In this document: piece by piece, positions 1 to 64,000 of the stretch
How the letters are laid out: every line of letters begins with the position of its first letter
Position numbering within the stretch: position 1 is the stretch's first letter
Assembly (NCBI GenBank): GCA_016182385.1
Contig: JACPGV010000002.1
Location: forward strand, 125,190 to 189,189
DNA: 64,000 nucleotides
DNA from: Candidatus Moraniibacteriota bacterium
GTDB lineage: Bacteria > Patescibacteriota > Minisyncoccia > Moranbacterales > UBA1568
Direction: 5' to 3'
Program-made: the position numbers and the translations under genes
Notes under the pieces: generated by a model
What the model saw: the letters and a program-made list of their open reading frames with translations, nothing else
What the model was told of the DNA's origin: nothing
Database searches by the model: none

Positions 1-761
1 AAAACGCGATGATGCTTGCCGCCGGCTGTCCGGGGAAAACCATTATTCGAGTAGCCGCCGCCGAACCACACGTGGAAGATTTGGGGCGGTTTCTTGTCGC
101 GATGGGCGCTCGCATCAAGGGATTGGGGACACATACACTGGAAATTATCGGATCAAGAAAATTACGTGGAGCGAAACACACAATTATTCCTGATGCCAAT
201 GAAGCGGCAACATTTCTTATTCTTGGAGTAGCTACCGGAAGTCCGCTTACCGTTAAAAACGCTCGAGCAGAACATATGGATATTGTTTTGGAAAAACTGC
301 GAGAGTTTGGAGCGGATTTTAAGGTAGGAAAAAACGTGATAACTGTCATACCGGCAAAACGATTGAAAGCGGTAGGGAAAATCGATACGCGTACGTATCC
401 CGGATTGCCGACGGATGTGCAGGCTCCGTTTGGGGTGCTCGCGACTCAGGCGCTTGGTGAGACGCTGGTATTTGATACGATTTTTGAAGGAAGATTTAAC
501 TACGTGTCGGAGCTTGAAAAAATGGGCGCCAAATCGATTGTACTTAATCCCCATCAGGTGGTTCTGTATGGGAAAACGCCACTTCGAGGAACAATTATCA
601 AGAGTTATGATCTTCGGGCCGGTGCGGCACTTATTATCGCGGCGCTTGTGGCCAAGGGAAAAACGATTATTGAGGACATCTACCAAGTAGACCGCGGATA
701 TGAGAGAATAGAAGAGCGGTTACAGAAAATTGGCGCACGTATACGCCGTATCAATATCTGA
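1..761 (+). CDS. murA: UDP-N-acetylglucosamine 1-carboxyvinyltransferase MurA, C-terminal part (5' end outside window)
   Basis: Translation ends ...IEDIYQVDRGYERIEERLQKIGARIRRINI, the conserved MurA C-terminus; internal GLPTDVQAPF.. region. Reading frame is open from the window edge; TGA stop at 759-761. Confidence 0.85.
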   Translation, partial: NAMMLAAGCPGKTIIRVAAAEPHVEDLGRFLVAMGARIKGLGTHTLEIIGSRKLRGAKHTIIPDANEAATFLILGVATGSPLTVKNARAEHMDIVLEKLREFGADFKVGKNVITVIPAKRLKAVGKIDTRTYPGLPTDVQAPFGVLATQALGETLVFDTIFEGRFNYVSELEKMGAKSIVLNPHQVVLYGKTPLRGTIIKSYDLRAGAALIIAALVAKGKTIIEDIYQVDRGYERIEERLQKIGARIRRINI

Positions 762-835
762 AAATACTGCGAATGCGCCTGATGATGATTACGCAAAAAA
801 TCGCATACTTGTAAAATCCGTAATGCCGATGTGTT

Positions 836-1852
836 ATGAAGCCCGTATTTTTGAGAAAAATAGGCATTGATCTTGGAACGGCGAATACCTTGGTGTTTAT
901 TCCCGGTCAAGGAGTTGTTATCAATGAGCCATCCGTGGTGGCTATTTCTCTTTTGGAAAATAAAGTATTGGCAGTTGGGAATGAAGCGAAGGAAATGTTG
1001 GGACGCACGCCTGATACGATTGTCGCCAGTCAACCATTGAAAGATGGGGCTATCGCGGATTATCGTATTACGGAGGCAATGTTGAAATATTTTATTAATC
1101 GTGTGAGCGGACGAGTGCGTTTTTTTCGTCCGGAAGTTGTTCTTTCTATTCCTGCGGGCATTACGTCAACAGAACGTCGTGCGGTGATTGATGCGGCGCT
1201 CAAAGCGGGAGCGAAGGCCGCGTATGTCGTGAAAGAGCCTATTCTTGCCGCGATTGGTGCCGGTATTCCCATTCATACGGCACAAGGTAACATGATCATC
1301 AATATTGGTGGTGGCACATCGGAAATCGCCATTATTTCTCTTGGTGGTGTGGTGGCGGCGCACAGTGCCCGTGTGGGAGGCAACCGTATCGATCAGGCTA
1401 TTTCCGATTATATTAAACGCAAGTATAGTTTGGCGATTGGTGATCGAACGGCGGAGGAAATAAAAATGAAAATCGGTTCGGCGATCGCTCAGGTCAAGGA
1501 AGAACACATGGAGGTGCGCGGGCGTGATCTTATGGGTGGTTTGCCGAAGACTATTCCCATTTCTTCCAACGAAGTGACGGAGGCTATTCAAGATGAATTG
1601 CGTGAAATTATCAATGTCATCAAACAGGTGCTTCAGGAAACACCACCGGAGCTGGCGGCGGATATTATGGATAAAGGCATGGTGCTCTCCGGAGGGACGG
1701 CTCAGCTAAAATATCTTGATCAGCTTATTTCCAAAACAATCAACGTGCCGTGTTATGTGGCGGACGACCCGGCATTTTGTGTCGTGAAGGGGACCGGTAT
1801 CGTGCTTGAGAATCTTGATATTTATAAGAGAAGCATTATGCTCGCCAAGTAA
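836..1852 (+). CDS. mreB: rod shape-determining protein MreB (actin homolog)
   Basis: 338 aa; N-terminus IGIDLGTANTLVF, DGAIADY, MIINIGGGTSEIAIISLGG, VLSGGTAQL; full-length actin-fold MreB signature. Confidence 0.9.
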   Translation: MKPVFLRKIGIDLGTANTLVFIPGQGVVINEPSVVAISLLENKVLAVGNEAKEMLGRTPDTIVASQPLKDGAIADYRITEAMLKYFINRVSGRVRFFRPEVVLSIPAGITSTERRAVIDAALKAGAKAAYVVKEPILAAIGAGIPIHTAQGNMIINIGGGTSEIAIISLGGVVAAHSARVGGNRIDQAISDYIKRKYSLAIGDRTAEEIKMKIGSAIAQVKEEHMEVRGRDLMGGLPKTIPISSNEVTEAIQDELREIINVIKQVLQETPPELAADIMDKGMVLSGGTAQLKYLDQLISKTINVPCYVADDPAFCVVKGTGIVLENLDIYKRSIMLAK

Positions 1853-1905
1853 TCAATGAAAAAACAGGAGACGGAAAAGAATTTCGTCGATCGTTGTGAT
1901 GTCGT

Positions 1906-2982
1906 ATGTTGATCGGTATTGATGCCTCTCGAGCATTTTTGAAAAAACGAACGGGTATTGAGGAATATGCTTATCAGGTCATACGTCATTTACGTTTTCA
2001 ACTTCCAGAAGATGTTTGTGTGGTTTTGTATATTCGATCCGATCAGGACGTGACGTTTGATCTTCCAAAACAGTGGAGAGTGAAAAAAATGTGGGCGCCA
2101 CGATTGTGGACTCAGGCACGATTGTCTCTGGAGATGTTTTTTCATCGACCGGATATCCTCTTTGTGCCGGCACATACGGTACCGATTATTCATCCCCAAA
2201 AAACAATCGTGACTATTCATGGTCTTGAATATGAATTTTGTAAAGAAGCGTATTCGTTGTGGGAACGATGGTATATGCGACTTTCCATTTGGTTTTCGTG
2301 CCGTGCCGCCGAAATGGTTGTTTGTGTTTCGGAAAACACGAAACAAGATGTCATGAGATTGTATAATGTGGCGGAGAAAAAAATACAAGTGATCCACGAG
2401 GGTTTTGAAGAACATGGGATTATGAATCAGTCAGGCACCCTATCAACGGATATACCATACTTTTTATTTATTGGTAGATTGGAGGAACGGAAAAATATCG
2501 TGCGTGTCATTGAGGCATTTGAAACATTGAAAGAGCGATATCGGATTCCGCAAAAACTTCTGCTTGTCGGAAAACCGGGATATGGATATGAAAGAATAAA
2601 AAAGAAAATTACGGAAAGCAAGTATCAAGATATGATTGTGGAAAAAGGATATGTGAGCGAAGAAGAAAAATGGAATCTTCTGAAGAATGCCGATATTTTT
2701 CTTTTTCCGACACTTTATGAGGGATTTGGTATACCGGTACTTGAAGCACAAAGTATGAGAATACCGGTAGTGACGTCAAAGGTTTCTTCGCTTCCCGAAA
2801 TATCCGGAGAAGGAGCGATATTGGTGGATCCGGGCGATGTGGAGAGTATAGTCGAAGGAACGCACAGGCTTTTTTCTGATCAAGGCATTCGAGATGATAT
2901 AATAGAAAAAGGAGTAGATAATGTACATCGTTTTGGCTGGAAACGATGCGCTCGTGATCTTGCTGTTTTTTTCTCTCAGTAG
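1906..2982 (+). CDS. glycosyltransferase family 1 (GT4-type, retaining)
   Basis: 358 aa; C-terminal EGFGIPVLEAQSMRIPVVTS motif (E-x7-E of GT1); FLFIGRLEERKN linker typical of GT-B enzymes. Confidence 0.8.
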   Translation: MLIGIDASRAFLKKRTGIEEYAYQVIRHLRFQLPEDVCVVLYIRSDQDVTFDLPKQWRVKKMWAPRLWTQARLSLEMFFHRPDILFVPAHTVPIIHPQKTIVTIHGLEYEFCKEAYSLWERWYMRLSIWFSCRAAEMVVCVSENTKQDVMRLYNVAEKKIQVIHEGFEEHGIMNQSGTLSTDIPYFLFIGRLEERKNIVRVIEAFETLKERYRIPQKLLLVGKPGYGYERIKKKITESKYQDMIVEKGYVSEEEKWNLLKNADIFLFPTLYEGFGIPVLEAQSMRIPVVTSKVSSLPEISGEGAILVDPGDVESIVEGTHRLFSDQGIRDDIIEKGVDNVHRFGWKRCARDLAVFFSQ

Positions 2983-3000
2983 TAAGCGTGGTCTGATAGA

Positions 3001-4146
3001 TTGAAGATGACTGTAAATATGAATAAGCATCGACAAAAAAAAATAGCGCTCGTCCATGACTTTCTCGTTTCCTACGGCGGAGCGGAGCGGGTATTTCAGG
3101 TGATGGCGGAGATGTTTCCCGACGCGCCAATCTATACGCTTCTTGCGGACCAGGAGATTGTTACGCGATATTTTCCCGGTCGTGAGGTGCGTGTTTCGTG
3201 GCTTTGTCGTCTGCCGAAATTTCTCAAAAAACGATATCGTTTTTTTCTCCCATTTTTTCCGGCGGCGGTGGAAGCGTTTGATTTGCGTGATTTTGACTTG
3301 GTTCTTTCTTCGTCCGGAGCGTGGGGAAAGGGGATTGTCACGCGTCTTGATACGACACATATCGCTTATCTTCATTCGCCGATGCGATACGCGTGGGATT
3401 ATCACGAACAATATCTCGCTGAGATCGCTTCTCGGTCAGGGAAGAAGAAACCCGGTATATTCACGCGGCTTCTTCTTTCCTACATGCGTTTGTGGGATAG
3501 GCAAGCGGCGGAGCGCCCGGATATTCTTTTGGCAAACTCTCAATACACACAGGCGCGCATAGAAAAATATTATCGTCGGAAAAGTACGGTTCTTTATCCG
3601 CCAGTGACGCTTTCTCGTTCTTTTTCTGCTTTTGCTAAGGAAGTGTCGCGTGGCGATTATTTTCTTTTGGTGTCGCGGTTGACTCGTTCCAAAAAGGTGG
3701 ATGTGGCCATCGAGGCTTTTAACAAACTTGGCATATCTCTCGTGATTGTGGGGAGCGGAAGGGAAGAGAATTGTTTGCGCGAACAGGCGAGAAAGAATAT
3801 TACTTTTATGGGATTTGTTGATGATGAAAAATTGGCCACATTGTATGCCGGGGCGCGCGCGCTTATTTTTCCTTCTGAAGAAGATTTTGGGATGACAGCA
3901 GTAGAAGCGCTTTCTTTTGGTACGCCGGTCATTGCTTTTGATTATGGCGGCGTGAGAGAGATTGTTGAAATCGGAAAAACAGGAGAGACATTTCACGCGC
4001 AAACGCCTGAGGTATTAGCGGAGGGCGTGCGCCGATTTTTACAGCGGGAGGGGACATATGATGAGTCAATGATGAAGCAGAGCGCGAAACGATTTAGTCA
4101 GGAGCGGTTTCAGACAGAACTTGGGAAATTGATTCAAGAATTTTAG
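3001..4146 (+). CDS. glycosyltransferase family 1
   Basis: 381 aa; EDFGMTAVEALSFGTPVIAFDYGGVREIV and FLLVSRLTRSKKVD motifs; N-terminus IALVHDFLVSYGGAERV typical GT-B. Start may be at one of the downstream in-frame Met codons (MTVNMNK). Confidence 0.8.
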   Translation: MKMTVNMNKHRQKKIALVHDFLVSYGGAERVFQVMAEMFPDAPIYTLLADQEIVTRYFPGREVRVSWLCRLPKFLKKRYRFFLPFFPAAVEAFDLRDFDLVLSSSGAWGKGIVTRLDTTHIAYLHSPMRYAWDYHEQYLAEIASRSGKKKPGIFTRLLLSYMRLWDRQAAERPDILLANSQYTQARIEKYYRRKSTVLYPPVTLSRSFSAFAKEVSRGDYFLLVSRLTRSKKVDVAIEAFNKLGISLVIVGSGREENCLREQARKNITFMGFVDDEKLATLYAGARALIFPSEEDFGMTAVEALSFGTPVIAFDYGGVREIVEIGKTGETFHAQTPEVLAEGVRRFLQREGTYDESMMKQSAKRFSQERFQTELGKLIQEF

Positions 4147-4196
4147 GAAAAGAAGAGTAATTTTGTGTTTGTGAAAAATTCGTACGCTAAGAAAAT

Positions 4197-5090
4197 ATGA
4201 TACATATTATCGGTCATAAAAAAGAACGAGAGCGATTGCGATGGGCAAGAGAGAGGAATTGTGTTGCACAGAGTTATATTTTTTTTGGACCGCAGGGTAT
4301 TGGAAAAAGTTTGTGCGCGTTAGAATTTTCTTGCGCGCTTGTCGGGGAGCCTTTTTTTACGCCGAGTGATGATCAACCGACGCCACTTGATGTTTTGGTG
4401 ATGCGGCCACGAGAGGAAGAAAAGCGTGGCGTCATCAAGGTGAAAAATATTGCCGCGGAAGATGTTCGGGAGGCGCTGCGATTTCTTTCTTGTTATCCGG
4501 CATCTGGAAAATATCGGGTTGTTATTATTGAAGAGGCACACAAGCTTTCCCTTTCGGCTCAAAATGTTCTTTTGAAAACTTTGGAAGAGCCCAATCCGTC
4601 GGCGGTCATTATTTTAGTGACGCATGAAAAAGGAACGCTGGGAGAGACGATTCTTTCGCGAACGCAGAATATGCGTTTTGATTTTGTTTCGGAAGAAGAA
4701 ATGATGGCTACTATTGATCAGAACGGACAAGACATCGCCCCATTCTTTTTTTCTCTTGGCCGGCCGGGAATGATTTTTCGAGCGCTTCATTTTCCTCAGG
4801 AATTTATTCGTGAAAAGGAGGCTTTGACGCGTCTTTTCAAACTTTCTTCACTTCCTCTCGTCGAGCGAATGAAACTTGCTGAAGAATTAGGAAAGAATAT
4901 TCCGCAAGCTGTCCGTCTTTTGGAATGGTGGTTACCTGGTCTTCATGCGCAGGCACTCCGTGATACCGACACGTGGCGGACCGCTCGTTTTTTTGTTCTT
5001 CTTGAGTTAACGGAAACAACTCTTCGTTTACTCAAAACGACTCAAGCGAATGGAAGGCTTCTTTTGGAAAAACTTTTTTTTTCGGTATAA
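4197..5090 (+). CDS. holB: DNA polymerase III delta-prime subunit (clamp-loader AAA+ protein)
   Basis: 297 aa; QSYIFFGPQGIGKSLCALEFSCALVG P-loop-like box, VVIIEEAHKLSLSAQNVLLKTLEEP sensor region, typical HolB architecture. Confidence 0.75.
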   Translation: MIHIIGHKKERERLRWARERNCVAQSYIFFGPQGIGKSLCALEFSCALVGEPFFTPSDDQPTPLDVLVMRPREEEKRGVIKVKNIAAEDVREALRFLSCYPASGKYRVVIIEEAHKLSLSAQNVLLKTLEEPNPSAVIILVTHEKGTLGETILSRTQNMRFDFVSEEEMMATIDQNGQDIAPFFFSLGRPGMIFRALHFPQEFIREKEALTRLFKLSSLPLVERMKLAEELGKNIPQAVRLLEWWLPGLHAQALRDTDTWRTARFFVLLELTETTLRLLKTTQANGRLLLEKLFFSV

Positions 5091-5096
5091 AACGTT

Positions 5097-6053
5097 ATGT
5101 GGTTTTTTGAAAAAACAACAAGAAAACAATCAGCGGCGCGTTTTTTGCGAAAAGCTCCTTTGGAACGAAAAGAGCGTCGCATCGTTGTAGAGACAAAAAA
5201 GCCTTTTTTCTCTTTGGGGATGGTGGTTCTCTGGGGAGTATTTACGGCAACAGTGATCTATAGCCTTCTTTTTTCTTCTTTTTTGGTTATTACGAAGAAA
5301 ACGACAGATGGCGTTGAAAAATTATCAATTGAAGAAGTGGAGAGGGTCGTCGATGAAGAGCTTTCTGGTAAACAAGGATATGTGTTTTTTAAGAAAAATT
5401 TTATTCTCTTTGATTCACAACGACTGGAAGAACGGTTGATCGCGGAATTCCCACTTATTCGTACGGCACGGGTAGTGAAAACATTTCCTGATACTTTGCG
5501 TATTGTTATTGAAGAGCGAGAGAAAATCTTTTTGTGGTGTTCTCAAGAGCAGTGTTTTGTGATTGATGAACAAGGAAAAGCGCGTGATGGTGAAAAGACA
5601 TCGGATGTTCGTTATGAACCTTTTATTTTATCAGTAACGGATCTGAGTGCTCGGCCGATCACTATTGGCAAGGAAGCGGTAGCCTCTGATTATGTGCGAT
5701 TCGTGCGCGATTTTTTTGTTCTTTTTCCTCAAGAGACGGGTATTTTTTTAGAGTCTCATTGTACGACCAGTTCTCGTTTTGCTGACGAAGTACGCATAAA
5801 AACAAAAGAAGGTTGGAGTGTCTACGTTCGTACCAAAGGTGCCGTTACGGATGCTCTGGCGGTTATTCAGGTTTTATTGGAAAAAGAGTTACCGGCCGAA
5901 AAGCGAGAACGACTGGAATATATTGATGCTCGCGTAGAAAACCGTTTGTATTATGTGCTACGTGATGAAGGGGGCGAAGAAGAAAAGATTATGCCCGAAA
6001 TAGCGGAAACGTCTTCCGAGGAAAAGAGCGCGTCAAAGAAGAAAAAGAAGTAA
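5097..6053 (+). CDS. ftsQ: cell division protein FtsQ/DivIB-like (POTRA domain)
   Basis: 318 aa; single N-terminal TM helix (FFSLGMVVLWGVFTATVIYSLLF) followed by POTRA-like IRTARVVKTFPDTLRIVIEEREKIFLW; lysine-rich tail. Confidence 0.6.
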   Translation: MWFFEKTTRKQSAARFLRKAPLERKERRIVVETKKPFFSLGMVVLWGVFTATVIYSLLFSSFLVITKKTTDGVEKLSIEEVERVVDEELSGKQGYVFFKKNFILFDSQRLEERLIAEFPLIRTARVVKTFPDTLRIVIEEREKIFLWCSQEQCFVIDEQGKARDGEKTSDVRYEPFILSVTDLSARPITIGKEAVASDYVRFVRDFFVLFPQETGIFLESHCTTSSRFADEVRIKTKEGWSVYVRTKGAVTDALAVIQVLLEKELPAEKRERLEYIDARVENRLYYVLRDEGGEEEKIMPEIAETSSEEKSASKKKKK

Positions 6054-6135
6054 CGAAAAATGTAGCAAGAAGCAGGGGGTAAGTAGTAAGAAGAGGGATC
6101 GGTATAAAAAAAGAGGTGGAAGCCTCTTTTTTTAC

Positions 6136-8031
6136 TTACCACTTCGTTTCGGGAATATAGTAGATGAAAATAGAATCTCCGGCGCGCGTTACCGGTTCGA
6201 TGTTTTTGAGCCATTCGTAATTTCTTTCGTGAGCGGGGCGTTTTTTATAGAGACTCTCTTGATAGAAGAATGATGAAATGGCATACCAGCCAGCCTCCGG
6301 CTCGCGTTTATCCCACCAAGAAACATAGGTATCACCGAGATAATATTCTGGCCTCGCGCCGCCGAAATAATCGGTGCGTATGATATCAATAGGGGGAAGA
6401 TTTTTTGTTGTATCGCAAAAACGTGTTTCTTGGATAGTGAAAGAACCATTTTTGCAACGGTTATGTTGCTTTACGAAGGCGCCAAGGTTTTTGAGATCTT
6501 GTCCCCAGTCATAGTTTGAATCGGTAACGAATCGATAGCCTTGTAAATGGCCGCCGGCCGCGATATTGAAATAGGAAAGATAGTGAGGGTAAGCGAGAAT
6601 ACCTATGGACACAATACAGAACGTTGTAATTCCAAGAAGAAAAGAAAAAACAGATGTTTGTGGAAAGAGGGTCGTCACTCGTTTGAAAAGATGAAAGAGG
6701 GCGATAGCCATAAGCATATAGAGGAAGGGGAGAATGGGAAAAAGATGGCGAAAGCCAATCGTTAAGTTTCCGGTAATGCTTATATAGCCGTAAAAAATGA
6801 TAAAGAACAAAGAGAGCGCTAAAGCGATATGTTCATGGAAGATTTGAGTAGCAAAGGAGAAGATGTTTTTTGACCAAGAGCGTCGTAGTGCCGATACGCC
6901 ACGAAAGAAAGCGAAGAAAGTGGTAAGGAGGAGAAGAAAAAGAAAAGGGAGAGTTTCTTTGAGTGTGAATACCACGGGAAAGTACCAGGGAGATGAAACA
7001 TCGGAGACAGCGCCAAGAAAATAGTGCGTATTACCACTGGCGACACGAGCAAATACCATGAAAACACCGAGAAAGTACTCGCTGAACGGTTTGAGGAAGG
7101 AGGAACCGCTTGTTGTGACGACAAAGGAGTGGGCAAACTGCGCAAAAAGATTTTTTTGTCCGAGAAAATGATCCGCCAGGGCGACTAGCTTTTCTCCCGG
7201 CATATTGAAAGTATTGAAAAAATACACGATCCAGATAAGGATAAAGCAGATGAGAATGCTTCCTAAGAATTTTCCACTATATTGAAGAAGGGACATCGTG
7301 AGGAAAGAAAGAGTGGTACGAGAATCCGTGAGGAGTTGTTTTTTGGTGAGAGCATACAGTATGACAAAAAGACCGAAAACAGGAAAAAGCAAAACAGCAG
7401 AAAATTTTGTCAATTGGGCGAGGCCGAGCAATACGCCGGAAAGAAGAATGTTTTTCGGCGAGGGATTTTTGAGAAAACGGACAAATCCGTAAAAAACAAA
7501 AAAAATGAACGCGGCGCTTCCGATATCGGTGGTGACATAATGATTGTGGGCGATGATATTGGGGTCGAAAGCGTACAGCATTGTCGCGAATAACCCGGCC
7601 AGTGTTCCTCCAAGCTCGCGTGTCCAGAAAAAAATAACTCCTCCCAGAATGAGGGAGATAATGACAATGGGAGCGCGCGACCAAAAAAGAATGGCGTCAG
7701 CGTCATTGCACAGGTGCTCGGGCCGAGCGCAATTGATGAAGAGATCGCCGATAGTCCACTGTTCGTTGATACCTGATTGCCATTCCGAAGAAGAAAGAGG
7801 AAAGGTGATATCAAGAAAAAGAAGGGGGAGTCCGGAAAGATCTTTGATGAGAGGCGGATGTTCGGGGTTGAGACGCATATCGCCATAGCGGACATAGCTG
7901 TAAGCCGCCGGAATGTGTGCTTTTTCATCAAAAATGGCTGATTCTTGCGCGGCCACTAAAAAAGAAAGTACTCCATGAACGAGGAGAAGGGCGGCGATAA
8001 TAACAAAAGCATTTTTTTTGATGCATTCCAT
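6136..8031 (-). CDS. polytopic membrane glycosyltransferase, GT39/ArnT/PMT-like (dolichyl- or undecaprenyl-phosphate-sugar dependent)
   Basis: 631 aa, >10 predicted TM helices, N-terminal loop with acidic residues, large C-terminal soluble domain; architecture of GT-C glycosyltransferases. Confidence 0.55.
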   Translation of the reverse strand: MECIKKNAFVIIAALLLVHGVLSFLVAAQESAIFDEKAHIPAAYSYVRYGDMRLNPEHPPLIKDLSGLPLLFLDITFPLSSSEWQSGINEQWTIGDLFINCARPEHLCNDADAILFWSRAPIVIISLILGGVIFFWTRELGGTLAGLFATMLYAFDPNIIAHNHYVTTDIGSAAFIFFVFYGFVRFLKNPSPKNILLSGVLLGLAQLTKFSAVLLFPVFGLFVILYALTKKQLLTDSRTTLSFLTMSLLQYSGKFLGSILICFILIWIVYFFNTFNMPGEKLVALADHFLGQKNLFAQFAHSFVVTTSGSSFLKPFSEYFLGVFMVFARVASGNTHYFLGAVSDVSSPWYFPVVFTLKETLPFLFLLLLTTFFAFFRGVSALRRSWSKNIFSFATQIFHEHIALALSLFFIIFYGYISITGNLTIGFRHLFPILPFLYMLMAIALFHLFKRVTTLFPQTSVFSFLLGITTFCIVSIGILAYPHYLSYFNIAAGGHLQGYRFVTDSNYDWGQDLKNLGAFVKQHNRCKNGSFTIQETRFCDTTKNLPPIDIIRTDYFGGARPEYYLGDTYVSWWDKREPEAGWYAISSFFYQESLYKKRPAHERNYEWLKNIEPVTRAGDSIFIYYIPETKW

Positions 8032-8040
8032 AGGGAAGAA

Positions 8041-9711
8041 TTAAGGATGATTTTTTATTGGTGGTAAAACGATGATATCGAAATCGCCCCCATTTCGTTC
8101 TGGTCCATTCATGTCAATATGTTTCGTGAAGGCATCGGGGTAGAAATTTTTGAATTGATCGGCGATAGTCTGATCATAATGAAGCATAAGAATAATACCC
8201 GGCTGGCGAAATTTTGTTTCTTGGTTGATAATTTCCAGATTAGCGACGCGTCCGTAGGTCAAAAAGTAGGTCGGATGCGCAAAAACGGGCAAATGAAATC
8301 GGTCGGTATTCCCGTTTTTATCGATGAGGAGATATTTGTGCGTTTCCGCGGGGAGTGTCAGTAAATAGCGCCCCATGTTGGTGTAGGTTTCATTGAAAGA
8401 GGCGGCCGCTTTCTCGCTTTTGGCAAAAAATACGAAATATTTTGTTAGGTTGAACAAAGCACTGGTTCCGAGGGCGATGGCAAGAAAGGAAAGAAAGATG
8501 ATGCGTGTTCCCCAAGGAGAGTGGAAGGCTTTTTTTACCATCCAAAAAGCGGCGAGACCAGCCAGAAGAAATACAGGTGTTTGGGTACCGATGGAGCGGA
8601 GCGCGTGAGGGAGGCCTTCATCGGTGAGAAACTCTGGTACAAGCATCGTAAAAAATATTCCTAAAAGAAAAACGTTGGTGACGAGCCGTGTGTCGCGATC
8701 TTTGTCTCGAAATCGTCGGCCGAAGAGTATTACGGTTTGCGAGACAATGAAAAGAAAGCCGGCGATGAAGAGCGCTCCCGTAATCGGATCCAAAATAGGG
8801 TAGGGAGGGTAGTTGTGTCGCCAGTTTTGATCACCAAAAAAATTGTATTTGATGAGCGATATGGAAAAGGTTTTGGCGAGTGTTCCCAAAAGATCGCCAT
8901 GATTGATTTGTGGAGAAAAAACAGAAATATGAGAAGAACGAGAAGCAAAATCGTCGGGGTGAGAGAGAAAAAAATGATAGAGCATTGGTGAAGCGGTCAG
9001 GAACGCGCCGAAAAGAAAAAGAGCGATATGTTTCCAAAAACGACTGAGGAAACATTCGTAAGAAAGCATGAGGACGGGTAGGAGGAGGATGAGAATAAGG
9101 GGCGCGACACGAAAAGCGATATAGGTGTGGAGACCAAGTCCGAATATGAGTCCGGCAAAAAGAAAATAAAGGGGTTTTTTGGTGCGTAAACCACGAAAAA
9201 GAAAATAGAAGGAAAAAGAAAGAAGAAACGTTGTCATGATCGCGCGGAAACCGATACGTGAAAAATTGATGGCCCAGTAAGAAGTGGCAAGCATGAACGC
9301 CGCCAGAAGCCCTACGCCACGCCGGTGAAAGAGCTCTTTACCAAGGAGATAGATTCCTAAAACCGAAAGGGTACCAAATATTGCCGACCAAAGCTTGAGG
9401 CCGAGAATGGTGTTGCCAAAGAAAGCGATGGAGAGTGCTTGGAGATTGATAAAAAAGCCCTCCCGACCGAAATTAGCCGGATAAAAAAGTTCAAACGTTT
9501 TGGTTTCCAGAGCATGAATGGCATCGACGCCGTTGGCCGCCTCATCAGGATAGATGCCTGCCGGGATATGTTCGATATCGTAGAGGCGAATAAAAAAAGC
9601 AAAAATAAGCAAAGCGACGAGAGAGATGATGGTACTGAGGCGGATTCTTTTCGAAGGAGAGAGAACACTCATATTATTTTTTTGTATCATTTCTTTTTTT
9701 GTTGGAAACAT
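8041..9711 (-). CDS. polytopic membrane glycosyltransferase, GT39/ArnT/PMT-like
   Basis: 556 aa; YPDEAANGVDAIHALETK... first-loop DE motif typical of ArnT/PMT family, many TM helices; tandem with the upstream paralog. Confidence 0.6.
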   Translation of the reverse strand: MFPTKKEMIQKNNMSVLSPSKRIRLSTIISLVALLIFAFFIRLYDIEHIPAGIYPDEAANGVDAIHALETKTFELFYPANFGREGFFINLQALSIAFFGNTILGLKLWSAIFGTLSVLGIYLLGKELFHRRGVGLLAAFMLATSYWAINFSRIGFRAIMTTFLLSFSFYFLFRGLRTKKPLYFLFAGLIFGLGLHTYIAFRVAPLILILLLPVLMLSYECFLSRFWKHIALFLFGAFLTASPMLYHFFLSHPDDFASRSSHISVFSPQINHGDLLGTLAKTFSISLIKYNFFGDQNWRHNYPPYPILDPITGALFIAGFLFIVSQTVILFGRRFRDKDRDTRLVTNVFLLGIFFTMLVPEFLTDEGLPHALRSIGTQTPVFLLAGLAAFWMVKKAFHSPWGTRIIFLSFLAIALGTSALFNLTKYFVFFAKSEKAAASFNETYTNMGRYLLTLPAETHKYLLIDKNGNTDRFHLPVFAHPTYFLTYGRVANLEIINQETKFRQPGIILMLHYDQTIADQFKNFYPDAFTKHIDMNGPERNGGDFDIIVLPPIKNHP

Positions 9712-9754
9712 GCTAAAATTATAGCAAAATTGTTATCAAAAAGAAAATAAAATA

Positions 9755-12700
9755 ATGCTTGAAAGATTCTTTAGGGGAAATGTTCGTAAAGATGCGACTG
9801 ACGATTCTCCCGGTGGCAGTGGGTCTCCGGAAAAAGAGGGCGCGATCGTTTTGTTGTCCCAGCAACCAGCTTCTTCTCAAGAGTGGCAGAATCAAAAAAA
9901 GAATTTTATTGTTCGCATTAGAGAAGTCGGCAAGAATGGTTTTCGTGTGGTTATTCATGATCGACGTCGAGGCGAAGACACGAGAGAAACGAAAGAAATG
10001 TCTCTTGATGCACTCAAAGCTCTTTTGTTGAGTGAGGGCTGTGCGCTTGTTGAGGCGCCTGTTGTGGCAAAGGTATCTCCGATAGCGCCTTTACCAACAC
10101 AAAAGGAAACCGTTGAGGAATCGCCCAAAAAAGAAAATGGAGAGAAAAACGTTTTGTTTGATCGGTTTTGTGCCATTGATGAAGAAATAAGGAAAAAAAC
10201 GGAAGAGGTAAGCGCTCTGATATCCGCGTTTCAGGGAAAAACCCTCCCGGAAAACGTAACAAACACTTATGAAAAGATATACGCGCGATACAGTGCTTTG
10301 GTTGACGAAAGCGACGCCTTCACGGAAGCAATAAACGCTCAGGATTCTCATACCGTCGATAAAGAAGCAGTAAAGCAACAAGAGAAATATTTACAAGGGT
10401 TTTCTCAGTGTGTGAATGATTTTTCTTCGTTGCGAGAGCAATTGAGCACTCAAGAGGTGCCATCAAGCGTTCCTTTGCCAAAAAAAACAACGGAGGGTGA
10501 TGACAAGATAAAAAGAGAGAAAAAAGAAGAACGTGTCTTGCGGGACTTTGAACAAAAAGTGATGTCTTTGCAAGAAGATTTTCGTCGCTCGATAGAAGAG
10601 GTCTCGGATATGGAAGGCCTTGTGGCGATTGGCACAAAAGAGTCACGGAGACGTATTTTTTTGGATAAGAAAGATCCGCAATGGAACGATGTTGCCAAAA
10701 AACTTTCACGCCCAGGAGCGGTTCAGGCAATGGCATTTCTTGAAGGAGTGAACAAGGAACTTCTTGATAGGTGGAAGAGAAAAAAAGAAGAATTGAAACA
10801 GCAATCGACACCTGTCAAAGAAACAAAAAAAAGAGGGAACCAGGAAGAGCCGGTAGTATCCGTGGTACCACAAGGAAAGGATGTTGTAAGGACAGCGAGC
10901 GTTCCTAAAAGATCAATGAGACGAAGAGGAGGAAAAGGAGGACAGGTGCCATTGGAGGACGCATCACAAGAACAAAATCCGGGAGAAAAGCAAAATGGAG
11001 CGGGAAAGAAGAAAGAGGGAGAAATCAACAAGGAATCAGCTAATGAAGAAGAAAAGACCCTGGCAGAGCTTACGAAGGCAAGGATTCTTTCTAACGAGGA
11101 TTTCATTCGTGGAGGTGCTCAGTATGTAAAAGATGATTCGGCAATCGATGGATTTCGATTGGATGTTACAGAAGAGCAAAAAAAAGCCGCGCAGGCGGAA
11201 ATGGAAAAAGAGCTTGCTGAAAAAGAGAAGCGCACAAAAGAACAAGAAGAACAGATGATGGGAAGTCGAGAGCTTTTTAAAGAGGAGCTTGTAAAAGGTG
11301 GCGCGGGTGTTTTTTATGATGAGAATGGTCAGGCGTTTATTGATCCGACAGCCGAACAAAGAGAAGCCTTGCAAAAAGAAGGCTCTCATCATCCTAGCAA
11401 GGTGGTAAAAAAAGAAGAAGAATTACTAGAGAAAAAGAATGGCGAAGGAGGTGGAGGTGATTTGTCGCCAGAAGAAAGAGAAAAAGGGGGAGAGGAGACA
11501 TTGTATGAGAAAATAGCGCGTCTTACCGAGGAGGTTGATACATTGAGAGAGAAATATATTAAAGAAGATTTTGAGCAAACGACGACGATGAAAAAACTAA
11601 AAAGTTTTTTTCGTTTGTCGGAAAATACGGCGGCACCGGAGCTTTCTTGGAGAAAATTGTATCAAGAAAAAATAAGGGAACTTCAGCGGGCAGAACTGCA
11701 AACGGTAGAAAGTGATACGGAGGATATTCATCGTTCCAAAGAAGATATTCAGGAAGGAAAGGGCCGATTGCTTGAGTATTATAGATTACAGGAGGCGATC
11801 AACGTTATTGACGCGCGTACAAAGTATCGCGCCGAATCAGAAACCTTTTTGGGAAAAGGTAAAGATGTTTTGATGGCGTTGGGAAGAAAATATAATGCTC
11901 TTTCTTTCAAGAAGAAGATGCTTCTTACCGGCGCGTTGACAGTGGGAGCGCTTGCTTCAGGCGGTATCGCTTCCGGTGCTTTGGCCGGAATGTTTATTGG
12001 AGTAAAAAGGGTATTGTCTGGCGCGGCGACAGCCGCCGGAACAGAAGCGTCTTGGGAAAAAATTTCTGAGAAGCGGAAGGCGTCGCAAGCGGAAAAGATA
12101 AAAAGGGAAATAGAAGAAAGGGTAGCGGGCGGAATGAACATGGAAGATTTGCAAAAAACTTTAGCGGAAGATGTTGGGACGGTTGATACAAAATTGCAAA
12201 AAGAGAAACGCGCGAAATCCTTTCGAAGAAGTGCTTCTCTTTTGGCTGGAGTGACGGTTGGTGGCGGAGGACTTTTGGCTGATGCTTTGATGACCGATCA
12301 TGTTTCGGAAGGGGTATCATCAAAGGAAATACTGCCGAAAGAGATGTCGCAAAACGTGATAGAAAAACCCGTTACCTCCTCCACGCCCTCTTTTTCTCTC
12401 GAACAAACGCTTGATGCGCGTGATAAGATGATAGGAGAAACAAGACGAGAGATTATTGACGAATTGGAGAGAGGAAACCAGGGTGTCGCTCAAGAAGCAC
12501 CTTCTTCGTCCTCATCAGTTTCTTCTCTTGAGCCCCTCATACGAGCTCATGAGGAGGTGACTCGTTCAGGAATGATACGGGGAGAGGAGACTCTTTTGGA
12601 AGAAAAACGAAACATCTTGCCGCAAACATCTGATGTGGCGGTAGAAACGAAAACATCTTTTGTAGAACAGACGCCTCGATTGCAAGCGCGCGCCGACAAT

Positions 12701-13036
12701 TGGTTCCAGCAGATTTTTCAGAGCGAGTACGTTTCTCCCGGGCAAGATGCTTTTTTTGATCGGCAAAAAATCGGCGGGACGAAACTTCTGGATATGATGC
12801 GTGATGCAAGATTGTACCGAGAAGGGTCTTTTTCTGGATATACCACAGGACTCAATGCTGAACAGATCAAAAGTTTCGCGGAGTTTTCCAAGAATACGGA
12901 AACGATAATTGGTCATCCTGCGATGAAAGAACTGTTACGCGCTCATCCCAATGCGACTATTGATGACTTTTTGAGGTCGGTGGCGCCACTTGTTCCTCGT
13001 GGGAAGCGGTTGGGACTTTTTACGACGGCAGTGTAA
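9755..13036 (+). CDS. giant hypothetical protein (1093 aa), E/K-rich coiled-coil with internal Gly/Ala-rich hydrophobic segments
   Basis: Long uninterrupted ORF, strongly charged low-complexity sequence (EEKK repeats), two hydrophobic G/A-rich stretches (LLTGALTVGALASGGIASGALAGMFIGV; LLAGVTVGGGGLLADAL) and a C-terminal approx 200 aa globular region. No recognisable enzymatic motif. Confidence 0.55.
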   Translation: MLERFFRGNVRKDATDDSPGGSGSPEKEGAIVLLSQQPASSQEWQNQKKNFIVRIREVGKNGFRVVIHDRRRGEDTRETKEMSLDALKALLLSEGCALVEAPVVAKVSPIAPLPTQKETVEESPKKENGEKNVLFDRFCAIDEEIRKKTEEVSALISAFQGKTLPENVTNTYEKIYARYSALVDESDAFTEAINAQDSHTVDKEAVKQQEKYLQGFSQCVNDFSSLREQLSTQEVPSSVPLPKKTTEGDDKIKREKKEERVLRDFEQKVMSLQEDFRRSIEEVSDMEGLVAIGTKESRRRIFLDKKDPQWNDVAKKLSRPGAVQAMAFLEGVNKELLDRWKRKKEELKQQSTPVKETKKRGNQEEPVVSVVPQGKDVVRTASVPKRSMRRRGGKGGQVPLEDASQEQNPGEKQNGAGKKKEGEINKESANEEEKTLAELTKARILSNEDFIRGGAQYVKDDSAIDGFRLDVTEEQKKAAQAEMEKELAEKEKRTKEQEEQMMGSRELFKEELVKGGAGVFYDENGQAFIDPTAEQREALQKEGSHHPSKVVKKEEELLEKKNGEGGGGDLSPEEREKGGEETLYEKIARLTEEVDTLREKYIKEDFEQTTTMKKLKSFFRLSENTAAPELSWRKLYQEKIRELQRAELQTVESDTEDIHRSKEDIQEGKGRLLEYYRLQEAINVIDARTKYRAESETFLGKGKDVLMALGRKYNALSFKKKMLLTGALTVGALASGGIASGALAGMFIGVKRVLSGAATAAGTEASWEKISEKRKASQAEKIKREIEERVAGGMNMEDLQKTLAEDVGTVDTKLQKEKRAKSFRRSASLLAGVTVGGGGLLADALMTDHVSEGVSSKEILPKEMSQNVIEKPVTSSTPSFSLEQTLDARDKMIGETRREIIDELERGNQGVAQEAPSSSSSVSSLEPLIRAHEEVTRSGMIRGEETLLEEKRNILPQTSDVAVETKTSFVEQTPRLQARADNWFQQIFQSEYVSPGQDAFFDRQKIGGTKLLDMMRDARLYREGSFSGYTTGLNAEQIKSFAEFSKNTETIIGHPAMKELLRAHPNATIDDFLRSVAPLVPRGKRLGLFTTAV

Positions 13037-13054
13037 TCTTTAACGTCTCTCTTT

Positions 13055-13363
13055 ATGGCACTTAATGAAAAAACATTGGAAAAAGATTTGATTGCAACAT
13101 TTCATCTGGAAGAATTACCCAAGGAAAAACAGCAGGCTCTGCTCGCTCGTATCGGTGAGGCTTTGTTGAGACGCGTTTTTTTGGAAACAATGGAAAAATT
13201 GGATACGGAAGACGTTGTTTTGTATGAGCGTTTGGTGAAAGAAAATGCGTCGCAAGAGCAAATGGAGACGTTTCTCGAGAATAAGATTCCGGGGTATAAT
13301 GTCTTTGTTCGTGGGGTGGTCGCGAAGTTTACCGAGGAAATGAAACGAGCGACGGCTCAGTGA
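13055..13363 (+). CDS. hypothetical protein (102 aa)
   Basis: ORF tightly spaced after the giant protein; helical, no known motif. Confidence 0.45.
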   Translation: MALNEKTLEKDLIATFHLEELPKEKQQALLARIGEALLRRVFLETMEKLDTEDVVLYERLVKENASQEQMETFLENKIPGYNVFVRGVVAKFTEEMKRATAQ

Positions 13364-13399
13364 GCGGAGAATTATTGATAATGAGTAACATGAGCATTT

Positions 13400-13828
13400 A
13401 TGGTTGAAGAAATTATTGGTGGAGAAAATGAGACGTTTTCGGAGAATCCAGAAAAGAATCCGAGAGAAGATATAATAGGAGGAGAGGTGATGTCGATACC
13501 AGAACAGGAACCTTCTTCTGAGGGCGCAAGTGAACAAGTAGAAACGAAGCTTGATACGCTACTTGCCAAACAATCTTCTTCTAGTGTGTCGGGGAGCACT
13601 CATGATGACGGCGTGGTCGCGATGGATGCCAAAAGTGTCGACGTGATGACCGATGAGGAGAGTAAGATACAGATGCTTTTGGATTTGGCGAGTACGAAGG
13701 GCGTGGTGCATGCCGTGAAGGTGGCGCGTAAGTTGAATGATTATTACGCTTTGGATTGCATGCATGATGAGCTTGTAGATAAGTTCTATGATGGTCTTTT
13801 GGAGCGGGGATTGATAGAAAAAGAATAG
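13400..13828 (+). CDS. hypothetical acidic protein (142 aa)
   Basis: ORF directly upstream of the ATPase gene, same strand, acidic composition. Confidence 0.45.
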   Translation: MVEEIIGGENETFSENPEKNPREDIIGGEVMSIPEQEPSSEGASEQVETKLDTLLAKQSSSSVSGSTHDDGVVAMDAKSVDVMTDEESKIQMLLDLASTKGVVHAVKVARKLNDYYALDCMHDELVDKFYDGLLERGLIEKE

Positions 13829-13870
13829 AGGACCACAGGGAGGGGTCATATAAAAACAAAAGAGCGTATT

Positions 13871-16360
13871 ATGGAGGGCTTTGATTTGAATATTTTTTTG
13901 GTGCCATTGACATCGTTACTGGCTTTGATAGCTCTTATAAGCGGTGCATTTTTGGTGGCCCGCAGTTTTTTTCGTTTTCGTTATCAAATCAATCAATCCA
14001 TGAATATGGATCTTGAGGTGATACGAGTAACGCATAAAGAAGTGCCTGAGGGACAGTCCCGCGAACAAAGCGCTGAAGCATGGAAAGAGGAAATTTTTGC
14101 TATGGAACGACTACTTTCTTCTTTGGCCGTACTCAAACCAAAGGGGGGTATGTGGAAAAGTTTGTTTTTTGATACTCCGACTATTATTTTTGAAATAGCC
14201 AATCCTTCTTCGAGCGAAGAAATTTCTTTTTATTTAAGTTTGCCGAAACGTTTTCGAGAAAGCGCGGAAAAACAAATTCATAGTTTTTTTCCGCAAGCCG
14301 TTATTGAAAAGATACCGGACTACACCATTTTTTCTCCGCAGAGCTTCACAGCCTTATCGGTGCTTACGCTCAAGTACAGTCACGCGCTTCCTTTGCGAAC
14401 CTATCGTATGGTTGACGTTGATCCTTTGAATGAGATTTCTAATGCGTTGAGTAAATTGAACACCATTGAGGAGGGTGCCGCCATTCAGTTGGTGTTGACG
14501 CGCGTTGGTTCGGGCTGGCGTAAAAAGGGGAAAGCCATCGCTCAAAAAATGCAGGAGGGAAAACGCTTGAAGGACGCCCAGTCTTCTTCTGTTGCTAAAG
14601 AATTGGCAGCAGAAATGGGTAAAGGGATGGTGGGGGCCTTGGCCGGAAGAAAAAAAGAATCTCTTCCTGAAGAAAAAAAGGTAGTAGCGCTTACACCGGA
14701 GGAACAAGAATTGTTGAAGTCGATTGATGAAAAAACAAACAAAAATGCTTTTCGGGTTAATATTCGTCTCATCGCTTCGGCAACTACGGAAGAACGAGCG
14801 GAGGAGATTCTTTCTCACATGGAAAATGCTTTTGGCCAATTTGAAAATCCAGAAGTAAATATGTTTCGCGTGAAGCATCGTAGTAAAAACAAACGTTCCG
14901 TGTATGATTATATTTTTCGTAATTTTGATGATGATGTTGAGATGACACTTACGGTTGATGAAATCGCCAGTATTTTTCATTTTCCCATTTCTACGACAAA
15001 AACACCGAAAATAAAATGGCTGAAAGCCGGAGCCGCGCCACCGCCGGTCAATATTCCAAATGAAGGAGCGTTGCTTGGTTTTAACGATTATCGTGGAACG
15101 AAAACCGATATCCGTATCACGGATAATGATCGTCGTCGGCATATGTACGTGATCGGACAAACCGGTGTCGGTAAATCGAATTATTTGCAAGAAATGGCGA
15201 AAAAAGATGCCAAATCCGGCAGAGGATTTTGTTTTATCGATCCTCATGGTGATGCCATTGAAGATATTTTGACAGCCATTCCCAAAGAGCGTGCCGAAGA
15301 TGTTATTGTATTTGATCCCGCGGATATTGGTCGCCCGATCGGTATCAATATGCTGGAATATGATCCGGAACATCCCGAGCAAAAAACATTCGTTATCAAT
15401 GAAATGATTGGTATTTTCGATCAATTGTATGATTTGAAAGCGACTGGTGGTCCGATGTTTGAACAATACATGAGAAATGCCATGCTCCTTATTATGGAAG
15501 ATCCGGAAAGTGGTTCGACACTTTTGGAAATATCGAAAGTGCTCGCTGATGAAGATTTTCGTCGTTATAAGCTTGAAAAATGTTCCAATCCTATAGTGCG
15601 CGATTTTTGGATTAAGGAGGCGGAAAAGGCTGGGGGAGAGGCGGCACTTGCCAATATGGTGCCGTACATTACATCCAAGTTAACAGCTTTTATCAGTAAT
15701 GATATGATGCGGCCGATCATTGCCCAACAAAAAAGCACGATTGATTTTCGAGAGATTATGGATGGTGGAAAGATTTTGCTCATCAATCTTTCCAAGGGAA
15801 AAATCGGAGAAATTAATGCCCGATTGCTTGGTATGGTTGTGGTAGGGAAGATTTTAATGGCGGCGCTTTCCCGTGTCAATACACCGGAAAATGAGCGACG
15901 CGATTTTTATCTTTATCTGGACGAGTTCCAAAACGTTACAACCACGTCTATTGCTCAAATTCTTTCAGAAGCCCGCAAATATCGTCTCGTTCTTATTTTG
16001 GCACACCAGTTTATCGGACAATTGAAAGAAGAAATATCAAAAGCGGTTTTTGGCAATGTTGGCTCTCTGGTGTCATTCCGCGTTGGACCGGAAGACGCGG
16101 AGTTTCTTGAAAAACAATTCGCCCCTGTTTTTACCGCGAGCGATATCATGAATGTCGATAATTACAATTGTTTTGTGCGACTTCTTATGAATAATGAGTT
16201 GACCAAGCCATTCAATATGAAGACATATCCGCCAACCCTTGGAAATCAAGAAATAGCGAACGCGCTGAAAGAACTTTCTCGTTTGCGTTATGGTCGTGAT
16301 GCCGCGATTGTAAACCGGGAAATCATGAGTCGTATCAAGTTGACCGAACGATTGCAATGA
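13871..16360 (+). CDS. membrane-anchored VirB4/VirD4(TraG)-family type IV secretion/conjugation ATPase
   Basis: 829 aa; N-terminal TM helix; Walker A VIGQTGVGKSNYL followed by FIDPHGD (DPKGE-like box of TraG/VirD4/VirB4), Walker B FYLYLDEFQNV, and ILAHQFIGQL (conserved Q..QL box of coupling proteins). Confidence 0.7.
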   Translation: MEGFDLNIFLVPLTSLLALIALISGAFLVARSFFRFRYQINQSMNMDLEVIRVTHKEVPEGQSREQSAEAWKEEIFAMERLLSSLAVLKPKGGMWKSLFFDTPTIIFEIANPSSSEEISFYLSLPKRFRESAEKQIHSFFPQAVIEKIPDYTIFSPQSFTALSVLTLKYSHALPLRTYRMVDVDPLNEISNALSKLNTIEEGAAIQLVLTRVGSGWRKKGKAIAQKMQEGKRLKDAQSSSVAKELAAEMGKGMVGALAGRKKESLPEEKKVVALTPEEQELLKSIDEKTNKNAFRVNIRLIASATTEERAEEILSHMENAFGQFENPEVNMFRVKHRSKNKRSVYDYIFRNFDDDVEMTLTVDEIASIFHFPISTTKTPKIKWLKAGAAPPPVNIPNEGALLGFNDYRGTKTDIRITDNDRRRHMYVIGQTGVGKSNYLQEMAKKDAKSGRGFCFIDPHGDAIEDILTAIPKERAEDVIVFDPADIGRPIGINMLEYDPEHPEQKTFVINEMIGIFDQLYDLKATGGPMFEQYMRNAMLLIMEDPESGSTLLEISKVLADEDFRRYKLEKCSNPIVRDFWIKEAEKAGGEAALANMVPYITSKLTAFISNDMMRPIIAQQKSTIDFREIMDGGKILLINLSKGKIGEINARLLGMVVVGKILMAALSRVNTPENERRDFYLYLDEFQNVTTTSIAQILSEARKYRLVLILAHQFIGQLKEEISKAVFGNVGSLVSFRVGPEDAEFLEKQFAPVFTASDIMNVDNYNCFVRLLMNNELTKPFNMKTYPPTLGNQEIANALKELSRLRYGRDAAIVNREIMSRIKLTERLQ

Positions 16361-16464
16361 GAGGAGCGGAACTGTTTTGGCCGAAGGAGAGACATTGATA
16401 ATTTTTTGTAGCAAAAAACACGCTAAGGAGAGAGGCGTGTTTTTTTGAAATGTAAAGAAGGATT

Positions 16465-18927
16465 TTATTCCTGAATCTCAATTTTAAAGGAGAGAAGGGT
16501 ATGATTGGTCATAATGAAGAGTTCGTTGTTTTTTTCGTTGACGACAAAAGAGAGGGCATCAGGAATTTTTTCTAATGAATACCGACGGAAGAGGGTTCCA
16601 TCTTGGCGGAAAATATAAAACATTTTCTGTGAAGCATCGAGAGCGTAGATATGCGTGAGATCTGGCGCGGTAAAGAGGGTCGTGAGAGTAAAAGGGGTGT
16701 CCGGTAAAGAAAACCGTGTGACGAGACGTCCCCGGAAAAAAGAAGAAAGGGTATTATCGGGACAAGAAAGAAAGAGTGTTTCGTGAATGGCGAATGTCGC
16801 GTTGTCTTCACAGGAAGTCTTTTCTTTGAGCCAAAAAGAGGCAGTGCCGAAACCGCCCGTAGCTCGTGGAAAGCGATAGATCTGATCGTGCGCGCTATCG
16901 AGGGCGTAAAGATACGTGAGGTATGTTCCGATGCTTTGAATATCAGCCCCTTCAGGGATATCCAGGTTGTTTTTGGTAAAGGCGTGAGTGATGGAGCTGA
17001 AAGAATAAAGTTCTTTTTTTGTGGTATAGAGGAAAATGAGACTCAGATCGTCCATAGCTGTCGCGAGACGGATAGTTCCGTTTTCTCTTGGAAAGGAATA
17101 TGTTTTTTGCTCACGGAGACTGAAAACAGTATTTTCGCCGATACCGTAAACTTCGTTATCGAGGAGGACTATTTTAATGAAAGGCGCTTCTTGAGTGGCG
17201 AGAGTGGAACCGTTTTCCAGGGAAGGAAATTTTTTATTATTTAGAGAAGAAAGAGATTCTATAGTTTCTTCATTTTCTAGAATTGTGTTCGGTGTTTCTT
17301 TTGTTGTTGCGGGACGTGTTGTCAGGAAAAAAAGAGTAAGAGAGAGAAGGGAAAGGAAGATCACTACAGAAAAAAATATTTTTTTCTGTAGTGGTGAGAG
17401 GGCGATATAACGAAGAGAAAGCGTTCGAAAGAGAACGCGTAAATGAAAAAGGAGCTTGTTTGAGACGTTTCCCAATTTGCGCCGAGCGATAGCGAGAGAA
17501 AGGAGAAGCTGGTTGGATATGCCGGGAGTTATTTTTTTCTGGTTATTTTTTTGATAGAAGGAGGCTATTTTTTCTTTGAGAAAATCAGGCGTTTCTGGAA
17601 TTGTTGCGGGATCAATCATTGTTACGGAATCAGTCGGAGAGAAAGAAGGTTCTTCGGATATTTTTTCGATTATTGAAGAATCTTTCTTGAGATGACGGAG
17701 AAAAGAGGTTGTTTTGACTTTCTCTTGTGCTACAAGAATGTTTTTTTGCCATTTTTTCTTCAAAAAACGTCCTGTGTTGCGTGAAACGAGAAAGAGTTTT
17801 TCCGTTCCTTGATAAAGAGAGAGTGAACCCTGTTTGCCTACTTTGCGAAAAAATCTTTTTTGTCCGGCAAAAAAATCATTAAACGCGTGAAGAATATTTT
17901 GAAAAAAGAGTGACAACCGCTCGATTGACGGATGTGATGCCGAAGAATCAGGAGTGTTCCCGTGCACATAAATATGTCCGGTTTTTGAATCAATATAATC
18001 CTTTGGTAAGGGGTCTTTTTCTTCTGGAGCGTTTTCCGCTGTTGCGATAGATGTAGGGGATTTTTCAATAAAAGTAGCGTTACTGAAGGCATTCATTACT
18101 GAAGCGTCTTGACGCGTTTCGGAAGAGTGTTTTTTGGGGGATTCTTGAATAATTTTTTCCTCGCAATCGATGATAAAAATACCGCTTCTATCAAGCTCGT
18201 TGGTAATGGCTGTACGTAAAAATTGAGCAAATTGCTCTTTATTCATGCGAGCGACTTGTTTTTCTAGAAGATCGAGAGGAAGTAGGGAGAGGGGTTCGGG
18301 AGAAGTAAAAATAATCTTATCTTCCGGCAAAAGTCTCCCACTCGAAACCTCGACGAAAGTTTTTATGGGGTGTGAAGAGGATTCTTCTGACGCAAGGCCA
18401 ACGCTTATTTCCGAGAGGGTGCCATTACGTGATAATAAAATAGTCCCTTGGCCGGTAACGGAAAAATGAATATTGTTTTTTTCGATTATTCCGAGAGTCC
18501 CGTGAAGTTTTCCAAGCCAAGAAATGTTTCCGTGTTTGACAAGCTCGGCCAGGGCGAGATTTATTTTATGGAGGGCGGCTTCGAAACTTTCGATGGCGCC
18601 GCGACGGGGGTTATTGAAATATTCTTTGCGAGCGACTGAGGAAAGGAAATTGACGATATACGCGGCATCTTCACTTTTTTCGGTTATTTCAAAAATTCCT
18701 ATGAGCGTACCTAAAGACGCGGCGACGACGTTTTCTCCGCTATAATGGAACGTTTTGATAAAAGGTTCATAGGAGCGATTGCCGACGACGAGAATTTCGG
18801 TAATCTCTTTTTCGATCTCTGTGAGAACCTTTGGTTTTTCTTGGCGTTTTTTCTCCGACATAACACGGGCAAAACAAGTCAAAACAATAGAAAGAGATTT
18901 TTCTTCAAACCTCTCACAGTATACCAT
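16465..18927 (-). CDS. hypothetical bitopic membrane protein (820 aa) with C-terminal repeat (beta-propeller-like) domain
   Basis: Long ORF, central TM helix (IFFSVVIFLSLLSLTLFFLTT), C-terminal repeats of the type IYALDSA/IYRF, FYIFRQDG; convergent with the ATPase gene. Confidence 0.5.
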   Translation of the reverse strand: MVYCERFEEKSLSIVLTCFARVMSEKKRQEKPKVLTEIEKEITEILVVGNRSYEPFIKTFHYSGENVVAASLGTLIGIFEITEKSEDAAYIVNFLSSVARKEYFNNPRRGAIESFEAALHKINLALAELVKHGNISWLGKLHGTLGIIEKNNIHFSVTGQGTILLSRNGTLSEISVGLASEESSSHPIKTFVEVSSGRLLPEDKIIFTSPEPLSLLPLDLLEKQVARMNKEQFAQFLRTAITNELDRSGIFIIDCEEKIIQESPKKHSSETRQDASVMNAFSNATFIEKSPTSIATAENAPEEKDPLPKDYIDSKTGHIYVHGNTPDSSASHPSIERLSLFFQNILHAFNDFFAGQKRFFRKVGKQGSLSLYQGTEKLFLVSRNTGRFLKKKWQKNILVAQEKVKTTSFLRHLKKDSSIIEKISEEPSFSPTDSVTMIDPATIPETPDFLKEKIASFYQKNNQKKITPGISNQLLLSLAIARRKLGNVSNKLLFHLRVLFRTLSLRYIALSPLQKKIFFSVVIFLSLLSLTLFFLTTRPATTKETPNTILENEETIESLSSLNNKKFPSLENGSTLATQEAPFIKIVLLDNEVYGIGENTVFSLREQKTYSFPRENGTIRLATAMDDLSLIFLYTTKKELYSFSSITHAFTKNNLDIPEGADIQSIGTYLTYLYALDSAHDQIYRFPRATGGFGTASFWLKEKTSCEDNATFAIHETLFLSCPDNTLSSFFRGRLVTRFSLPDTPFTLTTLFTAPDLTHIYALDASQKMFYIFRQDGTLFRRYSLEKIPDALSFVVNEKNNELFIMTNHTLLSFKIEIQE

Positions 18928-19082
18928 AAAAAAGCTCTTTGCAGAGAGCTTTTATGTCAAAAGGAGCGATTGTTTCGTAAGAGGGAGAAAAAGGCGTTTT
19001 TTTGACTTCTCGTGCCCTTTTTTTTATACTGTCAGAGAGGCTTATTTTTTTATTTCTTATTTCCCTAACGAAAGAAAACCCT

Positions 19083-19688
19083 ATGTCGCTTGTTTTGTTC
19101 GATGCTCTGTTTGGCTCCAAGGCTCGTTCTCGTCTTATTCGATTTTTTCTTTTGAACCCCGGCACAGAGTTTTTTGCGGCCGATATTTCCGAAAAAACGT
19201 TGGTATCAAGACATGAGGTAGCGCGAGAACTTTTGCGTTTGGCAAAAATCAAACTTATCATCGCTCGTTCTCGAAAAGGAAAGAAGGGTTTTATTGTTAA
19301 CGAAGAATTTCCATTTTATACGGAACTCAAAAGCCTTGTGTCCAAGCTCAACGTGCACGCACAATCACAAGTGTTTCGCAAATTAAAAATAGTTGGTGAA
19401 GTAAAACTCATTCTTATTAGTGGATTGTTTTTGAATTATCCCAAAAGTAAGGTGGATATGATTTTGGTTGTGAATAACGTCAATCGGGCGAAGTTGCGTC
19501 AAGCGATAACACATCTGGAAGCGGAAGTAGGCAAGGAAATCCGGTTTGTTCTTATGAGCAGTGAAGAGCTGCATTATCGTCTCAATATGTTGGATCGTTT
19601 TTTTATAGAATTTTTGGAGGGACCGTATGAAGAAGTGGTCAATCGTATACCGGAGTTGAAACGTTTTATTGCCGGATTGAAGAAATAG
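19083..19688 (+). CDS. hypothetical protein with N-terminal winged-helix-like segment
   Basis: Start chosen at MSLVLFDALFGSKARSRLIRFFLLNPG...; region resembles wHTH (ArsR/MarR-like) DNA-binding fold; rest unassigned. Confidence 0.45.
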   Translation: MSLVLFDALFGSKARSRLIRFFLLNPGTEFFAADISEKTLVSRHEVARELLRLAKIKLIIARSRKGKKGFIVNEEFPFYTELKSLVSKLNVHAQSQVFRKLKIVGEVKLILISGLFLNYPKSKVDMILVVNNVNRAKLRQAITHLEAEVGKEIRFVLMSSEELHYRLNMLDRFFIEFLEGPYEEVVNRIPELKRFIAGLKK

Positions 19689-19722
19689 TTTTGAGTCTTT
19701 CAATTTAAAGACGTGGCGAAAT

Positions 19723-20805
19723 ATGACTCTTCTTGTGATTATTTTTCTTGGTATTCTTGTCGCCGGACTTTTTTTGTGGGCTTTTTTTTCATGGCGGGAA
19801 AGGACTTCCTCGCTTGATTTTCTGCGTCGTGATACGGAGGCGATGCAACGGAAGCTCGATGAACAGTGGCGCTCTTTTTCGGGCGCTCTCAATCAGCAAC
19901 TGGCTCATTTTCAGCAGACACTTGATAATCGATTGGCGGATTCCAGTCGTCGTCTTGATGAACGTCTTGATGGGGCGGCACGTTCATATGCTGATGTGCA
20001 AAAAAGCCTCGAACAAGTCAAGCAATCAAGTGAGAGAATTTTTGAAGTCGGAAAAGAAGTTGCTTCCCTTCAGGAAATTCTCAAGGCGCCAAAAATTCGT
20101 GGTGGCTTTGGAGAGCTTATGCTCAAAGATCTCCTCGCGCAGATGTTGCCCAAAGAAAATTTTATTTTGCAACACGCGTTCAAAAGTGGTGAAGCAGTGG
20201 ACGCACTTATTAAACTTAAGGGAGGTTCGGTCAGTGTTGATTCGAAATTTCCTTTGGAAAACTTCAAAAAAGTTCTATCGGCCAAGACCGACGAAGAACG
20301 AAAAACGGCGAGACGGTCGTTTTATGTTGATGTCAAAAAACACGTGGACGCGATTGCGACCAAGTATATTGTTCCCGAAGAGGGGACGCTTGATTTTGCT
20401 CTTATGTATATTCCGGCGGAAAACGTGTATTATGAGGTGATTATCAAAGATGATGATGGACAGGGACTGCTTGATTATTTGACCACAAAAAGAATTATCC
20501 CGGTTTCTCCGAACTCTTTTTATGCCTATATGCGCACCATCCTTTTTGGCCTACAGGGATTGCAAATAGAAAAACGGGCAAAGGAAATTATGGGACAATT
20601 GGAAAAACTTACAAGAGAGCACGAACGGTTTTCGAAAGAATTTGATGTTTTGGGAAGCCATATCGGAAACGCTCATAAAAAATTTGAGGACGCGGAAAAA
20701 TATTTGCACCGAGTAGGGGATCACTTGGAGCGTGCTCGTTTGGGCGTGGAACAGGAGTCGCCGCGCGTAGAGGGCGCGGAGGATAAAAATGATGGAGCAT
20801 TATGA
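19723..20805 (+). CDS. rmuC: DNA recombination protein RmuC
   Basis: 360 aa; N-terminal TM helix then long coiled coil and C-terminal RmuC nuclease-like region (GGFGELMLKDLL..., YIVPEEGTLDFALMYIPAENVYYEV). Confidence 0.8.
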   Translation: MTLLVIIFLGILVAGLFLWAFFSWRERTSSLDFLRRDTEAMQRKLDEQWRSFSGALNQQLAHFQQTLDNRLADSSRRLDERLDGAARSYADVQKSLEQVKQSSERIFEVGKEVASLQEILKAPKIRGGFGELMLKDLLAQMLPKENFILQHAFKSGEAVDALIKLKGGSVSVDSKFPLENFKKVLSAKTDEERKTARRSFYVDVKKHVDAIATKYIVPEEGTLDFALMYIPAENVYYEVIIKDDDGQGLLDYLTTKRIIPVSPNSFYAYMRTILFGLQGLQIEKRAKEIMGQLEKLTREHERFSKEFDVLGSHIGNAHKKFEDAEKYLHRVGDHLERARLGVEQESPRVEGAEDKNDGAL

Positions 20806-21191
20806 ACGCAACACGCTGGCAGGATGACATAATCAGGGAGGAAGAAGGTGTTTCATTTTTTCGAAATAATATCGTGCGCGTTTTAATGGGCGGGACGATA
20901 TTTTTTTTGCTTACGCATTTTTTTGTTTTGGCTTATTTCGCTCGTCCTACCGAGAGGAGCATGATTTTACACTACAATGTTTATTTTGGTGTTGAAATAC
21001 AGAGTGCCTGGTGGCAACTCTTTCTTTTGCCGTTGGCGGGAGTGTTTTTTTTCATGGTACATGGTATTTTTGCCAGACGACTCTATAGGGCCTGTGAGAG
21101 GATTGCCGCATATTTGCTCTTATTGGGAGCATGGATGCTGAATGTTGGACTGCTTATTGCCGGCGGGGGCGTTGCTTTTATTAATTATTAG
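20802..21191 (+). CDS. small hypothetical membrane protein
   Basis: 129 aa, 3-4 TM helices, start overlaps rmuC stop (ATGA). Confidence 0.4.
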   Translation: MNATRWQDDIIREEEGVSFFRNNIVRVLMGGTIFFLLTHFFVLAYFARPTERSMILHYNVYFGVEIQSAWWQLFLLPLAGVFFFMVHGIFARRLYRACERIAAYLLLLGAWMLNVGLLIAGGGVAFINY

Positions 21192-21194
21192 AGT

Positions 21195-22235
21195 ATGTTT
21201 TTTGAGCTTTTTTTTGCTCCTCTTCTCATAGTTTTTTCTCTTACGGTTGGTCTTATTTTGCTTTTTTTGCTGACCCCTCTTTTTCGACGGTCCGTGTGGC
21301 GCGTCTCGAAGCGCCATGGTGTCAAGGGAAGCATTTCTCGCCTGGGTGGAGTGGCCATGCTTCTTGCTTTTGTATTTACTGTTTTTTTTGATCCTCACCT
21401 TGTTTTGACAAAGGAAATGTACGGTTTATTTTTTGGCGGAGCGCTCATACTGCTTTTTGGCTTGTGGGATGATTTGAGTGAACTTGGTTGGAAGGTTCAG
21501 ATTTTTTTTCAAGTGACGCTTTCGGCGCTTATGTTTATTTTCGGCGTTCGTATTATGGCCGTTACCAATCCTTTCGGCGGTATGTGGACTTTGCCATACG
21601 GAGAATTCGTCATACCGGGATTTTTTATTCTTCTTTTTTGGATGCTTTTGGTGATGAATGCTATTAACTGGCTTGATGGGCTTGATGGGCTGTGTGGCGG
21701 TGTCACGGCTATTACTTTTTTGACGATTTTCTTTTTGAGTCTGCGTCCCGAGGTGTATCAGCCACCAATTGCTATTTTGGCTATTATTGGTTTTGGCGCG
21801 AGTCTGGGTTTTCTTGTTTTTAATATGCATCCAGCTCGTATTCTTGCGGGAACAGTCGGTTCCATGTTTCTTGGATTTCTCATCGCTCTTCTCGCGGTAA
21901 TTGCCGGAACGAAAATAGCTACGGCGCTTCTCGTTCTTTCTTTGCCCATAGCCGATGCTGTTTTTGTTATTTGGCAACGTTTGCGTGACGGCGTCTCAGT
22001 CTTTCAATCCGATAAGCGTCATTTGCACTATAAACTGCTTGAATTGGGTTGGTCCGAGGGTCGTGTCGCCGCCTTCTTTTTTGTGGTAACGGCGATTATT
22101 TCCTTGATTGCTTTGTTTACGGAGGCGTTGGGAAAATTGTTCGCTCTTGCTGGTATTTTGATTGTCCTTTTTTCTTTGTTGTTCTTCGTGGAGTATGTTG
22201 TCCGACAAAAAAGAAACGAGAAAAAAACAGTATGA
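21195..22235 (+). CDS. glycosyltransferase family 4 phospho-sugar transferase (MraY/WecA family)
   Basis: 346 aa polytopic; MNAINWLDGLDGLCGG (NAxNxxDGxDGL motif of MraY/WecA), cytoplasmic loop DDLSELGWK. Confidence 0.8.
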   Translation: MFFELFFAPLLIVFSLTVGLILLFLLTPLFRRSVWRVSKRHGVKGSISRLGGVAMLLAFVFTVFFDPHLVLTKEMYGLFFGGALILLFGLWDDLSELGWKVQIFFQVTLSALMFIFGVRIMAVTNPFGGMWTLPYGEFVIPGFFILLFWMLLVMNAINWLDGLDGLCGGVTAITFLTIFFLSLRPEVYQPPIAILAIIGFGASLGFLVFNMHPARILAGTVGSMFLGFLIALLAVIAGTKIATALLVLSLPIADAVFVIWQRLRDGVSVFQSDKRHLHYKLLELGWSEGRVAAFFFVVTAIISLIALFTEALGKLFALAGILIVLFSLLFFVEYVVRQKRNEKKTV

Positions 22236-22693
22236 AAAAGAAACTTTTTTTGAGAAAAATAGTTTTTGTTATCATAGGCGGAGTATCTTGTATCCTCTTT
22301 TGGTTTGTGATCAAAACAGTATTTTTTCCCGTTCAAATACCACAGGAATCTTTTTTTGTTGAGTTTCATGGAAAACGTTTATTGCTTGAGCGTGCCGTTA
22401 CCGAGGAGGCGCGGGCATTAGGATTAGGAAAGAGGGATTCTTTGTGTTCCTCGTGCGCTTTGCAGTTTATTTTTGAAACACCGGGAAGGTATCTTTTTTG
22501 GATGAAAGACATGCGATTTCCTATTGATATCGTGTGGCTTCGTGGTGAAGAGGTAGTTTTTATCGTTCATAATGCTCAGCCGGAATTTCTTGGGGTTTTT
22601 GATCCGGGTGTTTTTGCGGACACTGTTTTTGAGTGTAACGCCGGTGAAGCAAAAAATCTTCGTGAGGGGGATCGGGTGCGTTTTTTGCATTAA
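22232..22693 (+). CDS. DUF192 family protein (COG1430-like)
   Basis: Start moved to MKKKLFLRKIVFVII (overlaps stop of upstream gene); signal/TM then MRFPIDIVWL... typical of DUF192. Confidence 0.55.
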   Translation: MKKKLFLRKIVFVIIGGVSCILFWFVIKTVFFPVQIPQESFFVEFHGKRLLLERAVTEEARALGLGKRDSLCSSCALQFIFETPGRYLFWMKDMRFPIDIVWLRGEEVVFIVHNAQPEFLGVFDPGVFADTVFECNAGEAKNLREGDRVRFLH

Positions 22694-22794
22694 GAGCCTT
22701 GGATTTTTTAGGATAGATACAACAAAATCCCGCCGTTGCGGGATTTTGTTATCAATACGAAGAAAGAACGGTTTTTCTCTCCATGCGGTTAGCG

Positions 22795-23385
22795 TTAGCG
22801 ATAGGCGCTCACGCGAGCGGAGTATTTCTTTAGATTCTGCAATTGTCTCTCGTTCAGTGTTTTCGATTTCTCAATACTTTGCTTAATAAGATTTTTCGAG
22901 AATTCTATCGAAGTGTTCGGTGTTACAGAGCTACGGAAGCCCGAGTTTTTACGAAGATAATCTTCGATGTAAACCTTTTGTTCAGCGGTCAAGGATGAAT
23001 CAGGATTCTTTTCGAGATAGTGCGCGAGAGCACGGCGTGCCAAATGCGTTTGACCGTTTCCTCGTTCAGCTTTCTCAATAAATGAAGTTTCTGTTTCTTG
23101 ACTCAATTCAGTCGTTACTACGACGCCACTTGTTTTCACCTCTGCTTTTACGGTGTTTTTTGACTGGGAAGGCGTTTGTGTGTCAGCCTTTTCATCACCT
23201 TTGGTTTCGAGGAGTGTCGCCTCATCTTGATCGGTGAGAGTATCCGTGCGTTGTGAATACGAATAAATGCCAAGAGCGATCGCTGCAACAATGAACACGC
23301 TGACGATGATACGCAGATTTTCTTGAATCCATGCCTTGACTTGATCGGCTGAAGACTCTTCGAAAATAGGTTCTTGCTGTTCCAT
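22795..23385 (-). CDS. hypothetical bitopic membrane protein (196 aa)
   Basis: Good SD (AGAGAGGTGA) before ATG; one TM helix (IIVSVFIVAAIALGIYSY), charged extracytoplasmic region. Confidence 0.5.
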   Translation of the reverse strand: MEQQEPIFEESSADQVKAWIQENLRIIVSVFIVAAIALGIYSYSQRTDTLTDQDEATLLETKGDEKADTQTPSQSKNTVKAEVKTSGVVVTTELSQETETSFIEKAERGNGQTHLARRALAHYLEKNPDSSLTAEQKVYIEDYLRKNSGFRSSVTPNTSIEFSKNLIKQSIEKSKTLNERQLQNLKKYSARVSAYR

Positions 23386-24001
23386 GTGTTCACCTCTCTT
23401 TCTAGCTTAACGAATAAGATTGTCAAAGTGCCGCTTTCGTTGAAGCCGTCGACTTGCCAAAACTATCTTTTATGGCATTGGCAAGCCATCTATCGACCCC
23501 CTGTCTTTGTATACTACGTCTTTGAAAAATGACTGTCAACTGGACAAATGAACGTTTTTTTGTCCTGGTGAAAGAAGGAAAGATCGGATAGATGCACCAT
23601 GAAGAGGGTGTGGAAATTTTTTTAATGAAATATATTTTTTATGGAAAGAGGAATGCGCGCGTGTTTCGAAGTTTGCTTCTGATGATTCGCGTAATGGAAG
23701 AGATTTGTTTTTGAGTGATAAGAGAAAAATATTTTTTATGGAATGTTTTGAAATATTTTGTGAGAAAGAGTAAAAAGAAAAAATATTTTTTCTTGTATTG
23801 GTGTTATGGAGTATTGACAAGAATTTTTTTTCTTTGCTTTTTTTGAAAAAAGAGTATAATAAAAACATACGGAAACTTTTTCTGTATCACGCACAAAAAA
23901 AATTCTGTGTCGTGTAAAATAAAAAATAAACCTTTCTCTTCTTGTGTCGCATAAACAGATGCGCGCAAAATGAAGAGATGGTGTAGGAGGAGGTGAGTAT
24001 T

Positions 24002-24097
24002 ATGGCAGCCAAGAAAAAAGTCGCGAAGAAAAAGGCTACAAAGAAAGTAGCTCGCAAAAAGACAACCAAGAAGAAGGCTACAAAGAAGCGCAAGTAA
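24002..24097 (+). CDS. small lysine/alanine-rich basic protein (31 aa, MAAKKKVAKKKATKKVARKKTTKKKATKKRK)
   Basis: Strong SD GGAGGAGGTGA 7 nt upstream of ATG; followed 35 nt later by a GC hairpin terminator; composition mirrors K/A/T tails on L31, S9 and RpoA in this window. Confidence 0.5.
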   Translation: MAAKKKVAKKKATKKVARKKTTKKKATKKRK

Positions 24098-24132
24098 TAT
24101 TGCATTCTTTCGTTCTTTTGGTTTAAAAACAA

Positions 24133-24172
24133 AAAATCCCCGTAAATCGGGGGTTTTTGTTTTTTTTGAAAA
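24133..24172. terminator. bidirectional rho-independent terminator (AAAAATCCCCGTAAATCGGGGGTTTTTGTTTTTTT)
   Basis: Perfect GC hairpin flanked by A-tract and T-tract, between convergent small ORF and prmC. Confidence 0.75.
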
Positions 24173-24177
24173 GGTAT

Positions 24178-25095
24178 TTATAGCGAAAGAACGACAACAC
24201 GATCGCGACTGGAGAGGTCGGGATGGATGGTAAAGGTAGCTTTTGGAAAGTTTTTTGAAAAATACTGCTTGATAAGAGGTGTTTGCTCGGGACTGATTTC
24301 AAGAAAAAGCATGACTGATTGTTTTTGAGAAGTTTGACTTTTTTCGCGATCGCGAAAAAAGTCAGTATTGAGAGATTTCACTTGGTCGAACAAGCGGTAG
24401 TAATGGTCGAGGCCAACCTGAGCGCTTACGAGGGCGGTTTTTGGTTCGAATATTTTCACATCGTCTTCGGCGGATTGCCAGATTTTTTCGGAAAGATAGG
24501 GGAGATTGGCAACGATGATGATTTCGTTTGCTGTTACAAGTTTCTCTTTTAAAGGATCAAGAAAATTTCCTTCGTAAAACGATATGATATTTTCGACGTT
24601 ATGACGCTTGGCGTTTTTTTTCGCAACGTTGAGAGCTTTTGAAGAGATATCAGTGGCATGGAATGTGTAGGTTGGATTTTTTATTTCTTTTGCGAGAGTA
24701 ACAACAATATTCCCGCTCCCTGTTCCGATATCAGTCAAAAATATAGCTTGAGTTGACGGTCGTCGTTTCGTGTCACTTTTTATTTTTTCCAAAATGAGTT
24801 CGATAAGGAGCTCTGTCTCGGGACGAGGAATGAGTGTTGCGGGAGTGACTTGGAAGTCACGACCGTAGAATTCTTTGTGCCCGACGACATAAGCAACCGG
24901 CTCGTGTTTTGCTCGGCGAGAGAAATATTCGCGCGCTTTCGTTTCTGTTCTGGTATCGAGTTCGTATTCTGGATGCGCGAAGAGGAAGGTTTTGTCTTTG
25001 TTAGTCGCGTGCGCAAGCAGTACGAAAAAATCCTCCGGTGCGATTTTCTGACCAGCGGAAGAGAGAAATTCTTTTTGGAGTTTTTTGAGGATCAC
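24178..25095 (-). CDS. prmC: release factor glutamine N5-methyltransferase PrmC (HemK)
   Basis: 305 aa; SAM motif DIGTGSGNIVVTLA and catalytic VANLPYL (NPPY motif); located directly downstream of prfA as in the prfA-prmC operon. Confidence 0.85.
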   Translation of the reverse strand: MILKKLQKEFLSSAGQKIAPEDFFVLLAHATNKDKTFLFAHPEYELDTRTETKAREYFSRRAKHEPVAYVVGHKEFYGRDFQVTPATLIPRPETELLIELILEKIKSDTKRRPSTQAIFLTDIGTGSGNIVVTLAKEIKNPTYTFHATDISSKALNVAKKNAKRHNVENIISFYEGNFLDPLKEKLVTANEIIIVANLPYLSEKIWQSAEDDVKIFEPKTALVSAQVGLDHYYRLFDQVKSLNTDFFRDREKSQTSQKQSVMLFLEISPEQTPLIKQYFSKNFPKATFTIHPDLSSRDRVVVLSL

Positions 25096-25177
25096 GACTT
25101 TTTCTGATGTTATTTCGAGTTTTTTTGAGGAACCCTTTTGTTTTTTTTCAGATTCCTGTTGATGCGTTTGGGAGTTT

Positions 25178-26275
25178 TTATTTTTCCGACTGTTTCTCTA
25201 GCTTGCGGCGGATATCTTCTTGTTCGAGAACATCGAGAATCTGGTCGAGGGCGCCGTTTAATATTTGAGGGATACCGCTCCATGATTCTTTGATACGATG
25301 GTCGGTGATGCGATCTTGGGGAAAATTGTAGGTACGGATTTTTTCACTGCGGTCACCGGTACCGATTTGACTTTTGCGTGCGTCACCAAGCTCTTTGGCG
25401 CGGCGCTCTTCTTCTGCCTGATAGAGGCGCGAACGAAGCACTTTCATCGCTTTTTCCTTGTTTTTAATTTGCGATTTTTCATCTTGACAGGAAACCACCA
25501 CCCCGCTTGGAACGTGGGTGATACGTACAGCGCTATAAGTCGTGTTGACTGACTGACCACCAGGGCCAGATGAGCAAAACGTGTCGATACGGAGATCTTG
25601 CGGGTTGATGACGATTTCCACGTCTTCGGCTTCCGGCAAAACAGCAACGGTTGCAGTCGAGGTATGGACACGGCCCATTTTTTCGGTTTCGGGAACGCGT
25701 TGGACACGATGTACACCGGATTCGTATTTCATTTTTCGGTATACGGAGATTTCGCCTGTGCCGCGGTTGATTTCAAAAACTGCCTCTTTGAAGCCGCCTA
25801 CCTCGGTTTGATTGGAATGAAGCATCGTGACGCGCCAGTTTTGTTTTTCAGCGTAGTGTGAATACATTCGAAAAAGCTCTGCCGCAAAAAGAGAGGATTC
25901 ATCGCCGCCGGCGCCGGCGCGGATTTCAACGATAATATCTTTGTCATCATGTGGATCTTTAGGAAGAAGAAGGCGTTTCAATTCTTCTTCAAGCGAGGCT
26001 TTCTCTTCGGCAAGTGTGACGTTTTCTTCTATAGCGAGGCTTTTTAATTCAGAATCGACTTCATCGGAATGAGTGAGTTCTGCATTGTCACGCATTGTTT
26101 TTTCGATGGCGCGAAAACGCTCGATACGCTCCATGATGAGATCGAGCTCTGTTTTTCGGCGGCCAAGAGTAGCAAGTGTTTTTGGATCACGCGTGATGTT
26201 TGGATCGCTTAAGCGTTTTGTGATATCCGCGTGTTCATGTTCAATTTCGACAAGAAGAGCATTCATAATTTCCAA
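25178..26275 (-). CDS. prfA: peptide chain release factor 1
   Basis: 365 aa; GGQ motif [11 protein letters not shown]; codon-recognition region [17 protein letters not shown] matches RF1 PxT type, not RF2 SPF. Confidence 0.85.
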
Positions 26276-26411
26276 TTTTTATCGGAGAAGGTCATTGTTG
26301 TTTCTCCTCCTCAATTATGTTTTGTTGAATAAAAAACCCGTCTAGGGGTGAGACGGGAGCTTTTTTCGGGTTGAGATATTTCAAGTACAAGAAAAAAGCG
26401 CGAGAGGGACG

Positions 26412-26708
26412 CTACGCGGCTTTTTTTACGACTTTCTTCTCTTTTTTTGGAGTTTCTTTTTCAGCTTTCACTTTAGGGGCTTTTTTACGAGCAATTTTTG
26501 CAGCGACTGACTTTTCGGAAAGCTTTTTGAAACGATCAACACGACCGGTAGTATCAATAAATTTCTTTTTACCGGTATAAAACGGATGACACTGAGAACA
26601 AATTTCGGTATGCATGGCGTCAACCGTTGATCCAGTTTCCAAAACAGCGCCGCAAGCGCAGGTAATGGTGGTTGTAGCTGTATAGTGAGGGTGAATGCCT
26701 TGTTTCAT
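26412..26708 (-). CDS. rpmE: 50S ribosomal protein L31 with lysine-rich C-terminal extension
   Basis: Start placed at MKQGIHPHY; C..C and HPFYTG motifs of L31; about 35 aa K/A-rich tail. The ORF-track start further upstream lacks homology. Confidence 0.8.
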
Positions 26709-27075
26709 AGGATGCTTCTTCTTTCCTGATAAAGTTTTTATACCCAAAGAGTGTAACATGGCTTTTGGAAATTGACAACCCCTCACTTTTTCTACGATGA
26801 TGGTATTCGAATGGGCCTATGGCGATAAAGAGCCAGAAAAGAAGGTTTTTATAAAGAGAATTCTTTTATTATTAACCGTAAAGGGAAGCTCTTGCCAGAT
26901 GGAAATTTCTTTGGTACACTGTCTCCCGTACGTATCTATCGCTTTTTTGCGGTGGAGTGGAAAATCAGACATATGTCGTCAGGATCCGTTCCTGGCCTGC
27001 TCGTGCAGTGCTTTCAGGATCCGTTGAGGCGATGTAGGTGGCGCCCGTTTATATCGGGTGTATAATTTTATAAGG

Positions 27076-27876
27076 ATGTCTACAATTATGTCAGAGACAA
27101 CTGTAGCGCACGTTGTTGCGCAAGATGCCAAAACGGCAGTGACGAGCGAACACTATTTCGCTTCTTTTGATTTCAGTAAACTTGATGCCGGGCTGGAGGC
27201 TCTTCTCAAGTCGGGAGTTCATTTTGGACACCTGAAATCTCGTCGTCATCCGAAAATGGATCCATATATTTTTACTACGCGTAAGAATATAAATATCATT
27301 GATTTGCAGAAAACAGCGGAAAAGCTTGATGAAGCCGCCAATTTTCTTTCCGGTATCGTCAAAGAAGGCAAGCCGATTCTTTTTGTCGGTATGAAGAAAC
27401 AGACGCATGAAACAGTTCAGTCTATTGCTCAGCGCTTGGGGGAATCGTACGTTATTGATCGTTGGCTTGGAGGAACACTTACCAATTTCAAAATGATTCG
27501 TGGGCGGGCGCGGTATCTCAATGAGGGCGCGGAAAAAATGGCGCGAGGGGATTTCAAAAAGTATACAAAATTTGAACAAGCAAAAAAGAACGAAGAACTT
27601 GAAAAATTGGAAAAAAAGGTTGGTGGAATTAAGCATTTGGAACAATTGCCCGGGGCTATTGTTATTGCCGATGTCAAAGAAGCTGGCTTGGTAATAAGCG
27701 AGGCAAGAAAAATGAATGTTCCGATAATTGGCATTGTAGACACGAATACTGATCCGAGTTTTGTCGATTATCCCATTCCGGGGAATGATGACGCTCTTTC
27801 TTCGTTGCGCGTCCTTTTTGGCGCTTTGGGAAAGGCTATTCTTTCGTCAAAAGAGAGTGTCGTTCAGAAGGGGTAA
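27076..27876 (+). CDS. rpsB: 30S ribosomal protein S2
   Basis: LLKSGVHFGHLKSRRHPKMDPYIFTTRKNINIIDLQKT and IVDTNTDP motifs; exact start codon uncertain (27058/27076/27085). Confidence 0.85.
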   Translation: MSTIMSETTVAHVVAQDAKTAVTSEHYFASFDFSKLDAGLEALLKSGVHFGHLKSRRHPKMDPYIFTTRKNINIIDLQKTAEKLDEAANFLSGIVKEGKPILFVGMKKQTHETVQSIAQRLGESYVIDRWLGGTLTNFKMIRGRARYLNEGAEKMARGDFKKYTKFEQAKKNEELEKLEKKVGGIKHLEQLPGAIVIADVKEAGLVISEARKMNVPIIGIVDTNTDPSFVDYPIPGNDDALSSLRVLFGALGKAILSSKESVVQKG

Positions 27877-27894
27877 AAGTTGTAATAAAAAAAT

Positions 27895-28479
27895 ATGAGC
27901 ACGATGGAGCAAATAAAAAATCTTCGTGAAAAAACCGGTGCCGGTATTGTAGATGTCAAAAAAGCGCTTGATGAAGCAAAGGGAGATGAGGTGAAGGCCA
28001 TCGAAATTCTTCGCAAGCGTGGACAGGATAAGGCGCTCAAGAAAAGCGATCGAGAAGCTCTTGAAGGAATCGTCGTGGCGTATGTTCACTCCAATAATCG
28101 AATGGGCGCTTTGTTGAAACTTTCTTGTGAAACGGATTTTGTTGCCCGAAACGAGGAGTTCCGCGAATTGGGACACGATATCGCCATGCATGTCGTTGCC
28201 GCCGCGCCACAATTTGTAAAAGCGGAAGATGTTCCGGATGCTCTTGTGGAGAAAGAAAAGATTATTTGGCGAGAGCAGTTGGTTCGTGAGGGTAAGCCTG
28301 AGGAGATGTTTGAAAAGATTATGATGGGGAAGGAAGAGAAGTTCCGCAAGGATATTTCCCTTTTAACACAGAGTTTTATCAAGGATCCGACAAAAACGGT
28401 TGGTGAGTTATTGACCGAAAAAATTCACAAAATTGGAGAAAATATTCAAGTGAGTAGTTTTATTCGGTACGAAATGTAG
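27895..28479 (+). CDS. tsf: elongation factor Ts
   Basis: 194 aa; LREKTGAGIVDVKKAL UBA-like N-terminus and core EF-Ts fold; rpsB-tsf synteny. Confidence 0.9.
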   Translation: MSTMEQIKNLREKTGAGIVDVKKALDEAKGDEVKAIEILRKRGQDKALKKSDREALEGIVVAYVHSNNRMGALLKLSCETDFVARNEEFRELGHDIAMHVVAAAPQFVKAEDVPDALVEKEKIIWREQLVREGKPEEMFEKIMMGKEEKFRKDISLLTQSFIKDPTKTVGELLTEKIHKIGENIQVSSFIRYEM

Positions 28480-28534
28480 TATATTGATGTAGGAGAGTGT
28501 TAACTATCGGGCCGAGAGCGGCCCCGCGTATCTC

Positions 28535-29437
28535 ATGTGGTATCTTACTGTCCCGCCCATTATTGTTGTTGTCAGTCTCCTGCTCGTGTTGTGGTATCTT
28601 TCACGCAGGGGAGCTGATCCCGTTATCGCGGAAAAAGTCTCTCAAGGAGAACGGGAAGCTTTGAAGAAGGCGTCTTTTTTTCGTACGAAATCTTTTTTCT
28701 TGCGAGTCTTGGAAAAAACAGCACAGCGTTTTAAAGTGCAATCGTTGCGAATGCACAATACGCTTCATGTATGGACGCAATCTTTAAAAGAGCGTCGAAG
28801 ATTATTTCAAGAAAAAACTTCTCCGATGCCGCCCGTTGATGCCAAAGAAGAATATTCGATATCGCAAGAAATAGCTTCTTTTTCCGCTCCTGTTGTTTCA
28901 GAAAAAAAAGAGATTGCTCATCGTGGGAATCTCTTGCGTCGTTTTTTTGGCAAAGAAACGGTGGTAAAAGATGAAGTGCAGGCGTCTCTCACAAATATCA
29001 AGGAAGAGCGGGTATTTGATGGAGAAAAAAAATCGCAAGAACAAGAAAGAATAATAACATTTGAACAACCTCTTGTCCGCCGGCGCAAGGAAGAGACAAT
29101 TCGTGAATCCATTCTTGAGCCGCGACCCACCGTAAGCGATAAGGTTGCGCGTCCCGAATCGGTTAAAAAGAATCTTTTCAAGCGAGAAACACGTGCGCGT
29201 GAAGAAGATTTTATTGCTCGCATAGCAGTCAATCCAAAGGACTTTACTGCGTATGAGGGGCTGGGCGATTATTATCTTGAGATTGGTAATGTGAAGGATG
29301 CCAAAGAATGTTATCGACAAGTACTCAAGCTTTCACCGGTGCATCGAATGGTGAAGATCAAGATACGTCGTTTGGAAAAAATTCTTTCTCAAAAATCAGA
29401 TGACGAATCTCTTGAGAACGAAAGAATAATAGGGTAA
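28535..29437 (+). CDS. hypothetical membrane-anchored protein with C-terminal TPR-like helix pair
   Basis: 300 aa; N-terminal TM helix; C-terminal AYEGLGDYYLEIGNVKDAKECYRQVLKLSP TPR motif. Confidence 0.5.
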   Translation: MWYLTVPPIIVVVSLLLVLWYLSRRGADPVIAEKVSQGEREALKKASFFRTKSFFLRVLEKTAQRFKVQSLRMHNTLHVWTQSLKERRRLFQEKTSPMPPVDAKEEYSISQEIASFSAPVVSEKKEIAHRGNLLRRFFGKETVVKDEVQASLTNIKEERVFDGEKKSQEQERIITFEQPLVRRRKEETIRESILEPRPTVSDKVARPESVKKNLFKRETRAREEDFIARIAVNPKDFTAYEGLGDYYLEIGNVKDAKECYRQVLKLSPVHRMVKIKIRRLEKILSQKSDDESLENERIIG

Positions 29438-29463
29438 AATAGAGAGACGCGTTTTTTGATCGT

Positions 29464-29537
29464 GCCACCTTAGCTCAGCTGGTTAGAGCAACAGTTTTGT
29501 AAACTGTGGGTCCTCGGTTCGAATCCGAGAGGTGGCT
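29464..29537 (+). tRNA. tRNA-Thr (anticodon TGT)
   Basis: Cloverleaf: acceptor GCCACCT/AGGTGGC, D-arm GCTCAGCTGGTTAGAGC, anticodon loop TTTGTAA, T-arm GGTTCGAATCC; no encoded CCA. Confidence 0.85.
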
Positions 29538-29566
29538 CAAGAGAAATGAAAAAGAGATGGTTTTTT

Positions 29567-29650
29567 GGGTAGGTGGCGGAGTGGTCAATCGCAGCAGACT
29601 GTAAATCTGTCGTCCTTCGGACTTCGGGGGTTCGAATCCCTCCCTGCCCA
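29567..29650 (+). tRNA. tRNA-Tyr (anticodon GTA), long variable arm
   Basis: Acceptor GGGTAGG/CCTGCCC, anticodon loop ACTGTAAAT, long variable arm, T-arm GGGGGTTCGAATCCCTC; 29 nt after tRNA-Thr. Confidence 0.85.
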
Positions 29651-29699
29651 CGAGAATAAACTATAAAAGCACCCAGTAATGGGTGCTTTTATAGTTTTG

Positions 29700-29853
29700 T
29701 TTTGAGGAGAGAGGGATGCGAACGGACAGGAACGAGTAGCGAGCGAAGGCGAGCTAAATGAGTGTCGACGGATGCGCGTGAGCAAGCATTCGTCGTTGCC
29801 CCGGGCAACGAAGTCGTCAGCAGACGACGAGGCGGAAATCCCTCCCTGCCCAC
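29700..29853 (+). repeat. tRNA-linked structured repeat element, unit 1 (core GAGTAGCGAGCGAAGGCGAGCTAAATGAGTGTCGACGGATG...; ends with copy of tRNA-Tyr 3' end GAAATCCCTCCCTGCCCAC)
   Basis: Follows a hairpin terminator (29661-29692). 5' part is degenerate antisense of the T-arm (AGGGATGCGAACGG). Core is shared with the 61248-61391 copy. Confidence 0.7.
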
Positions 29854-29898
29854 AAAAAGCAAAATCCCGTGCCATCAAGACACGGGATTTTGCTTTTT

Positions 29899-29976
29899 GG
29901 GTAGGAGGAAGCCAACTGCTTGGCTTCCGAGAGGGGTGAGAATCTTTACCCGCCTTTGGCGGGCCTCCCTACCCAC
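29899..29976 (+). repeat. tRNA-like hairpin element, unit 2 of tandem (GGGTAGG...CCTACCCAC closing stem mimicking the tRNA-Tyr acceptor)
   Basis: Preceded by its own hairpin terminator (29854-29897). Perfect 7-bp terminal stem GGGTAGG/CCTACCC, internal hairpins GAAGCCAA-CTGC-TTGGCTTC and CCCGCC-TTTG-GGCGGG. Ends ...CCTCCCTACCCAC, resembling the tRNA-Tyr 3' end. Confidence 0.55.
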
Positions 29977-30066
29977 TGATCGACACAAAAGCGACTTGTC
30001 TCGCGCCGGGCATTTTTTTCTTTATGAGTTATAATGAAGAAACAGACTAAATTTTCGTTTAATTGA

Positions 30067-30726
30067 ATGAATAAAATAATGATTATGAAAAAAGTATTAG
30101 CAATGAGCTTGGTAGTGTTTGGTACGGTATTTTTGGCCGGATGTGGACAATGGCAAACAAGTCAGACACAGTTAACAACGCCGGCTCCTGTGGCACAACA
30201 ATCACCGATGGATTCTTCGGTTCCAACGCAGCCAACACTTCAGAAACAAGAAGTTCAAGATAAGACCGTGCCGGTTCCAAGCAACTGGACAACGTACACC
30301 GACTCCAGATATGGGTTTGAATTAAGATTACCAGGCGAACTAATCGAACAAATTTTTTTTGAAGGTTCGGTAACTGTTTCAGGAAAAACATACAAAACGA
30401 TTCAGTTGACGAATGTGGGCGCTAATGGGGAAAGCGTAAGGATTATTAAGGGATGGTCAAACCCCGCTATTGATCCGTATGGTAATAAGCAATACTCCAA
30501 TGAGCCACAAATTGCCTTAAGCGGAATAACGTGGAACGTGTTCTATAACCCAGAACAAGACTTGGCCGGTTGTGAGATGGCAACGTTTCAAACGCTGATG
30601 CCAAATGGAAACGACACGATTGTGGTTTACAAACATGATCCAACCGAATGCCCAGGTAATTCTGAAAAATCGCCGAGTATTGCTTTCCTCAAACAAGCGC
30701 TTTCTACTTTCAAGTTTACAAAATAA
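30067..30726 (+). CDS. hypothetical lipoprotein
   Basis: 219 aa; signal peptide with lipobox LAGC (MKKVLAMSLVVFGTVFLAGCGQ); no catalytic motif. Confidence 0.55.
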   Translation: MNKIMIMKKVLAMSLVVFGTVFLAGCGQWQTSQTQLTTPAPVAQQSPMDSSVPTQPTLQKQEVQDKTVPVPSNWTTYTDSRYGFELRLPGELIEQIFFEGSVTVSGKTYKTIQLTNVGANGESVRIIKGWSNPAIDPYGNKQYSNEPQIALSGITWNVFYNPEQDLAGCEMATFQTLMPNGNDTIVVYKHDPTECPGNSEKSPSIAFLKQALSTFKFTK

Positions 30727-30851
30727 GGCCGTCAAAACCCTTTCTTATTAGGAGTGGTGATTTTTATTTTTTCACTCTAGACTTTTTGTAAAAAAACGCT
30801 AGAATAAGAAAAGTCTCAACGAATAGTTGAGGCTCGTATTTTTGAAAATAA

Positions 30852-30924
30852 GCCGTTGTAGCTCAGCTGGTAGAGCACCACCATGGTAAGGTGGGGGTCA
30901 CCGGTTCAATCCCGGTCAACGGCT
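30852..30924 (+). tRNA. tRNA-Thr (anticodon GGT)
   Basis: Acceptor GCCGTTG/CAACGGC, anticodon loop ATGGTAA, T-arm GGTTCAATCC. Confidence 0.85.
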
Positions 30925-30949
30925 CAGAAATGACTTCAAGTCTGGTTTT

Positions 30950-31093
30950 TTGGAAGGTAAGAAAAAGCGGAGAAGGGGATTGAACGGGGAAGGGGTCGGG
31001 AAACGGGAGTTTCCTGTTCGGGGTGACAGCGCATCGCCAGAGGGCGGAAGCCCTATGGAGAGCGAAGCGAGTGAAATCCGAGTCAACGGCTCA
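30950..31093 (+). repeat. tRNA-linked structured repeat element (contains GGGGATTGAACGGGG antisense T-arm piece and GAGAGCGAAGCGAG core; ends with GAAATCCGAGTCAACGGCTCA, a copy of the tRNA-Thr 3' end)
   Basis: Direct comparison with the tRNA-Thr(GGT) 3' end (AATCCCGGTCAACGGCTCA). GC-rich, no coding potential; ORF 30950-31198 in the track is a spurious translation of this element. Confidence 0.65.
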
Positions 31094-31184
31094 AAAAGGA
31101 CGGAAAACCAAGGTTTGGTGTTGACGAAAAACGATTTTTCCCGTACAGTGAAAAAGCTTTGTAAATCGTTTGAAGGTTGGAATT

Positions 31185-31346
31185 ATGGGACAAATTAAGG
31201 ATACGTTGGCAAAAATGAAATGTTCCGCTTGCGGACGTATTACGCATTACACTAAACGGAACAAGAAAAAGGTAAAGGAAAAGCTCGAGCTCTCCAAATA
31301 CTGCCGTTTTTGCAAGAAGAACGTGACACACACCGAGAGCAAATAG
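31185..31346 (+). CDS. rpmG: 50S ribosomal protein L33
   Basis: Not in the ORF track (53 aa): MGQIKDTLAKMKCSACGRITHYTKRNKKKVKEKLELSKYCRFCKKNVTHTESK; C..C...Y.T.KN...LEL.KYC..C..H.H.E.K signature of L33. TTGACG-17-TACAGT promoter about 50 nt upstream; conserved rpmG-tRNA-Trp synteny. Confidence 0.8.
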   Translation: MGQIKDTLAKMKCSACGRITHYTKRNKKKVKEKLELSKYCRFCKKNVTHTESK

Positions 31347-31392
31347 CTCTCGGTTTTGGTATACTGTAGAGGTGATTAAAAAATGAGAAAAT

Positions 31393-31463
31393 GGGGGTGT
31401 CGTATAATGGTAGTACAAGGGTCTCCAAAACCCTTTGCGTGGGTTCGATTCCTACCACCCCTG
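31393..31463 (+). tRNA. tRNA-Trp (anticodon CCA)
   Basis: Anticodon loop CTCCAAA, T-arm GTGGGTTCGATTCCTAC, acceptor with G:U at pair 1-72; 3-bp D stem. Confidence 0.75.
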
Positions 31464-31477
31464 CGGAATTGTTTTTT

Positions 31478-31549
31478 GGCCCCATCGTCTATCGGCTAGG
31501 ACATCAGGTTCTCATCCTGAAAAGAGGGGTTCGATTCCCCTTGGGGCTA
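31478..31549 (+). tRNA. tRNA-Glu (anticodon CTC)
   Basis: Acceptor GGCCCCA/TGGGGCT, anticodon stem TCAGG/CCTGA with loop TTCTCAT, T-arm AGGGGTTCGATTCCCCT. Confidence 0.8.
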
Positions 31550-31703
31550 CAGATTAACCAAAACCTCCAGGAATCATCATGGAGGTTTTGGTTTATGTAT
31601 CTAGGGGGAATCGAAGGGCGCGAGTAGAATCTGAGCGAGCGAGGATTCTGTGTGTAGCGCCCAGGCTCCGAGTCGGAGCGAGGAGGATTCCCCTTGGGGC
31701 TAC
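31550..31703 (+). repeat. tRNA-linked structured repeat element (bidirectional terminator hairpin AAAACCTCCA-GGAATCATCA-TGGAGGTTTT; antisense T-arm piece GGGGGAATCGAAGG; core GAGTAGAATCTGAGCGAGCGAGGATTCTG; ends with GGATTCCCCTTGGGGCTAC, a copy of the tRNA-Glu 3' end)
   Basis: Near-identical second copy at 61046-61199 behind tRNA-Glu(TTC); the hairpin loop is reverse-complemented between the copies. Confidence 0.75.
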
Positions 31704-31830
31704 AGGTATTAATAAAAATCACCCTTCTTTTTAGAGGGAGTGATTTTTATTGGGATTTTTCGTACTGACTTGACAGGAGCAGATAATTTTCCTATAAAGC
31801 TATTTCAGCACTTTAATAGGAGGAAGTGTC

Positions 31831-32490
31831 ATGAAAGTTCTTTTTTGTATTTTTTTGTTTTTGTTTCAGGGCGTTTCATTCGCTCAGAGCATTTCGCTTG
31901 AAGGAGGGTCGTTGATTGTTCCCTCCCGGTATCCCTACGCTGATAAGCCCTTGGTGACGGGCCCTGTTGTGGTTAGTTGCCACAATAGCGACTGCCGATA
32001 TGTGATAAAGCAAAAGAAGGGCTTTAAAGACGCCGGAGCGCTAGTGTTTGAAAGCGTTTCGGGTGGTTTCGGATGGTATGGAATTCTCGGTAGTTTTGAA
32101 CATTCCTCCCTCGTTGTTAATGAGAATATCCCGCCAGTCTGTGGTGTTAGAGGTGGCTGTATGCGTCTTCCGAGTCATTTTTCTGTCGTTAAAAAGGAGC
32201 GGCAGATATATGGAGGCGTGGGAATCTCGTATCATCAGAGTTTGACCAAGCAGGTAAATATCGTTTGGCAACTTGGGGTAGCAGGGAACGTGAACAGGGA
32301 TAAAGAATTATTCGCTACCCGGCACCAATTCCAGCTTGCTATAAAGGGAGAATACAAGCTGGATCGTCATGTTGGTATCGTGGCGGGGTATACGCACTCT
32401 TCCAATGGATACGATTTACGCATCCCGGGAAGTAAAAGACCGAACGCGGCAGTAGAGCGTCTGTCGTTCGGGATGCGCTACACGTTTTGA
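31831..32490 (+). CDS. secreted beta-barrel-like protein, possibly PagL-like lipid A deacylase fold (His-x-Ser-Asn-Gly motif, C-terminal aromatic residue)
   Basis: 219 aa; signal peptide; alternating-hydrophobic beta strands; AGYTHSSNGYD resembles the PagL HxSNG catalytic motif; ends ...GMRYTF like OM beta-barrels. Confidence 0.45.
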   Translation: MKVLFCIFLFLFQGVSFAQSISLEGGSLIVPSRYPYADKPLVTGPVVVSCHNSDCRYVIKQKKGFKDAGALVFESVSGGFGWYGILGSFEHSSLVVNENIPPVCGVRGGCMRLPSHFSVVKKERQIYGGVGISYHQSLTKQVNIVWQLGVAGNVNRDKELFATRHQFQLAIKGEYKLDRHVGIVAGYTHSSNGYDLRIPGSKRPNAAVERLSFGMRYTF

Positions 32491-32599
32491 TTTTTGACTG
32501 CCTTGAGCAGTCTTTTTTTTGTCGAAATACGGATTTGCGTATAGTAAGGCTTTGATTGTGTGAGGTGTGCTAAAATATATTTGTTTAATATTATCTTTT

Positions 32600-33313
32600 A
32601 TGTCTACCCTTATTTTCGATATTGAGACTGTCGGGGAGGATTTTGATTCTCTCGACGAAACGAGCCAAGACGTGCTCACACGTTGGATCAAGAAGGAATC
32701 TGAAAGCGGAGAGAGCTACACGACGGCTTTGGGCGATCTGAAGAACGGAATGGGCTTTTCGCCGCTTACGGGATCTATCATCACTATTGGGATGTATGAT
32801 GGCGAGCGGGGACGTGGCGCAGTGTATTATCAATCCTCGCCCGGTAGGGAAGACAAGAACTTCGAAGAAGACGTCTATAAGTTCGAAGTGATGACGGAAG
32901 AGGAAATGCTTCGGAAATTCTGGGACGTGGTGGAAAAGTATGATACGTTTGTCACCTTCAATGGTCGTCAGTTCGATGTACCGTTTCTCATGGTGCGTTC
33001 GGCGATTCACGGTATCCGTCCGACAAAAAACCTTCTCGCCAATCGTTATCTCAACTATCATCCGCAGAACGCGCGGCATATCGATCTGTATGATCAGCTC
33101 ACATTCTACGGGGCGATGCGGAAGAAAGGGAGTCTTCATCTTTGGTGTCGGGCATTTGATATTGAAAGCCCCAAGGCACAGGGTGTCGACGGCGATGATG
33201 TGAAGACGCTTTTTGACCGGGGTCAGAGCGCGGATGTCGCTCGTTACAATTCCCGTGATCTCAAGGCCACGTACGAACTCTATCGAAAGTATGTAGATTA
33301 CCTGCAGTTCTAA
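32600..33313 (+). CDS. RNase H-like fold 3'-5' exonuclease domain protein (DEDD family, YprB-like)
   Basis: Start placed at MSTLIFDIETVG (Exo I motif DxE); ...VTFNGRQFDVPFL (Exo II), HIDLYD (Exo III-like). Confidence 0.55.
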   Translation: MSTLIFDIETVGEDFDSLDETSQDVLTRWIKKESESGESYTTALGDLKNGMGFSPLTGSIITIGMYDGERGRGAVYYQSSPGREDKNFEEDVYKFEVMTEEEMLRKFWDVVEKYDTFVTFNGRQFDVPFLMVRSAIHGIRPTKNLLANRYLNYHPQNARHIDLYDQLTFYGAMRKKGSLHLWCRAFDIESPKAQGVDGDDVKTLFDRGQSADVARYNSRDLKATYELYRKYVDYLQF

Positions 33314-33384
33314 TTATCCCTTGTTTTCAGTATTTTTTCCTGCTATACTCTCGACTATACATTTCGGTTTTTTTCAAGAAAACT

Positions 33385-34461
33385 ATGGGAATTGAAGACG
33401 AATTAAAGGTATTTAAAGCGCGTCTCGATAAGAAGATTGAGGCTCATTTTTCCTCGGTTATACAAGAAACAAAAAAGGAGGACGAGTTTGTCGCTTCTAC
33501 TTTGGAGTACGCAAAGGAGATGTTGCTTGGTGGTGGTAAACGACTGAGGGCCGCCTTTATGTATCATGGATATTTGGGCGCTGGTGGGAGAGAGGAAGAA
33601 AAGATCCTTTTGGCATCGATGAGTATTGAATATATACATCTTTTTCTTTTGGTACATGACGACATCATCGATCGGGATGATCAGCGCCATGGCTTTGAGA
33701 CGCTTCATCGATATTATGCCAATAAAGGAAAATATCTTTTTCCAAAAAAAGACACAGAACACTTTGGTAATGCCATGGCGATTATTGTCGGAGATGTTTT
33801 GAGCGCTTTAGGTAATGACATTATTTTTCGTTCAGATTTTCCTTTGGAGAAAAAATTCGCCGCACTTTCCAAGCTGCAAAATATTATTTCGTATACCGTT
33901 ATCGGACAAACGCGGGATGTATATATGGAATATTTAGGGAAAGCGAGCGAGGAAGAAATTCTTGCCATGTATAAAAATAAGACTGCCAAATATACCGTTG
34001 AGGGGCCGCTTCACCTCGGAGCTCTTTTGGCGGGAGCCGATGAAGCGCTTCTGGAAAAATTTTCCGCTTACGCGATACCACTCGGTATTGCTTTTCAGAT
34101 ACAGGATGATATTTTGGGTATTTTTGGAGATGAACAACGTTTGGGAAAGCCGGTCGGGTCGGACATCAAGGAAGGGAAAATTACCCTTTTGGTGACGAAG
34201 GCTCTGCACAGGGGATCGGCGGTAGAGCAAAAACGCATTCGAGAGATTCTTTCTTTGGGGGAACGTCTTACAAGAGATGATATCGTGGAATTTCGTGGTT
34301 TGATAGAAAAAACCGGCGCTCTCGATGCCACAAAAAAACTGGCGCTTGAATATATAGAGAAAGGAAAGGAGACTTTAGAAGGTTTGCGCGGCACGCTTAA
34401 GGAACCGTCATGGAAATTTCTTTCTGATATTGCTTTGTATATGTGTCAACGAAAATATTAA
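33385..34461 (+). CDS. polyprenyl diphosphate synthase (trans-isoprenyl diphosphate synthase; GGPP/FPP synthase family)
   Basis: 358 aa; first Asp-rich motif LLVHDDIIDRDDQRHG and second FQIQDDILG; GKRLRA chain-length region. Confidence 0.8.
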   Translation: MGIEDELKVFKARLDKKIEAHFSSVIQETKKEDEFVASTLEYAKEMLLGGGKRLRAAFMYHGYLGAGGREEEKILLASMSIEYIHLFLLVHDDIIDRDDQRHGFETLHRYYANKGKYLFPKKDTEHFGNAMAIIVGDVLSALGNDIIFRSDFPLEKKFAALSKLQNIISYTVIGQTRDVYMEYLGKASEEEILAMYKNKTAKYTVEGPLHLGALLAGADEALLEKFSAYAIPLGIAFQIQDDILGIFGDEQRLGKPVGSDIKEGKITLLVTKALHRGSAVEQKRIREILSLGERLTRDDIVEFRGLIEKTGALDATKKLALEYIEKGKETLEGLRGTLKEPSWKFLSDIALYMCQRKY

Positions 34462-34472
34462 TTTTTTCTATT

Positions 34473-35192
34473 ATGTCCCAAACAGAAGAAAAAGATTTTA
34501 TCCCTCGGCATGTGGTGATTATTCCTGATGGAAATCGTCGCTTTGCTTCCGAAAGAGGATGGGAGCCATGGGAAGGGCATGAGGCTGGAGCAAAAAATAC
34601 GGAAAAAATTGTTAAAGAAGCTCGACGTTTGGGTATTCGGGAACTTTCTTTTTGGGGATCGTCGCTTGAAAATTTGAGCAAGCGACCATTTGCCGAGAGT
34701 CAAGCGCTTCTCCGTATCTACGAAACCTATTTTAAGAAAATACTTACCGGGGAAGATATTCATAAGGATCAAGTACGTATTCGTTGTATTGGTCGTTGGG
34801 AGGAACAATTTCCTGAATCTTTAAAGAAAACAATCGCTGAATGTTTGCAGGTAACCAAAGGATACGACAAATTTTCCCTTAATTTTTTCCTGGCTTATTC
34901 CGGAGATGATGAAATGCGAGAGGCCTTTGAAAAAGTGGCTATGCGTCTTGAGCCGGGAAAGAAAGTGACAAACGAGATGATAAAGCAAAATCTTATGACA
35001 CGTGAGTTGCCACCAGTCGATCTCCTCATCCGTACGGGAGGGGAGCCACATTTATCGGCGGGGTTTATGATGTGGGATATTGCCAATACACAGTTGTATT
35101 TTTCAGAAAAATATTACCCTGATTTTGACGAAAAAGCTTTTGAAGAGGCTCTTTTGGAATATGCCGCCCGAGGGCGTCGTTTTGGAAAATAG
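34473..35192 (+). CDS. uppS: undecaprenyl diphosphate synthase (cis-prenyltransferase)
   Basis: Start at MSQTEEKDFIPRHVVIIPDGNRRFA (UppS HxAIIMDGNxRWA box), ...ELSFWGSSLENLSKR, C-terminal RRFG. Confidence 0.85.
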   Translation: MSQTEEKDFIPRHVVIIPDGNRRFASERGWEPWEGHEAGAKNTEKIVKEARRLGIRELSFWGSSLENLSKRPFAESQALLRIYETYFKKILTGEDIHKDQVRIRCIGRWEEQFPESLKKTIAECLQVTKGYDKFSLNFFLAYSGDDEMREAFEKVAMRLEPGKKVTNEMIKQNLMTRELPPVDLLIRTGGEPHLSAGFMMWDIANTQLYFSEKYYPDFDEKAFEEALLEYAARGRRFGK

Positions 35193-35232
35193 CCCTTTTT
35201 TCTTGTTAAAAATAGGAACCGTATTTTTGGGT

Positions 35233-35261
35233 TTGACAATATTTTAATCTTCCTCTACAAT
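35233..35261 (+). promoter_or_regulatory. sigma70-like promoter TTGACA-17-TACAAT upstream of infA
   Basis: Exact -35 TTGACA (35233-35238), 17-nt spacer, -10 TACAAT (35256-35261); about 165 nt before the infA ATG. Confidence 0.55.
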
Positions 35262-35427
35262 ACAGGGTACATTTTGAAAAACTGCATAGAAAGCGGAAAA
35301 GAGAGGGTTTGCAAGAACGCGTTTCAGGAACGAGGAAAGAATTGCTTACCAGACGAAGACTTCTCTATTTTTTTGTTGTTAGATGATATTCTCTTTTTTG
35401 TTTTTCAGCCGTTTCCAAAAGTACTCT

Positions 35428-35649
35428 ATGGCAAATAATAAGGAACTGATTCGTGTTGAGGGAGAGGTAATAGAAACTTTACCGAGTACCACATTTCGTG
35501 TTCGTCTTGATAACGGCCATGAAGTTCTCGCTCATATTTCCGGTCGGATGCGAGTGCATTATATCCGCCTTCTTCCCGGGGATCGAGTTACTTTGGAGAT
35601 GAGTCCCTACGATCTTTCCAAAGGAAGAATCGTGCAGAGAATGAAATAA
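35428..35649 (+). CDS. infA: translation initiation factor IF-1
   Basis: 73 aa [73 protein letters not shown]; canonical S1-like IF-1. Confidence 0.9.
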
Positions 35650-35736
35650 AATGTTCCTCTTACAATATACGCGGAGAAGCGCGAGGGAGAAGGTTCGTAT
35701 ATTGGTAAAATTTGTAAAATTCCAAGTCATCATTAT

Positions 35737-35850
35737 ATGAAGGTACGTGCCTCAATCAAAAAAATTTGTGCTCATTGCAAAATCGTGAAGCGCCGAGGGG
35801 TGCTCTATGTTATTTGTGTGAATCCCAAGCACAAACAGCGCCAAGGTTAA
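35737..35850 (+). CDS. rpmJ: 50S ribosomal protein L36
   Basis: Not in the ORF track: [37 protein letters not shown] (C..C...C...H zinc ribbon of L36); infA-rpmJ-rpsM synteny. Confidence 0.85.
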
Positions 35851-35925
35851 ACGGTTTTGGTTTCGTGGTATGGAGTGAGCAAAAGAGAGGCTCCAAACCA
35901 ATAGCAAACAACTAAAAATTACACT

Positions 35926-36315
35926 ATGATTCGTATCGCCGGTATCAACATCCCTGATAATAAGAGAATTGAAGTCGCATTGACATATATTTATGGCATT
36001 GGTTTGCCGACGAGTCAGAAAATTCTTCGGGAGCTTGATATTGATGCTGATATACGGACAAAAGATATTCCTAATGAAGTAGCGAACCGTTTGCGTGAAG
36101 CTATCGAGAAGAAGCATCGGGTTGAAGGGGAGCTTCGCCATGTTGTCAAACAAAACATCAAACGCTTGAAAGAAATCGGTTGTTATAGGGGAACTCGTCA
36201 TCAGAAAGGACTTCCTTGCCGTGGTCAGCGCACCAAGACCAATACGCGTACTATCCGCGGGAATGTGCGTAAGACTATGGGCAGTGGTCGTAAGAAGGCG
36301 TCGGATAAGACATAA
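35926..36315 (+). CDS. rpsM: 30S ribosomal protein S13
   Basis: MIRIAGINIPDNKRIEVALTYIYGIG...; 129 aa. Confidence 0.9.
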   Translation: MIRIAGINIPDNKRIEVALTYIYGIGLPTSQKILRELDIDADIRTKDIPNEVANRLREAIEKKHRVEGELRHVVKQNIKRLKEIGCYRGTRHQKGLPCRGQRTKTNTRTIRGNVRKTMGSGRKKASDKT

Positions 36316-36411
36316 AATGAAGTTTTATAGCTCCCGATAAACCCCCGAAGAATATTTTGGAGTTATGCCGGAAGCGAGAAATTGAAAGCTAACAGCTATT
36401 AAGTGTACTTT

Positions 36412-36840
36412 ATGGAAGAAACAGTGAAGACAACTGAAACTACGGAAGCCTCTGAGGCGACAGCCGCAAAAAAGACGAAGAAGTCAAAGCGGCAAATTCT
36501 CAAAGGAAGAGTGAGTATTCAGTGTACCTATAACAACACCATTATTACTATTGCCGATATGAACGGTGCTGTTTTGGGATGGTCTAGCTCTGGCCATTTG
36601 AGTTTCAAGGGTGCAAAAAAATCCACTCCTTATGCTGCTACCCAAGTGGTTGCCGACGTATCGGAGAAGGTGAAGAAATACGGTTTGCAGGAATTGGAAG
36701 TTTTTGTAAAAGGTGTGGGGAGTGGTCGCGAGGCGTCTATTCGCGCTTTGGTAAATAACGGTTTTAATTTAACGACGATTAAGGATATCACTCCTATTCC
36801 TCATAATGGTTGTCGTCCACGTCGTCCACGTCGTATTTAA
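36412..36840 (+). CDS. rpsK: 30S ribosomal protein S11
   Basis: GRVSIQCTYNNTIITIADMNGAVLGWSSSGHLSFKGAKKSTPYAA... S11 core; N-terminal T/A/K-rich extension; start 36403 or 36412. Confidence 0.85.
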   Translation: MEETVKTTETTEASEATAAKKTKKSKRQILKGRVSIQCTYNNTIITIADMNGAVLGWSSSGHLSFKGAKKSTPYAATQVVADVSEKVKKYGLQELEVFVKGVGSGREASIRALVNNGFNLTTIKDITPIPHNGCRPRRPRRI

Positions 36841-36852
36841 TGGAATTGGTAT

Positions 36853-37485
36853 ATGGCTAATAATCTTGATGCAAAATGTAGGCTTTGTCGTCGTTCCGGA
36901 GAGAAACTTTTTCTCAAGGGAGATCGTTGTCTGTCGCCAAAGTGCGCTATGGTTCGTCGACCGTATGCTCCTGGTATTCATGGTCATACGCCTTCGCGTG
37001 GTGGAAGTGAATTCGGAAGACAGCTCGCGATGAAACAAAAGATCAAGCGATTGTACGGAGTCATGGAGCGGCAATTTCGTCATCATTTTGATGAGGTGCG
37101 AAAGACACCGGGTATTACCGGAGACCAGCTTCTTTCTCGCTTGGAACGTCGTTTGGATAATGTCGTGTATCGATTGGGTTTCGCGGCTTCTCGGAGCCAG
37201 GCAAAACAACTTGTTTCGCACAAGATGTTTGAAATAAACGGAAAACGCGTGAACATACCCTCTTTTGAAGTACGCGTTGGTGATGTGATTGTTCTCAAAG
37301 AAAACAAGAAAGAAAAACAATTTTTCAAAACACAATCGGAAATTTTGAAAAATAAGAAGGATGTGCCTCATTGGCTGGAACTTGATGCGGAAAAACTTTC
37401 CGGGAAGGTCTTGGCTATGCCTGGTCGTGACGATGTTGGTGTTCGAGTTGATGCTCAGATGGTTGTCGAATATTATTCCAAGTAA
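36853..37485 (+). CDS. rpsD: 30S ribosomal protein S4
   Basis: MANNLDAKCRLCRRSGEKLFLKGDRCLSPKC zinc ribbon and S4 domain (RLDNVVYRLGFAASRSQAKQLVSH). Confidence 0.9.
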   Translation: MANNLDAKCRLCRRSGEKLFLKGDRCLSPKCAMVRRPYAPGIHGHTPSRGGSEFGRQLAMKQKIKRLYGVMERQFRHHFDEVRKTPGITGDQLLSRLERRLDNVVYRLGFAASRSQAKQLVSHKMFEINGKRVNIPSFEVRVGDVIVLKENKKEKQFFKTQSEILKNKKDVPHWLELDAEKLSGKVLAMPGRDDVGVRVDAQMVVEYYSK

Positions 37486-37576
37486 TTTTTTAATTAATAC
37501 GTAAGTGCCTAACATGTTTCCGGTGAAAGGTTATTGACAAAGGGGTCCGACCGTTCATCCGAAACTAAAAAATGGT

Positions 37577-38368
37577 ATGCAAACAATAACTTCTCCACAG
37601 AGTCCGAAATATACAGCGATCGGTGAAAACCACGGGAAATTTGAAATTCTCGGTTGTTATCCCGGATATGGTACAACGCTTGGTAACGCGCTTCGTCGAG
37701 TTCTTCTTTCCTCTTTGGAGGGTGCGGCCGCCAAATCAGTAAAAATCAAGGGTGTTTCTCATGAATTTTCGACGATTGACGGCGTCATGGAGGATGTCGT
37801 GCAAATTATTCTCAATCTCAAGCAAGTGCGTTTCAAGTTGCATGACGACGAGCCGATAAAGATTACTTTGAAGAATAAAGGCGAGGGGCAAGTGACTGCC
37901 AGTATGTTCAAAACTCCATCAAACGTCGAAGTGGTGAATGGAGATCAGATAATCGCTACGGTGACCGATAAGAAAACAGATTTGGAAATAGAAGTGGAGA
38001 TTGATAAGGGTGTTGGTTATGTTCCGGCGGAAAGCCGAGAGCGTGAAGAGCGTGAAATTGGCGTGATTGCCATTGATGCTATTTATACGCCGGTCAAGCG
38101 CGTGAATTATGAAATTGAAAACATGCGTGTCGGAAAGCGTACGGATTATGATAAGGTGACGATTGAAGTGGTGACCGATGGAAGCGTAAGTCCGACGGAG
38201 GCTTTTGAGAAAAGCGTTTCTATTCTCGTATCGCAGTTTTCCGCGTTGACACAAATGGAAAAAGAAGGAGGAGTAACGGAAGAAGAAACGAAGACGGATG
38301 AGGTTGTTGTTGCCAAAGAAGAAAAAGCTGAAAAGAAATCCGCGAAGAAGAAAAAATCTGAAGAATAA
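37577..38368 (+). CDS. rpoA: DNA-directed RNA polymerase alpha subunit, N-terminal domain only (no alpha-CTD), lysine/glutamate-rich tail
   Basis: 263 aa; alpha-NTD motifs (FEILGCYPGYGTTLGNALRRVLLSS..., dimerisation and beta/beta' contact regions) end at about residue 225, followed by low-complexity EEETKTDEVVVAKEEKAEKKSAKKKKSEE; no HhH alpha-CTD. Confidence 0.8.
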   Translation: MQTITSPQSPKYTAIGENHGKFEILGCYPGYGTTLGNALRRVLLSSLEGAAAKSVKIKGVSHEFSTIDGVMEDVVQIILNLKQVRFKLHDDEPIKITLKNKGEGQVTASMFKTPSNVEVVNGDQIIATVTDKKTDLEIEVEIDKGVGYVPAESREREEREIGVIAIDAIYTPVKRVNYEIENMRVGKRTDYDKVTIEVVTDGSVSPTEAFEKSVSILVSQFSALTQMEKEGGVTEEETKTDEVVVAKEEKAEKKSAKKKKSEE

Positions 38369-38387
38369 TTGATCGCAATAGTGAAGT

Positions 38388-38753
38388 ATGAAGCATAGAC
38401 ACACAGGCCGCGTTTTGAGTCGCGGACGCAATCAGCGACGAGCCCTTCTTAAAACTCTTTTGGGGAGCCTTATTTTGCGTGAACATATCACTACTACCGA
38501 AGCGAAAGCAAAAGAGGTGAAGAGTCTCATTGATCAGATCATCAATAAGGCAAAGGTAGGGAGGAGTAATGCGGATCGTCTTCCTGCGATTATTCGTGAA
38601 TTAGCCGGATATATCCCGGCGGTGGCTTCCAGAAAAATCCTTTCAGATTTTGGTGCCCGTTTTGATGGTCGAACCAGTGGATATACCAGAGTGTTGAAGC
38701 TTGACCGACGTAAAAGCGATAGTGCTAAAATGGCCGTCATCGAATTTGTATAA
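38388..38753 (+). CDS. rplQ: 50S ribosomal protein L17
   Basis: MKHRHTGRVLSRGRNQRRALLKTLLGSLILREHITTTEAKAKE...; 121 aa. Confidence 0.85.
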   Translation: MKHRHTGRVLSRGRNQRRALLKTLLGSLILREHITTTEAKAKEVKSLIDQIINKAKVGRSNADRLPAIIRELAGYIPAVASRKILSDFGARFDGRTSGYTRVLKLDRRKSDSAKMAVIEFV

Positions 38754-38758
38754 AGCAT

Positions 38759-39175
38759 ATGACACAAGCAAAGAAAATCATGGTTGATCGAAAGTATCAT
38801 CTTTTCAACGCTCAGGGAAAGGTGCTCGGTCGTTTAGCGACGGAGATTGCCACTATTCTTATGGGTAAGAATAAAGTGACGTACACGCCACACATTGATG
38901 GTGGCGATTTTGTGGTGGTTATCAACGTTGATGGTATTGATATCACTGGCAATAAGCGTGAGGGGAAAGTATACCATCGTTTTAGTGGATACCCTGGTGG
39001 TATTACGTCTGTTACTTTTAAGGAGCAAGTGAAACGTGACTCTCGAAAGGTTTTGTATCAAGCGGTGTATAATATGCTTCCGAAGAATAAATTACGCGAT
39101 CGTATGCTCAAGCGTCTCCTTTTGAATAAGAAGACTGAACACGGAGCAAAGGTTATTCACGTGACTCACGAATAA
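38759..39175 (+). CDS. rplM: 50S ribosomal protein L13
   Basis: VDRKYHLFNAQGKVLGRLATEIATILMGKNK...; 138 aa. Confidence 0.9.
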   Translation: MTQAKKIMVDRKYHLFNAQGKVLGRLATEIATILMGKNKVTYTPHIDGGDFVVVINVDGIDITGNKREGKVYHRFSGYPGGITSVTFKEQVKRDSRKVLYQAVYNMLPKNKLRDRMLKRLLLNKKTEHGAKVIHVTHE

Positions 39176-39190
39176 ATTTTTTTAACTGGT

Positions 39191-39667
39191 ATGGCAACAA
39201 CGAAGAAGGTTACAACAAAGAAAGCGACGACGACAAAAACAGCTGTCGCGAAAAAGAAGGAGGCGGTAAAAGATGATCGATATGTGTATGCTGTCGGTCG
39301 TCGAAAAACGGCTGTAGCGCAGGTGCGTCTTTATGCGGTGTCTCAAGCTGAAACCATGATGGTGAACAACCGAACAGTACGTGAGTATTTTGGTACGCTC
39401 GCTTTGGAGACGGTAGCGCTTTCTCCTCTCAAAGCTTGTGGATTGGAAGAAGCTTTTAAGGCGACTGTTTTGGTGCGAGGTGGCGGGCTCAATGGTCAGG
39501 CTGATGCTATAAAATTGGGCGTTGCTCGTGCCCTTTTGAAACATGATGTTCTTCTTCGTCCGACGCTAAAAGCGCAGGGATTTCTTACTCGTGATGCTCG
39601 TGCTGTCGAACGTAAGAAGCCAGGTCTCAAAAAGGCTCGTCGTGCACCACAGTGGGCGAAGCGCTAG
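39191..39667 (+). CDS. rpsI: 30S ribosomal protein S9 with T/K-rich N-terminal extension
   Basis: YVYAVGRRKTAVAQVRLY..., ends ...KKARRAPQWAKR as S9; about 30 aa ATTKKVTTKK extension. Confidence 0.85.
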   Translation: MATTKKVTTKKATTTKTAVAKKKEAVKDDRYVYAVGRRKTAVAQVRLYAVSQAETMMVNNRTVREYFGTLALETVALSPLKACGLEEAFKATVLVRGGGLNGQADAIKLGVARALLKHDVLLRPTLKAQGFLTRDARAVERKKPGLKKARRAPQWAKR

Positions 39668-39692
39668 TTTTGAATTATTTTCTATTGAGAAT

Positions 39693-39726
39693 AGAAAGCC
39701 CCGATTTTTCGGGGCTTTTATTTTCC
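39693..39726 (+). terminator. rho-independent terminator after rpsI (AAAGCCCCGATTTTTCGGGGCTTTTATTTT)
   Basis: GC hairpin plus T-run immediately after the rpsI stop. Confidence 0.7.
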
Positions 39727-39852
39727 TAATGAAATAAGTGTAACGAGAACTTGCTTTCGTTACCGAGTGAGTGACGGAAACAGAGAAGAGAATACCGCGC
39801 GGCTTATCTCGCGGTAAATACCATTTATTTTTCTTGAAAAAAGTTTTTCGTT

Positions 39853-41328
39853 TTAACGAAGGCTGAAGAAATCAATAGGTGGTCCAGAAAGGAAAAGACG
39901 GGCTACCGCGTTTCCGTTATTTTTTTGATCAGTGATGAAGTAGAGAGCGTCTTCTTCAAAGCGTGAGAGCACTTGCAAGAGAGAAGAGGGCGTCGTAATA
40001 ATGTCGACGATATTGCGACGATCGCGGCTGTCTATCTCAATAATTTTGATGGTTTTATCAGTAGAGAAAAAAACATGTTCGTAATCACGGGTCCATTGGA
40101 TATTGGAGAGCAGGGAAGAGAAACGAGCGATTTGGATAACGGTATCCGGTTCTCGTATCGGTTGAACATCCCAAAGACGAGTAAAGTATACGGAAATTTC
40201 ATTGTCCGTGAAAAAAAGAAGTTTTTTTCCGTCATCGGAGAACTGGACGCCGCGAACATTTTTTTCGGTGACTTTTCGCAGGGGCGCGCTTTGGAGGGAT
40301 GATTTATTGAACATGAATAACGCGCCAGAAACTTTTTCTCTCAGGGAAAGCCGGGTATCATCATATACAACAAGAGAATAGGGTTTTTCGGGTGAATCTA
40401 TCGGCGTGAGGGTAATTTGAATGGGAGTGGTTTGATTATTAGCGTCAACGGGAATCTTATATACGATCCCGTTTTCTTTTTGAAGATAATAGATATTTTT
40501 TCCAGAAATATCATATGTTTGTATATTTTCTCTTACTAAGAAAGGGTTTTTTTGTGTAGCTTCCGTGTCAATTCGATAGAGTTGATCGCCTGCTTGGTAG
40601 AGAAGAAAGTTTTTGAAAACAGGATCCCAGCGAGGATTTTTTATTTCGTCGTTCGGTACGAGATCATTGAGAAGAAAAGAGGTCTTGTCATTTTTTTTGA
40701 CAACGAAATAGAGACGACGATTTTCTTGTTCGGCTGGTATTATCAACTTTTCGCTTTCCGGATCCCATTCGATATTTTCTTCATTGCCACGAAATAAAGA
40801 GGCATTTTCCAGTGAAAATACGGTTTCATCGGTCAATCTTTCATTCACATCGATAACATCGACGGAAAAAACTCCTTCTTTGTTTTTGGCGACAGCGAAA
40901 AGACCCTTTTCGAGAGCTTGGAATATTCTTGTGGCAAAGGCAGTTTGGGGAAGGACCTCTGGAACATCATATTTTTTGACGAGGAGAACATTCCAAAATT
41001 CCGTGGAAAGCCCACTATGGATAACTATTTTTTTTGACCAAGGCACATAGCCGGGAGCAGAAATTTCCAGAAAGTGTTCACCGGGGGCAAGTCCGTCAAT
41101 GTGGATGGAATTATTGATGATGCCAAGGCGTTTTTGAGGAACAAGTTCTCCGTTAATGCGGATATCAACCGTTTCAGGAGTGGATTTGACGGTTACTGAT
41201 CCGGTGTAGATAAAAATACCTCGTTCCAAGTTGAAGCGGTATCCAAACGCATTAAAAAGCGTCAGACCGGCAGTGACGAAAAAAGAAAAAGAAAATAAAC
41301 AAAAAAGAATGAATCGTCCTCGTTTCAT
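39853..41328 (-). CDS. hypothetical membrane-anchored protein with PD40/WD40-like beta-propeller repeats
   Basis: 491 aa; N-terminal TM helix; repeats such as DDGKKLLFFTDNEISVY resembling TolB PD40 repeats. Confidence 0.5.
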   Translation of the reverse strand: MKRGRFILFCLFSFSFFVTAGLTLFNAFGYRFNLERGIFIYTGSVTVKSTPETVDIRINGELVPQKRLGIINNSIHIDGLAPGEHFLEISAPGYVPWSKKIVIHSGLSTEFWNVLLVKKYDVPEVLPQTAFATRIFQALEKGLFAVAKNKEGVFSVDVIDVNERLTDETVFSLENASLFRGNEENIEWDPESEKLIIPAEQENRRLYFVVKKNDKTSFLLNDLVPNDEIKNPRWDPVFKNFLLYQAGDQLYRIDTEATQKNPFLVRENIQTYDISGKNIYYLQKENGIVYKIPVDANNQTTPIQITLTPIDSPEKPYSLVVYDDTRLSLREKVSGALFMFNKSSLQSAPLRKVTEKNVRGVQFSDDGKKLLFFTDNEISVYFTRLWDVQPIREPDTVIQIARFSSLLSNIQWTRDYEHVFFSTDKTIKIIEIDSRDRRNIVDIITTPSSLLQVLSRFEEDALYFITDQKNNGNAVARLFLSGPPIDFFSLR

Positions 41329-41443
41329 AATGTTTGTATAATAGCACTTATGGCTTAAAAAAGCAATTTTTTAACTTTTTTGATAATATTTTTTTGACAG
41401 CATGTTTCGGGACGTGTACACTGGCGGTGTTTTGTAGAAACGT

Positions 41444-41938
41444 ATGATTGATATTTTTTCGATTCTTCATCTTCCGAAAAATATTGCGGGCGACATTTCC
41501 CTCTTGCTTCTTTTTGTGGTGATCAGCCTTGTTTTTGGTTTCATTTTTGGTCGTTGGAAACTTATTAATATTCTCATCAATGTGTATATCGCCATTGCCT
41601 TCATGAGTGTTTTTCCGGCGCAATTTTTCGCTTTTTCCGCGTATGGAAAAGCCGTTGTTTTTCTTCTTCTTTTGGTGACTCTTTCCTTCGTTGATAAACG
41701 ATTGTTTGATTTACATATTTCTAGCGCTGGAACAGATTTTTTTTGGCGCCTATTTGTCACGAGTATTTTGGTGGCGGGTATGGTAGTGAGTGCGACCCTT
41801 TCTTTTTTGCCAAAAGGAGTAGCCTTAGATTTGATCTCTAGTGTGGTATATGAATATTTTGCTTCTCCTTTGGCGGTAATTTTTTGGATGATTGTCCCGC
41901 TTCTTTCCCTTCTTTTTATCAATAATCGACTGAAGTAA
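41444..41938 (+). CDS. hypothetical polytopic membrane protein (164 aa)
   Basis: 4-5 predicted TM helices; no motif. Confidence 0.45.
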   Translation: MIDIFSILHLPKNIAGDISLLLLFVVISLVFGFIFGRWKLINILINVYIAIAFMSVFPAQFFAFSAYGKAVVFLLLLVTLSFVDKRLFDLHISSAGTDFFWRLFVTSILVAGMVVSATLSFLPKGVALDLISSVVYEYFASPLAVIFWMIVPLLSLLFINNRLK

Positions 41939-42038
41939 TTGTTCGCGGGATGGACGTTTGAAAAAAACCTTTTAATAAAGGATTTTTTGTAACTTTTTTT
42001 CTTTCTTGTTTGCAAAAAACAAGAAGCCTTTTTTGCCC

Positions 42039-42066
42039 TTGACAGAGCATACAAACTTGCTATACT
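42039..42066 (+). promoter_or_regulatory. candidate rRNA promoter TTGACA-16-TATACT
   Basis: -35 TTGACA 42039-42044, -10 TATACT 42061-42066, about 245 nt upstream of the 16S 5' end. Confidence 0.55.
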
Positions 42067-42310
42067 AGACAAGCAATCTAAATGTAAATAGATTGCTTTT
42101 GTTTCTTTTTGTTTTTACAAAAAGGGTGAGCACTTTAACAATTGAGCCAAAACAATAAAATTAATCGCAATTTTTTGCGGTTAGTCCTCACTTGGAAATC
42201 GCTTCGGCGATGGAAGAGTGATTACGGAAACTCTATTCTACAATGAATCTGAAATCTTTTTGAGTGAGATATATCAAAGAGAGTTTGAGCAATCAAATGA
42301 TTCGCATATC

Positions 42311-43809
<1,499 letters not shown>

Positions 43810-44005
43810 AGGGAGTAAATGGTGTACATGTTACTTGTATCTTCGGATAGAAGTAACCAAGAGTTGAGAGTCAATCTCAAATTCTTAACCAATTATGGTC
43901 GCTCATTACGATTTAGTTGTCAGCGTTTCGACAAAGACAACCGTAGTAATGAAACATAATTTAGAGTTACGTAATAGAAGGACTAGCCGCAAAAGTTTGT
44001 GAATA

Positions 44006-44036
44006 AAAAACACCTTTTATTTGAGGTGTTTTTTGT
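44006..44036 (+). terminator. rho-independent terminator downstream of 16S (AAAAAACACCTTTTATTTGAGGTGTTTTTTGTTTT)
   Basis: Hairpin CACCT..AGGTG with flanking A- and T-tracts about 200 nt after the 16S 3' end. Confidence 0.65.
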
Positions 44037-44278
44037 TTTAGTTTGCTGGAAAATGAGTTAATTCGTTTTGGATAAAAAGAGTGCTTGCTTATGGTTTCGA
44101 AAGAACGACTAGAAAAATTTAAACAACTTTTTTAATATGATCTAATATAGTCAAAATATAAGGAAAAATGATATAAAAATTATGGCTTATTATAAACATA
44201 TATATAAAAAATTGAATACATTATTGATTTATTATATCAAAAATGATATAATTAAGGTATAAAAATGATATAAAACTT

Positions 44279-45346
44279 ATGCCAAAAATTACCAGCAATA
44301 AACTAAACGAACGGCAAAACGTTATATTAGTTTTTATCGAAGACAGTAAATCTGTTTCAATTGGACAGATTTTTGAGCATATCCAAAATGGTTTTGAGAA
44401 GATTACGAGGATAACTGTTTCAAGAGATTTGGAAAAATTGCTAAACATCAATTTAATTGAAAAACAAGGAAAATCAAAAAGAACTATCGTTTATCGGATT
44501 TCGTCCCAGTATTCGATGCTGAAAAAAATTGATGTTGAAAAATATTTTGCTCAAGATGTTGACCAACGAAAAATCAGAGAAACTTTTAACTTTGATATTT
44601 TTAGTCAATTGAAAGATATTTTCACTGAGACTGAAAAAAACAGACTCTCAGAGCTGAATGATATTTACCGAGATAAGATAAAGGACATTGCACCAGATGC
44701 TTTTAGAAAGGAAATTGAGAGACTAAATATCGATTTTAGCTGGAAGTCTTCCAAGATTGAGGGTAATACTTACAGTTTGCTAGAAACCGAACAGCTTATC
44801 AAAAACCAGCAAGAAGCCTCAGGTCATACCAAGGAGGAGGCCGTGATGATTTTGAATCACAAGAAGACTCTGGACTATATTGGAAATAATAAAAAGGATT
44901 TCCAATTGGTATCTGTTGCTAAGATTGAAAATGTCCATTCTTTTCTGGTAGATGGTTTGAACGTGACCAAAAATTTGAGAAAAAGTTTGGTAGGAATAAC
45001 TGGCACGAATTACAAGCCATTGGATAATGAATTCCAAATCAGAGAGGCTTTAGAAAAGACTTGTCAAACAGTCAATGAAACAAAAAACGTTTTTGAAAAA
45101 GCGGTGATTTTGATGTTGCTTATCGCATATATCCAGCCGTTTGTTGATGGCAATAAAAGAACGAGTCGTTTAAGTGGCAATGCCGTTTTGCAATCGTTTG
45201 ATTCCTGTCCGCTTTCGTATCGCAGTATGGACGAAATTGAATACAAAAAGGCGATTTTACTATTCTATGAGCAGAATAATATCTCATACTTCAAGGAATT
45301 GTTCTTGAAGCAGTTTGAGTTTGCTGTGGAAAATTACTTCGGATGA
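44279..45346 (+). CDS. HTH-Fic/DOC family protein with degenerate Fic motif (QPFVDGNKRTSR instead of HPFx[DE]GNGRxxR)
   Basis: 355 aa; N-terminal wHTH (ITRITVSRDLEKLLNINLIEK), central Fic core ...AVILMLLIAYIQPFVDGNKRTSRLSGNAVL; coding GC is much lower (about 33-35%) than surrounding genes. Confidence 0.75.
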   Translation: MPKITSNKLNERQNVILVFIEDSKSVSIGQIFEHIQNGFEKITRITVSRDLEKLLNINLIEKQGKSKRTIVYRISSQYSMLKKIDVEKYFAQDVDQRKIRETFNFDIFSQLKDIFTETEKNRLSELNDIYRDKIKDIAPDAFRKEIERLNIDFSWKSSKIEGNTYSLLETEQLIKNQQEASGHTKEEAVMILNHKKTLDYIGNNKKDFQLVSVAKIENVHSFLVDGLNVTKNLRKSLVGITGTNYKPLDNEFQIREALEKTCQTVNETKNVFEKAVILMLLIAYIQPFVDGNKRTSRLSGNAVLQSFDSCPLSYRSMDEIEYKKAILLFYEQNNISYFKELFLKQFEFAVENYFG

Positions 45347-45437
45347 AAACAAAAAAATTCCTAAAGGTTTTTTTATCTATTCGAACATAATCAATGTTAT
45401 ATTGTTGGTGAATAATACCTCAATATGAAACAGTGAT

Positions 45438-46382
45438 ATGAATCAGGAAAAATTGGGGAGAAAACTGGTCAAAGGGGAATTATTTGATTTGATGTTATAT
45501 AGAGCGCTTCAGAAACAAACGCGAGGTGATCTGGCGAGTCTTTTTGATGAACTCATTCCCGTGGAGGAGCGACATTATGCTTTTTGGGAAAATTTTTTTC
45601 AGATACATGATATTCGTTTGAGTTTGTTGGATCGATTTCGAATCTGGTTTTTCAAGTTTTTTTGTCGGATATTTGGGACAGCAGGAGTCAATCTTCTTCT
45701 TGAAGCGATAGAAATCAATGGTATAAAAAAATATCTCGCGGTTTGGGAGCTGTATAAAAATGAACCAGTAGGGGTTGCTGTTCGTAACATTCTTGACGAT
45801 GAGTTTCGTCATGAAGACGCGATTATTTCTGATAAGATTGATCGAAAAATTCACCCGGAAAGAATTAGAAATGTTTTTTTGGGATTAAATGATGGTTTGG
45901 TAGAAATTCTCGGCGCGGTAAGTGGATTTTTTATAGCGTTTCAAACACTTCCTCTGGTATTGGTGGCGTCATGTACCGTGGCCATCGCAGGTGCGTTTTC
46001 AATGGCGGCCGGCGCTTTTGTGGCTGTTGGAGCAGAACGTGAAGCAGAAGGAGTAGAAAGAAGTAAAAAACGATACTTAGGAGAAGGAGAGGAAAATACG
46101 CGGTCGGAGCGTCCTTTAGGGGCAGCAATCTTGGTTGGCGCCTCATATCTTTTTGGGGCGGCAATACCGATTGTACCAGTGTTTTTTGGATCGGAAAGTG
46201 TGGTTGTATCAATGGTTGTTTCTGGTATTATCGTTTCCATTGTATCGATGATCCTTTCTTTTCTTTCCGGCATGGATATAAGGCGTCGTGTAGCTACCAA
46301 TCTCGTTATCATTGCTCTTGCCGTTGGCGTGACGGCATTTATTGGATATGGAGCGCGATTATTGTTTGGTGTAGAAGTGTAA
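45438..46382 (+). CDS. VIT1/CCC1 family Fe/Mn transporter with N-terminal ferritin-like (rubrerythrin-like) domain
   Basis: 314 aa; N-terminal ferritin-like helices (EERHYAFWENFF..., DDEFRHEDAII), then GLNDGLVEILGAVSGF and 4-5 TM helices typical of VIT1. Confidence 0.7.
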   Translation: MNQEKLGRKLVKGELFDLMLYRALQKQTRGDLASLFDELIPVEERHYAFWENFFQIHDIRLSLLDRFRIWFFKFFCRIFGTAGVNLLLEAIEINGIKKYLAVWELYKNEPVGVAVRNILDDEFRHEDAIISDKIDRKIHPERIRNVFLGLNDGLVEILGAVSGFFIAFQTLPLVLVASCTVAIAGAFSMAAGAFVAVGAEREAEGVERSKKRYLGEGEENTRSERPLGAAILVGASYLFGAAIPIVPVFFGSESVVVSMVVSGIIVSIVSMILSFLSGMDIRRRVATNLVIIALAVGVTAFIGYGARLLFGVEV

Positions 46383-46419
46383 TCGGGACACTACCTTTCT
46401 TCGTGATATAATAAACGAT

Positions 46420-47841
46420 ATGTCACGAAAGGAAAAACAGCATCGGCAGAAACAATTTTTGCGGCGTTTGTTTCGTCTCCATCTGGTATTGACGGCAATT
46501 TTTCTTGGCGGGTATTTTTCTGTTGTTTTGTTTGATCCGGGATTTTTTTCTTATGATATCCGACAAAAATATCGTCTTTTCGCTGACGATATTGTCGTAT
46601 CGGCTGTTGTGCTTGGACCACCTGCGACACCGGTAGTGACAGCTACTTCGATATGCAATACTTCTACTGGAACGTTGAGCGTATCGCTTGATTGGGCTGA
46701 TGATCCAAATACGTATACTTATGATATCGATCGTGATAGTCTCCCCCTTGTCAGCGGCCTTTCCGCTTCTTCTTATAGTGATACGACTGTTTCACTGGCT
46801 ACGACGTATTCGTATGTTGTCACGGCCAATGGTCCTATGGGTCCGGGGTTTGCCGCATCCGCGCCGGTGTCTGTCACCACACACTCCGAATGTGAAATCA
46901 CCGCGCCCACCCCGACGGTAACAATCACTTCTTTTGATGGAAGTAGCGTTGGTTCGTATGATGGTATGCCACGGGTAAGTCACCGGCGACCGAAATTTGC
47001 CGGAACAACCAATATTCCCAATGCGACGATACAGGTAGTTGTCGGTCCGCTTTCCAGTATTGCTATTCAGTTTTCCGCCAATGCTAATGGATATTGGGAA
47101 TGGCGTCCGACATCAGGACTCCCCACTGGAACGCAAACATTTACGGTGACAGCGATTGATCCGCTTGATAATGCTCGACAGGCCAGTACATCGCTTCAAT
47201 TTGGTATCAAGAAACGCGATGACGAGGGCGGTGGTGGATCGACGCCTCTTATAGTGACCACGCCATCAAAAGGAGGTATTTCTGAAAAACCGGCAACGGC
47301 GCCACTTGATTTTTCTCTTTCTATCGAAAATGAAAACGACGAGGTACTGCAGGGTGGTGAAATTCGATCACGCATTGTTATCAAAAAGGTTGTTCAGCAG
47401 TATGATGGACAGACGGTTCCTATCCGCTATCGATTTTTAGATAAACAAGGAAACACGATACGCTCTTTTTTGCATGAAGGAAAATTGAAACGGGGACAAA
47501 TTATAGAAGAAACATTTGCCGTGCCCCTCTACGTCGCTTCCGGCGCGTATTCTCTACAAGCAGAAATAATGCTTGATGACATCATCGTCAGTCGCATGAA
47601 TGGTTTTTTGATTATTGAGCTTCCGTTGGTCCAGCTTGGTGGCGGGGTGACAATTTCTTACGCAGAAATAATGCATCAATTTGGATGGATATCACTCCTT
47701 CTCCTTCTCTCGTTTCTTTTGTGGATTTTTATGTTTTTGCGTGAGTATTGGATGTATTTGCATGCTTTTCGACATGTCGCTGAAGAACAGCTAAAAAAAG
47801 CGGGTTTTTTGACCCGTAAAAGAAAGGGGGTGGCACGATGA
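46420..47841 (+). CDS. hypothetical surface protein with Ig/Fn3-like domains, N- and C-terminal TM helices
   Basis: 473 aa; TM near the N-terminus, Thr/Ser-rich beta-rich repeats (TGTLSVSLDWADDPNTYTYDIDRD; TFTVTAIDPLDNA), C-terminal TM (WISLLLLLSFLLWIFMF). Confidence 0.5.
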   Translation: MSRKEKQHRQKQFLRRLFRLHLVLTAIFLGGYFSVVLFDPGFFSYDIRQKYRLFADDIVVSAVVLGPPATPVVTATSICNTSTGTLSVSLDWADDPNTYTYDIDRDSLPLVSGLSASSYSDTTVSLATTYSYVVTANGPMGPGFAASAPVSVTTHSECEITAPTPTVTITSFDGSSVGSYDGMPRVSHRRPKFAGTTNIPNATIQVVVGPLSSIAIQFSANANGYWEWRPTSGLPTGTQTFTVTAIDPLDNARQASTSLQFGIKKRDDEGGGGSTPLIVTTPSKGGISEKPATAPLDFSLSIENENDEVLQGGEIRSRIVIKKVVQQYDGQTVPIRYRFLDKQGNTIRSFLHEGKLKRGQIIEETFAVPLYVASGAYSLQAEIMLDDIIVSRMNGFLIIELPLVQLGGGVTISYAEIMHQFGWISLLLLLSFLLWIFMFLREYWMYLHAFRHVAEEQLKKAGFLTRKRKGVAR

Positions 47842-48152
47842 CAACGGTGAAGATTCTTTTTATCGGAATGGATTCGGTGACCATAGCGATTTTTATGCTC
47901 ATTCTTGTTTTTTCCATCGGTATCGTATGGCGCGTGGAAAAAGAGCTTGATTTGTCGTACAAGTTTTTTGTGTTGGCGGCTGGATGTTTGACGTTGGCGG
48001 AAATTCTTGGGTTTTATGCTCATCCACCTTTTGAGCTGGTGGCTTTTGACAAGGGGTTACGATTGGGAGGAGCAATTTTTCTTCTTGTAAGTGTTTTTCT
48101 GATGAGGGATCTTATTCGGAAATTAGATGGTGAAAAGGAGCCAAGAAAATAA
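47838..48152 (+). CDS. small hypothetical membrane protein (104 aa)
   Basis: Start overlaps the upstream stop (ATGA); 3 TM helices; followed by a bidirectional GC hairpin terminator at 48166-48205. Confidence 0.4.
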   Translation: MTTVKILFIGMDSVTIAIFMLILVFSIGIVWRVEKELDLSYKFFVLAAGCLTLAEILGFYAHPPFELVAFDKGLRLGGAIFLLVSVFLMRDLIRKLDGEKEPRK

Positions 48153-48203
48153 ACACTTGAAATAAAAACCCGCCGTGGCATTGCCCGGCGGGTTGTTGTT
48201 TTT

Positions 48204-48629
48204 TTAGAAGGTTATCTCGCGGAATTCCGTGAGATAATATTCGTCTTTTACTGCTACTTTTTTTATTATGAAGTAAGCTCCTTTCTTAAAGCTTACTTGG
48301 GCCCCCAGGATCGAATCAATGAATGCCTGGGCTTCTTCACAGTTTTTAGCAACTTTTTTTTCTTTTAGGAGAACGATAAATCCCCTCTTTGTTCTTTTTT
48401 TTCTCAAGATTCCTACTCTGTGGAGGGGATTGTTCCCCAGGAATATCACCCGAAGTCGATTTCCGACTTCGAAAAGCTCTGGCCCCCTCCTTGTTCGAAA
48501 ATTCGAACTTCTGAGGCACAAAATCGGGTGCCCCAGATTAAATGGTAGTACTTTTTCCATCTTTCCTCCTTTTTGAGTTGTTAAAAAAACAATAACTTTA
48601 TTTATAGCAAGAATAGGTTTATTTGTCAA
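48204..48629 (-). CDS. hypothetical protein (start probably at internal MEKV, about 48563)
   Basis: ORF of 141 aa on the minus strand after the bidirectional terminator; no motif recognised. Confidence 0.35.
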   Translation of the reverse strand: MTNKPILAINKVIVFLTTQKGGKMEKVLPFNLGHPILCLRSSNFRTRRGPELFEVGNRLRVIFLGNNPLHRVGILRKKRTKRGFIVLLKEKKVAKNCEEAQAFIDSILGAQVSFKKGAYFIIKKVAVKDEYYLTEFREITF

Positions 48630-48691
48630 TGGCGCAAGGTTGATTTATTTTATAAAAGATGCTATTGTAGAAGGAATAAAAATGCTATTTT

Positions 48692-49222
48692 ATGGCTTAT
48701 TTATCGACTCCAAAATTGATTTTCCCTACAAAAGATTATCGTGTTACAGGGCTTCCGTTTGGGAAAAAATCATCTCATGGGGGAGTATTTTGGGGAGTGC
48801 ACCTTGGGGAAGATTATTTTGCTTCCGCCGGTACGGATGTGTATGCGTGTGGGCGTGGCACGGTGGTATATGCGGCATTACATGCGGGTTCTCAAGAAAA
48901 AGGAAACTGGGGTCACGTTATTATTATTCGTCATAAAAGCCCTTATTCCAGACGTGTTTTTTATTCACTCTATGGCCACCTGGGAACGAGTTTCAAACGT
49001 ATTGGTGAAAAAGTGGCGCTTGGCGAGCCTATTGGGTTTATTGGTGAGGGGAATACCCCAGAAAATGGCTTTTGGCCGGCACATTTGCATTTTGGGATAT
49101 ATATGGGCCCATGGAAGAAAGAAGTTTTGCCGGGATATTGGAAGGAGGGCGAGCAGAGAACGCGAATGGAGTGGTGGATAAATCCAAGTGAGTTTATTGT
49201 TGATTACGAAAAAAAAGAGTAA
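48692..49222 (+). CDS. M23 family metallopeptidase (LytM-like peptidoglycan endopeptidase)
   Basis: 176 aa; HxxxD (HLGEDYFASAGTDV), GHVIIIRH, YGHLG, AHLHFGIY zinc-ligand motifs of peptidase M23. Confidence 0.75.
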   Translation: MAYLSTPKLIFPTKDYRVTGLPFGKKSSHGGVFWGVHLGEDYFASAGTDVYACGRGTVVYAALHAGSQEKGNWGHVIIIRHKSPYSRRVFYSLYGHLGTSFKRIGEKVALGEPIGFIGEGNTPENGFWPAHLHFGIYMGPWKKEVLPGYWKEGEQRTRMEWWINPSEFIVDYEKKE

Positions 49223-49548
49223 ACCGCTTCTTAAAGCGGTTTTTAATATTCTTGCCCGACATTCTTCTGTGTCTTTGAAATATCAATTTCCTACGTGGTG
49301 CAGAATACTTGAATTAGTCCGAACGCATTTCGCCGCCTGCGGCGGCGAGGAAGCCCCCTGCGAAAATTCGGAAAGGCAGCGGAGCCGCACCGCTGACAAT
49401 TTCAAGTTTTTCTTTGACGGTATTTAATTCAGAATTCGTAAGCGAACACCAAATGCAAATATATTTTATGATAAATTCAGGAAAAAATTAAAAAAAGGGC
49501 TCCACACACGACTACTCGTGGGGAGCCCTTTGGGTTGTGGCGTATTGG

Positions 49549-49728
49549 CTACCTACACCCTAAAAGACGGGCGATGATGCCTCCCCACAACATGTGAGCG
49601 ATGTTGTGGCCGGTTTGCGCGAACCGGTTAACGTCCTCTTTGAAACTTACATCAAAGAAAACATCGATCGCTATAACAACGATGGGGCCGATGATCATTA
49701 CTCCAAGGAATTCAAGAACTTTTTTCAT
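49549..49728 (-). CDS. small hypothetical membrane protein (60 aa)
   Basis: SD AAAGGAGA 7 nt upstream of ATG (MKKVLEFLGVMIIGPIVVIAID...), single TM helix. Confidence 0.4.
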   Translation of the reverse strand: MKKVLEFLGVMIIGPIVVIAIDVFFDVSFKEDVNRFAQTGHNIAHMLWGGIIARLLGCR

Positions 49729-49899
49729 CACATCTCCTTTAATTGGTGTTGTTTTCTGCGGCACTTTACCGCAGAAAACAACGTTGGATGACGTAACTAA
49801 TATAGCATATATGCACTTGAAAGTCAAGCGTAACATAAAAAGCCCATATTTTATGGCTTTTTTTGGCTTTCGTATTGAATTAAAAATGTTCTTCCATGT

Positions 49900-49998
49900 A
49901 AACGAAATTGCGAATTCCGTTTTGAGTCAAAAACACAATACGCGCGAGCCGCCGAGCGAAGCGAGGCGACTTCTGAATCCTTGACTTTTCCAACGCGG
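49900..49998 (-). repeat. tRNA-Arg-adjacent GC-rich element carrying the shared motif CCGAGCGAAGCGAGG (plus-strand orientation)
   Basis: Immediately 3' of tRNA-Arg(TCG) on its strand; contains GAGCGAAGCGAG as in the other tRNA-linked elements; ORF 49601-49984 in the track is a spurious translation. Confidence 0.45.
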
Positions 49999-50072
49999 TG
50001 CGCTCGGAGGGGATCGAACCCCCGACCCTCTGGTTCGAAGCCAGATGCTCTAATCCACTGAGCTACGAGCGC
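49999..50072 (-). tRNA. tRNA-Arg (anticodon TCG)
   Basis: Reverse complement GCGCTCGTAGCTCAGTGGATTAGAGCATCTGGCTTCGAACCAGAGGGTCGGGGGTTCGATCCCCTCCGAGCGCACC; anticodon loop CTTCGAA. Confidence 0.8.
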
Positions 50073-50168
50073 GGAGAATATAACTCTTCTAAACCTACCT
50101 TAGATAAAATGTTCCGTCAAATAATATTTTGGTGTATACTGACAGTGTCTTATTATTAAAAAATTTTT

Positions 50169-50942
50169 ATGTCAGAAAACTTGGTAAATACTTTGAAAGG
50201 TTTCTCTTTGGCGTTGCTTGCTGTTGCGGCAGTGGGATATGTCTATCAGTATGGGCGTTTTATTGATCAGACCTATCCAACAAGAACATTTTCGGTTGAT
50301 GGTGAAGAAAAAATTGAATTAGCAAATGATATTGCCCTGTTTACCGCAAGCGTTGTTACAGAAGGCGGAAAGAATGTAGGAGAGATTCAGAAAAGAAATG
50401 TAGAAAAAATGAACGCTATCAATGAATTCTTGAAAGAGCAGGGTGTTGAAGAAAAAGATTTACAAACTGAGCAGTATTCTCTCTCTCCTCGTTATAGTTA
50501 TCCGAGCTGTGAAGGACAAACGGTATGTCCCCAGCCTTTCATTAGTGGATATACTCTCACCCAAACGCTTTCGGTGAAAGTGCGTGACATGGATAAAATA
50601 GGCGATATTCTTTCTGGTGTTACCACAAAGGGTACTCAGTCTGTTTCAGGGGTAAGTTTTACGGTTGACGACACTGATGTTGCCAAGCAAAAGGCACGCA
50701 CTCTGGCCATAGAAAAAGCGCAAAAGAAAGCTCGTGATATGGCTAAGGCGGGAGGATTCAAATTGGGAAAGCTCGTTTCTCTTTATGAGGATCAGGGAAT
50801 TATGTCCGCCACGGATATTGGATATGGCGGCATGGGTGGCGGTATCATGGAGGCCAAGGCTATCCCAGTAGCGCCTATTATTGAACCCGGTACTCAGTCG
50901 GGAAAAGCACGCGTGACGCTCACGTATGAAATAAAAAATTAG
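50169..50942 (+). CDS. SIMPL/DUF541 domain protein (periplasmic/secreted oxidative-stress-associated family)
   Basis: 257 aa; N-terminal TM anchor; SIMPL-like core ...VSGVSFTVDDTDVAKQKARTLAIEKAQKKARDMAKAGGFKLGKLVSLYE. Confidence 0.65.
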   Translation: MSENLVNTLKGFSLALLAVAAVGYVYQYGRFIDQTYPTRTFSVDGEEKIELANDIALFTASVVTEGGKNVGEIQKRNVEKMNAINEFLKEQGVEEKDLQTEQYSLSPRYSYPSCEGQTVCPQPFISGYTLTQTLSVKVRDMDKIGDILSGVTTKGTQSVSGVSFTVDDTDVAKQKARTLAIEKAQKKARDMAKAGGFKLGKLVSLYEDQGIMSATDIGYGGMGGGIMEAKAIPVAPIIEPGTQSGKARVTLTYEIKN

Positions 50943-51006
50943 CGGTTGACGTAAAGATAAAGAAAAACCCTCTCGACAACGAGAGGGTTTTTTATGAAGT
51001 TAAGCA

Positions 51007-51465
51007 TTAAGCTGTCGGAGGGACGCTACTTTTACAGCACTCACCACCGTTGTCTTCATTACAGCAGTCTTTGCAACGAGGGCAGGGGCATTTGGCAAAA
51101 AGCATCAAGCCACCAATAATGGCAATGTTCTTTAGGAATGATGTTATCTGCATTTGAGCGTTGTCGCCATTCCAGTTCATATGATACATGAGTGTGGCAA
51201 GTACCGTGAATACGATAAGCATCCATGCCGCCTGTGATGGGCGGAAATTAAGAAGAAGCATGAGACCGCCACCAAGCTTGAGGACAATAGCGACTACGGT
51301 AGCGAGTGTCGCGATACCAGCGAGGCCCCAGGGGGTAAGTCCTGATTCTACGAATTTTGCCGTACCGGAAAAATTCGTTAAAAAGTTAAAACCGCCTACA
51401 ACAAATATGAGAGACAAAAACACACGCGGCAAGTGTTTTGTTCCGAAACAAGCGTCTTTTGACAT
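51007..51465 (-). CDS. DoxX-like membrane protein with cysteine-rich C-terminal tail
   Basis: 152 aa; 4 TM helices of DoxX type; C-terminus CPCPRCKDCCNEDNGGECCKSS (9 Cys in 22 aa). Confidence 0.5.
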   Translation of the reverse strand: MSKDACFGTKHLPRVFLSLIFVVGGFNFLTNFSGTAKFVESGLTPWGLAGIATLATVVAIVLKLGGGLMLLLNFRPSQAAWMLIVFTVLATLMYHMNWNGDNAQMQITSFLKNIAIIGGLMLFAKCPCPRCKDCCNEDNGGECCKSSVPPTA

Positions 51466-51688
51466 ATCGCAAAATATTAAAAAGTTATTCTCCTTCTTTT
51501 ATTATAGGGGAAAAGTGTTCTTTTTAAAATTTTTTGTCAACTCTGTTTTTATAAAAAAAGTAAAAGAAAATAAAAAAAGGCTGTAGAAGGGCATTTTTTC
51601 GTTTTTTAGAAAAAAATATTTTGTGCGGGAAAGGGGAAAGATATCGGTAGATCTATTTTTTGAAAAAAAAGCATGAAATACTCAAAGG

Positions 51689-51760
51689 GGTGACTACAGG
51701 GAATCGAACCCTGATTCATGGTACCACAAACCATTGTCCTACCATTGAACGATAGTCACC
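51689..51760 (-). tRNA. tRNA-His (anticodon GTG) with G-1
   Basis: Reverse complement GGTGACTATCGTTCAATGGTAGGACAATGGTTTGTGGTACCATGAATCAGGGTTCGATTCCCTGTAGTCACC; extra 5' G pairing with discriminator C, loop TTGTGGT. Confidence 0.8.
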
Positions 51761-51828
51761 CCTTTGTTTACTTCTTTTGTTCAAAGAAAAGGCCTAGAAG
51801 TCCGCGGTTTCCCGCCTGCCAAAGTCTG

Positions 51829-51900
51829 TGCCCCGAGAGGGAATCGAACCCCCATCAACGGCTTAGAAGTCCGCGGCTCTATCCATTGAGCTATCGGGGC
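51829..51900 (-). tRNA. tRNA-Arg (anticodon TCT)
   Basis: Reverse complement GCCCCGATAGCTCAATGGATAGAGCCGCGGACTTCTAAGCCGTTGATGGGGGTTCGATTCCCTCTCGGGGCA; A31-G39 mismatch in anticodon stem lowers confidence. Confidence 0.65.
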
Positions 51901-51930
51901 AAGCCCAAATCATTTTCTTTTCTTCACGTG

Positions 51931-52003
51931 TGGGTGTAGTAGGGATCGAACCTACGACCGTTGGCTTAAGAGGCCACTGCTCTACCAACTGAGCTATACA
52001 CCC
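51931..52003 (-). tRNA. tRNA-Lys (anticodon CTT)
   Basis: Reverse complement GGGTGTATAGCTCAGTTGGTAGAGCAGTGGCCTCTTAAGCCAACGGTCGTAGGTTCGATCCCTACTACACCCA; anticodon loop CTCTTAA. Confidence 0.75.
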
Positions 52004-52095
52004 GTTATTTGATGATGTTTTTTCAAGAAAAACAAAAAGCGTTTTTACCAAAACGCAAAGCAATGGTAACAAGAAACATCATTTTTGTAAAGGTT

Positions 52096-53388
52096 CTATG
52101 AGTGAATTTTTTTGTAATCCTCCCATTGTTTTTTTGACCAATTAGAGGGCTTTTCTTTGAGGGGTTCTTCTCCCGGATGAGGAAAAAGAGCGGGTGATTT
52201 GTAATTGCTCCAAAAGCTATCATTGATAATAATATTTCCCGAAGTATCCGTAACGAGCTGACTAAAAACGGTTTTCATGCTGCCATCGGGGTTACTTTGA
52301 AGTACGTGAGGTCCATCAATAGAAACAGCGCGACCATCTTTGGTTCCATAAAAACGAAAGGTCAGCTCTGTTCCTTCAATTGTTGGTTGCATAAGGATAG
52401 CCCCCGGTGTGTTGTTGACAAAAGCGAGATCGGGCTTGGGAATGTAAATGGTGGCATCCATGCCGTAAGGACGATAGTAACGAACAGGGTAAGCGTGATT
52501 GCGCCGCTCGGTGATTTTCATCCCGCTGTGAATAGCGGCACGAAATACCGTGCTCGACACCTGACAAATGCCACCACCGAATTCCGGAACGGTTTCGTTG
52601 TGTTTGATGACCAATTCTGGAAGATATCCGTGTTCGCCATCGACTTCGCCGAGATATTTTACAAAAGAAAATTCTTCACCGGGGGCGATGATAATGTTTT
52701 CAAACTGCTGGAGAGCTCGTTTGATATTGTAAATACGATTTTTTGGAGAACCGCGGAAATCGGTTTTTCCTTCGCCAATGAGTTCATGAAGTCCCAATCG
52801 TTCACGATCGTCAGCCGTAAGTTTTGGTTTGATGATTTCTGTCGGAAGAACGATAGTCTTTTTTTCGAGATCCGCTGTTTGGAAAAAATCCAAAAGAAGA
52901 ACCATAGCCTCTTTTTCTTTGAGACGGTAACCGTTTTTTTCAGGTGTGGTAATAACTACTTTGCCATCGACAACACCAAAGCGCGCGTCGCTTGGTTCTT
53001 GGAGTGTTTTTTCCTTGAGTTCGGTTATAAAATTTTCTAATGCCAAGGTATCGACAGTGCTTGTAAGAATATTAATTACTCGTTCATGCGCATGACGAGA
53101 GAGAGAAAATTCACAGAAAAAATAAGCGTGTGGACAATGAGAAATATCTTCTATTTCAGATCGAATTTTTGGTGAACGGACGATCTTGGTATCCAGATGG
53201 GTAAAGCGAGAAATATCCTCAAGAGAAAGAGCTTCTTGATATTCACCAGCCTTGAGTGTGATCGGACCGGGTAGAGCAGCTGATACTGGAAGTGGAGAAA
53301 AAACGAAAAAAAAGAACATAACAAAAACACCCCAAAACGGTAAGGGCAGATTTTTTTTCTGGATATATTGAAGAGGGGTATCATTCAT
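52096..53388 (-). CDS. VanW family protein (membrane-anchored)
   Basis: 430 aa; N-terminal TM; C-terminal VanW-like core (GGICQVSSTVFRAAIHSGMKITERRNHAYPVRYYRPYGMDATIY). Confidence 0.7.
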   Translation of the reverse strand: MNDTPLQYIQKKNLPLPFWGVFVMFFFFVFSPLPVSAALPGPITLKAGEYQEALSLEDISRFTHLDTKIVRSPKIRSEIEDISHCPHAYFFCEFSLSRHAHERVINILTSTVDTLALENFITELKEKTLQEPSDARFGVVDGKVVITTPEKNGYRLKEKEAMVLLLDFFQTADLEKKTIVLPTEIIKPKLTADDRERLGLHELIGEGKTDFRGSPKNRIYNIKRALQQFENIIIAPGEEFSFVKYLGEVDGEHGYLPELVIKHNETVPEFGGGICQVSSTVFRAAIHSGMKITERRNHAYPVRYYRPYGMDATIYIPKPDLAFVNNTPGAILMQPTIEGTELTFRFYGTKDGRAVSIDGPHVLQSNPDGSMKTVFSQLVTDTSGNIIINDSFWSNYKSPALFPHPGEEPLKEKPSNWSKKQWEDYKKIHS

Positions 53389-53450
53389 AGAACAAAACCG
53401 GTTTCGTGGTAAAAAGAAACCGGCAGAAAAAAGAAAAATTCCTGAACGTT

Positions 53451-53999
53451 TTAGAATCCGCGTACTTGAATTTTTTTCGTTTTTGTTGTGTCGGCTTTGG
53501 GTAAGCGGATAGTAAGAATTCCATTTTTTAATGAGGCATCAGCTTTTTCCGGAATAACATCAACTGGGAGTAAGACAGAACGCGAAAAAGATCCCCAGTA
53601 ACATTCTTGATAGTAATAATTGCTATTTTCCACGATTTCTTCATTTTTTCGTTCACCTTTGACGGTAACCATATCATTATTAATGGAAACATCAAGATCT
53701 TCCGGTCTGACGCCGGCAATAGTCGACTTGATAACGATATCATTTTCTGTTTGATATACATCGATAGTCAATTGTCCTTCTGATCCGTCGTTTTCCATTG
53801 TGCTTGCCTGTCCAAAAGAAGCAGTCGCTCCCCAGGAATCTTCGTTGCGGATAGGAAAGGCATGTGATGGTTCGTTCATAGTGTTTGTTTCTTTTTCTTC
53901 GTTATAAACCGGAATGGATTCTTCGTAATTTTCTTCATCACGAATATCTTTAGCGCCGGTCAATCGCTCAAAAAACGAGCGTTTTTGTTTAGTGGTCAT
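53451..53999 (-). CDS. Hsp20/alpha-crystallin family small heat-shock protein
   Basis: 182 aa; alpha-crystallin domain GQLTIDVYQTENDIVIKSTIAGVRPEDLDVSINNDMVTVKGER...GILTIRLPK. Confidence 0.8.
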   Translation of the reverse strand: MTTKQKRSFFERLTGAKDIRDEENYEESIPVYNEEKETNTMNEPSHAFPIRNEDSWGATASFGQASTMENDGSEGQLTIDVYQTENDIVIKSTIAGVRPEDLDVSINNDMVTVKGERKNEEIVENSNYYYQECYWGSFSRSVLLPVDVIPEKADASLKNGILTIRLPKADTTKTKKIQVRGF

Positions 54000-54089
54000 A
54001 CCTTGACGATTTAGGTAATAAAAATCATATTTTCAGTATACGTCATTCCAAAAACTGATGCAAGAATAATGAACTGAGCATTTCTTATG

Positions 54090-54881
54090 TTAATCCGCGA
54101 GAGCAATTTTTAGTTTGGCCAGTGCGGCGGCGGCAGTGGTGCGAAAGGTACCGATGGCTTTATTTATGGCCGCTTTCTTCGTATTTGAGAGAGATTCGAT
54201 TTGAGAACGGACTTTTTCAGCGTTTTGTTTGTCTGTTTTGAGTTGGCTGCGAGCCGCTTTGAGACTGTTGCGGAAATTTTTCTTTATTTCTACTGTTGTT
54301 TTCCCGTTGTCACAGTCGGTTTTTACTTGAGCGACTGCCGCGTCTACTGCGGATTTAAATTTTGTTTGCGCATCTTTCATTGATGTTTCACGAGAGGTAA
54401 TCGCACTATCAACCCCATCACGAAAAGATTTGATAGCTGAGTCAACAGCAGCTTGCCGAGTGTCGACAGCCTCTTCTATTGTTTGTTTGAAAACAAGGAC
54501 AGCATCTTTTTCTTCCTCAGTATCGGCACGCGCTTCAAGACGCTCGTACCACTCGGCGCGGCGAGCATCGGAGGCGGAGCGAAAATCAGAGAGTTTGTTG
54601 TCGCGGGAGTCTCGACGCTCTTCCAATTGTTCTTCTTTTCCATCAAGAAAATCAGTAACTTTTTCTTGTCGTTCAGCAATATTTTTGGCTATTTTTTCTG
54701 CTGTGGCGGTAAAATTAGCGCAAAATTCTTCGGTGTTTTTAATTTTCAGATTAATCGGTGGAAGATCTATTTTTGGGGTAAGGTCAATGGTAGGAAACGT
54801 CCACGCAAAAGTAGTGGGTGCGGAAAAAATAAACAGAACGCTTAAGCTAAAAACAAGGAATTTAGTATTCATCTTCGTCAT
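54090..54881 (-). CDS. hypothetical secreted coiled-coil protein
   Basis: 263 aa; signal peptide (FLVFSLSVLFIFSAPTTFA), helical A/K/E-rich repeats. Confidence 0.45.
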   Translation of the reverse strand: MTKMNTKFLVFSLSVLFIFSAPTTFAWTFPTIDLTPKIDLPPINLKIKNTEEFCANFTATAEKIAKNIAERQEKVTDFLDGKEEQLEERRDSRDNKLSDFRSASDARRAEWYERLEARADTEEEKDAVLVFKQTIEEAVDTRQAAVDSAIKSFRDGVDSAITSRETSMKDAQTKFKSAVDAAVAQVKTDCDNGKTTVEIKKNFRNSLKAARSQLKTDKQNAEKVRSQIESLSNTKKAAINKAIGTFRTTAAAALAKLKIALAD

Positions 54882-55221
54882 AAGATTGTCCTAAATCATT
54901 AATAATTTTACTGCCGGTATCAAGGGAAGAAATTTCACCGGTAGTTTCTTCGGTGAGGGTGTTTTGGTCGCCGCTAACATCATCGGTGATTTTTTTGACG
55001 ATATCATCAATATTTTCTTTTTCTGAAGGAGAATCGTTTTTGGTTGGTGTCGGGGTGGGCGCTGACGTGTCTTTCTTTTCTTTTTCTCCTGTTGTTTGCG
55101 CGGTCGGCAGAGTGTTTGTGTCATCGCTTGTTTTACGCGATCCGAGCCAGTATGCTCCGAAAAAAATCGCCGCCACAAGAACAATGCCCAAAACAATCTT
55201 TAACCAAGGCTTCTGTTCCAT
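54862..55221 (-). CDS. hypothetical membrane-anchored acidic protein
   Basis: 119 aa; N-terminal TM (LKIVLGIVLVAAIFFGAYWLG), T/D/E-rich tail; overlaps the downstream gene start by 20 nt. Confidence 0.4.
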   Translation of the reverse strand: MEQKPWLKIVLGIVLVAAIFFGAYWLGSRKTSDDTNTLPTAQTTGEKEKKDTSAPTPTPTKNDSPSEKENIDDIVKKITDDVSGDQNTLTEETTGEISSLDTGSKIINDLGQSYDEDEY

Positions 55222-55292
55222 AACATTTTTCCTGAAGAAATTATGTTTTTATTGTAGCACAGGAAGAGAAAATGTCGAAAAAAGTCAATATC

Positions 55293-55745
55293 CTAAAGAA
55301 AAATCAAAAAAGAGTTATAAAGACCGTGCAGGAGGATGGCGGTAAAAAGGGTAAAAAATACGAAAGGTCGGGGAAAGCGAGATATCGCGAAAAAAAGAGA
55401 AAAACCGGTAGTCATATGCACGAGAAAAATACCGGTAAGATTAAGAAGAGAAGGGAAATGGGTAGTCATGGTGATAGTAAGGATTTCTGTGCAGGAAAAA
55501 CCAACCCCGAATAAACCGCCGAGCAGAAGAAGACGAAAAAAAGAAGGAAGGGATGTAGAGTGCGCAAACCTTATTATGTATTGTTTGAGAAAAAACAATT
55601 TGCACGTTTCTTCTATAAAAACAAAAAACCATAAAGAAAAGAATCCTCTGAGAGGAAGAAGAAAGACGCTAGAAAAGAGGAGTTCTACAATGAGAGCGAA
55701 GCCGGCTGCGAGAAGACCGAAAATAAAAATAATGAGAGGAGGCAT
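55293..55745 (-). CDS. hypothetical polytopic membrane protein
   Basis: 150 aa, 4 TM helices; stop 4 nt after valS. Confidence 0.4.
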   Translation of the reverse strand: MPPLIIFIFGLLAAGFALIVELLFSSVFLLPLRGFFSLWFFVFIEETCKLFFLKQYIIRFAHSTSLPSFFRLLLLGGLFGVGFSCTEILTITMTTHFPSLLNLTGIFLVHMTTGFSLFFAISRFPRPFVFFTLFTAILLHGLYNSFLIFL

Positions 55746-55748
55746 AGA

Positions 55749-58700
55749 TTAGTTTTGTAATGATGCCAGATGATTTTTGATATCAAGAAGCTGTTTTTGC
55801 GATTCTTTGAGTTTGCCGTGTTTTGTTTCGATGATTTCTTTTTTAGCGCGTTCGATAAAGTTTTTGTTCGAGAGTTTGGCTTCGAGTGTCGCGATATATT
55901 TTTCTTTTTCGTCTTTTTCTTTTGTGAAGCGCGCCCGTTCTTTGGCGATATCGACGACGCCATCGAGATGAAGGAAAGCAGAGAGGAGTCCGTATTGGAC
56001 GCGAAGAGTGTTTTTCGGCGCGACAGCGCTTTTGAGTGTTTGAAGTTTATCGATGCGCGCGAGACGTTTGAAAATTTCTTCGTTGCCACGAAGGGTTTGT
56101 TCGGACTCGCCGAAAGCGCTCACAGTCATCTTTTGTGCCGGATCGATATGGTAAGCCGCGCGGACATTGCGGATAGTCGAGATGAGTCCTTTCACGAGCT
56201 CGAAGCGATTTTCCGTGGCGATTTCAAGTTTTGTCGTATCGAATTCTGGCCACTTGGCGATCATCAGAAATTCGTTCGTATCGAAATGGAACGTCTGGTG
56301 TATGGCTTCGGTGACGAACGGCATAAAGGGATGCCAGAGTTTGAGGATTTTGTCGAAAGCGTAGCGGAGCAGGGCATCGTTTTTCTCGACCTTGTGCACT
56401 TCGACATACCAGTCGGCGAAATCACCCCAAGTGAACTCGCGGAGCTCTTCGGCGGCGAGCGAAAGCTCGTAGCGTTCGAGGTGGCGTGTGATGTCGCGGA
56501 CGATCGCGTGGAGTTTTTTTATCAGGTACTGGTCTGCATCCGTCTTTGGCTCTGGCGGCGTATTCGTTTTTTCTGTCATGGTGCCGACATAACGCGCGAG
56601 ATTCCAAAGCTTGTTGGTGAAATTACGCATCATAACGATCTTTTCATCTGAGAGCCTGAGATCGTTGCCGGGTGTTGAACCGGAAATAAGTGCCATACGA
56701 AGCGCGTCAGCACCGTATTTTTCTGAAACCGTGAGCGGGTCGATTACGTTGCCGAGACTTTTACTCATCTTGCGACCCTGTTCGTCGCGGACGAGGCCGT
56801 GAAGATAGATGGTGTCGAAAGGGTGTGTGTCGAGGAGATATTCCGTCATAAGAATCATCCGTGCCACCCAGAAAAAGAGGATGTCATAGCCGGTTTCGAG
56901 GAGACTGGTCGGATGATAATTTTTGAAATCAACCGCGTTTTCATCTGGCCAGCCGAGCGTTGAGAACGTCCACAATCCCGACGAGAACCACGTATCGAGC
57001 GTATCAGGATCTTGTTCAAAGAAATGATGGCCACAATATTCGCATGGCTTGAGAATATCAATAGAAAGCGGAGTGGCATTCGGGAACCTTTTGATGTTCA
57101 TGATGGATTCTGGTGTAACACCTTGTATTTTTCTCCAGAGTGCGCGCAGTACGGCTCCATGGCTCGTTATGAGCACGTTTTTATGGGAATGTTTTTCAAG
57201 ATGTTCCGAGACTGCTTTCCAGATTCTGTTTTCTGCCTCCTCATAACTTTCATTATTAGCGGATTTTCCATTGTATTTTTGGAGATCTGGGAATCGTTTT
57301 TTCGTTTCTGAATATGATAGGCCTTCGGCTTTGCCCATATTTCTTTCTTGGAGACGGTCATCAATGATGATTTCATCCACTCCTATTTTTTTACCGATGA
57401 TTTTGGCTGTTTCGTGTGCTCGAGAAAGGTGTGAGCTGAAGATAACTCCGATATTTTCAGCGGCGAGTTTTTCTGCTGTAAGACGTGCCTGTTCGCGTCC
57501 GGTTTCGTTGAGCGGAATATCAGTGGTTCCGGCGTTGATTTCTTTCTTGTTCCAATCTGTTTCTCCATGGCGCACAAAAAACCATCGGGACTTTACGGTT
57601 GCGTTGATGCGTTCTTTTTTGCAGGAGAGACAGTACCACACGGGAATGCGATGGCCGAACCAAATCTGGCGTGAGATACACCAGTCGCGGAGATTGTCGA
57701 TCCAGTGGAAGTATGTTTTGGAGAATCGTTCGGGGAGAAGAGTAATTTTTCCTGGCCCGACGGCTTCGCGCATCAGTTGTTTGAGTGTCGTCTTTTTTCC
57801 ACTATGGTCGAATTCTTTGTTCACCGCTACGAACCATTGGCGCATCGGGATGATTTCGAGTACGTCTTCGTAGCGATCGCTTGTCCCGACGTTTTGTGTG
57901 ATGTCTTCTTCTTTCTCAATGAGATCGTTCTCACGGAGCCAGAGGACGAATTTTTCACGCGCTTCGAGTGTTGTGAGGTGGGCATAGTCTTGGCCCGCTT
58001 CGGCCGTCATGGTTCCGTCAGTGTCGATGACTTGGATGAGATCGATTTCTGGATGACGCTCACGCATTTCGAAATCGGCATGACTGTGGGCGGGTGTGAC
58101 GCCGACCGCGCCGGTACCAAACGCGGGGTCGACGGATTCGTCCGCGATGATTTTGATTGCAAGCGGTTTGGCGGAGCCTACGTCGGCAGTGAATGTTTGC
58201 CCGATGTATTTTTTGTAACGTTCGTCATCCGGATGGACAGCGATAGCCGTATCGCCGAGCTTGGTTTCGGGACGGGTGGTCGCGATGGCGATAGGAAAAT
58301 TTTTCGAGTAGCGGAAGGTATAGAGTTTTGCTTGCCGTTCAATAGTGACGACCTCATCGTCGGAACAGGTGGACTGCCCCTTGATCGTCCAGTTGACGAC
58401 ACGATAACCGCGGTAGATGAGTCCGTCATCATACATTTTTTTGAAGGCGGTACGGACAGAAAGACTGCGTTTTTCATCGAGTGTGTAGGCTTCGCGCGAC
58501 CAGTCGAGTGACGCGCCCATTTTTTTGGTCTGATGGACGATCGTGTCGTGACTTTGCTGAGCAAATGTTTCAATACGTTTCAAAAATTCTTCCCGACCGA
58601 GATCGAAGCGGGTTTTTTGTTCTTCTTTCCAAAGAATGTTTTCCACTTTGCTTTGTGTGGCGACAGCGGCGTGGTCAGTGCCGGGGATCCAAAGTGTCCG

Positions 58701-58949
58701 ATCTCCCTTCATCCGATGGTAGCGGACGATCGTATCCTCAATGGCGAGCATCGCGGCATGGCCGGCATGAAGCGTGCCGGTGACATTCGGCGGGGGAAGG
58801 ACGATCGAAAAAGTCGGTTTCGTTTCGTCAGTGATATTTTTTTTGATGCAGATATCGGGATTGAAGAGACCGCTTTCTTCCCATTTGGAATAAAGCTCGT
58901 TTTCCCACTCCTTGGCATCGTATGTTTTCGGAATATTGTTTTCATTCAT
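55749..58949 (-). CDS. valS: valyl-tRNA synthetase with an inserted histidine-phosphatase (PGAM-like) domain
   Basis: 1066 aa; class I motifs PPPNVTGTLHAGHA (HIGH) and KMSKSLGN; WCISRQIWFGHRIPVWYC and DPDTLDTWFSSGLW anchors; C-terminal coiled coil. Between the CxxC pairs (LSCKKE ... CEYCGHH) lies a domain of about 190 aa with FVRHGETDWN, SSHLSRAHETAKII, ITSHGAVLRAL. Confidence 0.9.
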   Translation of the reverse strand: MNENNIPKTYDAKEWENELYSKWEESGLFNPDICIKKNITDETKPTFSIVLPPPNVTGTLHAGHAAMLAIEDTIVRYHRMKGDRTLWIPGTDHAAVATQSKVENILWKEEQKTRFDLGREEFLKRIETFAQQSHDTIVHQTKKMGASLDWSREAYTLDEKRSLSVRTAFKKMYDDGLIYRGYRVVNWTIKGQSTCSDDEVVTIERQAKLYTFRYSKNFPIAIATTRPETKLGDTAIAVHPDDERYKKYIGQTFTADVGSAKPLAIKIIADESVDPAFGTGAVGVTPAHSHADFEMRERHPEIDLIQVIDTDGTMTAEAGQDYAHLTTLEAREKFVLWLRENDLIEKEEDITQNVGTSDRYEDVLEIIPMRQWFVAVNKEFDHSGKKTTLKQLMREAVGPGKITLLPERFSKTYFHWIDNLRDWCISRQIWFGHRIPVWYCLSCKKERINATVKSRWFFVRHGETDWNKKEINAGTTDIPLNETGREQARLTAEKLAAENIGVIFSSHLSRAHETAKIIGKKIGVDEIIIDDRLQERNMGKAEGLSYSETKKRFPDLQKYNGKSANNESYEEAENRIWKAVSEHLEKHSHKNVLITSHGAVLRALWRKIQGVTPESIMNIKRFPNATPLSIDILKPCEYCGHHFFEQDPDTLDTWFSSGLWTFSTLGWPDENAVDFKNYHPTSLLETGYDILFFWVARMILMTEYLLDTHPFDTIYLHGLVRDEQGRKMSKSLGNVIDPLTVSEKYGADALRMALISGSTPGNDLRLSDEKIVMMRNFTNKLWNLARYVGTMTEKTNTPPEPKTDADQYLIKKLHAIVRDITRHLERYELSLAAEELREFTWGDFADWYVEVHKVEKNDALLRYAFDKILKLWHPFMPFVTEAIHQTFHFDTNEFLMIAKWPEFDTTKLEIATENRFELVKGLISTIRNVRAAYHIDPAQKMTVSAFGESEQTLRGNEEIFKRLARIDKLQTLKSAVAPKNTLRVQYGLLSAFLHLDGVVDIAKERARFTKEKDEKEKYIATLEAKLSNKNFIERAKKEIIETKHGKLKESQKQLLDIKNHLASLQN

Positions 58950-59277
58950 ATGGTGTACGATACCAAAAAAAAGACTTTATTTCAAGGAAAAAAGAAAAGA
59001 CCGATGGATGATACCATACGGTCTTCGGGAGTTCTTGAATCATGACGGCGACACTTCCTGACCGACCTGCTTCGTTGCCGTGAATATATTGTCCCCGGTC
59101 GTTGTAGACATAATAGACGTCATCCATCGGGCCTAAGCGTTTTTTATTGTGGGCGTCGGCTTTTTTGATGGCTTTATCTTTTGAGTCAAAATCTCCCACT
59201 AAATAATCTTCTTTGGCGAAGAGGTCGACACCAACAACTCGGGTCTGGCCAGAAGGCGCTTTAAGTTGGGCATTCAT
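58942..59277 (-). CDS. hypothetical protein (112 aa)
   Basis: Start at MNAQLKAPSGQ preceded by SD AAAGGAGA; stop overlaps the valS start by 8 nt (operon). Confidence 0.45.
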   Translation of the reverse strand: MNAQLKAPSGQTRVVGVDLFAKEDYLVGDFDSKDKAIKKADAHNKKRLGPMDDVYYVYNDRGQYIHGNEAGRSGSVAVMIQELPKTVWYHPSVFSFFLEIKSFFWYRTPYE

Positions 59278-59611
59278 CTTGATCTCCTTTTTAAAATAAC
59301 TGTTCCAAAATAGAACCTGACAGTGTAGCAAGATTTTAATTGTCAATGGCGTGCGTCGTTATCAGTAAGAGGTGTGTAATGCAAGTAATGATATCTTTTA
59401 GGTTGAAGAGCAATATTTTTATATACAGTGGACACTAAAAAACATTTAAAATGAATTAAACAAAATAGAACAAAATAGAATAGTCTTACAATTTACGCAA
59501 TTGCTTAAATTGTAAGACTTTTTTGTGGTGGTAGTAGAGAGAGATGTTTTTAGTGTAAAGGTAGGTTCGCGTCGGCCCACCCGTAGCAAGGATAGCGTGG
59601 CGGGTAGAGAT

Positions 59612-60775
59612 TTAGCACAATGGTAGATTGGCGTCTGGATCAAGTGAGAGAAAATTTGTTTTGAGTTTTTCGCGGCTGGTATTATCCATGTTCGCGTAGC
59701 GGTAGGCGGCGGCGACACCGATCATCGCAGCGTTGTCGAGGGAGTAAGCAAATTCTGGCGTAGAGAATATCACTTCATCACTTGGAGGTTTAGCCTCTAA
59801 GTTGATGGAGTGGATTGTGTTGTGGAGTTGTTCGCGTAAGCGCACGTTGGCTGAGACACCTCCGGCGATAGTAAATGTTTTTGGTCGATATTCAAGAATC
59901 GCCTTTTTTGATTTTTCGACGAGCACATCAACGACCGCTTCTTGAAATTCGTGACAGACCATATCGATAAATGTTTTATCTTTTATTTCCGCCTCGTGTT
60001 TTTTGAGAAAATAGAGCACCGCGGTTTTCAGTCCAGAAAAAGAAAAATTATAGTTGTTGGTATCTATCATCGGTCGAGGAAATAATTTTTTGTTTGTCGT
60101 ATTATTTTCGTTGCGATAGATGTCGGCGCGTTTGGCGACAAGGGGACCGCCGGGATAAGAAAGCCCAAGCATTTTGGCTACTTTGTCGAATGCTTCACCG
60201 GCGGCATCATCTTGTGTTTCGCCCAAAAGCTCATAATGGAAATGGTTACGCATGAGCATAAGTTGTGTGTGTCCACCAGAGACGATAAGCGCGATCAGGG
60301 GAAAGAGAGAGTGCTGAGTATTGAATAGGGAATCAAATTCACCTTTCGTATTTTTTTGATTTTTATCGATAGTTGGTAGGTCATTTTCGATATTTTGCGA
60401 ACCGACAAAGTTTGCGTATATGTGCCCTTCCAGGTGATTGATACCGATAAGCGGTTTTTTCCAAACAAGAGACAGTGTTTTGGCGGCAGTAACACCGATA
60501 AGAAGCGCCGGCATAAGCCCGGGTCCTTGAGTGACGGCGATAAGGTCAATGTTTTTTGGAGTCATTTTTGCGCGCTCCAAAGTTTCTTCGATCACGGGAA
60601 CAATGTTTTTGATATGTTCGCGCGAGGCGAGATCGGGGACGACACCACCCCATTTGGCATGGAGCGAGGCCTGAGAAGATACAGTGTTGACAACGACGGA
60701 CGCGATATTATCTTGCCATTTTATGATAGCGGCAGCTGTTTCGTCACAGGATGTTTCGAGAGAGAGAATATTCAT
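59612..60775 (-). CDS. tsaD: tRNA N6-threonylcarbamoyladenosine synthase TsaD (Kae1/Gcp family)
   Basis: 387 aa; MNILSLETSCDETAAAI, GHIYAN, SGGHTQL, metal-binding GxxFD motifs; small N/T-rich insertion. Confidence 0.85.
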   Translation of the reverse strand: MNILSLETSCDETAAAIIKWQDNIASVVVNTVSSQASLHAKWGGVVPDLASREHIKNIVPVIEETLERAKMTPKNIDLIAVTQGPGLMPALLIGVTAAKTLSLVWKKPLIGINHLEGHIYANFVGSQNIENDLPTIDKNQKNTKGEFDSLFNTQHSLFPLIALIVSGGHTQLMLMRNHFHYELLGETQDDAAGEAFDKVAKMLGLSYPGGPLVAKRADIYRNENNTTNKKLFPRPMIDTNNYNFSFSGLKTAVLYFLKKHEAEIKDKTFIDMVCHEFQEAVVDVLVEKSKKAILEYRPKTFTIAGGVSANVRLREQLHNTIHSINLEAKPPSDEVIFSTPEFAYSLDNAAMIGVAAAYRYANMDNTSREKLKTNFLSLDPDANLPLC

Positions 60776-60973
60776 ATGTTTACTCTACCGACCGGAAGGA
60801 GAAATGGCAAGAAAGGAAGATGCTTGCTTTTTGGTGGGTTTTTGCTAGAATGTTTTCGCAGATGGCTTCTGTTTTTTTGTATTCGTTTTTATTTGTTATA
60901 CAAAAACAAAGAGCACCGAGGAGGATTATATTGAAAAAAAGCAGAGAGAAGCAAATAGGTAAATTTCATAGAC

Positions 60974-61045
60974 GGCCCCATCGTCTATCGGTTAGGACAT
61001 CAGGTTTTCATCCTGAAAAGAGGGGTTCGATTCCCCTTGGGGCTA
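60974..61045 (+). tRNA. tRNA-Glu (anticodon TTC)
   Basis: Same scaffold as tRNA-Glu(CTC) at 31478 but D-loop TCGGTTAGG and anticodon loop TTTTCAT. Confidence 0.8.
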
Positions 61046-61199
61046 CAGATTAACCAAAACCTCCATGATGATTCCTGGAGGTTTTGGTTTATGTATCTAG
61101 GGGGAATCGAAGGGCGCGAGTAGAATCTGAGCGAGCGAGGATTCTGTGTGTAGCGCCCAGGCTCCGAGTCGGAGCGAGGAGGATTCCCCTTGGGGCTAC
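61046..61199 (+). repeat. tRNA-linked structured repeat element, second copy of the 31550-31703 element (hairpin loop reverse-complemented: TGATGATTCC)
   Basis: About 99% identical to 31550-31703 outside the 10-nt loop; ends with GGATTCCCCTTGGGGCTAC. Confidence 0.75.
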
Positions 61200-61247
61200 C
61201 AATTGAAACAAACATCTACTCTTTCAGGAGCAGATGTTTGTTTTTGT

Positions 61248-61391
61248 GTTTCAGAAAAATCGAACCAGCAGGAGTGAGTAGCGAGCGAAGGTGAGCTAAA
61301 CGAGTGTCGACGGATGTGAATGAGCATCCGTCGCTACCCAGAACAATGAAGCGGTCAGTAGGCCGCGAGGCGGAATTTTTCTTGGGGTTAC
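61248..61391 (+). repeat. tRNA-linked structured repeat element, tandem unit 2 (antisense T-arm piece AAATCGAACCAGCAGG; core GAGTAGCGAGCGAAGGTGAGCTAAACGAGTGTCGACGGATG...; ends with degenerate tRNA-Glu 3' copy GGAATTTTTCTTGGGGTTAC)
   Basis: Preceded by hairpin terminator AAACAAACATCTACTC..GAGCAGATGTTTGTTTTT; the core is shared with 29700-29853 with compensatory hairpin changes. Confidence 0.7.
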
Positions 61392-61546
61392 TGATGAGTT
61401 AAAAAGTTCCTAGGCTTGTTTTGGGAGCTTTTTAATTTTGAATATGTTGCAATGGCGTTGCGGCACGCTTCGTTGACTTTTTTGGCATGTATGTTTAACT
61501 GGATAACAAGAGGGATTCTCTTCAAACACTACGAAGGAGGCTCGTA

Positions 61547-62098
61547 ATGCACTCAATTTTTGAAGAAGAAAAGCGTTCTTTAGCACTTTTGCCTAGCTAT
61601 CTTGCCATGATAGAGGCCTCGGTCGATTCGAAGATGTTTCGACAATTGTTTGTGACCGAATATGATGGTAGTCACACTGATGTTATTGGCAATGGCGATC
61701 TTGCCTGCGCTTTTTATGTGTCGGCGCTACTCCATATATTCAATTTGGTGAAGACGGGAGTACACACTACGGTTGACAAGACGGAGTGGGACATGACGGT
61801 TCTTTCTCAGTGGTATCTGTTGCCATCGAATACTGTTTCGGTTATGCGTCACCATCTGTCACAAATGCCCCGAGGAAGTGTCATTATCTGGGGAAAGAAA
61901 ATGTGTACCGATGGTTTGCAGCATCGTCACATCGGTTTTTATATGGGCGAAAAAGAGGCCATTAGTAATAGGCCCGATCAAGGCTCTCCTCAGAGACACC
62001 ATTATACTTTTGGGGAAAATGACGATGGCAGTCCGGTGAGGCCCATTGAAAAGGTGTACTTTCATCCTTTGCTCGAAGCCTTACCGACCGTAGAATAA
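61547..62098 (+). CDS. hypothetical protein, possibly papain-like (NlpC/P60/CHAP-type Cys...His) fold
   Basis: 183 aa; GDLACAFYVSALL (candidate nucleophile Cys) and HRHIGFYMG (candidate His); weak. Confidence 0.4.
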   Translation: MHSIFEEEKRSLALLPSYLAMIEASVDSKMFRQLFVTEYDGSHTDVIGNGDLACAFYVSALLHIFNLVKTGVHTTVDKTEWDMTVLSQWYLLPSNTVSVMRHHLSQMPRGSVIIWGKKMCTDGLQHRHIGFYMGEKEAISNRPDQGSPQRHHYTFGENDDGSPVRPIEKVYFHPLLEALPTVE

Positions 62099-62292
62099 AC
62101 ATCATACCGCGGAATACAGACTTGTTGTTCCCGGTTACAAAAATTTACCGGCAAATTTTGTCGGTTTTTTATTTTCGAACAGAGCAAAAAAACGACAAAA
62201 GTCTGATTGAGCGCTTCGTGCATCTTTATTTTTTTGGAGATGTTGGAGAGAGAATCGAGAATGAAAGAAGGATATCCGTGAGTGAGTATATA

Positions 62293-63549
62293 TCAAAACT
62301 CCAGGGTATGAGTTTCCGCTATCTTGCCATAGGCGAGGGCGCTTGGGCGGACGGTGCGTTTCTGTGTCACATAATCGATCTCGATGAGACCAAAGCGCGG
62401 CCAAAATCCTTTATCCCACTCGAAATTGTCGAGGAGCGACCAATAGAAGTAACCACGGACATCGATACCCATCTCGATAGCCTGATGGATAAAACGCAAA
62501 TGTTCTTTGATAAATGATTCGCGTTTTGTGTCGAGCGCGTCGGCTAGGCCATTCTCGGTGATATAAAGAGGGAGATGAAAACTATTCAGCCAGCGCAAAA
62601 TATGGAAAATACCTTCGGGATAGACTTCCCATCCCAAATCGCTTTCGGAATGATCTTTATTGTGATCGCGGCGAATAAACTTTAGTCGATTGTGAAAATA
62701 ATATTGCACGGTAAGAAAATCATGATGTCCACGGGTAAGACGAAGCATGTATTCATTGGTGAAAAAATGAGCAATGCTGACACTTAGCTTGTCTAGCCAT
62801 GATGTTTTTTGGTAGGGGACAAAGGATTGTAAAATATTGGCGAGACCCACCTCTGCATTTGAATCGATTTTGTGAATAGCATGAAAAGCGCGATTGTGCG
62901 CTCTGGCAAGAATATGAAATACGCGATACGCGCGCCAGAGGCTTTTTTCTTGAGGTGGCCAATTACCATTTACATAAGAGGCTCCGATAACAGAAGTTGG
63001 CTCGTTGAGCGTGATCCAAAAGCGTACCTCATTTTTATATTGCGAAACAATATGTTTTGCGTACCGCTCAAAGTACTTTGGAAACTCTTGACTGTGTACG
63101 CCACCTTTTTCGGCGAGCCAGAGAGGGAGTGTCCAGTGCCACAGAGTTACAAAGGGCTCCAGTCCGCGTTCATGGAGAGTCGTGAGTACTTCGTGGTAAT
63201 GATCGATGGCTTCTTGATTGAATTTTCCTTCTTCTGGTTCGATGCGAGACCACTCGATGGAGAAACGATGAGCATTGTGATGTAATGATTGCGCTAAATC
63301 AAAATCCTCGCGGAATTTTTTGTAATGATCACAAGCGGCGCCGGAAAGGTAGTTTTTTGGATTTTCTGCTTCCGGTTGAATACGCTCCCAGTGCGGAAGA
63401 TGTCCAAATTTTTTGTAGGCTTCTTTGGCGAGGCGGACGGCATTTTTCTTTTCCCACTCAGACCAGTCATTGCGCGTATGGCCCTCTACTTGATGGGATG
63501 AGGTAGCGGCGCCCCAGAGGAAATCTTTTGGAAAACGAAGAAGCGTCAT
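62293..63549 (-). CDS. glycoside hydrolase family 1 beta-glucosidase
   Basis: 418 aa; FLWGAATSSHQVEG, catalytic acid/base TLNEP and nucleophile ITENG motifs, YFYWSLLDNFEW. Confidence 0.85.
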   Translation of the reverse strand: MTLLRFPKDFLWGAATSSHQVEGHTRNDWSEWEKKNAVRLAKEAYKKFGHLPHWERIQPEAENPKNYLSGAACDHYKKFREDFDLAQSLHHNAHRFSIEWSRIEPEEGKFNQEAIDHYHEVLTTLHERGLEPFVTLWHWTLPLWLAEKGGVHSQEFPKYFERYAKHIVSQYKNEVRFWITLNEPTSVIGASYVNGNWPPQEKSLWRAYRVFHILARAHNRAFHAIHKIDSNAEVGLANILQSFVPYQKTSWLDKLSVSIAHFFTNEYMLRLTRGHHDFLTVQYYFHNRLKFIRRDHNKDHSESDLGWEVYPEGIFHILRWLNSFHLPLYITENGLADALDTKRESFIKEHLRFIHQAIEMGIDVRGYFYWSLLDNFEWDKGFWPRFGLIEIDYVTQKRTVRPSALAYGKIAETHTLEF

Positions 63550-63846
63550 AAGAAGATAAAAAAATCAGAAAGAAATCTTATTCAAATTGTACTATACACT
63601 GATGAAAAAAGAAAAAAACCACAAATACATGATTTGTGGTGGAATACGGTGAAGGTTTGGTTTAGCTTGAGATGTTGATTTCTCAGCAGAGGTTTTCGCG
63701 TGCTTGCTTATACCTCATCCAAAACGAGGGCAACCACCTATAGTCTGATCTTAGATCCGCGAGATAATGTCTTGCTTCAGATATCAAAAGTTTTTTCCGG
63801 TCAACATTGACTTTTTGGCTTAAAAAAAGTATTTTGTAAATATACT

Positions 63847-64000
63847 ATGGATGAAACGTTTCATTTTCCCGATCCCAAGACCACTATACCAAAGCAACGA
63901 TTTTTCCAACGGATGATCGAGATGATTCCCGGATTTTTGACGTGGACCACGCTTTTGGGCATGCTAGCCCTTTCTTTCTTTTTGCCGGTGTGGGCGGCGA
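63847..64000 (+). CDS. hypothetical membrane protein, N-terminal fragment (continues beyond window)
   Basis: MDETFHFPDPKTTIPKQRFFQRMIEMIPGFLTWTTLLGMLALSFFLPVWAA; TM helix begins; open to the window end. Confidence 0.35.
   Translation, partial: MDETFHFPDPKTTIPKQRFFQRMIEMIPGFLTWTTLLGMLALSFFLPVWAA

Follow-up and report, generated by a model that had tools for sequence, protein, structure and literature searches.

The 64-kb stretch of Candidatus Moranbacteria DNA analysed here (the window; the mapped parts of the locus lie on its forward strand) probably holds, at 44164–45346, a solitary, self-repressing gene cassette in a variable interval of the genome. The Fic-fold protein of this cassette carries a Gln and a Lys in place of two hallmark residues of the Fic active-site loop. 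The region had been described as a low-GC islet beside the 16S rRNA gene bearing a horizontally acquired Fic; our analysis favors a compact, well-maintained regulatory cassette behind the 16S terminator, not a decaying foreign gene. Fic/Doc proteins are a model of how one fold, by small alterations of its active-site loop, diversifies into AMPylation, phosphorylation, phosphocholination, and de-modification, and a His-less clade maintained by very strong purifying selection is an obvious gap in that picture.

The fic gene (44279–45346, 355 aa) was delimited by its ORF, a Pfam match, and an AF2 model, and its product is identical (100%) to a Candidatus Moranbacteria entry that NCBI names “Fic family protein.” Residues 212–304 fall within Pfam Fic (PF02661; 52 bits, the cut-off being 24), and the AF2 model (pLDDT 95.6, pTM 0.91) comprises a winged helix-turn-helix (wHTH; residues 11–75, 44309–44503, secondary structure H-H-H-beta-beta), with its recognition helix at approximately residues 44–56 (ITRITVSRDLEKL), and an all-helical Fic core (residues 139–352). 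The top Foldseek matches were the class-II Fic AMP-transferases human FICD/HYPE, C. elegans Fic-1, Bacteroides BT_2513, Shewanella SoFic, and Clostridium CdFic, all with a matching fold (probability 1.0, TM 0.5–0.64; for FICD, E = 6e-9 and TM 0.58–0.63) at only 15–20% sequence identity. The family profile recovered FICD at 1e-21. As in class-II Fic proteins, an in-cis inhibitory motif of the form (S/T)xxxE(G/N) lies N-terminal to the core: SSKIEGN (S157–N163, 44747–44767) aligns with TVAIEGN of FICD, with E161 and G162 invariant, and a flap-like segment, VGITGTxYxPL, is conserved as well. Together, the domain match and the predicted structure show that the class-II Fic fold is intact and that a wHTH is joined to its N-terminus, which upholds the domain assignment of the original prediction. 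The wHTH of SoFic is C-terminal, unlike that of the present protein.

The active-site loop QPFVDGNKRTSR (Q286–R297, 45134–45169) falls on HPFIDGNGRTSR of human FICD in a HMMER alignment, placing Q286 at the position of the catalytic His and K293 at that of the second Gly of the anion hole, so that both substitutions previously claimed are confirmed. The remainder of the class-II scaffold, xPFxDGNxRTxR with its final Arg, is retained. The canonical HxFx(D/E)GNGRxxR motif is not present, and the invariant H220 aligns with the His that FICD possesses in addition to its catalytic His. Because the His-to-Gln and Gly-to-Lys replacements are real and no His elsewhere completes the motif, canonical His-dependent AMPylation is unlikely, in agreement with the original prediction.

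The same loop had also been called degenerate, a description that the family does not bear out. Of 231 motif-bearing homologues, among them 50%-identity cluster representatives reaching down to ∼30% identity, 229 have Gln and Lys. The pattern Q-x-F-x-D-G-N-K-R-T-x-R is likewise invariant to ∼30% identity, with the family counted in at least 456 species genomes, plasmids, and prophages. Residues Q286, F288, D290, G291, N292, K293, R294, and R297 are identical in 58 diverse sequences, and the alignment contains 17 invariant columns, among them E161, G162, Q286, D290, N292, K293, R294, and R297. Judged by this conservation, the Gln/Lys loop is a family-defining signature and not a degenerate motif. 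Matches to “HypE-like” proteins of Streptococcus satellite phages carry the canonical HPFSDGNGR motif and were excluded from the family.

The loop is a hybrid that combines a Lys as in Doc kinases with two traits of class-II Fic enzymes, the final Arg and the Glu (SxxxEG) that inhibits in cis. In a comparison with P1 Doc, the Lys at the G-N-K-R position is common to the Doc kinases of Phd-Doc systems and the present protein, but Doc keeps the His (HxFx(D/N)(A/G)NKR) that is missing here and is a single domain of ∼125 aa neutralized in trans by Phd, whereas the present protein has two domains. The NCBIfam model DOC_P1 scored 21.2 bits, below its cut-off of 38.65, and no Phd-type antitoxin gene lies beside fic, whose upstream neighbor in the window is the 16S gene. 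The Doc Lys confers kinase instead of NMP-transfer activity, according to one account (PMC5651007, citing Castro-Roa 2013), and Doc is without the final Arg, as in Hxxx[D/E]GNKRxx[!R] (PMC4454073). Gln-variant Fic/Doc proteins were described as “clade D2” by Khater & Mohanty 2015, in silico only (PMC4454073); these authors reported 45 sequences, “usually single-domain” and placed with Doc, and argued from conservation that the proteins are not dead. The loop sequence QPFVDGNKR conforms in full to the clade D2 consensus Qx[F/Y]x[D/E][G/V]NKR. The present family seems to depart from that description in being wHTH-fused (two domains in the AF2 model), class-II Fic-like in structure, and now thousands of proteins strong, although HTH-less relatives occur in phages. 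We searched the literature for experiments on Gln-variant Fic proteins and found only this 2015 in silico description.

We compared fic with L001, the closest homologue fetched as DNA (87% amino acid identity), and obtained a dN of 0.078 and a saturated dS of 3.3 (dN/dS ∼0.02), dS being computable for this comparison only among the homologues compared. By these values, purifying selection on the gene is strong. The best non-self match of the protein shares 89% identity and the 120th still 75%, as compared to 83% and ∼72% for ribosomal protein L13 and 65% for the neighboring VIT1; by this measure, the fic protein is conserved more tightly than L13 in Moranbacteria. The family is widespread in Patescibacteria, Bacteroidota, plasmids, and prophages, with a patchy phyletic spread, and small CPR genomes have kept the gene.

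Upstream of the gene, AAAAATGATATAA is present in three exact copies, at 44164, 44239, and 44261, and in two 2-mismatch variants at 44050 and 44134. The original reading of the repeats as operator or promoter elements is supported, and further predicted promoter and operator elements are described below. The 12-mer count taken alone is not significant across the window (three found, and three reached in 11 of 100 shuffles); the repeats are significant because of their clustering and their conservation in other genomes. A promoter scan identified a near-consensus extended −10 promoter (TTGATT-17-TATAAT plus an upstream TG, 10/12 matches). Its −35 box, TTGATT (44224–44229), contains a TTGA that is invariant in nine aligned Moranbacteria-type upstream regions. 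An inverted half-site, TTATATCA (44232–44239), lies within the promoter spacer and forms the left arm of the palindrome TTATATCA-AAAA-TGATATAA; the corresponding pattern, TRTAWCA-N4-TGWTAYA, occurs once in the window (0.09 expected) and is kept in relatives. Proximal operator copy 1 (44239–44252), identified by its exact match, the promoter scan, and its conservation, covers the extended −10 element TGATATAAT (44244–44252). Proximal copy 2 (44261–44273), also exact, follows 22 nt 3′ of copy 1; it covers positions +3 to +15 or so of the inferred transcript and precedes the ATG by 6 nt. The distal copy (44164–44176, exact, with half-site TGATATA at 44169–44175) is found at the equivalent place in L001, L003, L005, and L008. 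Blastn homology with L001 begins at 44167, and DNA homology with relatives runs from the distal copy to the fic stop codon; by these alignments, the DNA accompanying the gene begins, on its upstream side, at the distal copy.

The promoter-operator layout recurs in relatives despite their different genomic contexts. When fic-family upstream regions were restricted to those with a longest direct repeat of 7 nt or more, 22 nt was the commonest spacing (38 loci), and 22-nt-spaced direct repeats are enriched relative to the upstream regions of neighboring genes (Mann-Whitney p = 2e-11); within the window, this pattern occurs once. Recognition helices of the T-x-x-R-D-L type pair with TGWTAYR sites in 30/30 loci and those of the T-x-K-R type with GAGCT sites in 48/48 loci, the last such site adjoining a TAnnTTTG element. 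Operator type therefore follows recognition-helix type in 78/78 loci, an association that spans essentially two clades and may represent a single evolutionary event, and three or more such sites occur in only 0.7% and 1.8% of control upstream regions. The Moranbacteria-type half-sites TGATATA, TGTTACA, and TGATACA vary at two positions only (TGWTAYA). We considered whether the half-sites of this Moranbacteria clade covary in a strictly compensatory way and rejected the idea, as the copies change only partly in concert. A 21-nt repeat containing an ATG suggested a small upstream ORF (44183–44263, start ATGGCTTAT), but its frame is not conserved, ending at a stop after three codons in L003 and differing in length and sequence in L001; by this comparison, 44183–44263 is a DNA element and not coding.

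From conservation, position, and symmetry, we infer that the upstream repeats are the conserved promoter-operator of the fic gene, which offers a directly testable handle on the His-less clade. A dyad or repeated operator over the regulator's own promoter, conserved with the gene, is the arrangement expected of an autoregulated wHTH repressor and the one seen here. The putative operator is in this respect like that of BlaI/MecI repressors, to which the N-terminus of the family profile is weakly similar (E = 5e-4 to 9e-4); unlike BlaI, the protein lacks a C-terminal dimerization/cleavage domain and has a Fic-fold effector domain instead. In the proposed mechanism, one inverted half-site is situated in the −35/−10 spacer, one copy over the extended −10, a further copy two helical turns downstream across the inferred start, and the distal copy ∼75 nt upstream. 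The wHTH, probably oligomeric and aligned along a single DNA face, would bind these half-sites, whose consensus is TGWTAYA, and occlude RNA polymerase, thereby keeping the level of its own protein low.

Several alternatives to a self-repressing cassette have to be weighed. The original prediction, that a recently acquired foreign islet carries a decaying or non-catalytic Fic, now seems improbable, even though its observation on base composition was accurate: 43810–45360 has 32.0% GC, as compared to 43.3% for the whole window, and is the lowest-GC 1.5 kb therein (within the lowest 0.35% of 1551-bp sliding windows in a window scan). The intergenic region 43808–44278 (27.2% GC) is the lowest of 21 intergenic regions of at least 100 nt, the fic ORF has 34.4% GC against a mean of 42.9% (sd 3.4; 59 ORFs), and its synonymous codon-usage distance ranks third among 39 ORFs. 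However, its GC3 of 37.6% is no outlier, lying within 0.7 sd of the window mean (41.3%, sd 5.6), the housekeeping ValRS gene has an equal codon-usage distance, and fic homologues have 34–37% GC regardless of host GC. The low GC of the ORF is mostly due to the amino acid composition of its product (rich in N, K, I, and Q; poor in A, G, and P). Because GC3 is normal and composition explains the low GC, the latter is not proof of recent transfer; because dS is saturated and dN/dS is ∼0.02, any transfer dates far back and the gene is not in decay. The invariance of the motif argues against decay as well, and the window contains no integrase, while the search for direct or inverted repeats delimiting a mobile element found only short low-complexity matches, judged to be chance. 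Genomic context also speaks for the foreign-islet reading. The cassette lies between the 16S unit and the VIT1 transporter gene, and a relative with a 94%-identical 16S gene, L089, has six other genes and no fic in that interval. Moreover, the gene context of fic differs in every relative examined, one homologue adjoins two integrases and a KAP NTPase, and family members are found on plasmids and in prophages. Empty-site comparison relied on L089, the only relative that keeps the 16S–VIT1 linkage, since VIT1 homologues share no more than 65% identity and mostly lie in rearranged contexts. By this comparison, the interval is variable and lineage-specific, compatible with both insertion and rearrangement. 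In line with the original prediction, the segment between the 16S trailer and VIT1 is lineage-specific; GC as evidence of a recent foreign origin is not supported.

The protein could alternatively be a single-gene toxin or anti-phage module, an autoinhibited class-II Fic that is autorepressed and released by a trigger, like the SoFic defense genes or the FicTA/Doc toxins. Matches to PADLOC SoFic (E = 1.7e-14), the candidate PDC-S04 (7e-13), and PHROG 11900 (1e-28) are in its favor, as are the HTH-less Gln/Lys homologues in a gut phage contig and a Helicobacter prophage, a Cereibacter plasmid homologue among ParDE, HipA, and nucleotidyltransferase genes, the patchy spread, and the tight autorepression typical of toxins. 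We nonetheless regard this alternative as unlikely. The PADLOC match is partial and limited to the shared Fic core (model positions 53–206 of 361), conservation above the level of a ribosomal protein is unlike that of fast-evolving defense genes, and the catalytic His required for Fic/Doc toxicity is missing, the His mutant of a non-canonical Fic having been reported as non-toxic. Furthermore, among 134 flanking genes, we found no conserved partner (antitoxin or target), the commonest Pfam family occurring only three times, and no enrichment of defense, toxin-antitoxin, or mobile genes, which leaves the suggested abortive-infection role without support from the neighborhood.

A Fic-fold one-component transcription factor, whose Gln/Lys pocket only senses a nucleotide or metabolite and which regulates itself and a regulon elsewhere, is a rather doubtful but more plausible alternative. 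The loss of the general base with retention of the phosphate-binding residues would suit such a sensor, as would the fused wHTH with its conserved putative operator, the high conservation, and the retention in small CPR genomes; a study on a Coxiella Fic enzyme reports coupling of DNA binding to (de)AMPylation activity (PMC10628234). On the other hand, no second operator, whether palindrome or spaced repeat, was found elsewhere in the 64-kb window, a result that also weighs on the autorepressor model, as a repressor acting only on itself needs an output. Conservation of the flap-like segment and of the inhibitory Glu follows the pattern of enzymes, and since HTH-less phage versions exist, the Fic domain serves a function independent of DNA binding.

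Within the favored self-repressing cassette, we propose with low confidence that the pocket still binds a nucleotide or phosphate ligand and that the flap still docks a protein target, Glu161 acting as the gate. On this proposal, the Fic domain would either react without a His, by Doc-like phosphotransfer or by Glu-dependent hydrolysis, or be a pseudoenzyme that senses a ligand and adjusts DNA binding accordingly. It is possible, although tentative, that the Gln/Lys loop, which is kept invariant across phyla, is a working active site with chemistry new to the Fic fold, namely Glu161-dependent hydrolysis (an “eraser” of phospho- or nucleotidyl-modification) or Doc-like phosphotransfer without a His base, and that the wHTH couples this activity to DNA binding. 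Transferase activity is disfavored by the lost general-base His, Gln being a poor base. A working active site would provide the first functional assignment for clade D2 proteins and suggest that the protein matters to the physiology of cells with reduced CPR genomes and is not a selfish toxin.

The DNA preceding the cassette belongs to the 16S unit. The 16S rRNA gene (42311–43807; Rfam SSU_rRNA_bacteria, 1405 bits, model positions 1–1533) is unaccompanied by a 23S or 5S gene in the window, and is flanked by a 28-nt inverted repeat whose 5′ arm (42161–42188) is 82% complementary to 43979–44006. This pre-16S processing stem arm is part of the rRNA unit, not of the fic cassette. The 3′ trailer (43808–44006, including the 3′ stem arm) was defined by the inverted repeat and by homology with L089, which extends to 44005 and then ends; the first part of the previously described islet is 16S trailer, conserved in this relative. 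Rfam at gathering thresholds returned only the 16S gene and tRNAs, with no known RNA family in the intergenic region. An A/U-rich hairpin downstream of fic (45351–45374) was rejected as a terminator (z = −1.1). The 16S transcription unit ends in an intrinsic terminator at 44002–44049, a hairpin with a 14-bp stem (93% complementary) followed by a T-run, whose predicted RNA fold of −19.1 kcal/mol (z = −5.35) was equaled by none of 200 shuffles.

The window is part of a Candidatus Moranbacteria (CPR/Patescibacteria) genome. Its fic ORF (44279–45346, + strand) encodes a 355-residue protein that is 100% identical to the NCBI entry "Fic family protein [Candidatus Moranbacteria bacterium]" and matches the Pfam Fic family with 52 bits (cut-off 24). 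With 58 aligned sequences as input, AF2 gave a model of very high confidence (pLDDT 95.6, pTM 0.91), in which the protein has an N-terminal winged HTH (wHTH; helices 11–23, 28–36, and 44–56; strands 60–63 and 71–74), followed by a helical linker and the Fic core. Foldseek ranks FICD/HYPE, Fic-1, BT_2513, SoFic, and CdFic, all class-II Fic enzymes, as the best PDB matches of the model; none of the solved structures compared belongs to the family of this protein. HMMER alignment to FICD places YIQPFVDGNKRTSRL over YIHPFIDGNGRTSRL and SSKIEGNT over TVAIEGNT, thus confirming the replacement of the catalytic His by Gln and of the second Gly by Lys, and revealing an in-cis inhibitory Glu motif. The invariant H220 was rejected as a stand-in for the catalytic residue, because FICD has an aligned His besides its catalytic one. 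The loop is a hybrid, sharing its Lys with Doc and its final Arg and in-cis Glu with class-II Fic proteins.

The original prediction regarded this motif as degenerate. Gln and Lys are, however, both present in 229 of 231 retrieved homologs with a recognizable loop, a set that includes cluster representatives with identities down to ∼30%, and comparison of these sequences indicates that the pair is a family signature rather than a sign of decay. Invariant columns of the 58-sequence alignment include W155, E161, G162, H220, R234, P247, Q286, and F288, as well as D290, G291, N292, K293, R294, R297, and N301. In comparison with the closest homolog retrieved at the DNA level (87% amino-acid identity), fic has a dN of 0.078 and a saturated dS of ∼3.3; for more distant pairs, dS is not computable. 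In a collection of 5.8 billion proteins, the best non-self match of Fic is 89% identical and the 120th 75%, compared to 83% and about 72% for ribosomal protein L13 of the same window.

A pattern scan with one genome per species found relatives in at least 456 genomes, including Moranbacteria, Saccharibacteria, Peribacteria, Paceibacterota, many Bacteroidota, Cloacimonadota, Chlorobiota, Spirochaetia, Gastranaerophilales, Termititenax, and proteobacterial MAGs. A search for plasmid- and phage-borne homologs was also positive: full-length Gln/Lys members are carried by plasmids of alpha- and beta-proteobacteria (in Cereibacter, a 458-residue protein with QPFEDVNKRVSR amid ParDE, HipA, and nucleotidyltransferase genes), and members lacking the HTH are present on a phage contig from the human gut (LQPFIDGNKRTSR) and within a prophage of Helicobacter (LQFFEDCNKRTAR). 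Matches in Streptococcus satellite phages were discarded as canonical HPFSDGNGR enzymes. A "Fic family protein" on Bacteroides finegoldii plasmid NZ_OY725910 (positions 3200–4273 of locus L085) is a Gln/Lys member with a truncated N-terminus (QPFADGNKRTAR), probably without a DNA-binding domain because stop codons occupy the expected HTH position. Khater & Mohanty 2015 (PMC4454073) described such proteins as "clade D2" (45 sequences, consensus Qx[F/Y]x[D/E][G/V]NKR) and argued that they are probably not dead; we found no experimental follow-up on these Gln variants in the literature. The protein belongs to this large Gln/Lys variant of the Fic fold, computationally noticed and experimentally untouched, and here the variant is joined to an autoregulatory wHTH.

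The repeats upstream of fic, previously suggested to be promoter or operator elements, most likely serve as promoter and operator of fic itself. Exact copies of AAAAATGATATAA are located at 44164 (distal copy), 44239 (copy 1), and 44261 (copy 2). Copy 1 includes an extended −10 element (TGATATAAT, 44244–44252), separated by 17 nt from TTGATT at 44224–44229, and its half-site, together with TTATATCA (44232–44239), makes up a palindrome. Copy 2 lies 22 nt downstream of copy 1, spanning the inferred start of transcription, 6 nt ahead of the ATG. Neither the palindrome nor the 22-nt pair recurs within the 64-kb window. Homologs at 71–87% identity have this repeat layout too, in wholly different neighborhoods, and DNA homology with a Moranbacteria relative (L001) extends from the distal copy (44167) to the stop codon (45347). 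An alignment of nine upstream regions yields TGWTAYA as the half-site consensus; most of its invariant columns fall in a 55-nt segment that runs from the −35 box to the end of copy 2 and is conserved although synonymous sites of fic are saturated. When upstream regions are compared by their longest direct repeat, those of fic in 84 loci surpass 271 controls (p = 2e-11); where this repeat is 7 nt or longer, its spacing is by far most often 22 nt (38 loci). The Bacteroidota-type half-site differs, with two AGCTCA and two TGAGCT, each pair 22 nt apart and the last site adjoining a TAnnTTTG element. The operator class follows the recognition helix in every case, TGWTAYR with T-x-x-R-D-L in 30/30 loci and GAGCT with T-x-K-R in 48/48, although the loci amount to essentially two clades; at least three such sites occur in only 0.7% and 1.8% of control regions. 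An upstream mini-ORF was dismissed, its reading frame not being conserved. Several Moranbacteria loci contain a second palindrome, ATGGCTTA-N-TAAGCCAT, just past the distal copy (L001 5904–5921, L005 about 4899–4916, and the L019 upstream region; degenerate in the window at 44183–44196), which resembles ATGGCTCA/TGAGCC sites in Bacteroidota-type operators.

The low-GC islet beside the 16S gene is real: region 43810–45360 has 32.0% GC versus 43.3% for the window, within the lowest 0.35% of equal-size sliding windows, and among 21 intergenic regions, 43808–44278 has the lowest GC (27.2%). The complete 16S rRNA gene (42311–43807, Rfam) is solitary, framed by a processing stem in the form of a 28-nt inverted repeat (42161–42188 with 43979–44006) and closed by its own strong terminator hairpin with T-run (44002–44049, −19.1 kcal/mol, z −5.35); hence, the first 200–240 nt of the islet belong to the rRNA transcription unit. 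The rRNA genes are unlinked, given that Rfam identified neither a 23S nor a 5S gene across the window, which covers 42 kb upstream of the 16S gene and 20 kb downstream. The fic ORF itself has 34.4% GC versus 42.9% (sd 3.4), second-lowest among 59 ORFs, and its synonymous codon usage lies in the upper tail (rank 3/39), beside housekeeping ValRS. Its GC3, on the other hand, is unremarkable (37.6% versus 41.3%, sd 5.6); the shortfall lies at the first two codon positions (more N, K, I, and Q; fewer A, G, and P), and all homologs have 34–37% GC in genomes of 33–41%. The composition alone is therefore no proof of a recent foreign origin. Among the ORFs of the window, the lowest GC belongs to a 110-residue ORF without a Pfam match (23536–23868, − strand; 29.4%, GC3 25.2%).

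The window contains no integrase and no repeats flanking the islet. Loci fetched via fic contain no 16S gene and no conserved partner, the commonest Pfam family appearing three times among 134 flanking genes. The sole 16S match among all loci (94% identical) is in L089, a locus fetched via a VIT1 homolog, where homology with the window ends at 44005, just inside the terminator, and 5.2 kb with six unrelated genes separate the 16S gene from VIT1 (62%); fic is absent. Another locus, L088, shares VIT1, M23, SIMPL, and DoxX with the window (57–69% identity), but there VIT1 is preceded by LexA-like and Y-polymerase genes. These differing gene contents indicate variability of the interval from the 16S trailer to VIT1, where the fic cassette (44164–45346) is lineage-specific. 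The gene directly downstream of fic (45438–46382, + strand) combines a rubrerythrin/ferritin-like N-terminal domain with a VIT1/CCC1 iron transporter (Pfam VIT1 3.4e-24, Rubrerythrin 6.5e-5); its best non-self homolog is only 65% identical versus 89% for Fic. In L001, two tyrosine integrases and an 861-residue KAP-family NTPase (489–5610) directly precede the fic cassette, and a NUDIX gene begins 2 nt past the fic stop codon; L002 and L003 have NUDIX genes within a few kb.

We propose with high confidence that fic is a solitary, negatively autoregulated gene, whose wHTH would recognize three to four half-sites, two helical turns apart, across its own −35, −10, and +1 region. More tentatively, and with low confidence, the Fic pocket may be occupied, gated, and still meeting a partner, because the phosphate-binding residues, Doc-type Lys, final Arg, inhibitory Glu-Gly, and flap-like VGITGTxYxPL are conserved. 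Classical AMPylation and Doc-type catalysis are disfavored by the lack of the His; the domain may instead perform a His-independent reaction or be a ligand-sensing pseudoenzyme. A toxin or defense module, akin to the abortive-infection role first envisaged, is possible given PADLOC and PHROG similarities and the relatives on plasmids and phages, but agrees poorly with the extreme conservation and unremarkable neighborhoods. The original prediction thus stands as an observation and holds in part as an interpretation, for the operator and substitutions but not for degeneracy or GC-based foreign origin. The gene is no one-off oddity of the window.

Elsewhere in the window, the 1065-residue valyl-tRNA synthetase (55749–58949, − strand) has a complete histidine-phosphatase domain (Pfam His_Phos_1, E = 1.4e-47, residues 456–624) embedded in its class-I catalytic domain, an unusual fusion or insertion. 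Two very large ORFs without a Pfam match lie in 9755–18927 (9755–13036, + strand, 1093 residues; 16465–18927, − strand, 819 residues), and the 829-residue protein between them (13871–16360) has weak similarity to TraG/VirD4 coupling proteins and HerA-like ATPases.

Follow-up and report, generated by a model that had tools for sequence, protein, structure and literature searches.

The valyl-tRNA synthetase (ValRS) gene of a Candidatus Moranbacteria (Patescibacteria/CPR) genome contains, inside the region for the catalytic core, a cassette that by its sequence encodes a complete, catalytically intact branch-1 histidine phosphatase, apparently an active enzyme. Few known enzymes are as conserved as the aminoacyl-tRNA synthetases, and the bacterial ones seldom carry an additional catalytic domain within the catalytic core. 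The gene lies in a 64,000-nucleotide stretch of contig JACPGV010000002.1 (hereafter the window), on the minus strand, as do all features located below. The cassette, built as CxxC-histidine phosphatase-CxxC, spans 205 residues (aa 440-644, positions 57018-57632, delimited by blastn against the L002 allele described below and by the AF2 model) and occupies the CP3 loop of ValRS. The original prediction had called this architecture undescribed, and our literature search likewise found no published description of a ValRS with an embedded phosphatase.

The host gene is the housekeeping valS of this genome, and its predicted product is a complete class Ia ValRS. The open reading frame (55749-58949) runs from ATG to stop and encodes 1066 aa, the embedded cassette included. 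The product passed both ValRS equivalog cutoffs of NCBIfam (NF004349, 955.1 bits against 704; TIGR00422, 894.8 bits against 612.1), with the valS model match broken into two parts by the insert. Pfam recognised tRNA-synt_1, which is cut in two by His_Phos_1, the anticodon-binding helical domain Anticodon_1 (PF08264, E=3.8e-33; aa 806-942, 56124-56534) and the C-terminal coiled-coil tRNA-binding arm Val_tRNA-synt_C (PF10458, E=5.6e-10; aa 1000-1065, 55755-55952). Residues 1-439 (57633-58949) comprise, by Pfam and motifs, the first Rossmann half, the CP1 editing domain, CP2 and the CP2-CP3 linker up to GHRIPVWY, and all invariant ValRS columns of alignment A4 are kept there. This part holds the HIGH-type signature LHAGHA (aa 60-65, 58755-58772; H61, G63 and H64 invariant or near-invariant in A4), the Thr-rich editing-domain peptide TTRPET (aa 224-229, 58263-58280; T224, R226, P227, E228 and T229 invariant in A4) and the editing-site motif GTGAVGVTPAHSHADFE (aa 278-294, 58068-58118; G278, G280, T285, P286, H288 and D292 invariant in A4), a CP1 editing motif of the GTG...TPAHD type. 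The segment WCISRQIWFGHRIPVWY (aa 423-439, 57633-57683), with WCISRQ at aa 423-428 and GHRIPVWY at aa 432-439, forms the CP2-CP3 linker and the strand entering CP3, and it ends at the 5' junction of the cassette. The homologue of this linker lines the tRNA-CCA/reveromycin pocket of yeast IleRS (PMC7955072). On the other side of the cassette, the second Rossmann half begins with EQDPDTLDTWFSS (aa 645-657, 56979-57017), where comparison with L002 sets the 3' junction. It is followed by the 'site B' loop STLGWP...ETGYDI (aa 663-694, 56868-56963), short here and a phosphatase site in relatives, and by the KMSKS signature (aa 727-731, 56757-56771; invariant or near-invariant in A4). Each of the ValRS landmarks named in the original prediction (HIGH, WCISRQ, GHRIPVWY, a DxDTLDTWFSS-type motif and KMSKS) was located in the reading frame. 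The catalytic, editing, anticodon-binding and coiled-coil modules are shared with canonical ValRS (Thermus thermophilus, 1GAX). CP3 of class Ia synthetases is a small, variable element between CP2 and the second Rossmann half, with a zinc motif in some species (PMC7191050), whereas here it holds a 190-aa enzyme between Cys pairs.

The profile search suggested with the original prediction places the insert in His_Phos_1 (PF00300; aa 457-625, 57075-57581), at E=1.4e-47 and 162 bits within the whole protein; the insert by itself gave E=7.9e-49 and 166 bits, where the Pfam cutoff is 21.7 bits. When a second His_Phos domain was sought in the window, the embedded one was the sole match. The phospho-acceptor His461 and Arg460 lie in RHGE (aa 460-463, 57561-57572; R and H invariant in 69 of 69 sequences). 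Motifs and conservation further point to R510 in LSRAHET (aa 508-514, 57408-57428) as the second phosphate-binding Arg, to E535 in QERNMG (aa 534-539, 57333-57350) as the catalytic Glu and to H597 in TSHGA (aa 595-599, 57153-57167) as the second catalytic His. R460, H461, G462, R510, E535 and H597 are all present, and they are invariant in alignment A2. The three motifs and the intact catalytic set proposed earlier were thus recovered, with the Glu of QERNMG in addition.

The region originally given for the insert, 57045-57617, corresponds to aa 445-635 and falls exactly between the two Cys pairs of the knuckle. These are CLSC (aa 440-443, 57621-57632; conserved in embedded and free forms) and CEYC (aa 636-639, 57033-57044), the latter three residues past the last beta-strand of the phosphatase. 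The four Cys (C440, C443, C636 and C639) lie between the GHRIPVW strand and the DPDxLDTWF helix, and all are kept in carriers of the same type (A1, see below) and in free forms. This four-Cys knuckle is predicted to staple the first and last strands of the phosphatase together, and is a candidate zinc site. An insertion between the Cys pairs of the ValRS knuckle therefore stands as first described; however, the unit that is gained or lost is larger and consists of knuckle plus phosphatase, aa 440-644. The comparison then drawn with the short knuckle of B. subtilis is valid for only some relatives, since most ValRSs of the clade have a 21-residue, Cys-poor loop in this place and no zinc knuckle.

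By sequence and predicted fold, the cassette belongs with the small phosphomonoesterases (PspA, PhoE, GpgP). The module alone was modelled by AF2 with pLDDT 92 and pTM 0.88; the full-length model reached pLDDT 88.5, with lower confidence only at the two junctions. In a Foldseek search with the AF2 module, PspA, GpgP and PhoE were the nearest folds (E about 1e-17, TM 0.79-0.82), at 24-28% sequence identity. The branch-1 comparators, namely PhoE/YhfR (1H2E, 1EBB), PspA (4IJ5, 4IJ6), GpgP Rv2419c (4QIH, 4PZ9) and mycobacterial hydrolase 1 (6S2Q), share with the insert the whole-length fold, the RHG/Arg/Glu/His set, a size of about 180-200 aa and the lack of a dPGM-specific substrate-binding segment. 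In contrast to the insert, whose termini are clamped by four Cys and which is embedded in a synthetase, they are free-standing (some dimeric) and have no Cys pairs.

No NCBIfam equivalog cutoff was reached by the insert. A dPGM was rejected, as a six-residue gap faces 'VQIWRR' of S. pombe PGM (1FZT) and the 'WRR' substrate segment is absent, TIGR01258 gave 80.3 bits against a cutoff of 81.7, the NF0107xx models all stayed far under their cutoffs, and dPGM chains reached only TM 0.63-0.69 to the module in Foldseek. The top NCBIfam match, CobC (TIGR03162, alpha-ribazole phosphatase), scored 123.9 bits, below its cutoff of 162.9; PspA (NF045917), though the closest solved fold, scored 84 against 350, and SixA (TIGR00249) 33.3 against 74.5. 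An intein was dismissed too, because Pfam and NCBIfam detected neither a Hint nor a homing-endonuclease domain, the insert is taken up entirely by the His_Phos fold and its terminus reads ...HHFF/EQ rather than HN/C. Neither is this a CAAD-type synthetase, as there is no CAAD/Curt1 Pfam match and the insert is a soluble His_Phos domain.

Since the sequence is MAG-derived and the valS core is far closer than its neighbours to a different, GC-richer lineage, an assembly chimera or frameshift fusing a phosphatase gene onto valS had to be considered. However, the Logan assembly of SRR12113421, made with a second assembler, matches the window at 100% identity along 11,015 bp, both junctions included, and this 11-kb contig is unbranched. 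Moreover, dozens of homologues from independent samples and sources share the fused architecture with the same junctions, down to 36% cassette identity, and here the reading frame is kept across each junction and the complete protein is predicted to fold confidently. The artefact reading is effectively refuted already, and we regard its probability as negligible; the original argument against a trivial frameshift or chimera is borne out.

A search for fused relatives, also proposed originally, revealed that the architecture is not unique but widespread and recurrent in patescibacteria. Among the 120 closest ValRSs (from NCBI, JGI, ENA and Logan) 29 carry PF00300, and reference MAGs of Saccharibacteria, Liptonbacteria, Paceibacteria and Sungiibacteriota are carriers as well. 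Patescibacterial ValRSs hold the histidine phosphatase in three non-homologous configurations (A1, A2 and B), site B being occupied by an independent insert in P0061, P0065, P0070, P0077 and P0080, and IleRSs bear one to four phosphatase copies in the corresponding knuckle of their CP3. Compared with free phosphatases the A1 inserts reach 150-176 bits, compared with A2 or B inserts only 60-86 bits, and the A2 and B inserts form separate clades with bootstrap values of 99-100%. The same kind of domain was thus taken up in separate events, at three places in ValRS and in the matching knuckle of IleRS. The R/H/N/R/E/H set is conserved in 28/28 A1, 5/5 B and 3/4 A2 inserts and in 13-14 of 14 IleRS copies; the second His is missing from one A2 copy (P0103), and one IleRS copy has Ala in place of the catalytic Glu. 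All long proteins tested among the best 150 matches of 1.84 billion representatives were ValRS or IleRS, and the statement that these are the only large hosts covers those best 150 matches. Unrelated inserts occur in the same loops in P0028, P0111, P0012 and P0038, each non-phosphatase type being seen only once.

The history of the cassette differs from that of the rest of the gene. In the MAG GCA_052034975.1 (L002) we found a 96-98% identical valS allele with 17 residues in the cassette's place. By blastn, DNA identity to this allele is 97.7% over the 5' tract (57634-58941) and 95.1% over the 3' tract (55810-57017), while the genes neighbouring valS are only 67-77% identical. Identity ends right after the WY codons and resumes exactly at GAACAAGATCCTGAT, so that the junctions are codon-precise. 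The pair P0004 and P0005 has cores 96% identical and cassettes 58% identical. The nearest neighbours of cassette and core were discordant in 13 of 18 cases (Mantel r 0.29), carriers are distributed patchily on the core tree, and no core positions co-varying with cassette carriage were found. Free-standing four-Cys forms nest within the embedded clade (A1 was monophyletic without them in only 1% of bootstraps), and represent copies that escaped from ValRS. One of them sits between rpsJ and rplC in the S10 operon, just downstream of tuf; others adjoin Fic, AcrVA2-like and Shedu genes, or LAGLIDADG-like and T5orf172/GIY-YIG-like genes.

The closest known parallel to such an evolutionary pattern is the CAAD domain of cyanobacterial synthetases, which is confined to one lineage and also has homologues, Curt1, that stand alone (Olmedo-Verd et al. 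2011; PMC4893482). Monomeric class I synthetases recruited it again and again in separate events, most frequently ValRS (79 species) and then IleRS (11 species); it has two alternative insertion points in ValRS and a patchy distribution among related species, and there is some evidence that it passed from one synthetase to another (PMC4893482). The likeness is one of evolutionary pattern only. CAAD anchors its carrier by a transmembrane domain, serves a structural role and occurs in Cyanobacteria, whereas the patescibacterial cassette encodes a soluble enzyme with an intact active site, lies in or next to CP3 within the catalytic domain, about 12 residues past the CCA-pocket segment, and in some of the phosphatase-bearing IleRSs is amplified in tandem to 2-4 copies. 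Two further families likewise combine a nucleic-acid or nucleotide enzyme with a CobC/PhoE-like phosphatase, namely RNase H/acid phosphatase (NF005567, Rv2228c type; the insert's second-best NCBIfam match, 98 bits, cutoff 326) and MutT1 Nudix plus His_Phos (NF052459). These, however, are end-to-end fusions with other partner enzymes, and not insertions. IleRS with an N-acetyltransferase (NF040702, 'ileS_w_GNAT', an NCBI exception-level family) joins a class Ia synthetase to a different extra enzyme domain; our protein scored 127 bits against that model, whose cutoff is 1999.

The explanation that we tentatively put foremost, at somewhat below an even chance, is that this plug-in cassette works as an autonomous phosphatase with a functional tie to valine and isoleucine charging. 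The ValRS would charge tRNA-Val normally, and the tethered domain, anchored about 12 residues from the segment lining the tRNA CCA-end pocket, would work as an autonomous phosphomonoesterase via a phospho-His461 intermediate. Its target would be a phosphorylated species of the Val/Ile charging cycle rather than an unrelated metabolite; the first choice among single candidates is a tRNA whose 3' end carries a blocking phosphate or pyrophosphate, the removal of which would restore a chargeable 3'-OH. The substrates put forward with the original prediction (a nucleotide, a tRNA 2'/3'-phosphate or an alarmone) are likewise candidates. That the phosphatase is coupled to charging in some way has, in our estimate, just short of an even chance, and the tRNA-end mechanism specifically is unlikely. 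The repeated captures by ValRS and IleRS, together with the amplification, argue that tethering to Val/Ile charging is selected. Given the lack of host co-variation and the persistence of escaped free copies, the tether is not obligatory. Furthermore, no basic RNA-binding signature was seen in the embedded modules, and we know of no member of the histidine phosphatase superfamily that acts on RNA ends. In the model, strand 1 bears the active site at its C-terminal end and starts from the knuckle at its N-terminus, so that the pocket probably faces away from the ValRS body.

Several points against such coupling speak at the same time for mere parking in a permissive loop, where an ordinary small-molecule phosphomonoesterase (PhoE/PspA/GpgP-like) is tolerated in variable CP3, the fusion gives at most co-expression with the translation apparatus and the substrate is unrelated to valine charging. 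The nearest relatives in sequence and structure all act on small molecules, and the embedded modules, acidic to neutral in character, resemble generic free phosphatases in this. Host co-adaptation is not detectable and free-standing escapees persist. CP3 varies naturally in topology and zinc content (PMC7191050) and the same loops take the unrelated inserts named above, so permissiveness may explain part of the recurrence; the CAAD precedent shows that a domain can be inserted time and again and yet leave catalysis unaffected (PMC4893482). What parking accounts for less well is that one superfamily was captured at least three times independently in ValRS and again in IleRS, with 2-4 copies, while other insert types appear once each, that the large hosts tested among the best 150 representatives were all Val/Ile synthetases, and that one free form sits inside the S10 operon. 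We consider it possible but doubtful.

Some toxins attach pyrophosphate to the CCA ends of tRNAs, and do so in a tRNA-specific way (PMC11559606; bioRxiv 10.1101/2021.04.30.441581); with the free form in the S10 operon and the linker beside the CCA pocket, they speak for a tie of the cassette to translation. The cassette might be an on-board antidote, taking off phosphate or pyrophosphate that conflict systems add to the 3'-CCA end of tRNA (toxSAS/CapRel/FaRel2-type enzymes) or to the synthetase itself (HipA/HipT-type kinases), and Val/Ile charging would be kept running while hosts, phages or competitors attack. Such a role would account for the repeated capture by the two synthetases, the 2-4 copies, the mosaicism and the presence or absence at strain level, and the conflict-type neighbourhoods of free copies; still, we rate it as decidedly unlikely. 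A protein phosphatase that protects its own carrier, by stripping an inhibitory phosphate set by a HipA/HipT-type toxin kinase, e.g., on the KMSKS loop, from ValRS or IleRS, is improbable in our view. The superfamily does include protein phosphatases (SixA, PGAM5, Sts-1), and GltX and TrpS, which are phosphorylated by HipA and HipT, provide a precedent. The weak SixA match, the strain-level presence/absence and mosaicism, typical of conflict loci, and the Fic, AcrVA2-like and Shedu genes beside free forms fit as well. However, to our knowledge no kinase targets ValRS or IleRS, the SixA score of 33 bits is far under its cutoff, and the nearest relatives are small-molecule enzymes.

We give equally little credence to a neutral or selfish cassette that homologous recombination, acting at the invariant motifs on either side, spreads among valS and ileS alleles and that persists through the rarity of precise loss, with no benefit to the host. 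Its patchiness on the core tree, the discordant histories, the codon-precise swap, a GC3 below that of the host gene in 9 of 9 carriers examined, and the LAGLIDADG-like and T5orf172/GIY-YIG-like neighbours of free copies would all be expected. On the other hand, Pfam and NCBIfam detected no encoded mobility function (Hint, nuclease or transposase domain), the viral contig search found no cassette, and the six catalytic residues are essentially invariant across about 40%-identical copies and independent captures, which counts against this reading since a passive spacer would not need them. A structural role, in which the domain serves docking, a tRNA-handling surface or, as with CAAD (PMC4893482), localisation, with catalysis irrelevant, is very improbable: the A2 copy without the second His and the IleRS copy with Glu replaced by Ala would suit it, but almost every copy, whatever its class, retains the catalytic residues.

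The recurrence in ValRS and IleRS suggests a link of tRNA charging with dephosphorylation that has not been described before, and all captures fall in one radiation of ultra-small, host-dependent bacteria. NCBI's pipeline gives such proteins only the name 'class I tRNA ligase family protein', and ValRS or IleRS may for this reason be counted as missing in CPR surveys. The 96-98% identical allele without the insert offers a ready-made matched control, and the codon-precise polymorphism opens the question directly to test by cassette swaps. If the substrate is a metabolite, the cassette would be a clear natural case of domain insertion into a permissive loop. If it is a blocked tRNA end or a phosphorylated enzyme, a new way of defending or repairing the translation apparatus would come to light; and should the antidote reading be true, this would be the first aminoacyl-tRNA synthetase with built-in immunity against translation-targeting toxins, and the first enzyme of the histidine phosphatase superfamily that works on tRNA.

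The valS gene of the window (55749-58949, minus strand) is an ATG-initiated open reading frame of 1066 codons, and it encodes a complete valyl-tRNA synthetase (ValRS). Pfam matches tRNA-synt_1 in two stretches with His_Phos_1 (aa 457-625, E=1.4e-47) between them, together with Anticodon_1 and the ValRS C-terminal arm, and the protein exceeds the NCBIfam valS equivalog threshold (955 bits vs a cutoff of 704). NCBI deposits the identical protein as 'MAG: class I tRNA ligase family protein [Candidatus Moranbacteria bacterium]'. Every motif quoted in the original prediction was found in this ValRS, the insert that it placed at aa 445-635 lies exactly between CLSC (440-443) and CEYC (636-639), and the profile search upheld its assignment of the insert to the histidine phosphatases. 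Here, we refer to the two CxxC pairs and the domain between them as the cassette (aa 440-644, 205 aa; window 57018-57632). Besides this insert, no His_Phos domain was found in the 64-kb window, and no regulatory RNA was detected 5' of valS at Rfam gathering thresholds.

An assembly chimera or a frameshift was ruled out by the identical contig of a second assembler and by recurrence of the architecture in many independent samples. In the Logan assembly of SRR12113421, an 11,015-bp contig has 100% identity to the window over the gene and both junctions. The fusion was also sought in related genomes: PF00300 is present in 29 of the 120 closest ValRS homologues (NCBI, JGI, ENA, Logan), and a scan of species-representative genomes found the whole module within ValRS in MAGs labelled Saccharibacteria, Liptonbacteria, Paceibacteria, Sungiibacteriota and Patescibacteria group. 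We thus regard an artefact of assembly as a practically negligible explanation, in agreement with the original prediction. The full-length AlphaFold2 model has a mean pLDDT of 88.5 and a pTM of 0.78, with the insert blocks at 90-97 and dips only at the two junctions, while the module modelled alone reaches a pLDDT of 92. The earlier structural interpretation, an intact phosphatase domain embedded in the zinc knuckle, proved correct.

Four nt past the valS stop, on the same strand, lies a 150-aa multi-pass membrane ORF (55293-55745, minus strand). Its counterpart in L002, the valS-bearing locus of MAG GCA_052034975.1, matches PF13367 (PrsW protease), and the Logan annotation (L001) puts an opposite-strand ORF at the same position. 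The window also holds a complete lone 16S rRNA gene (42311-43807), with 23S and 5S not matched in it at Rfam gathering thresholds, and the rRNA genes of this genome appear to be unlinked. Two tRNA-Glu genes (31478-31550 and 60974-61046, anticodons CTC and TTC) have a 64-nt stretch in common at 97% identity; this pair explains the one internal repeat that surfaced on aligning the Logan contig to the window.

The phosphatase inserted in ValRS is complete, and its active site is conserved. The catalytic six of branch 1 histidine phosphatases (R460, H461, N467, R510, E535 and H597 in the window insert) are invariant across the embedded and free relatives that were aligned, save for P0103 and one IleRS copy. 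In P0103, a ValRS of type A2 (see below), Ser replaces the second catalytic His (...IIASSGTRKV), and in the IleRS copy the catalytic Glu is changed to Ala; judging by these substitutions, both may be inactive. Among solved structures, the fold comes closest to PspA phosphoserine phosphatase, mycobacterial GpgP/'hydrolase 1' and PhoE/YhfR (TM ~0.8, whole chain). The insert scores under every NCBIfam equivalog cutoff (CobC 124 vs 163; PspA 84 vs 350), and a six-residue gap in it stands exactly opposite 'VQIWRR', the substrate-binding Arg pair of dPGM in the small S. pombe mutase. With the cutoffs missed, these fold neighbours and no Arg-Arg segment, it can be concluded that the insert is a generic small phosphomonoesterase and not a mutase, and an identity as glycolytic dPGM or CobC was rejected on the same scores and the same absent segment. 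An intein or another self-mobile insert was likewise rejected, as Pfam and NCBIfam matched no Hint or nuclease domain. The module has no RNA-binding signature and its net charge matches that of generic phosphatases. A phage origin found no support, the His_Phos domains on viral contigs being distant, generic and devoid of the Cys clamp.

The cassette is inserted past the strand GHRIPVWY and ahead of the helix DPDTLDTWFSS, in the CP3 subdomain, which connects CP2 with the second Rossmann half and whose topology and zinc content vary among species (PMC7191050). The CP2-CP3 linker of yeast IleRS contributes to the pocket in which reveromycin A, a mimic of the tRNA CCA end, binds (PMC7955072). This linker is homologous to WCISRQIWFG of the window protein, and the cassette starts 12 residues after it. 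In the AlphaFold2 model, phosphatase strand 1 (aa 454-460) ends at the RHG motif and the last one (aa 628-632) stops three residues ahead of C636, so that the first and the last strand are clamped together by the knuckle. From this geometry, the active site would be at the end of the domain farthest from the attachment point.

When the 120 closest ValRSs were grouped by how far apart their landmark motifs lie, three phosphatase configurations emerged. In A1 (n=20, the window protein included) the phosphatase lies between the two CxxC pairs; in A2 (n=4) it immediately follows WYKK and the Cys pairs are absent; in B (n=5) it lies about 25 residues downstream, past STLGWP, and the CP3 site keeps a short loop. 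Against free-standing phosphatases the A1 inserts reach 150-176 bits, but they reach only 60-86 bits against the A2 and B inserts, which form separate clades with bootstrap values of 99% and 100%. The insert has been acquired convergently, and this extends to another synthetase. L038:3474-7001 from Magasanikbacteria UBA10197 encodes an IleRS (TIGR00392, 854 bits vs a cutoff of 621) whose own CP3 has His_Phos between its two Cys pairs, and about 15 more IleRSs with His_Phos were found. In such IleRSs of Patescibacteria and Peregrinibacteria (L038; P0241-P0248, P0281, P0286, P0289, P0337), the phosphatase between the CP3 Cys pairs is flanked by '...VGS..EL' and 'DLHRPYID...CxCGG'. We also searched 1.84 billion representative proteins exhaustively and checked long proteins among the best 150 matches. 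Here, all eight long multi-match proteins checked were synthetases of the IleRS type, each with between two and four His_Phos domains, and eight longer matches covering the full module were ValRS or ValRS fragments. Such tandem IleRS-type proteins are P0362, P0380, P0387, P0391, P0393, P0440, P0452, P0469 and P0289, with four domains and 417 bits in total in P0362. In the IleRS fragment P0307, His_Phos is followed in the same region by a serine-hydrolase/alpha-beta-hydrolase domain (PF06821, PF00561). P0364 (476 aa) begins at the cassette (aa 4-210) and runs on into the C-terminal half of ValRS; it is a piece truncated by a contig end, or else a ValRS that is split where the cassette lies.

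Four relatives have other, unrelated sequences (85-167 aa, each seen once) inserted in these ValRS loops: P0028, P0111 and P0012 at the CP3 site, and P0038 in the downstream loop. The first three have no Pfam match, and that of P0038 is weakly ASCH/DUF3850-like, under the Pfam cutoff. CP3 and its neighbourhood are therefore an insertion hotspot in these lineages, at which histidine phosphatases are far over-represented.

Six free-standing proteins (~210-220 aa) have the termini of the cassette, starting with C[LM]SCG.EY...LKIKS.WFLVRHGETDWN and ending with PCxxCGGD[FL]YE. The first Cys seemed absent in three of the six (L003:7983-8636, L088:193-837, L087:1338-1991), but these are start miscalls at an internal Met, and an upstream in-frame ATG restores MPNYFC[ML][SG]CG. 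In bootstrapped NJ trees, A1 and the free forms made one clade in 84% of replicates, whereas A1 was monophyletic without the free forms in only 1%. From this nesting, the free forms most likely descend from an embedded ancestor and carried the ValRS knuckle along; the reverse, a knuckle delivered by a free-standing Zn-clamped phosphatase, was rejected on the same trees. One free four-Cys form, P0136 (L005:8001-8657, L006:1266-1922), lies in the S10 operon between rpsJ and rplC, downstream of tuf (tuf, rpsJ, phosphatase, 64-aa reverse ORF, rplC, rplD...), an unusual break in a very conserved operon. Other free forms sit beside two Fic genes and an AcrVA2-like gene, a LAGLIDADG-like ORF and IF-2, or a T5orf172/MUG113 and a Shedu SduA_C gene. 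The neighbourhoods of the free copies P0121, P0123 and P0129 (L003, L087, L088) are variable and look like conflict or mobile-element islands.

Within valS, the cassette behaves as a modular unit that is mobile by recombination. The L002 valS, in a different MAG, has the same gene neighbourhood as that of the window, and 17 residues (RGEETYCGIEAPEGDDW) stand where the window gene has the 205-aa cassette. The two genes (window 55810-58941 vs L002 2404-4971) are 97.7% and 95.1% identical in DNA either side of the site, while neighbouring genes, including tsaD and the downstream genes, reach only 67-77%; the tract ends just within the gene. The junctions are codon-precise, with identity ending past the WY codons and restarting at EQDPD. 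Among 18 complete A1 carriers, the nearest neighbours of core and cassette were discordant in 13 (Mantel r 0.29); in P0004 and P0005, for example, the cores are 96% identical and the cassettes 58%. No core column co-varies with carriage of the cassette. Base composition was also compared: GC3 of the window valS core is 0.58 vs 0.59 for the L002 genome, and that of the cassette 0.41 vs 0.40 for the window genome (overall GC 51% in the L002 MAG, 43% in the window genome). However, the eight other carriers taken as a control (L007-L013, L020) all have a cassette GC3 lower than that of the core, by 0.02-0.25 across all nine A1 carriers examined, and valS cores are richer in GC than neighbouring genes in most of them. 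We thus withdrew an imported core around a native cassette as proven by composition and used only the DNA identity contrast, which indicates a recent valS exchange, in either direction, between two diverged Moranbacteria lineages. The resident cassette could have been kept by a neutral mechanism, in which heterology halts recombination tracts at its borders.

As to function, the protein would be a bifunctional enzyme that combines ValRS charging with an autonomous phosphatase acting via phospho-His461. We tentatively entertain, at somewhat under an even chance, a tethered phosphatase coupled in some form to the Val/Ile charging cycle. This is favoured by the convergent capture in ValRS and in IleRS and the amplification of copies, the attachment of the cassette beside a segment of the CCA pocket, the free copy inside the S10 operon and polymorphism among strains of the kind that conflict-related genes typically show. 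Also in favour of the link, there are known toxins whose pyrophosphorylation of tRNA 3' ends is tRNA-specific (PMC11559606, bioRxiv 10.1101/2021.04.30.441581). Within such coupling, the phosphatase might free the tRNA 3' end of a phosphate or pyrophosphate that blocks it, which on its own seems unlikely, or dephosphorylate the synthetase itself, which seems more unlikely still.

Against a link to charging, however, the close relatives are all small-molecule enzymes, the modules are without a basic surface signature, the active site in the model probably points away from the ValRS body, the host shows no co-adaptation, free copies persist, and CP3 is permissive. An unrelated housekeeping phosphatase parked in this permissive loop is weighed beside it and seems less probable, though a serious contender. 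A neutral or selfish cassette we consider improbable; the discordant histories of core and cassette speak for it and the invariance of the active site against it. A non-catalytic role of the embedded domain, for which the two substituted copies might be cited among the relatives aligned, appears the least probable of these readings.

The closest evolutionary precedent for the cassette is the cyanobacterial CAAD domain, which has stand-alone homologues and was repeatedly inserted into monomeric class I aaRSs, most commonly ValRS and next IleRS, at two alternative positions in ValRS; unlike the cassette, CAAD is a membrane anchor outside the catalytic domain (PMC4893482). NCBIfam also contains an IleRS with an embedded GNAT domain. 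We found no published description of a histidine phosphatase in any aaRS, including in a 2026 preprint on IleRS evolution and in the paper on the AARS Online catalogue. Since the sequences are public with precomputed Pfam hits, the architecture is undescribed rather than unseen. At NCBI, the insert-bearing P0001, P0011, P0074 and P0242-P0244 go only by 'class I tRNA ligase family protein', whereas relatives lacking the insert go by 'valine--tRNA ligase'; in automated surveys, carrier genomes may thus be recorded as devoid of valS or ileS. The cassette in the window valS is a lineage-specific domain insertion in an aaRS and one case of a wider, convergent and apparently unreported patescibacterial architecture, and the function of the embedded phosphatase is accessible to experiment.
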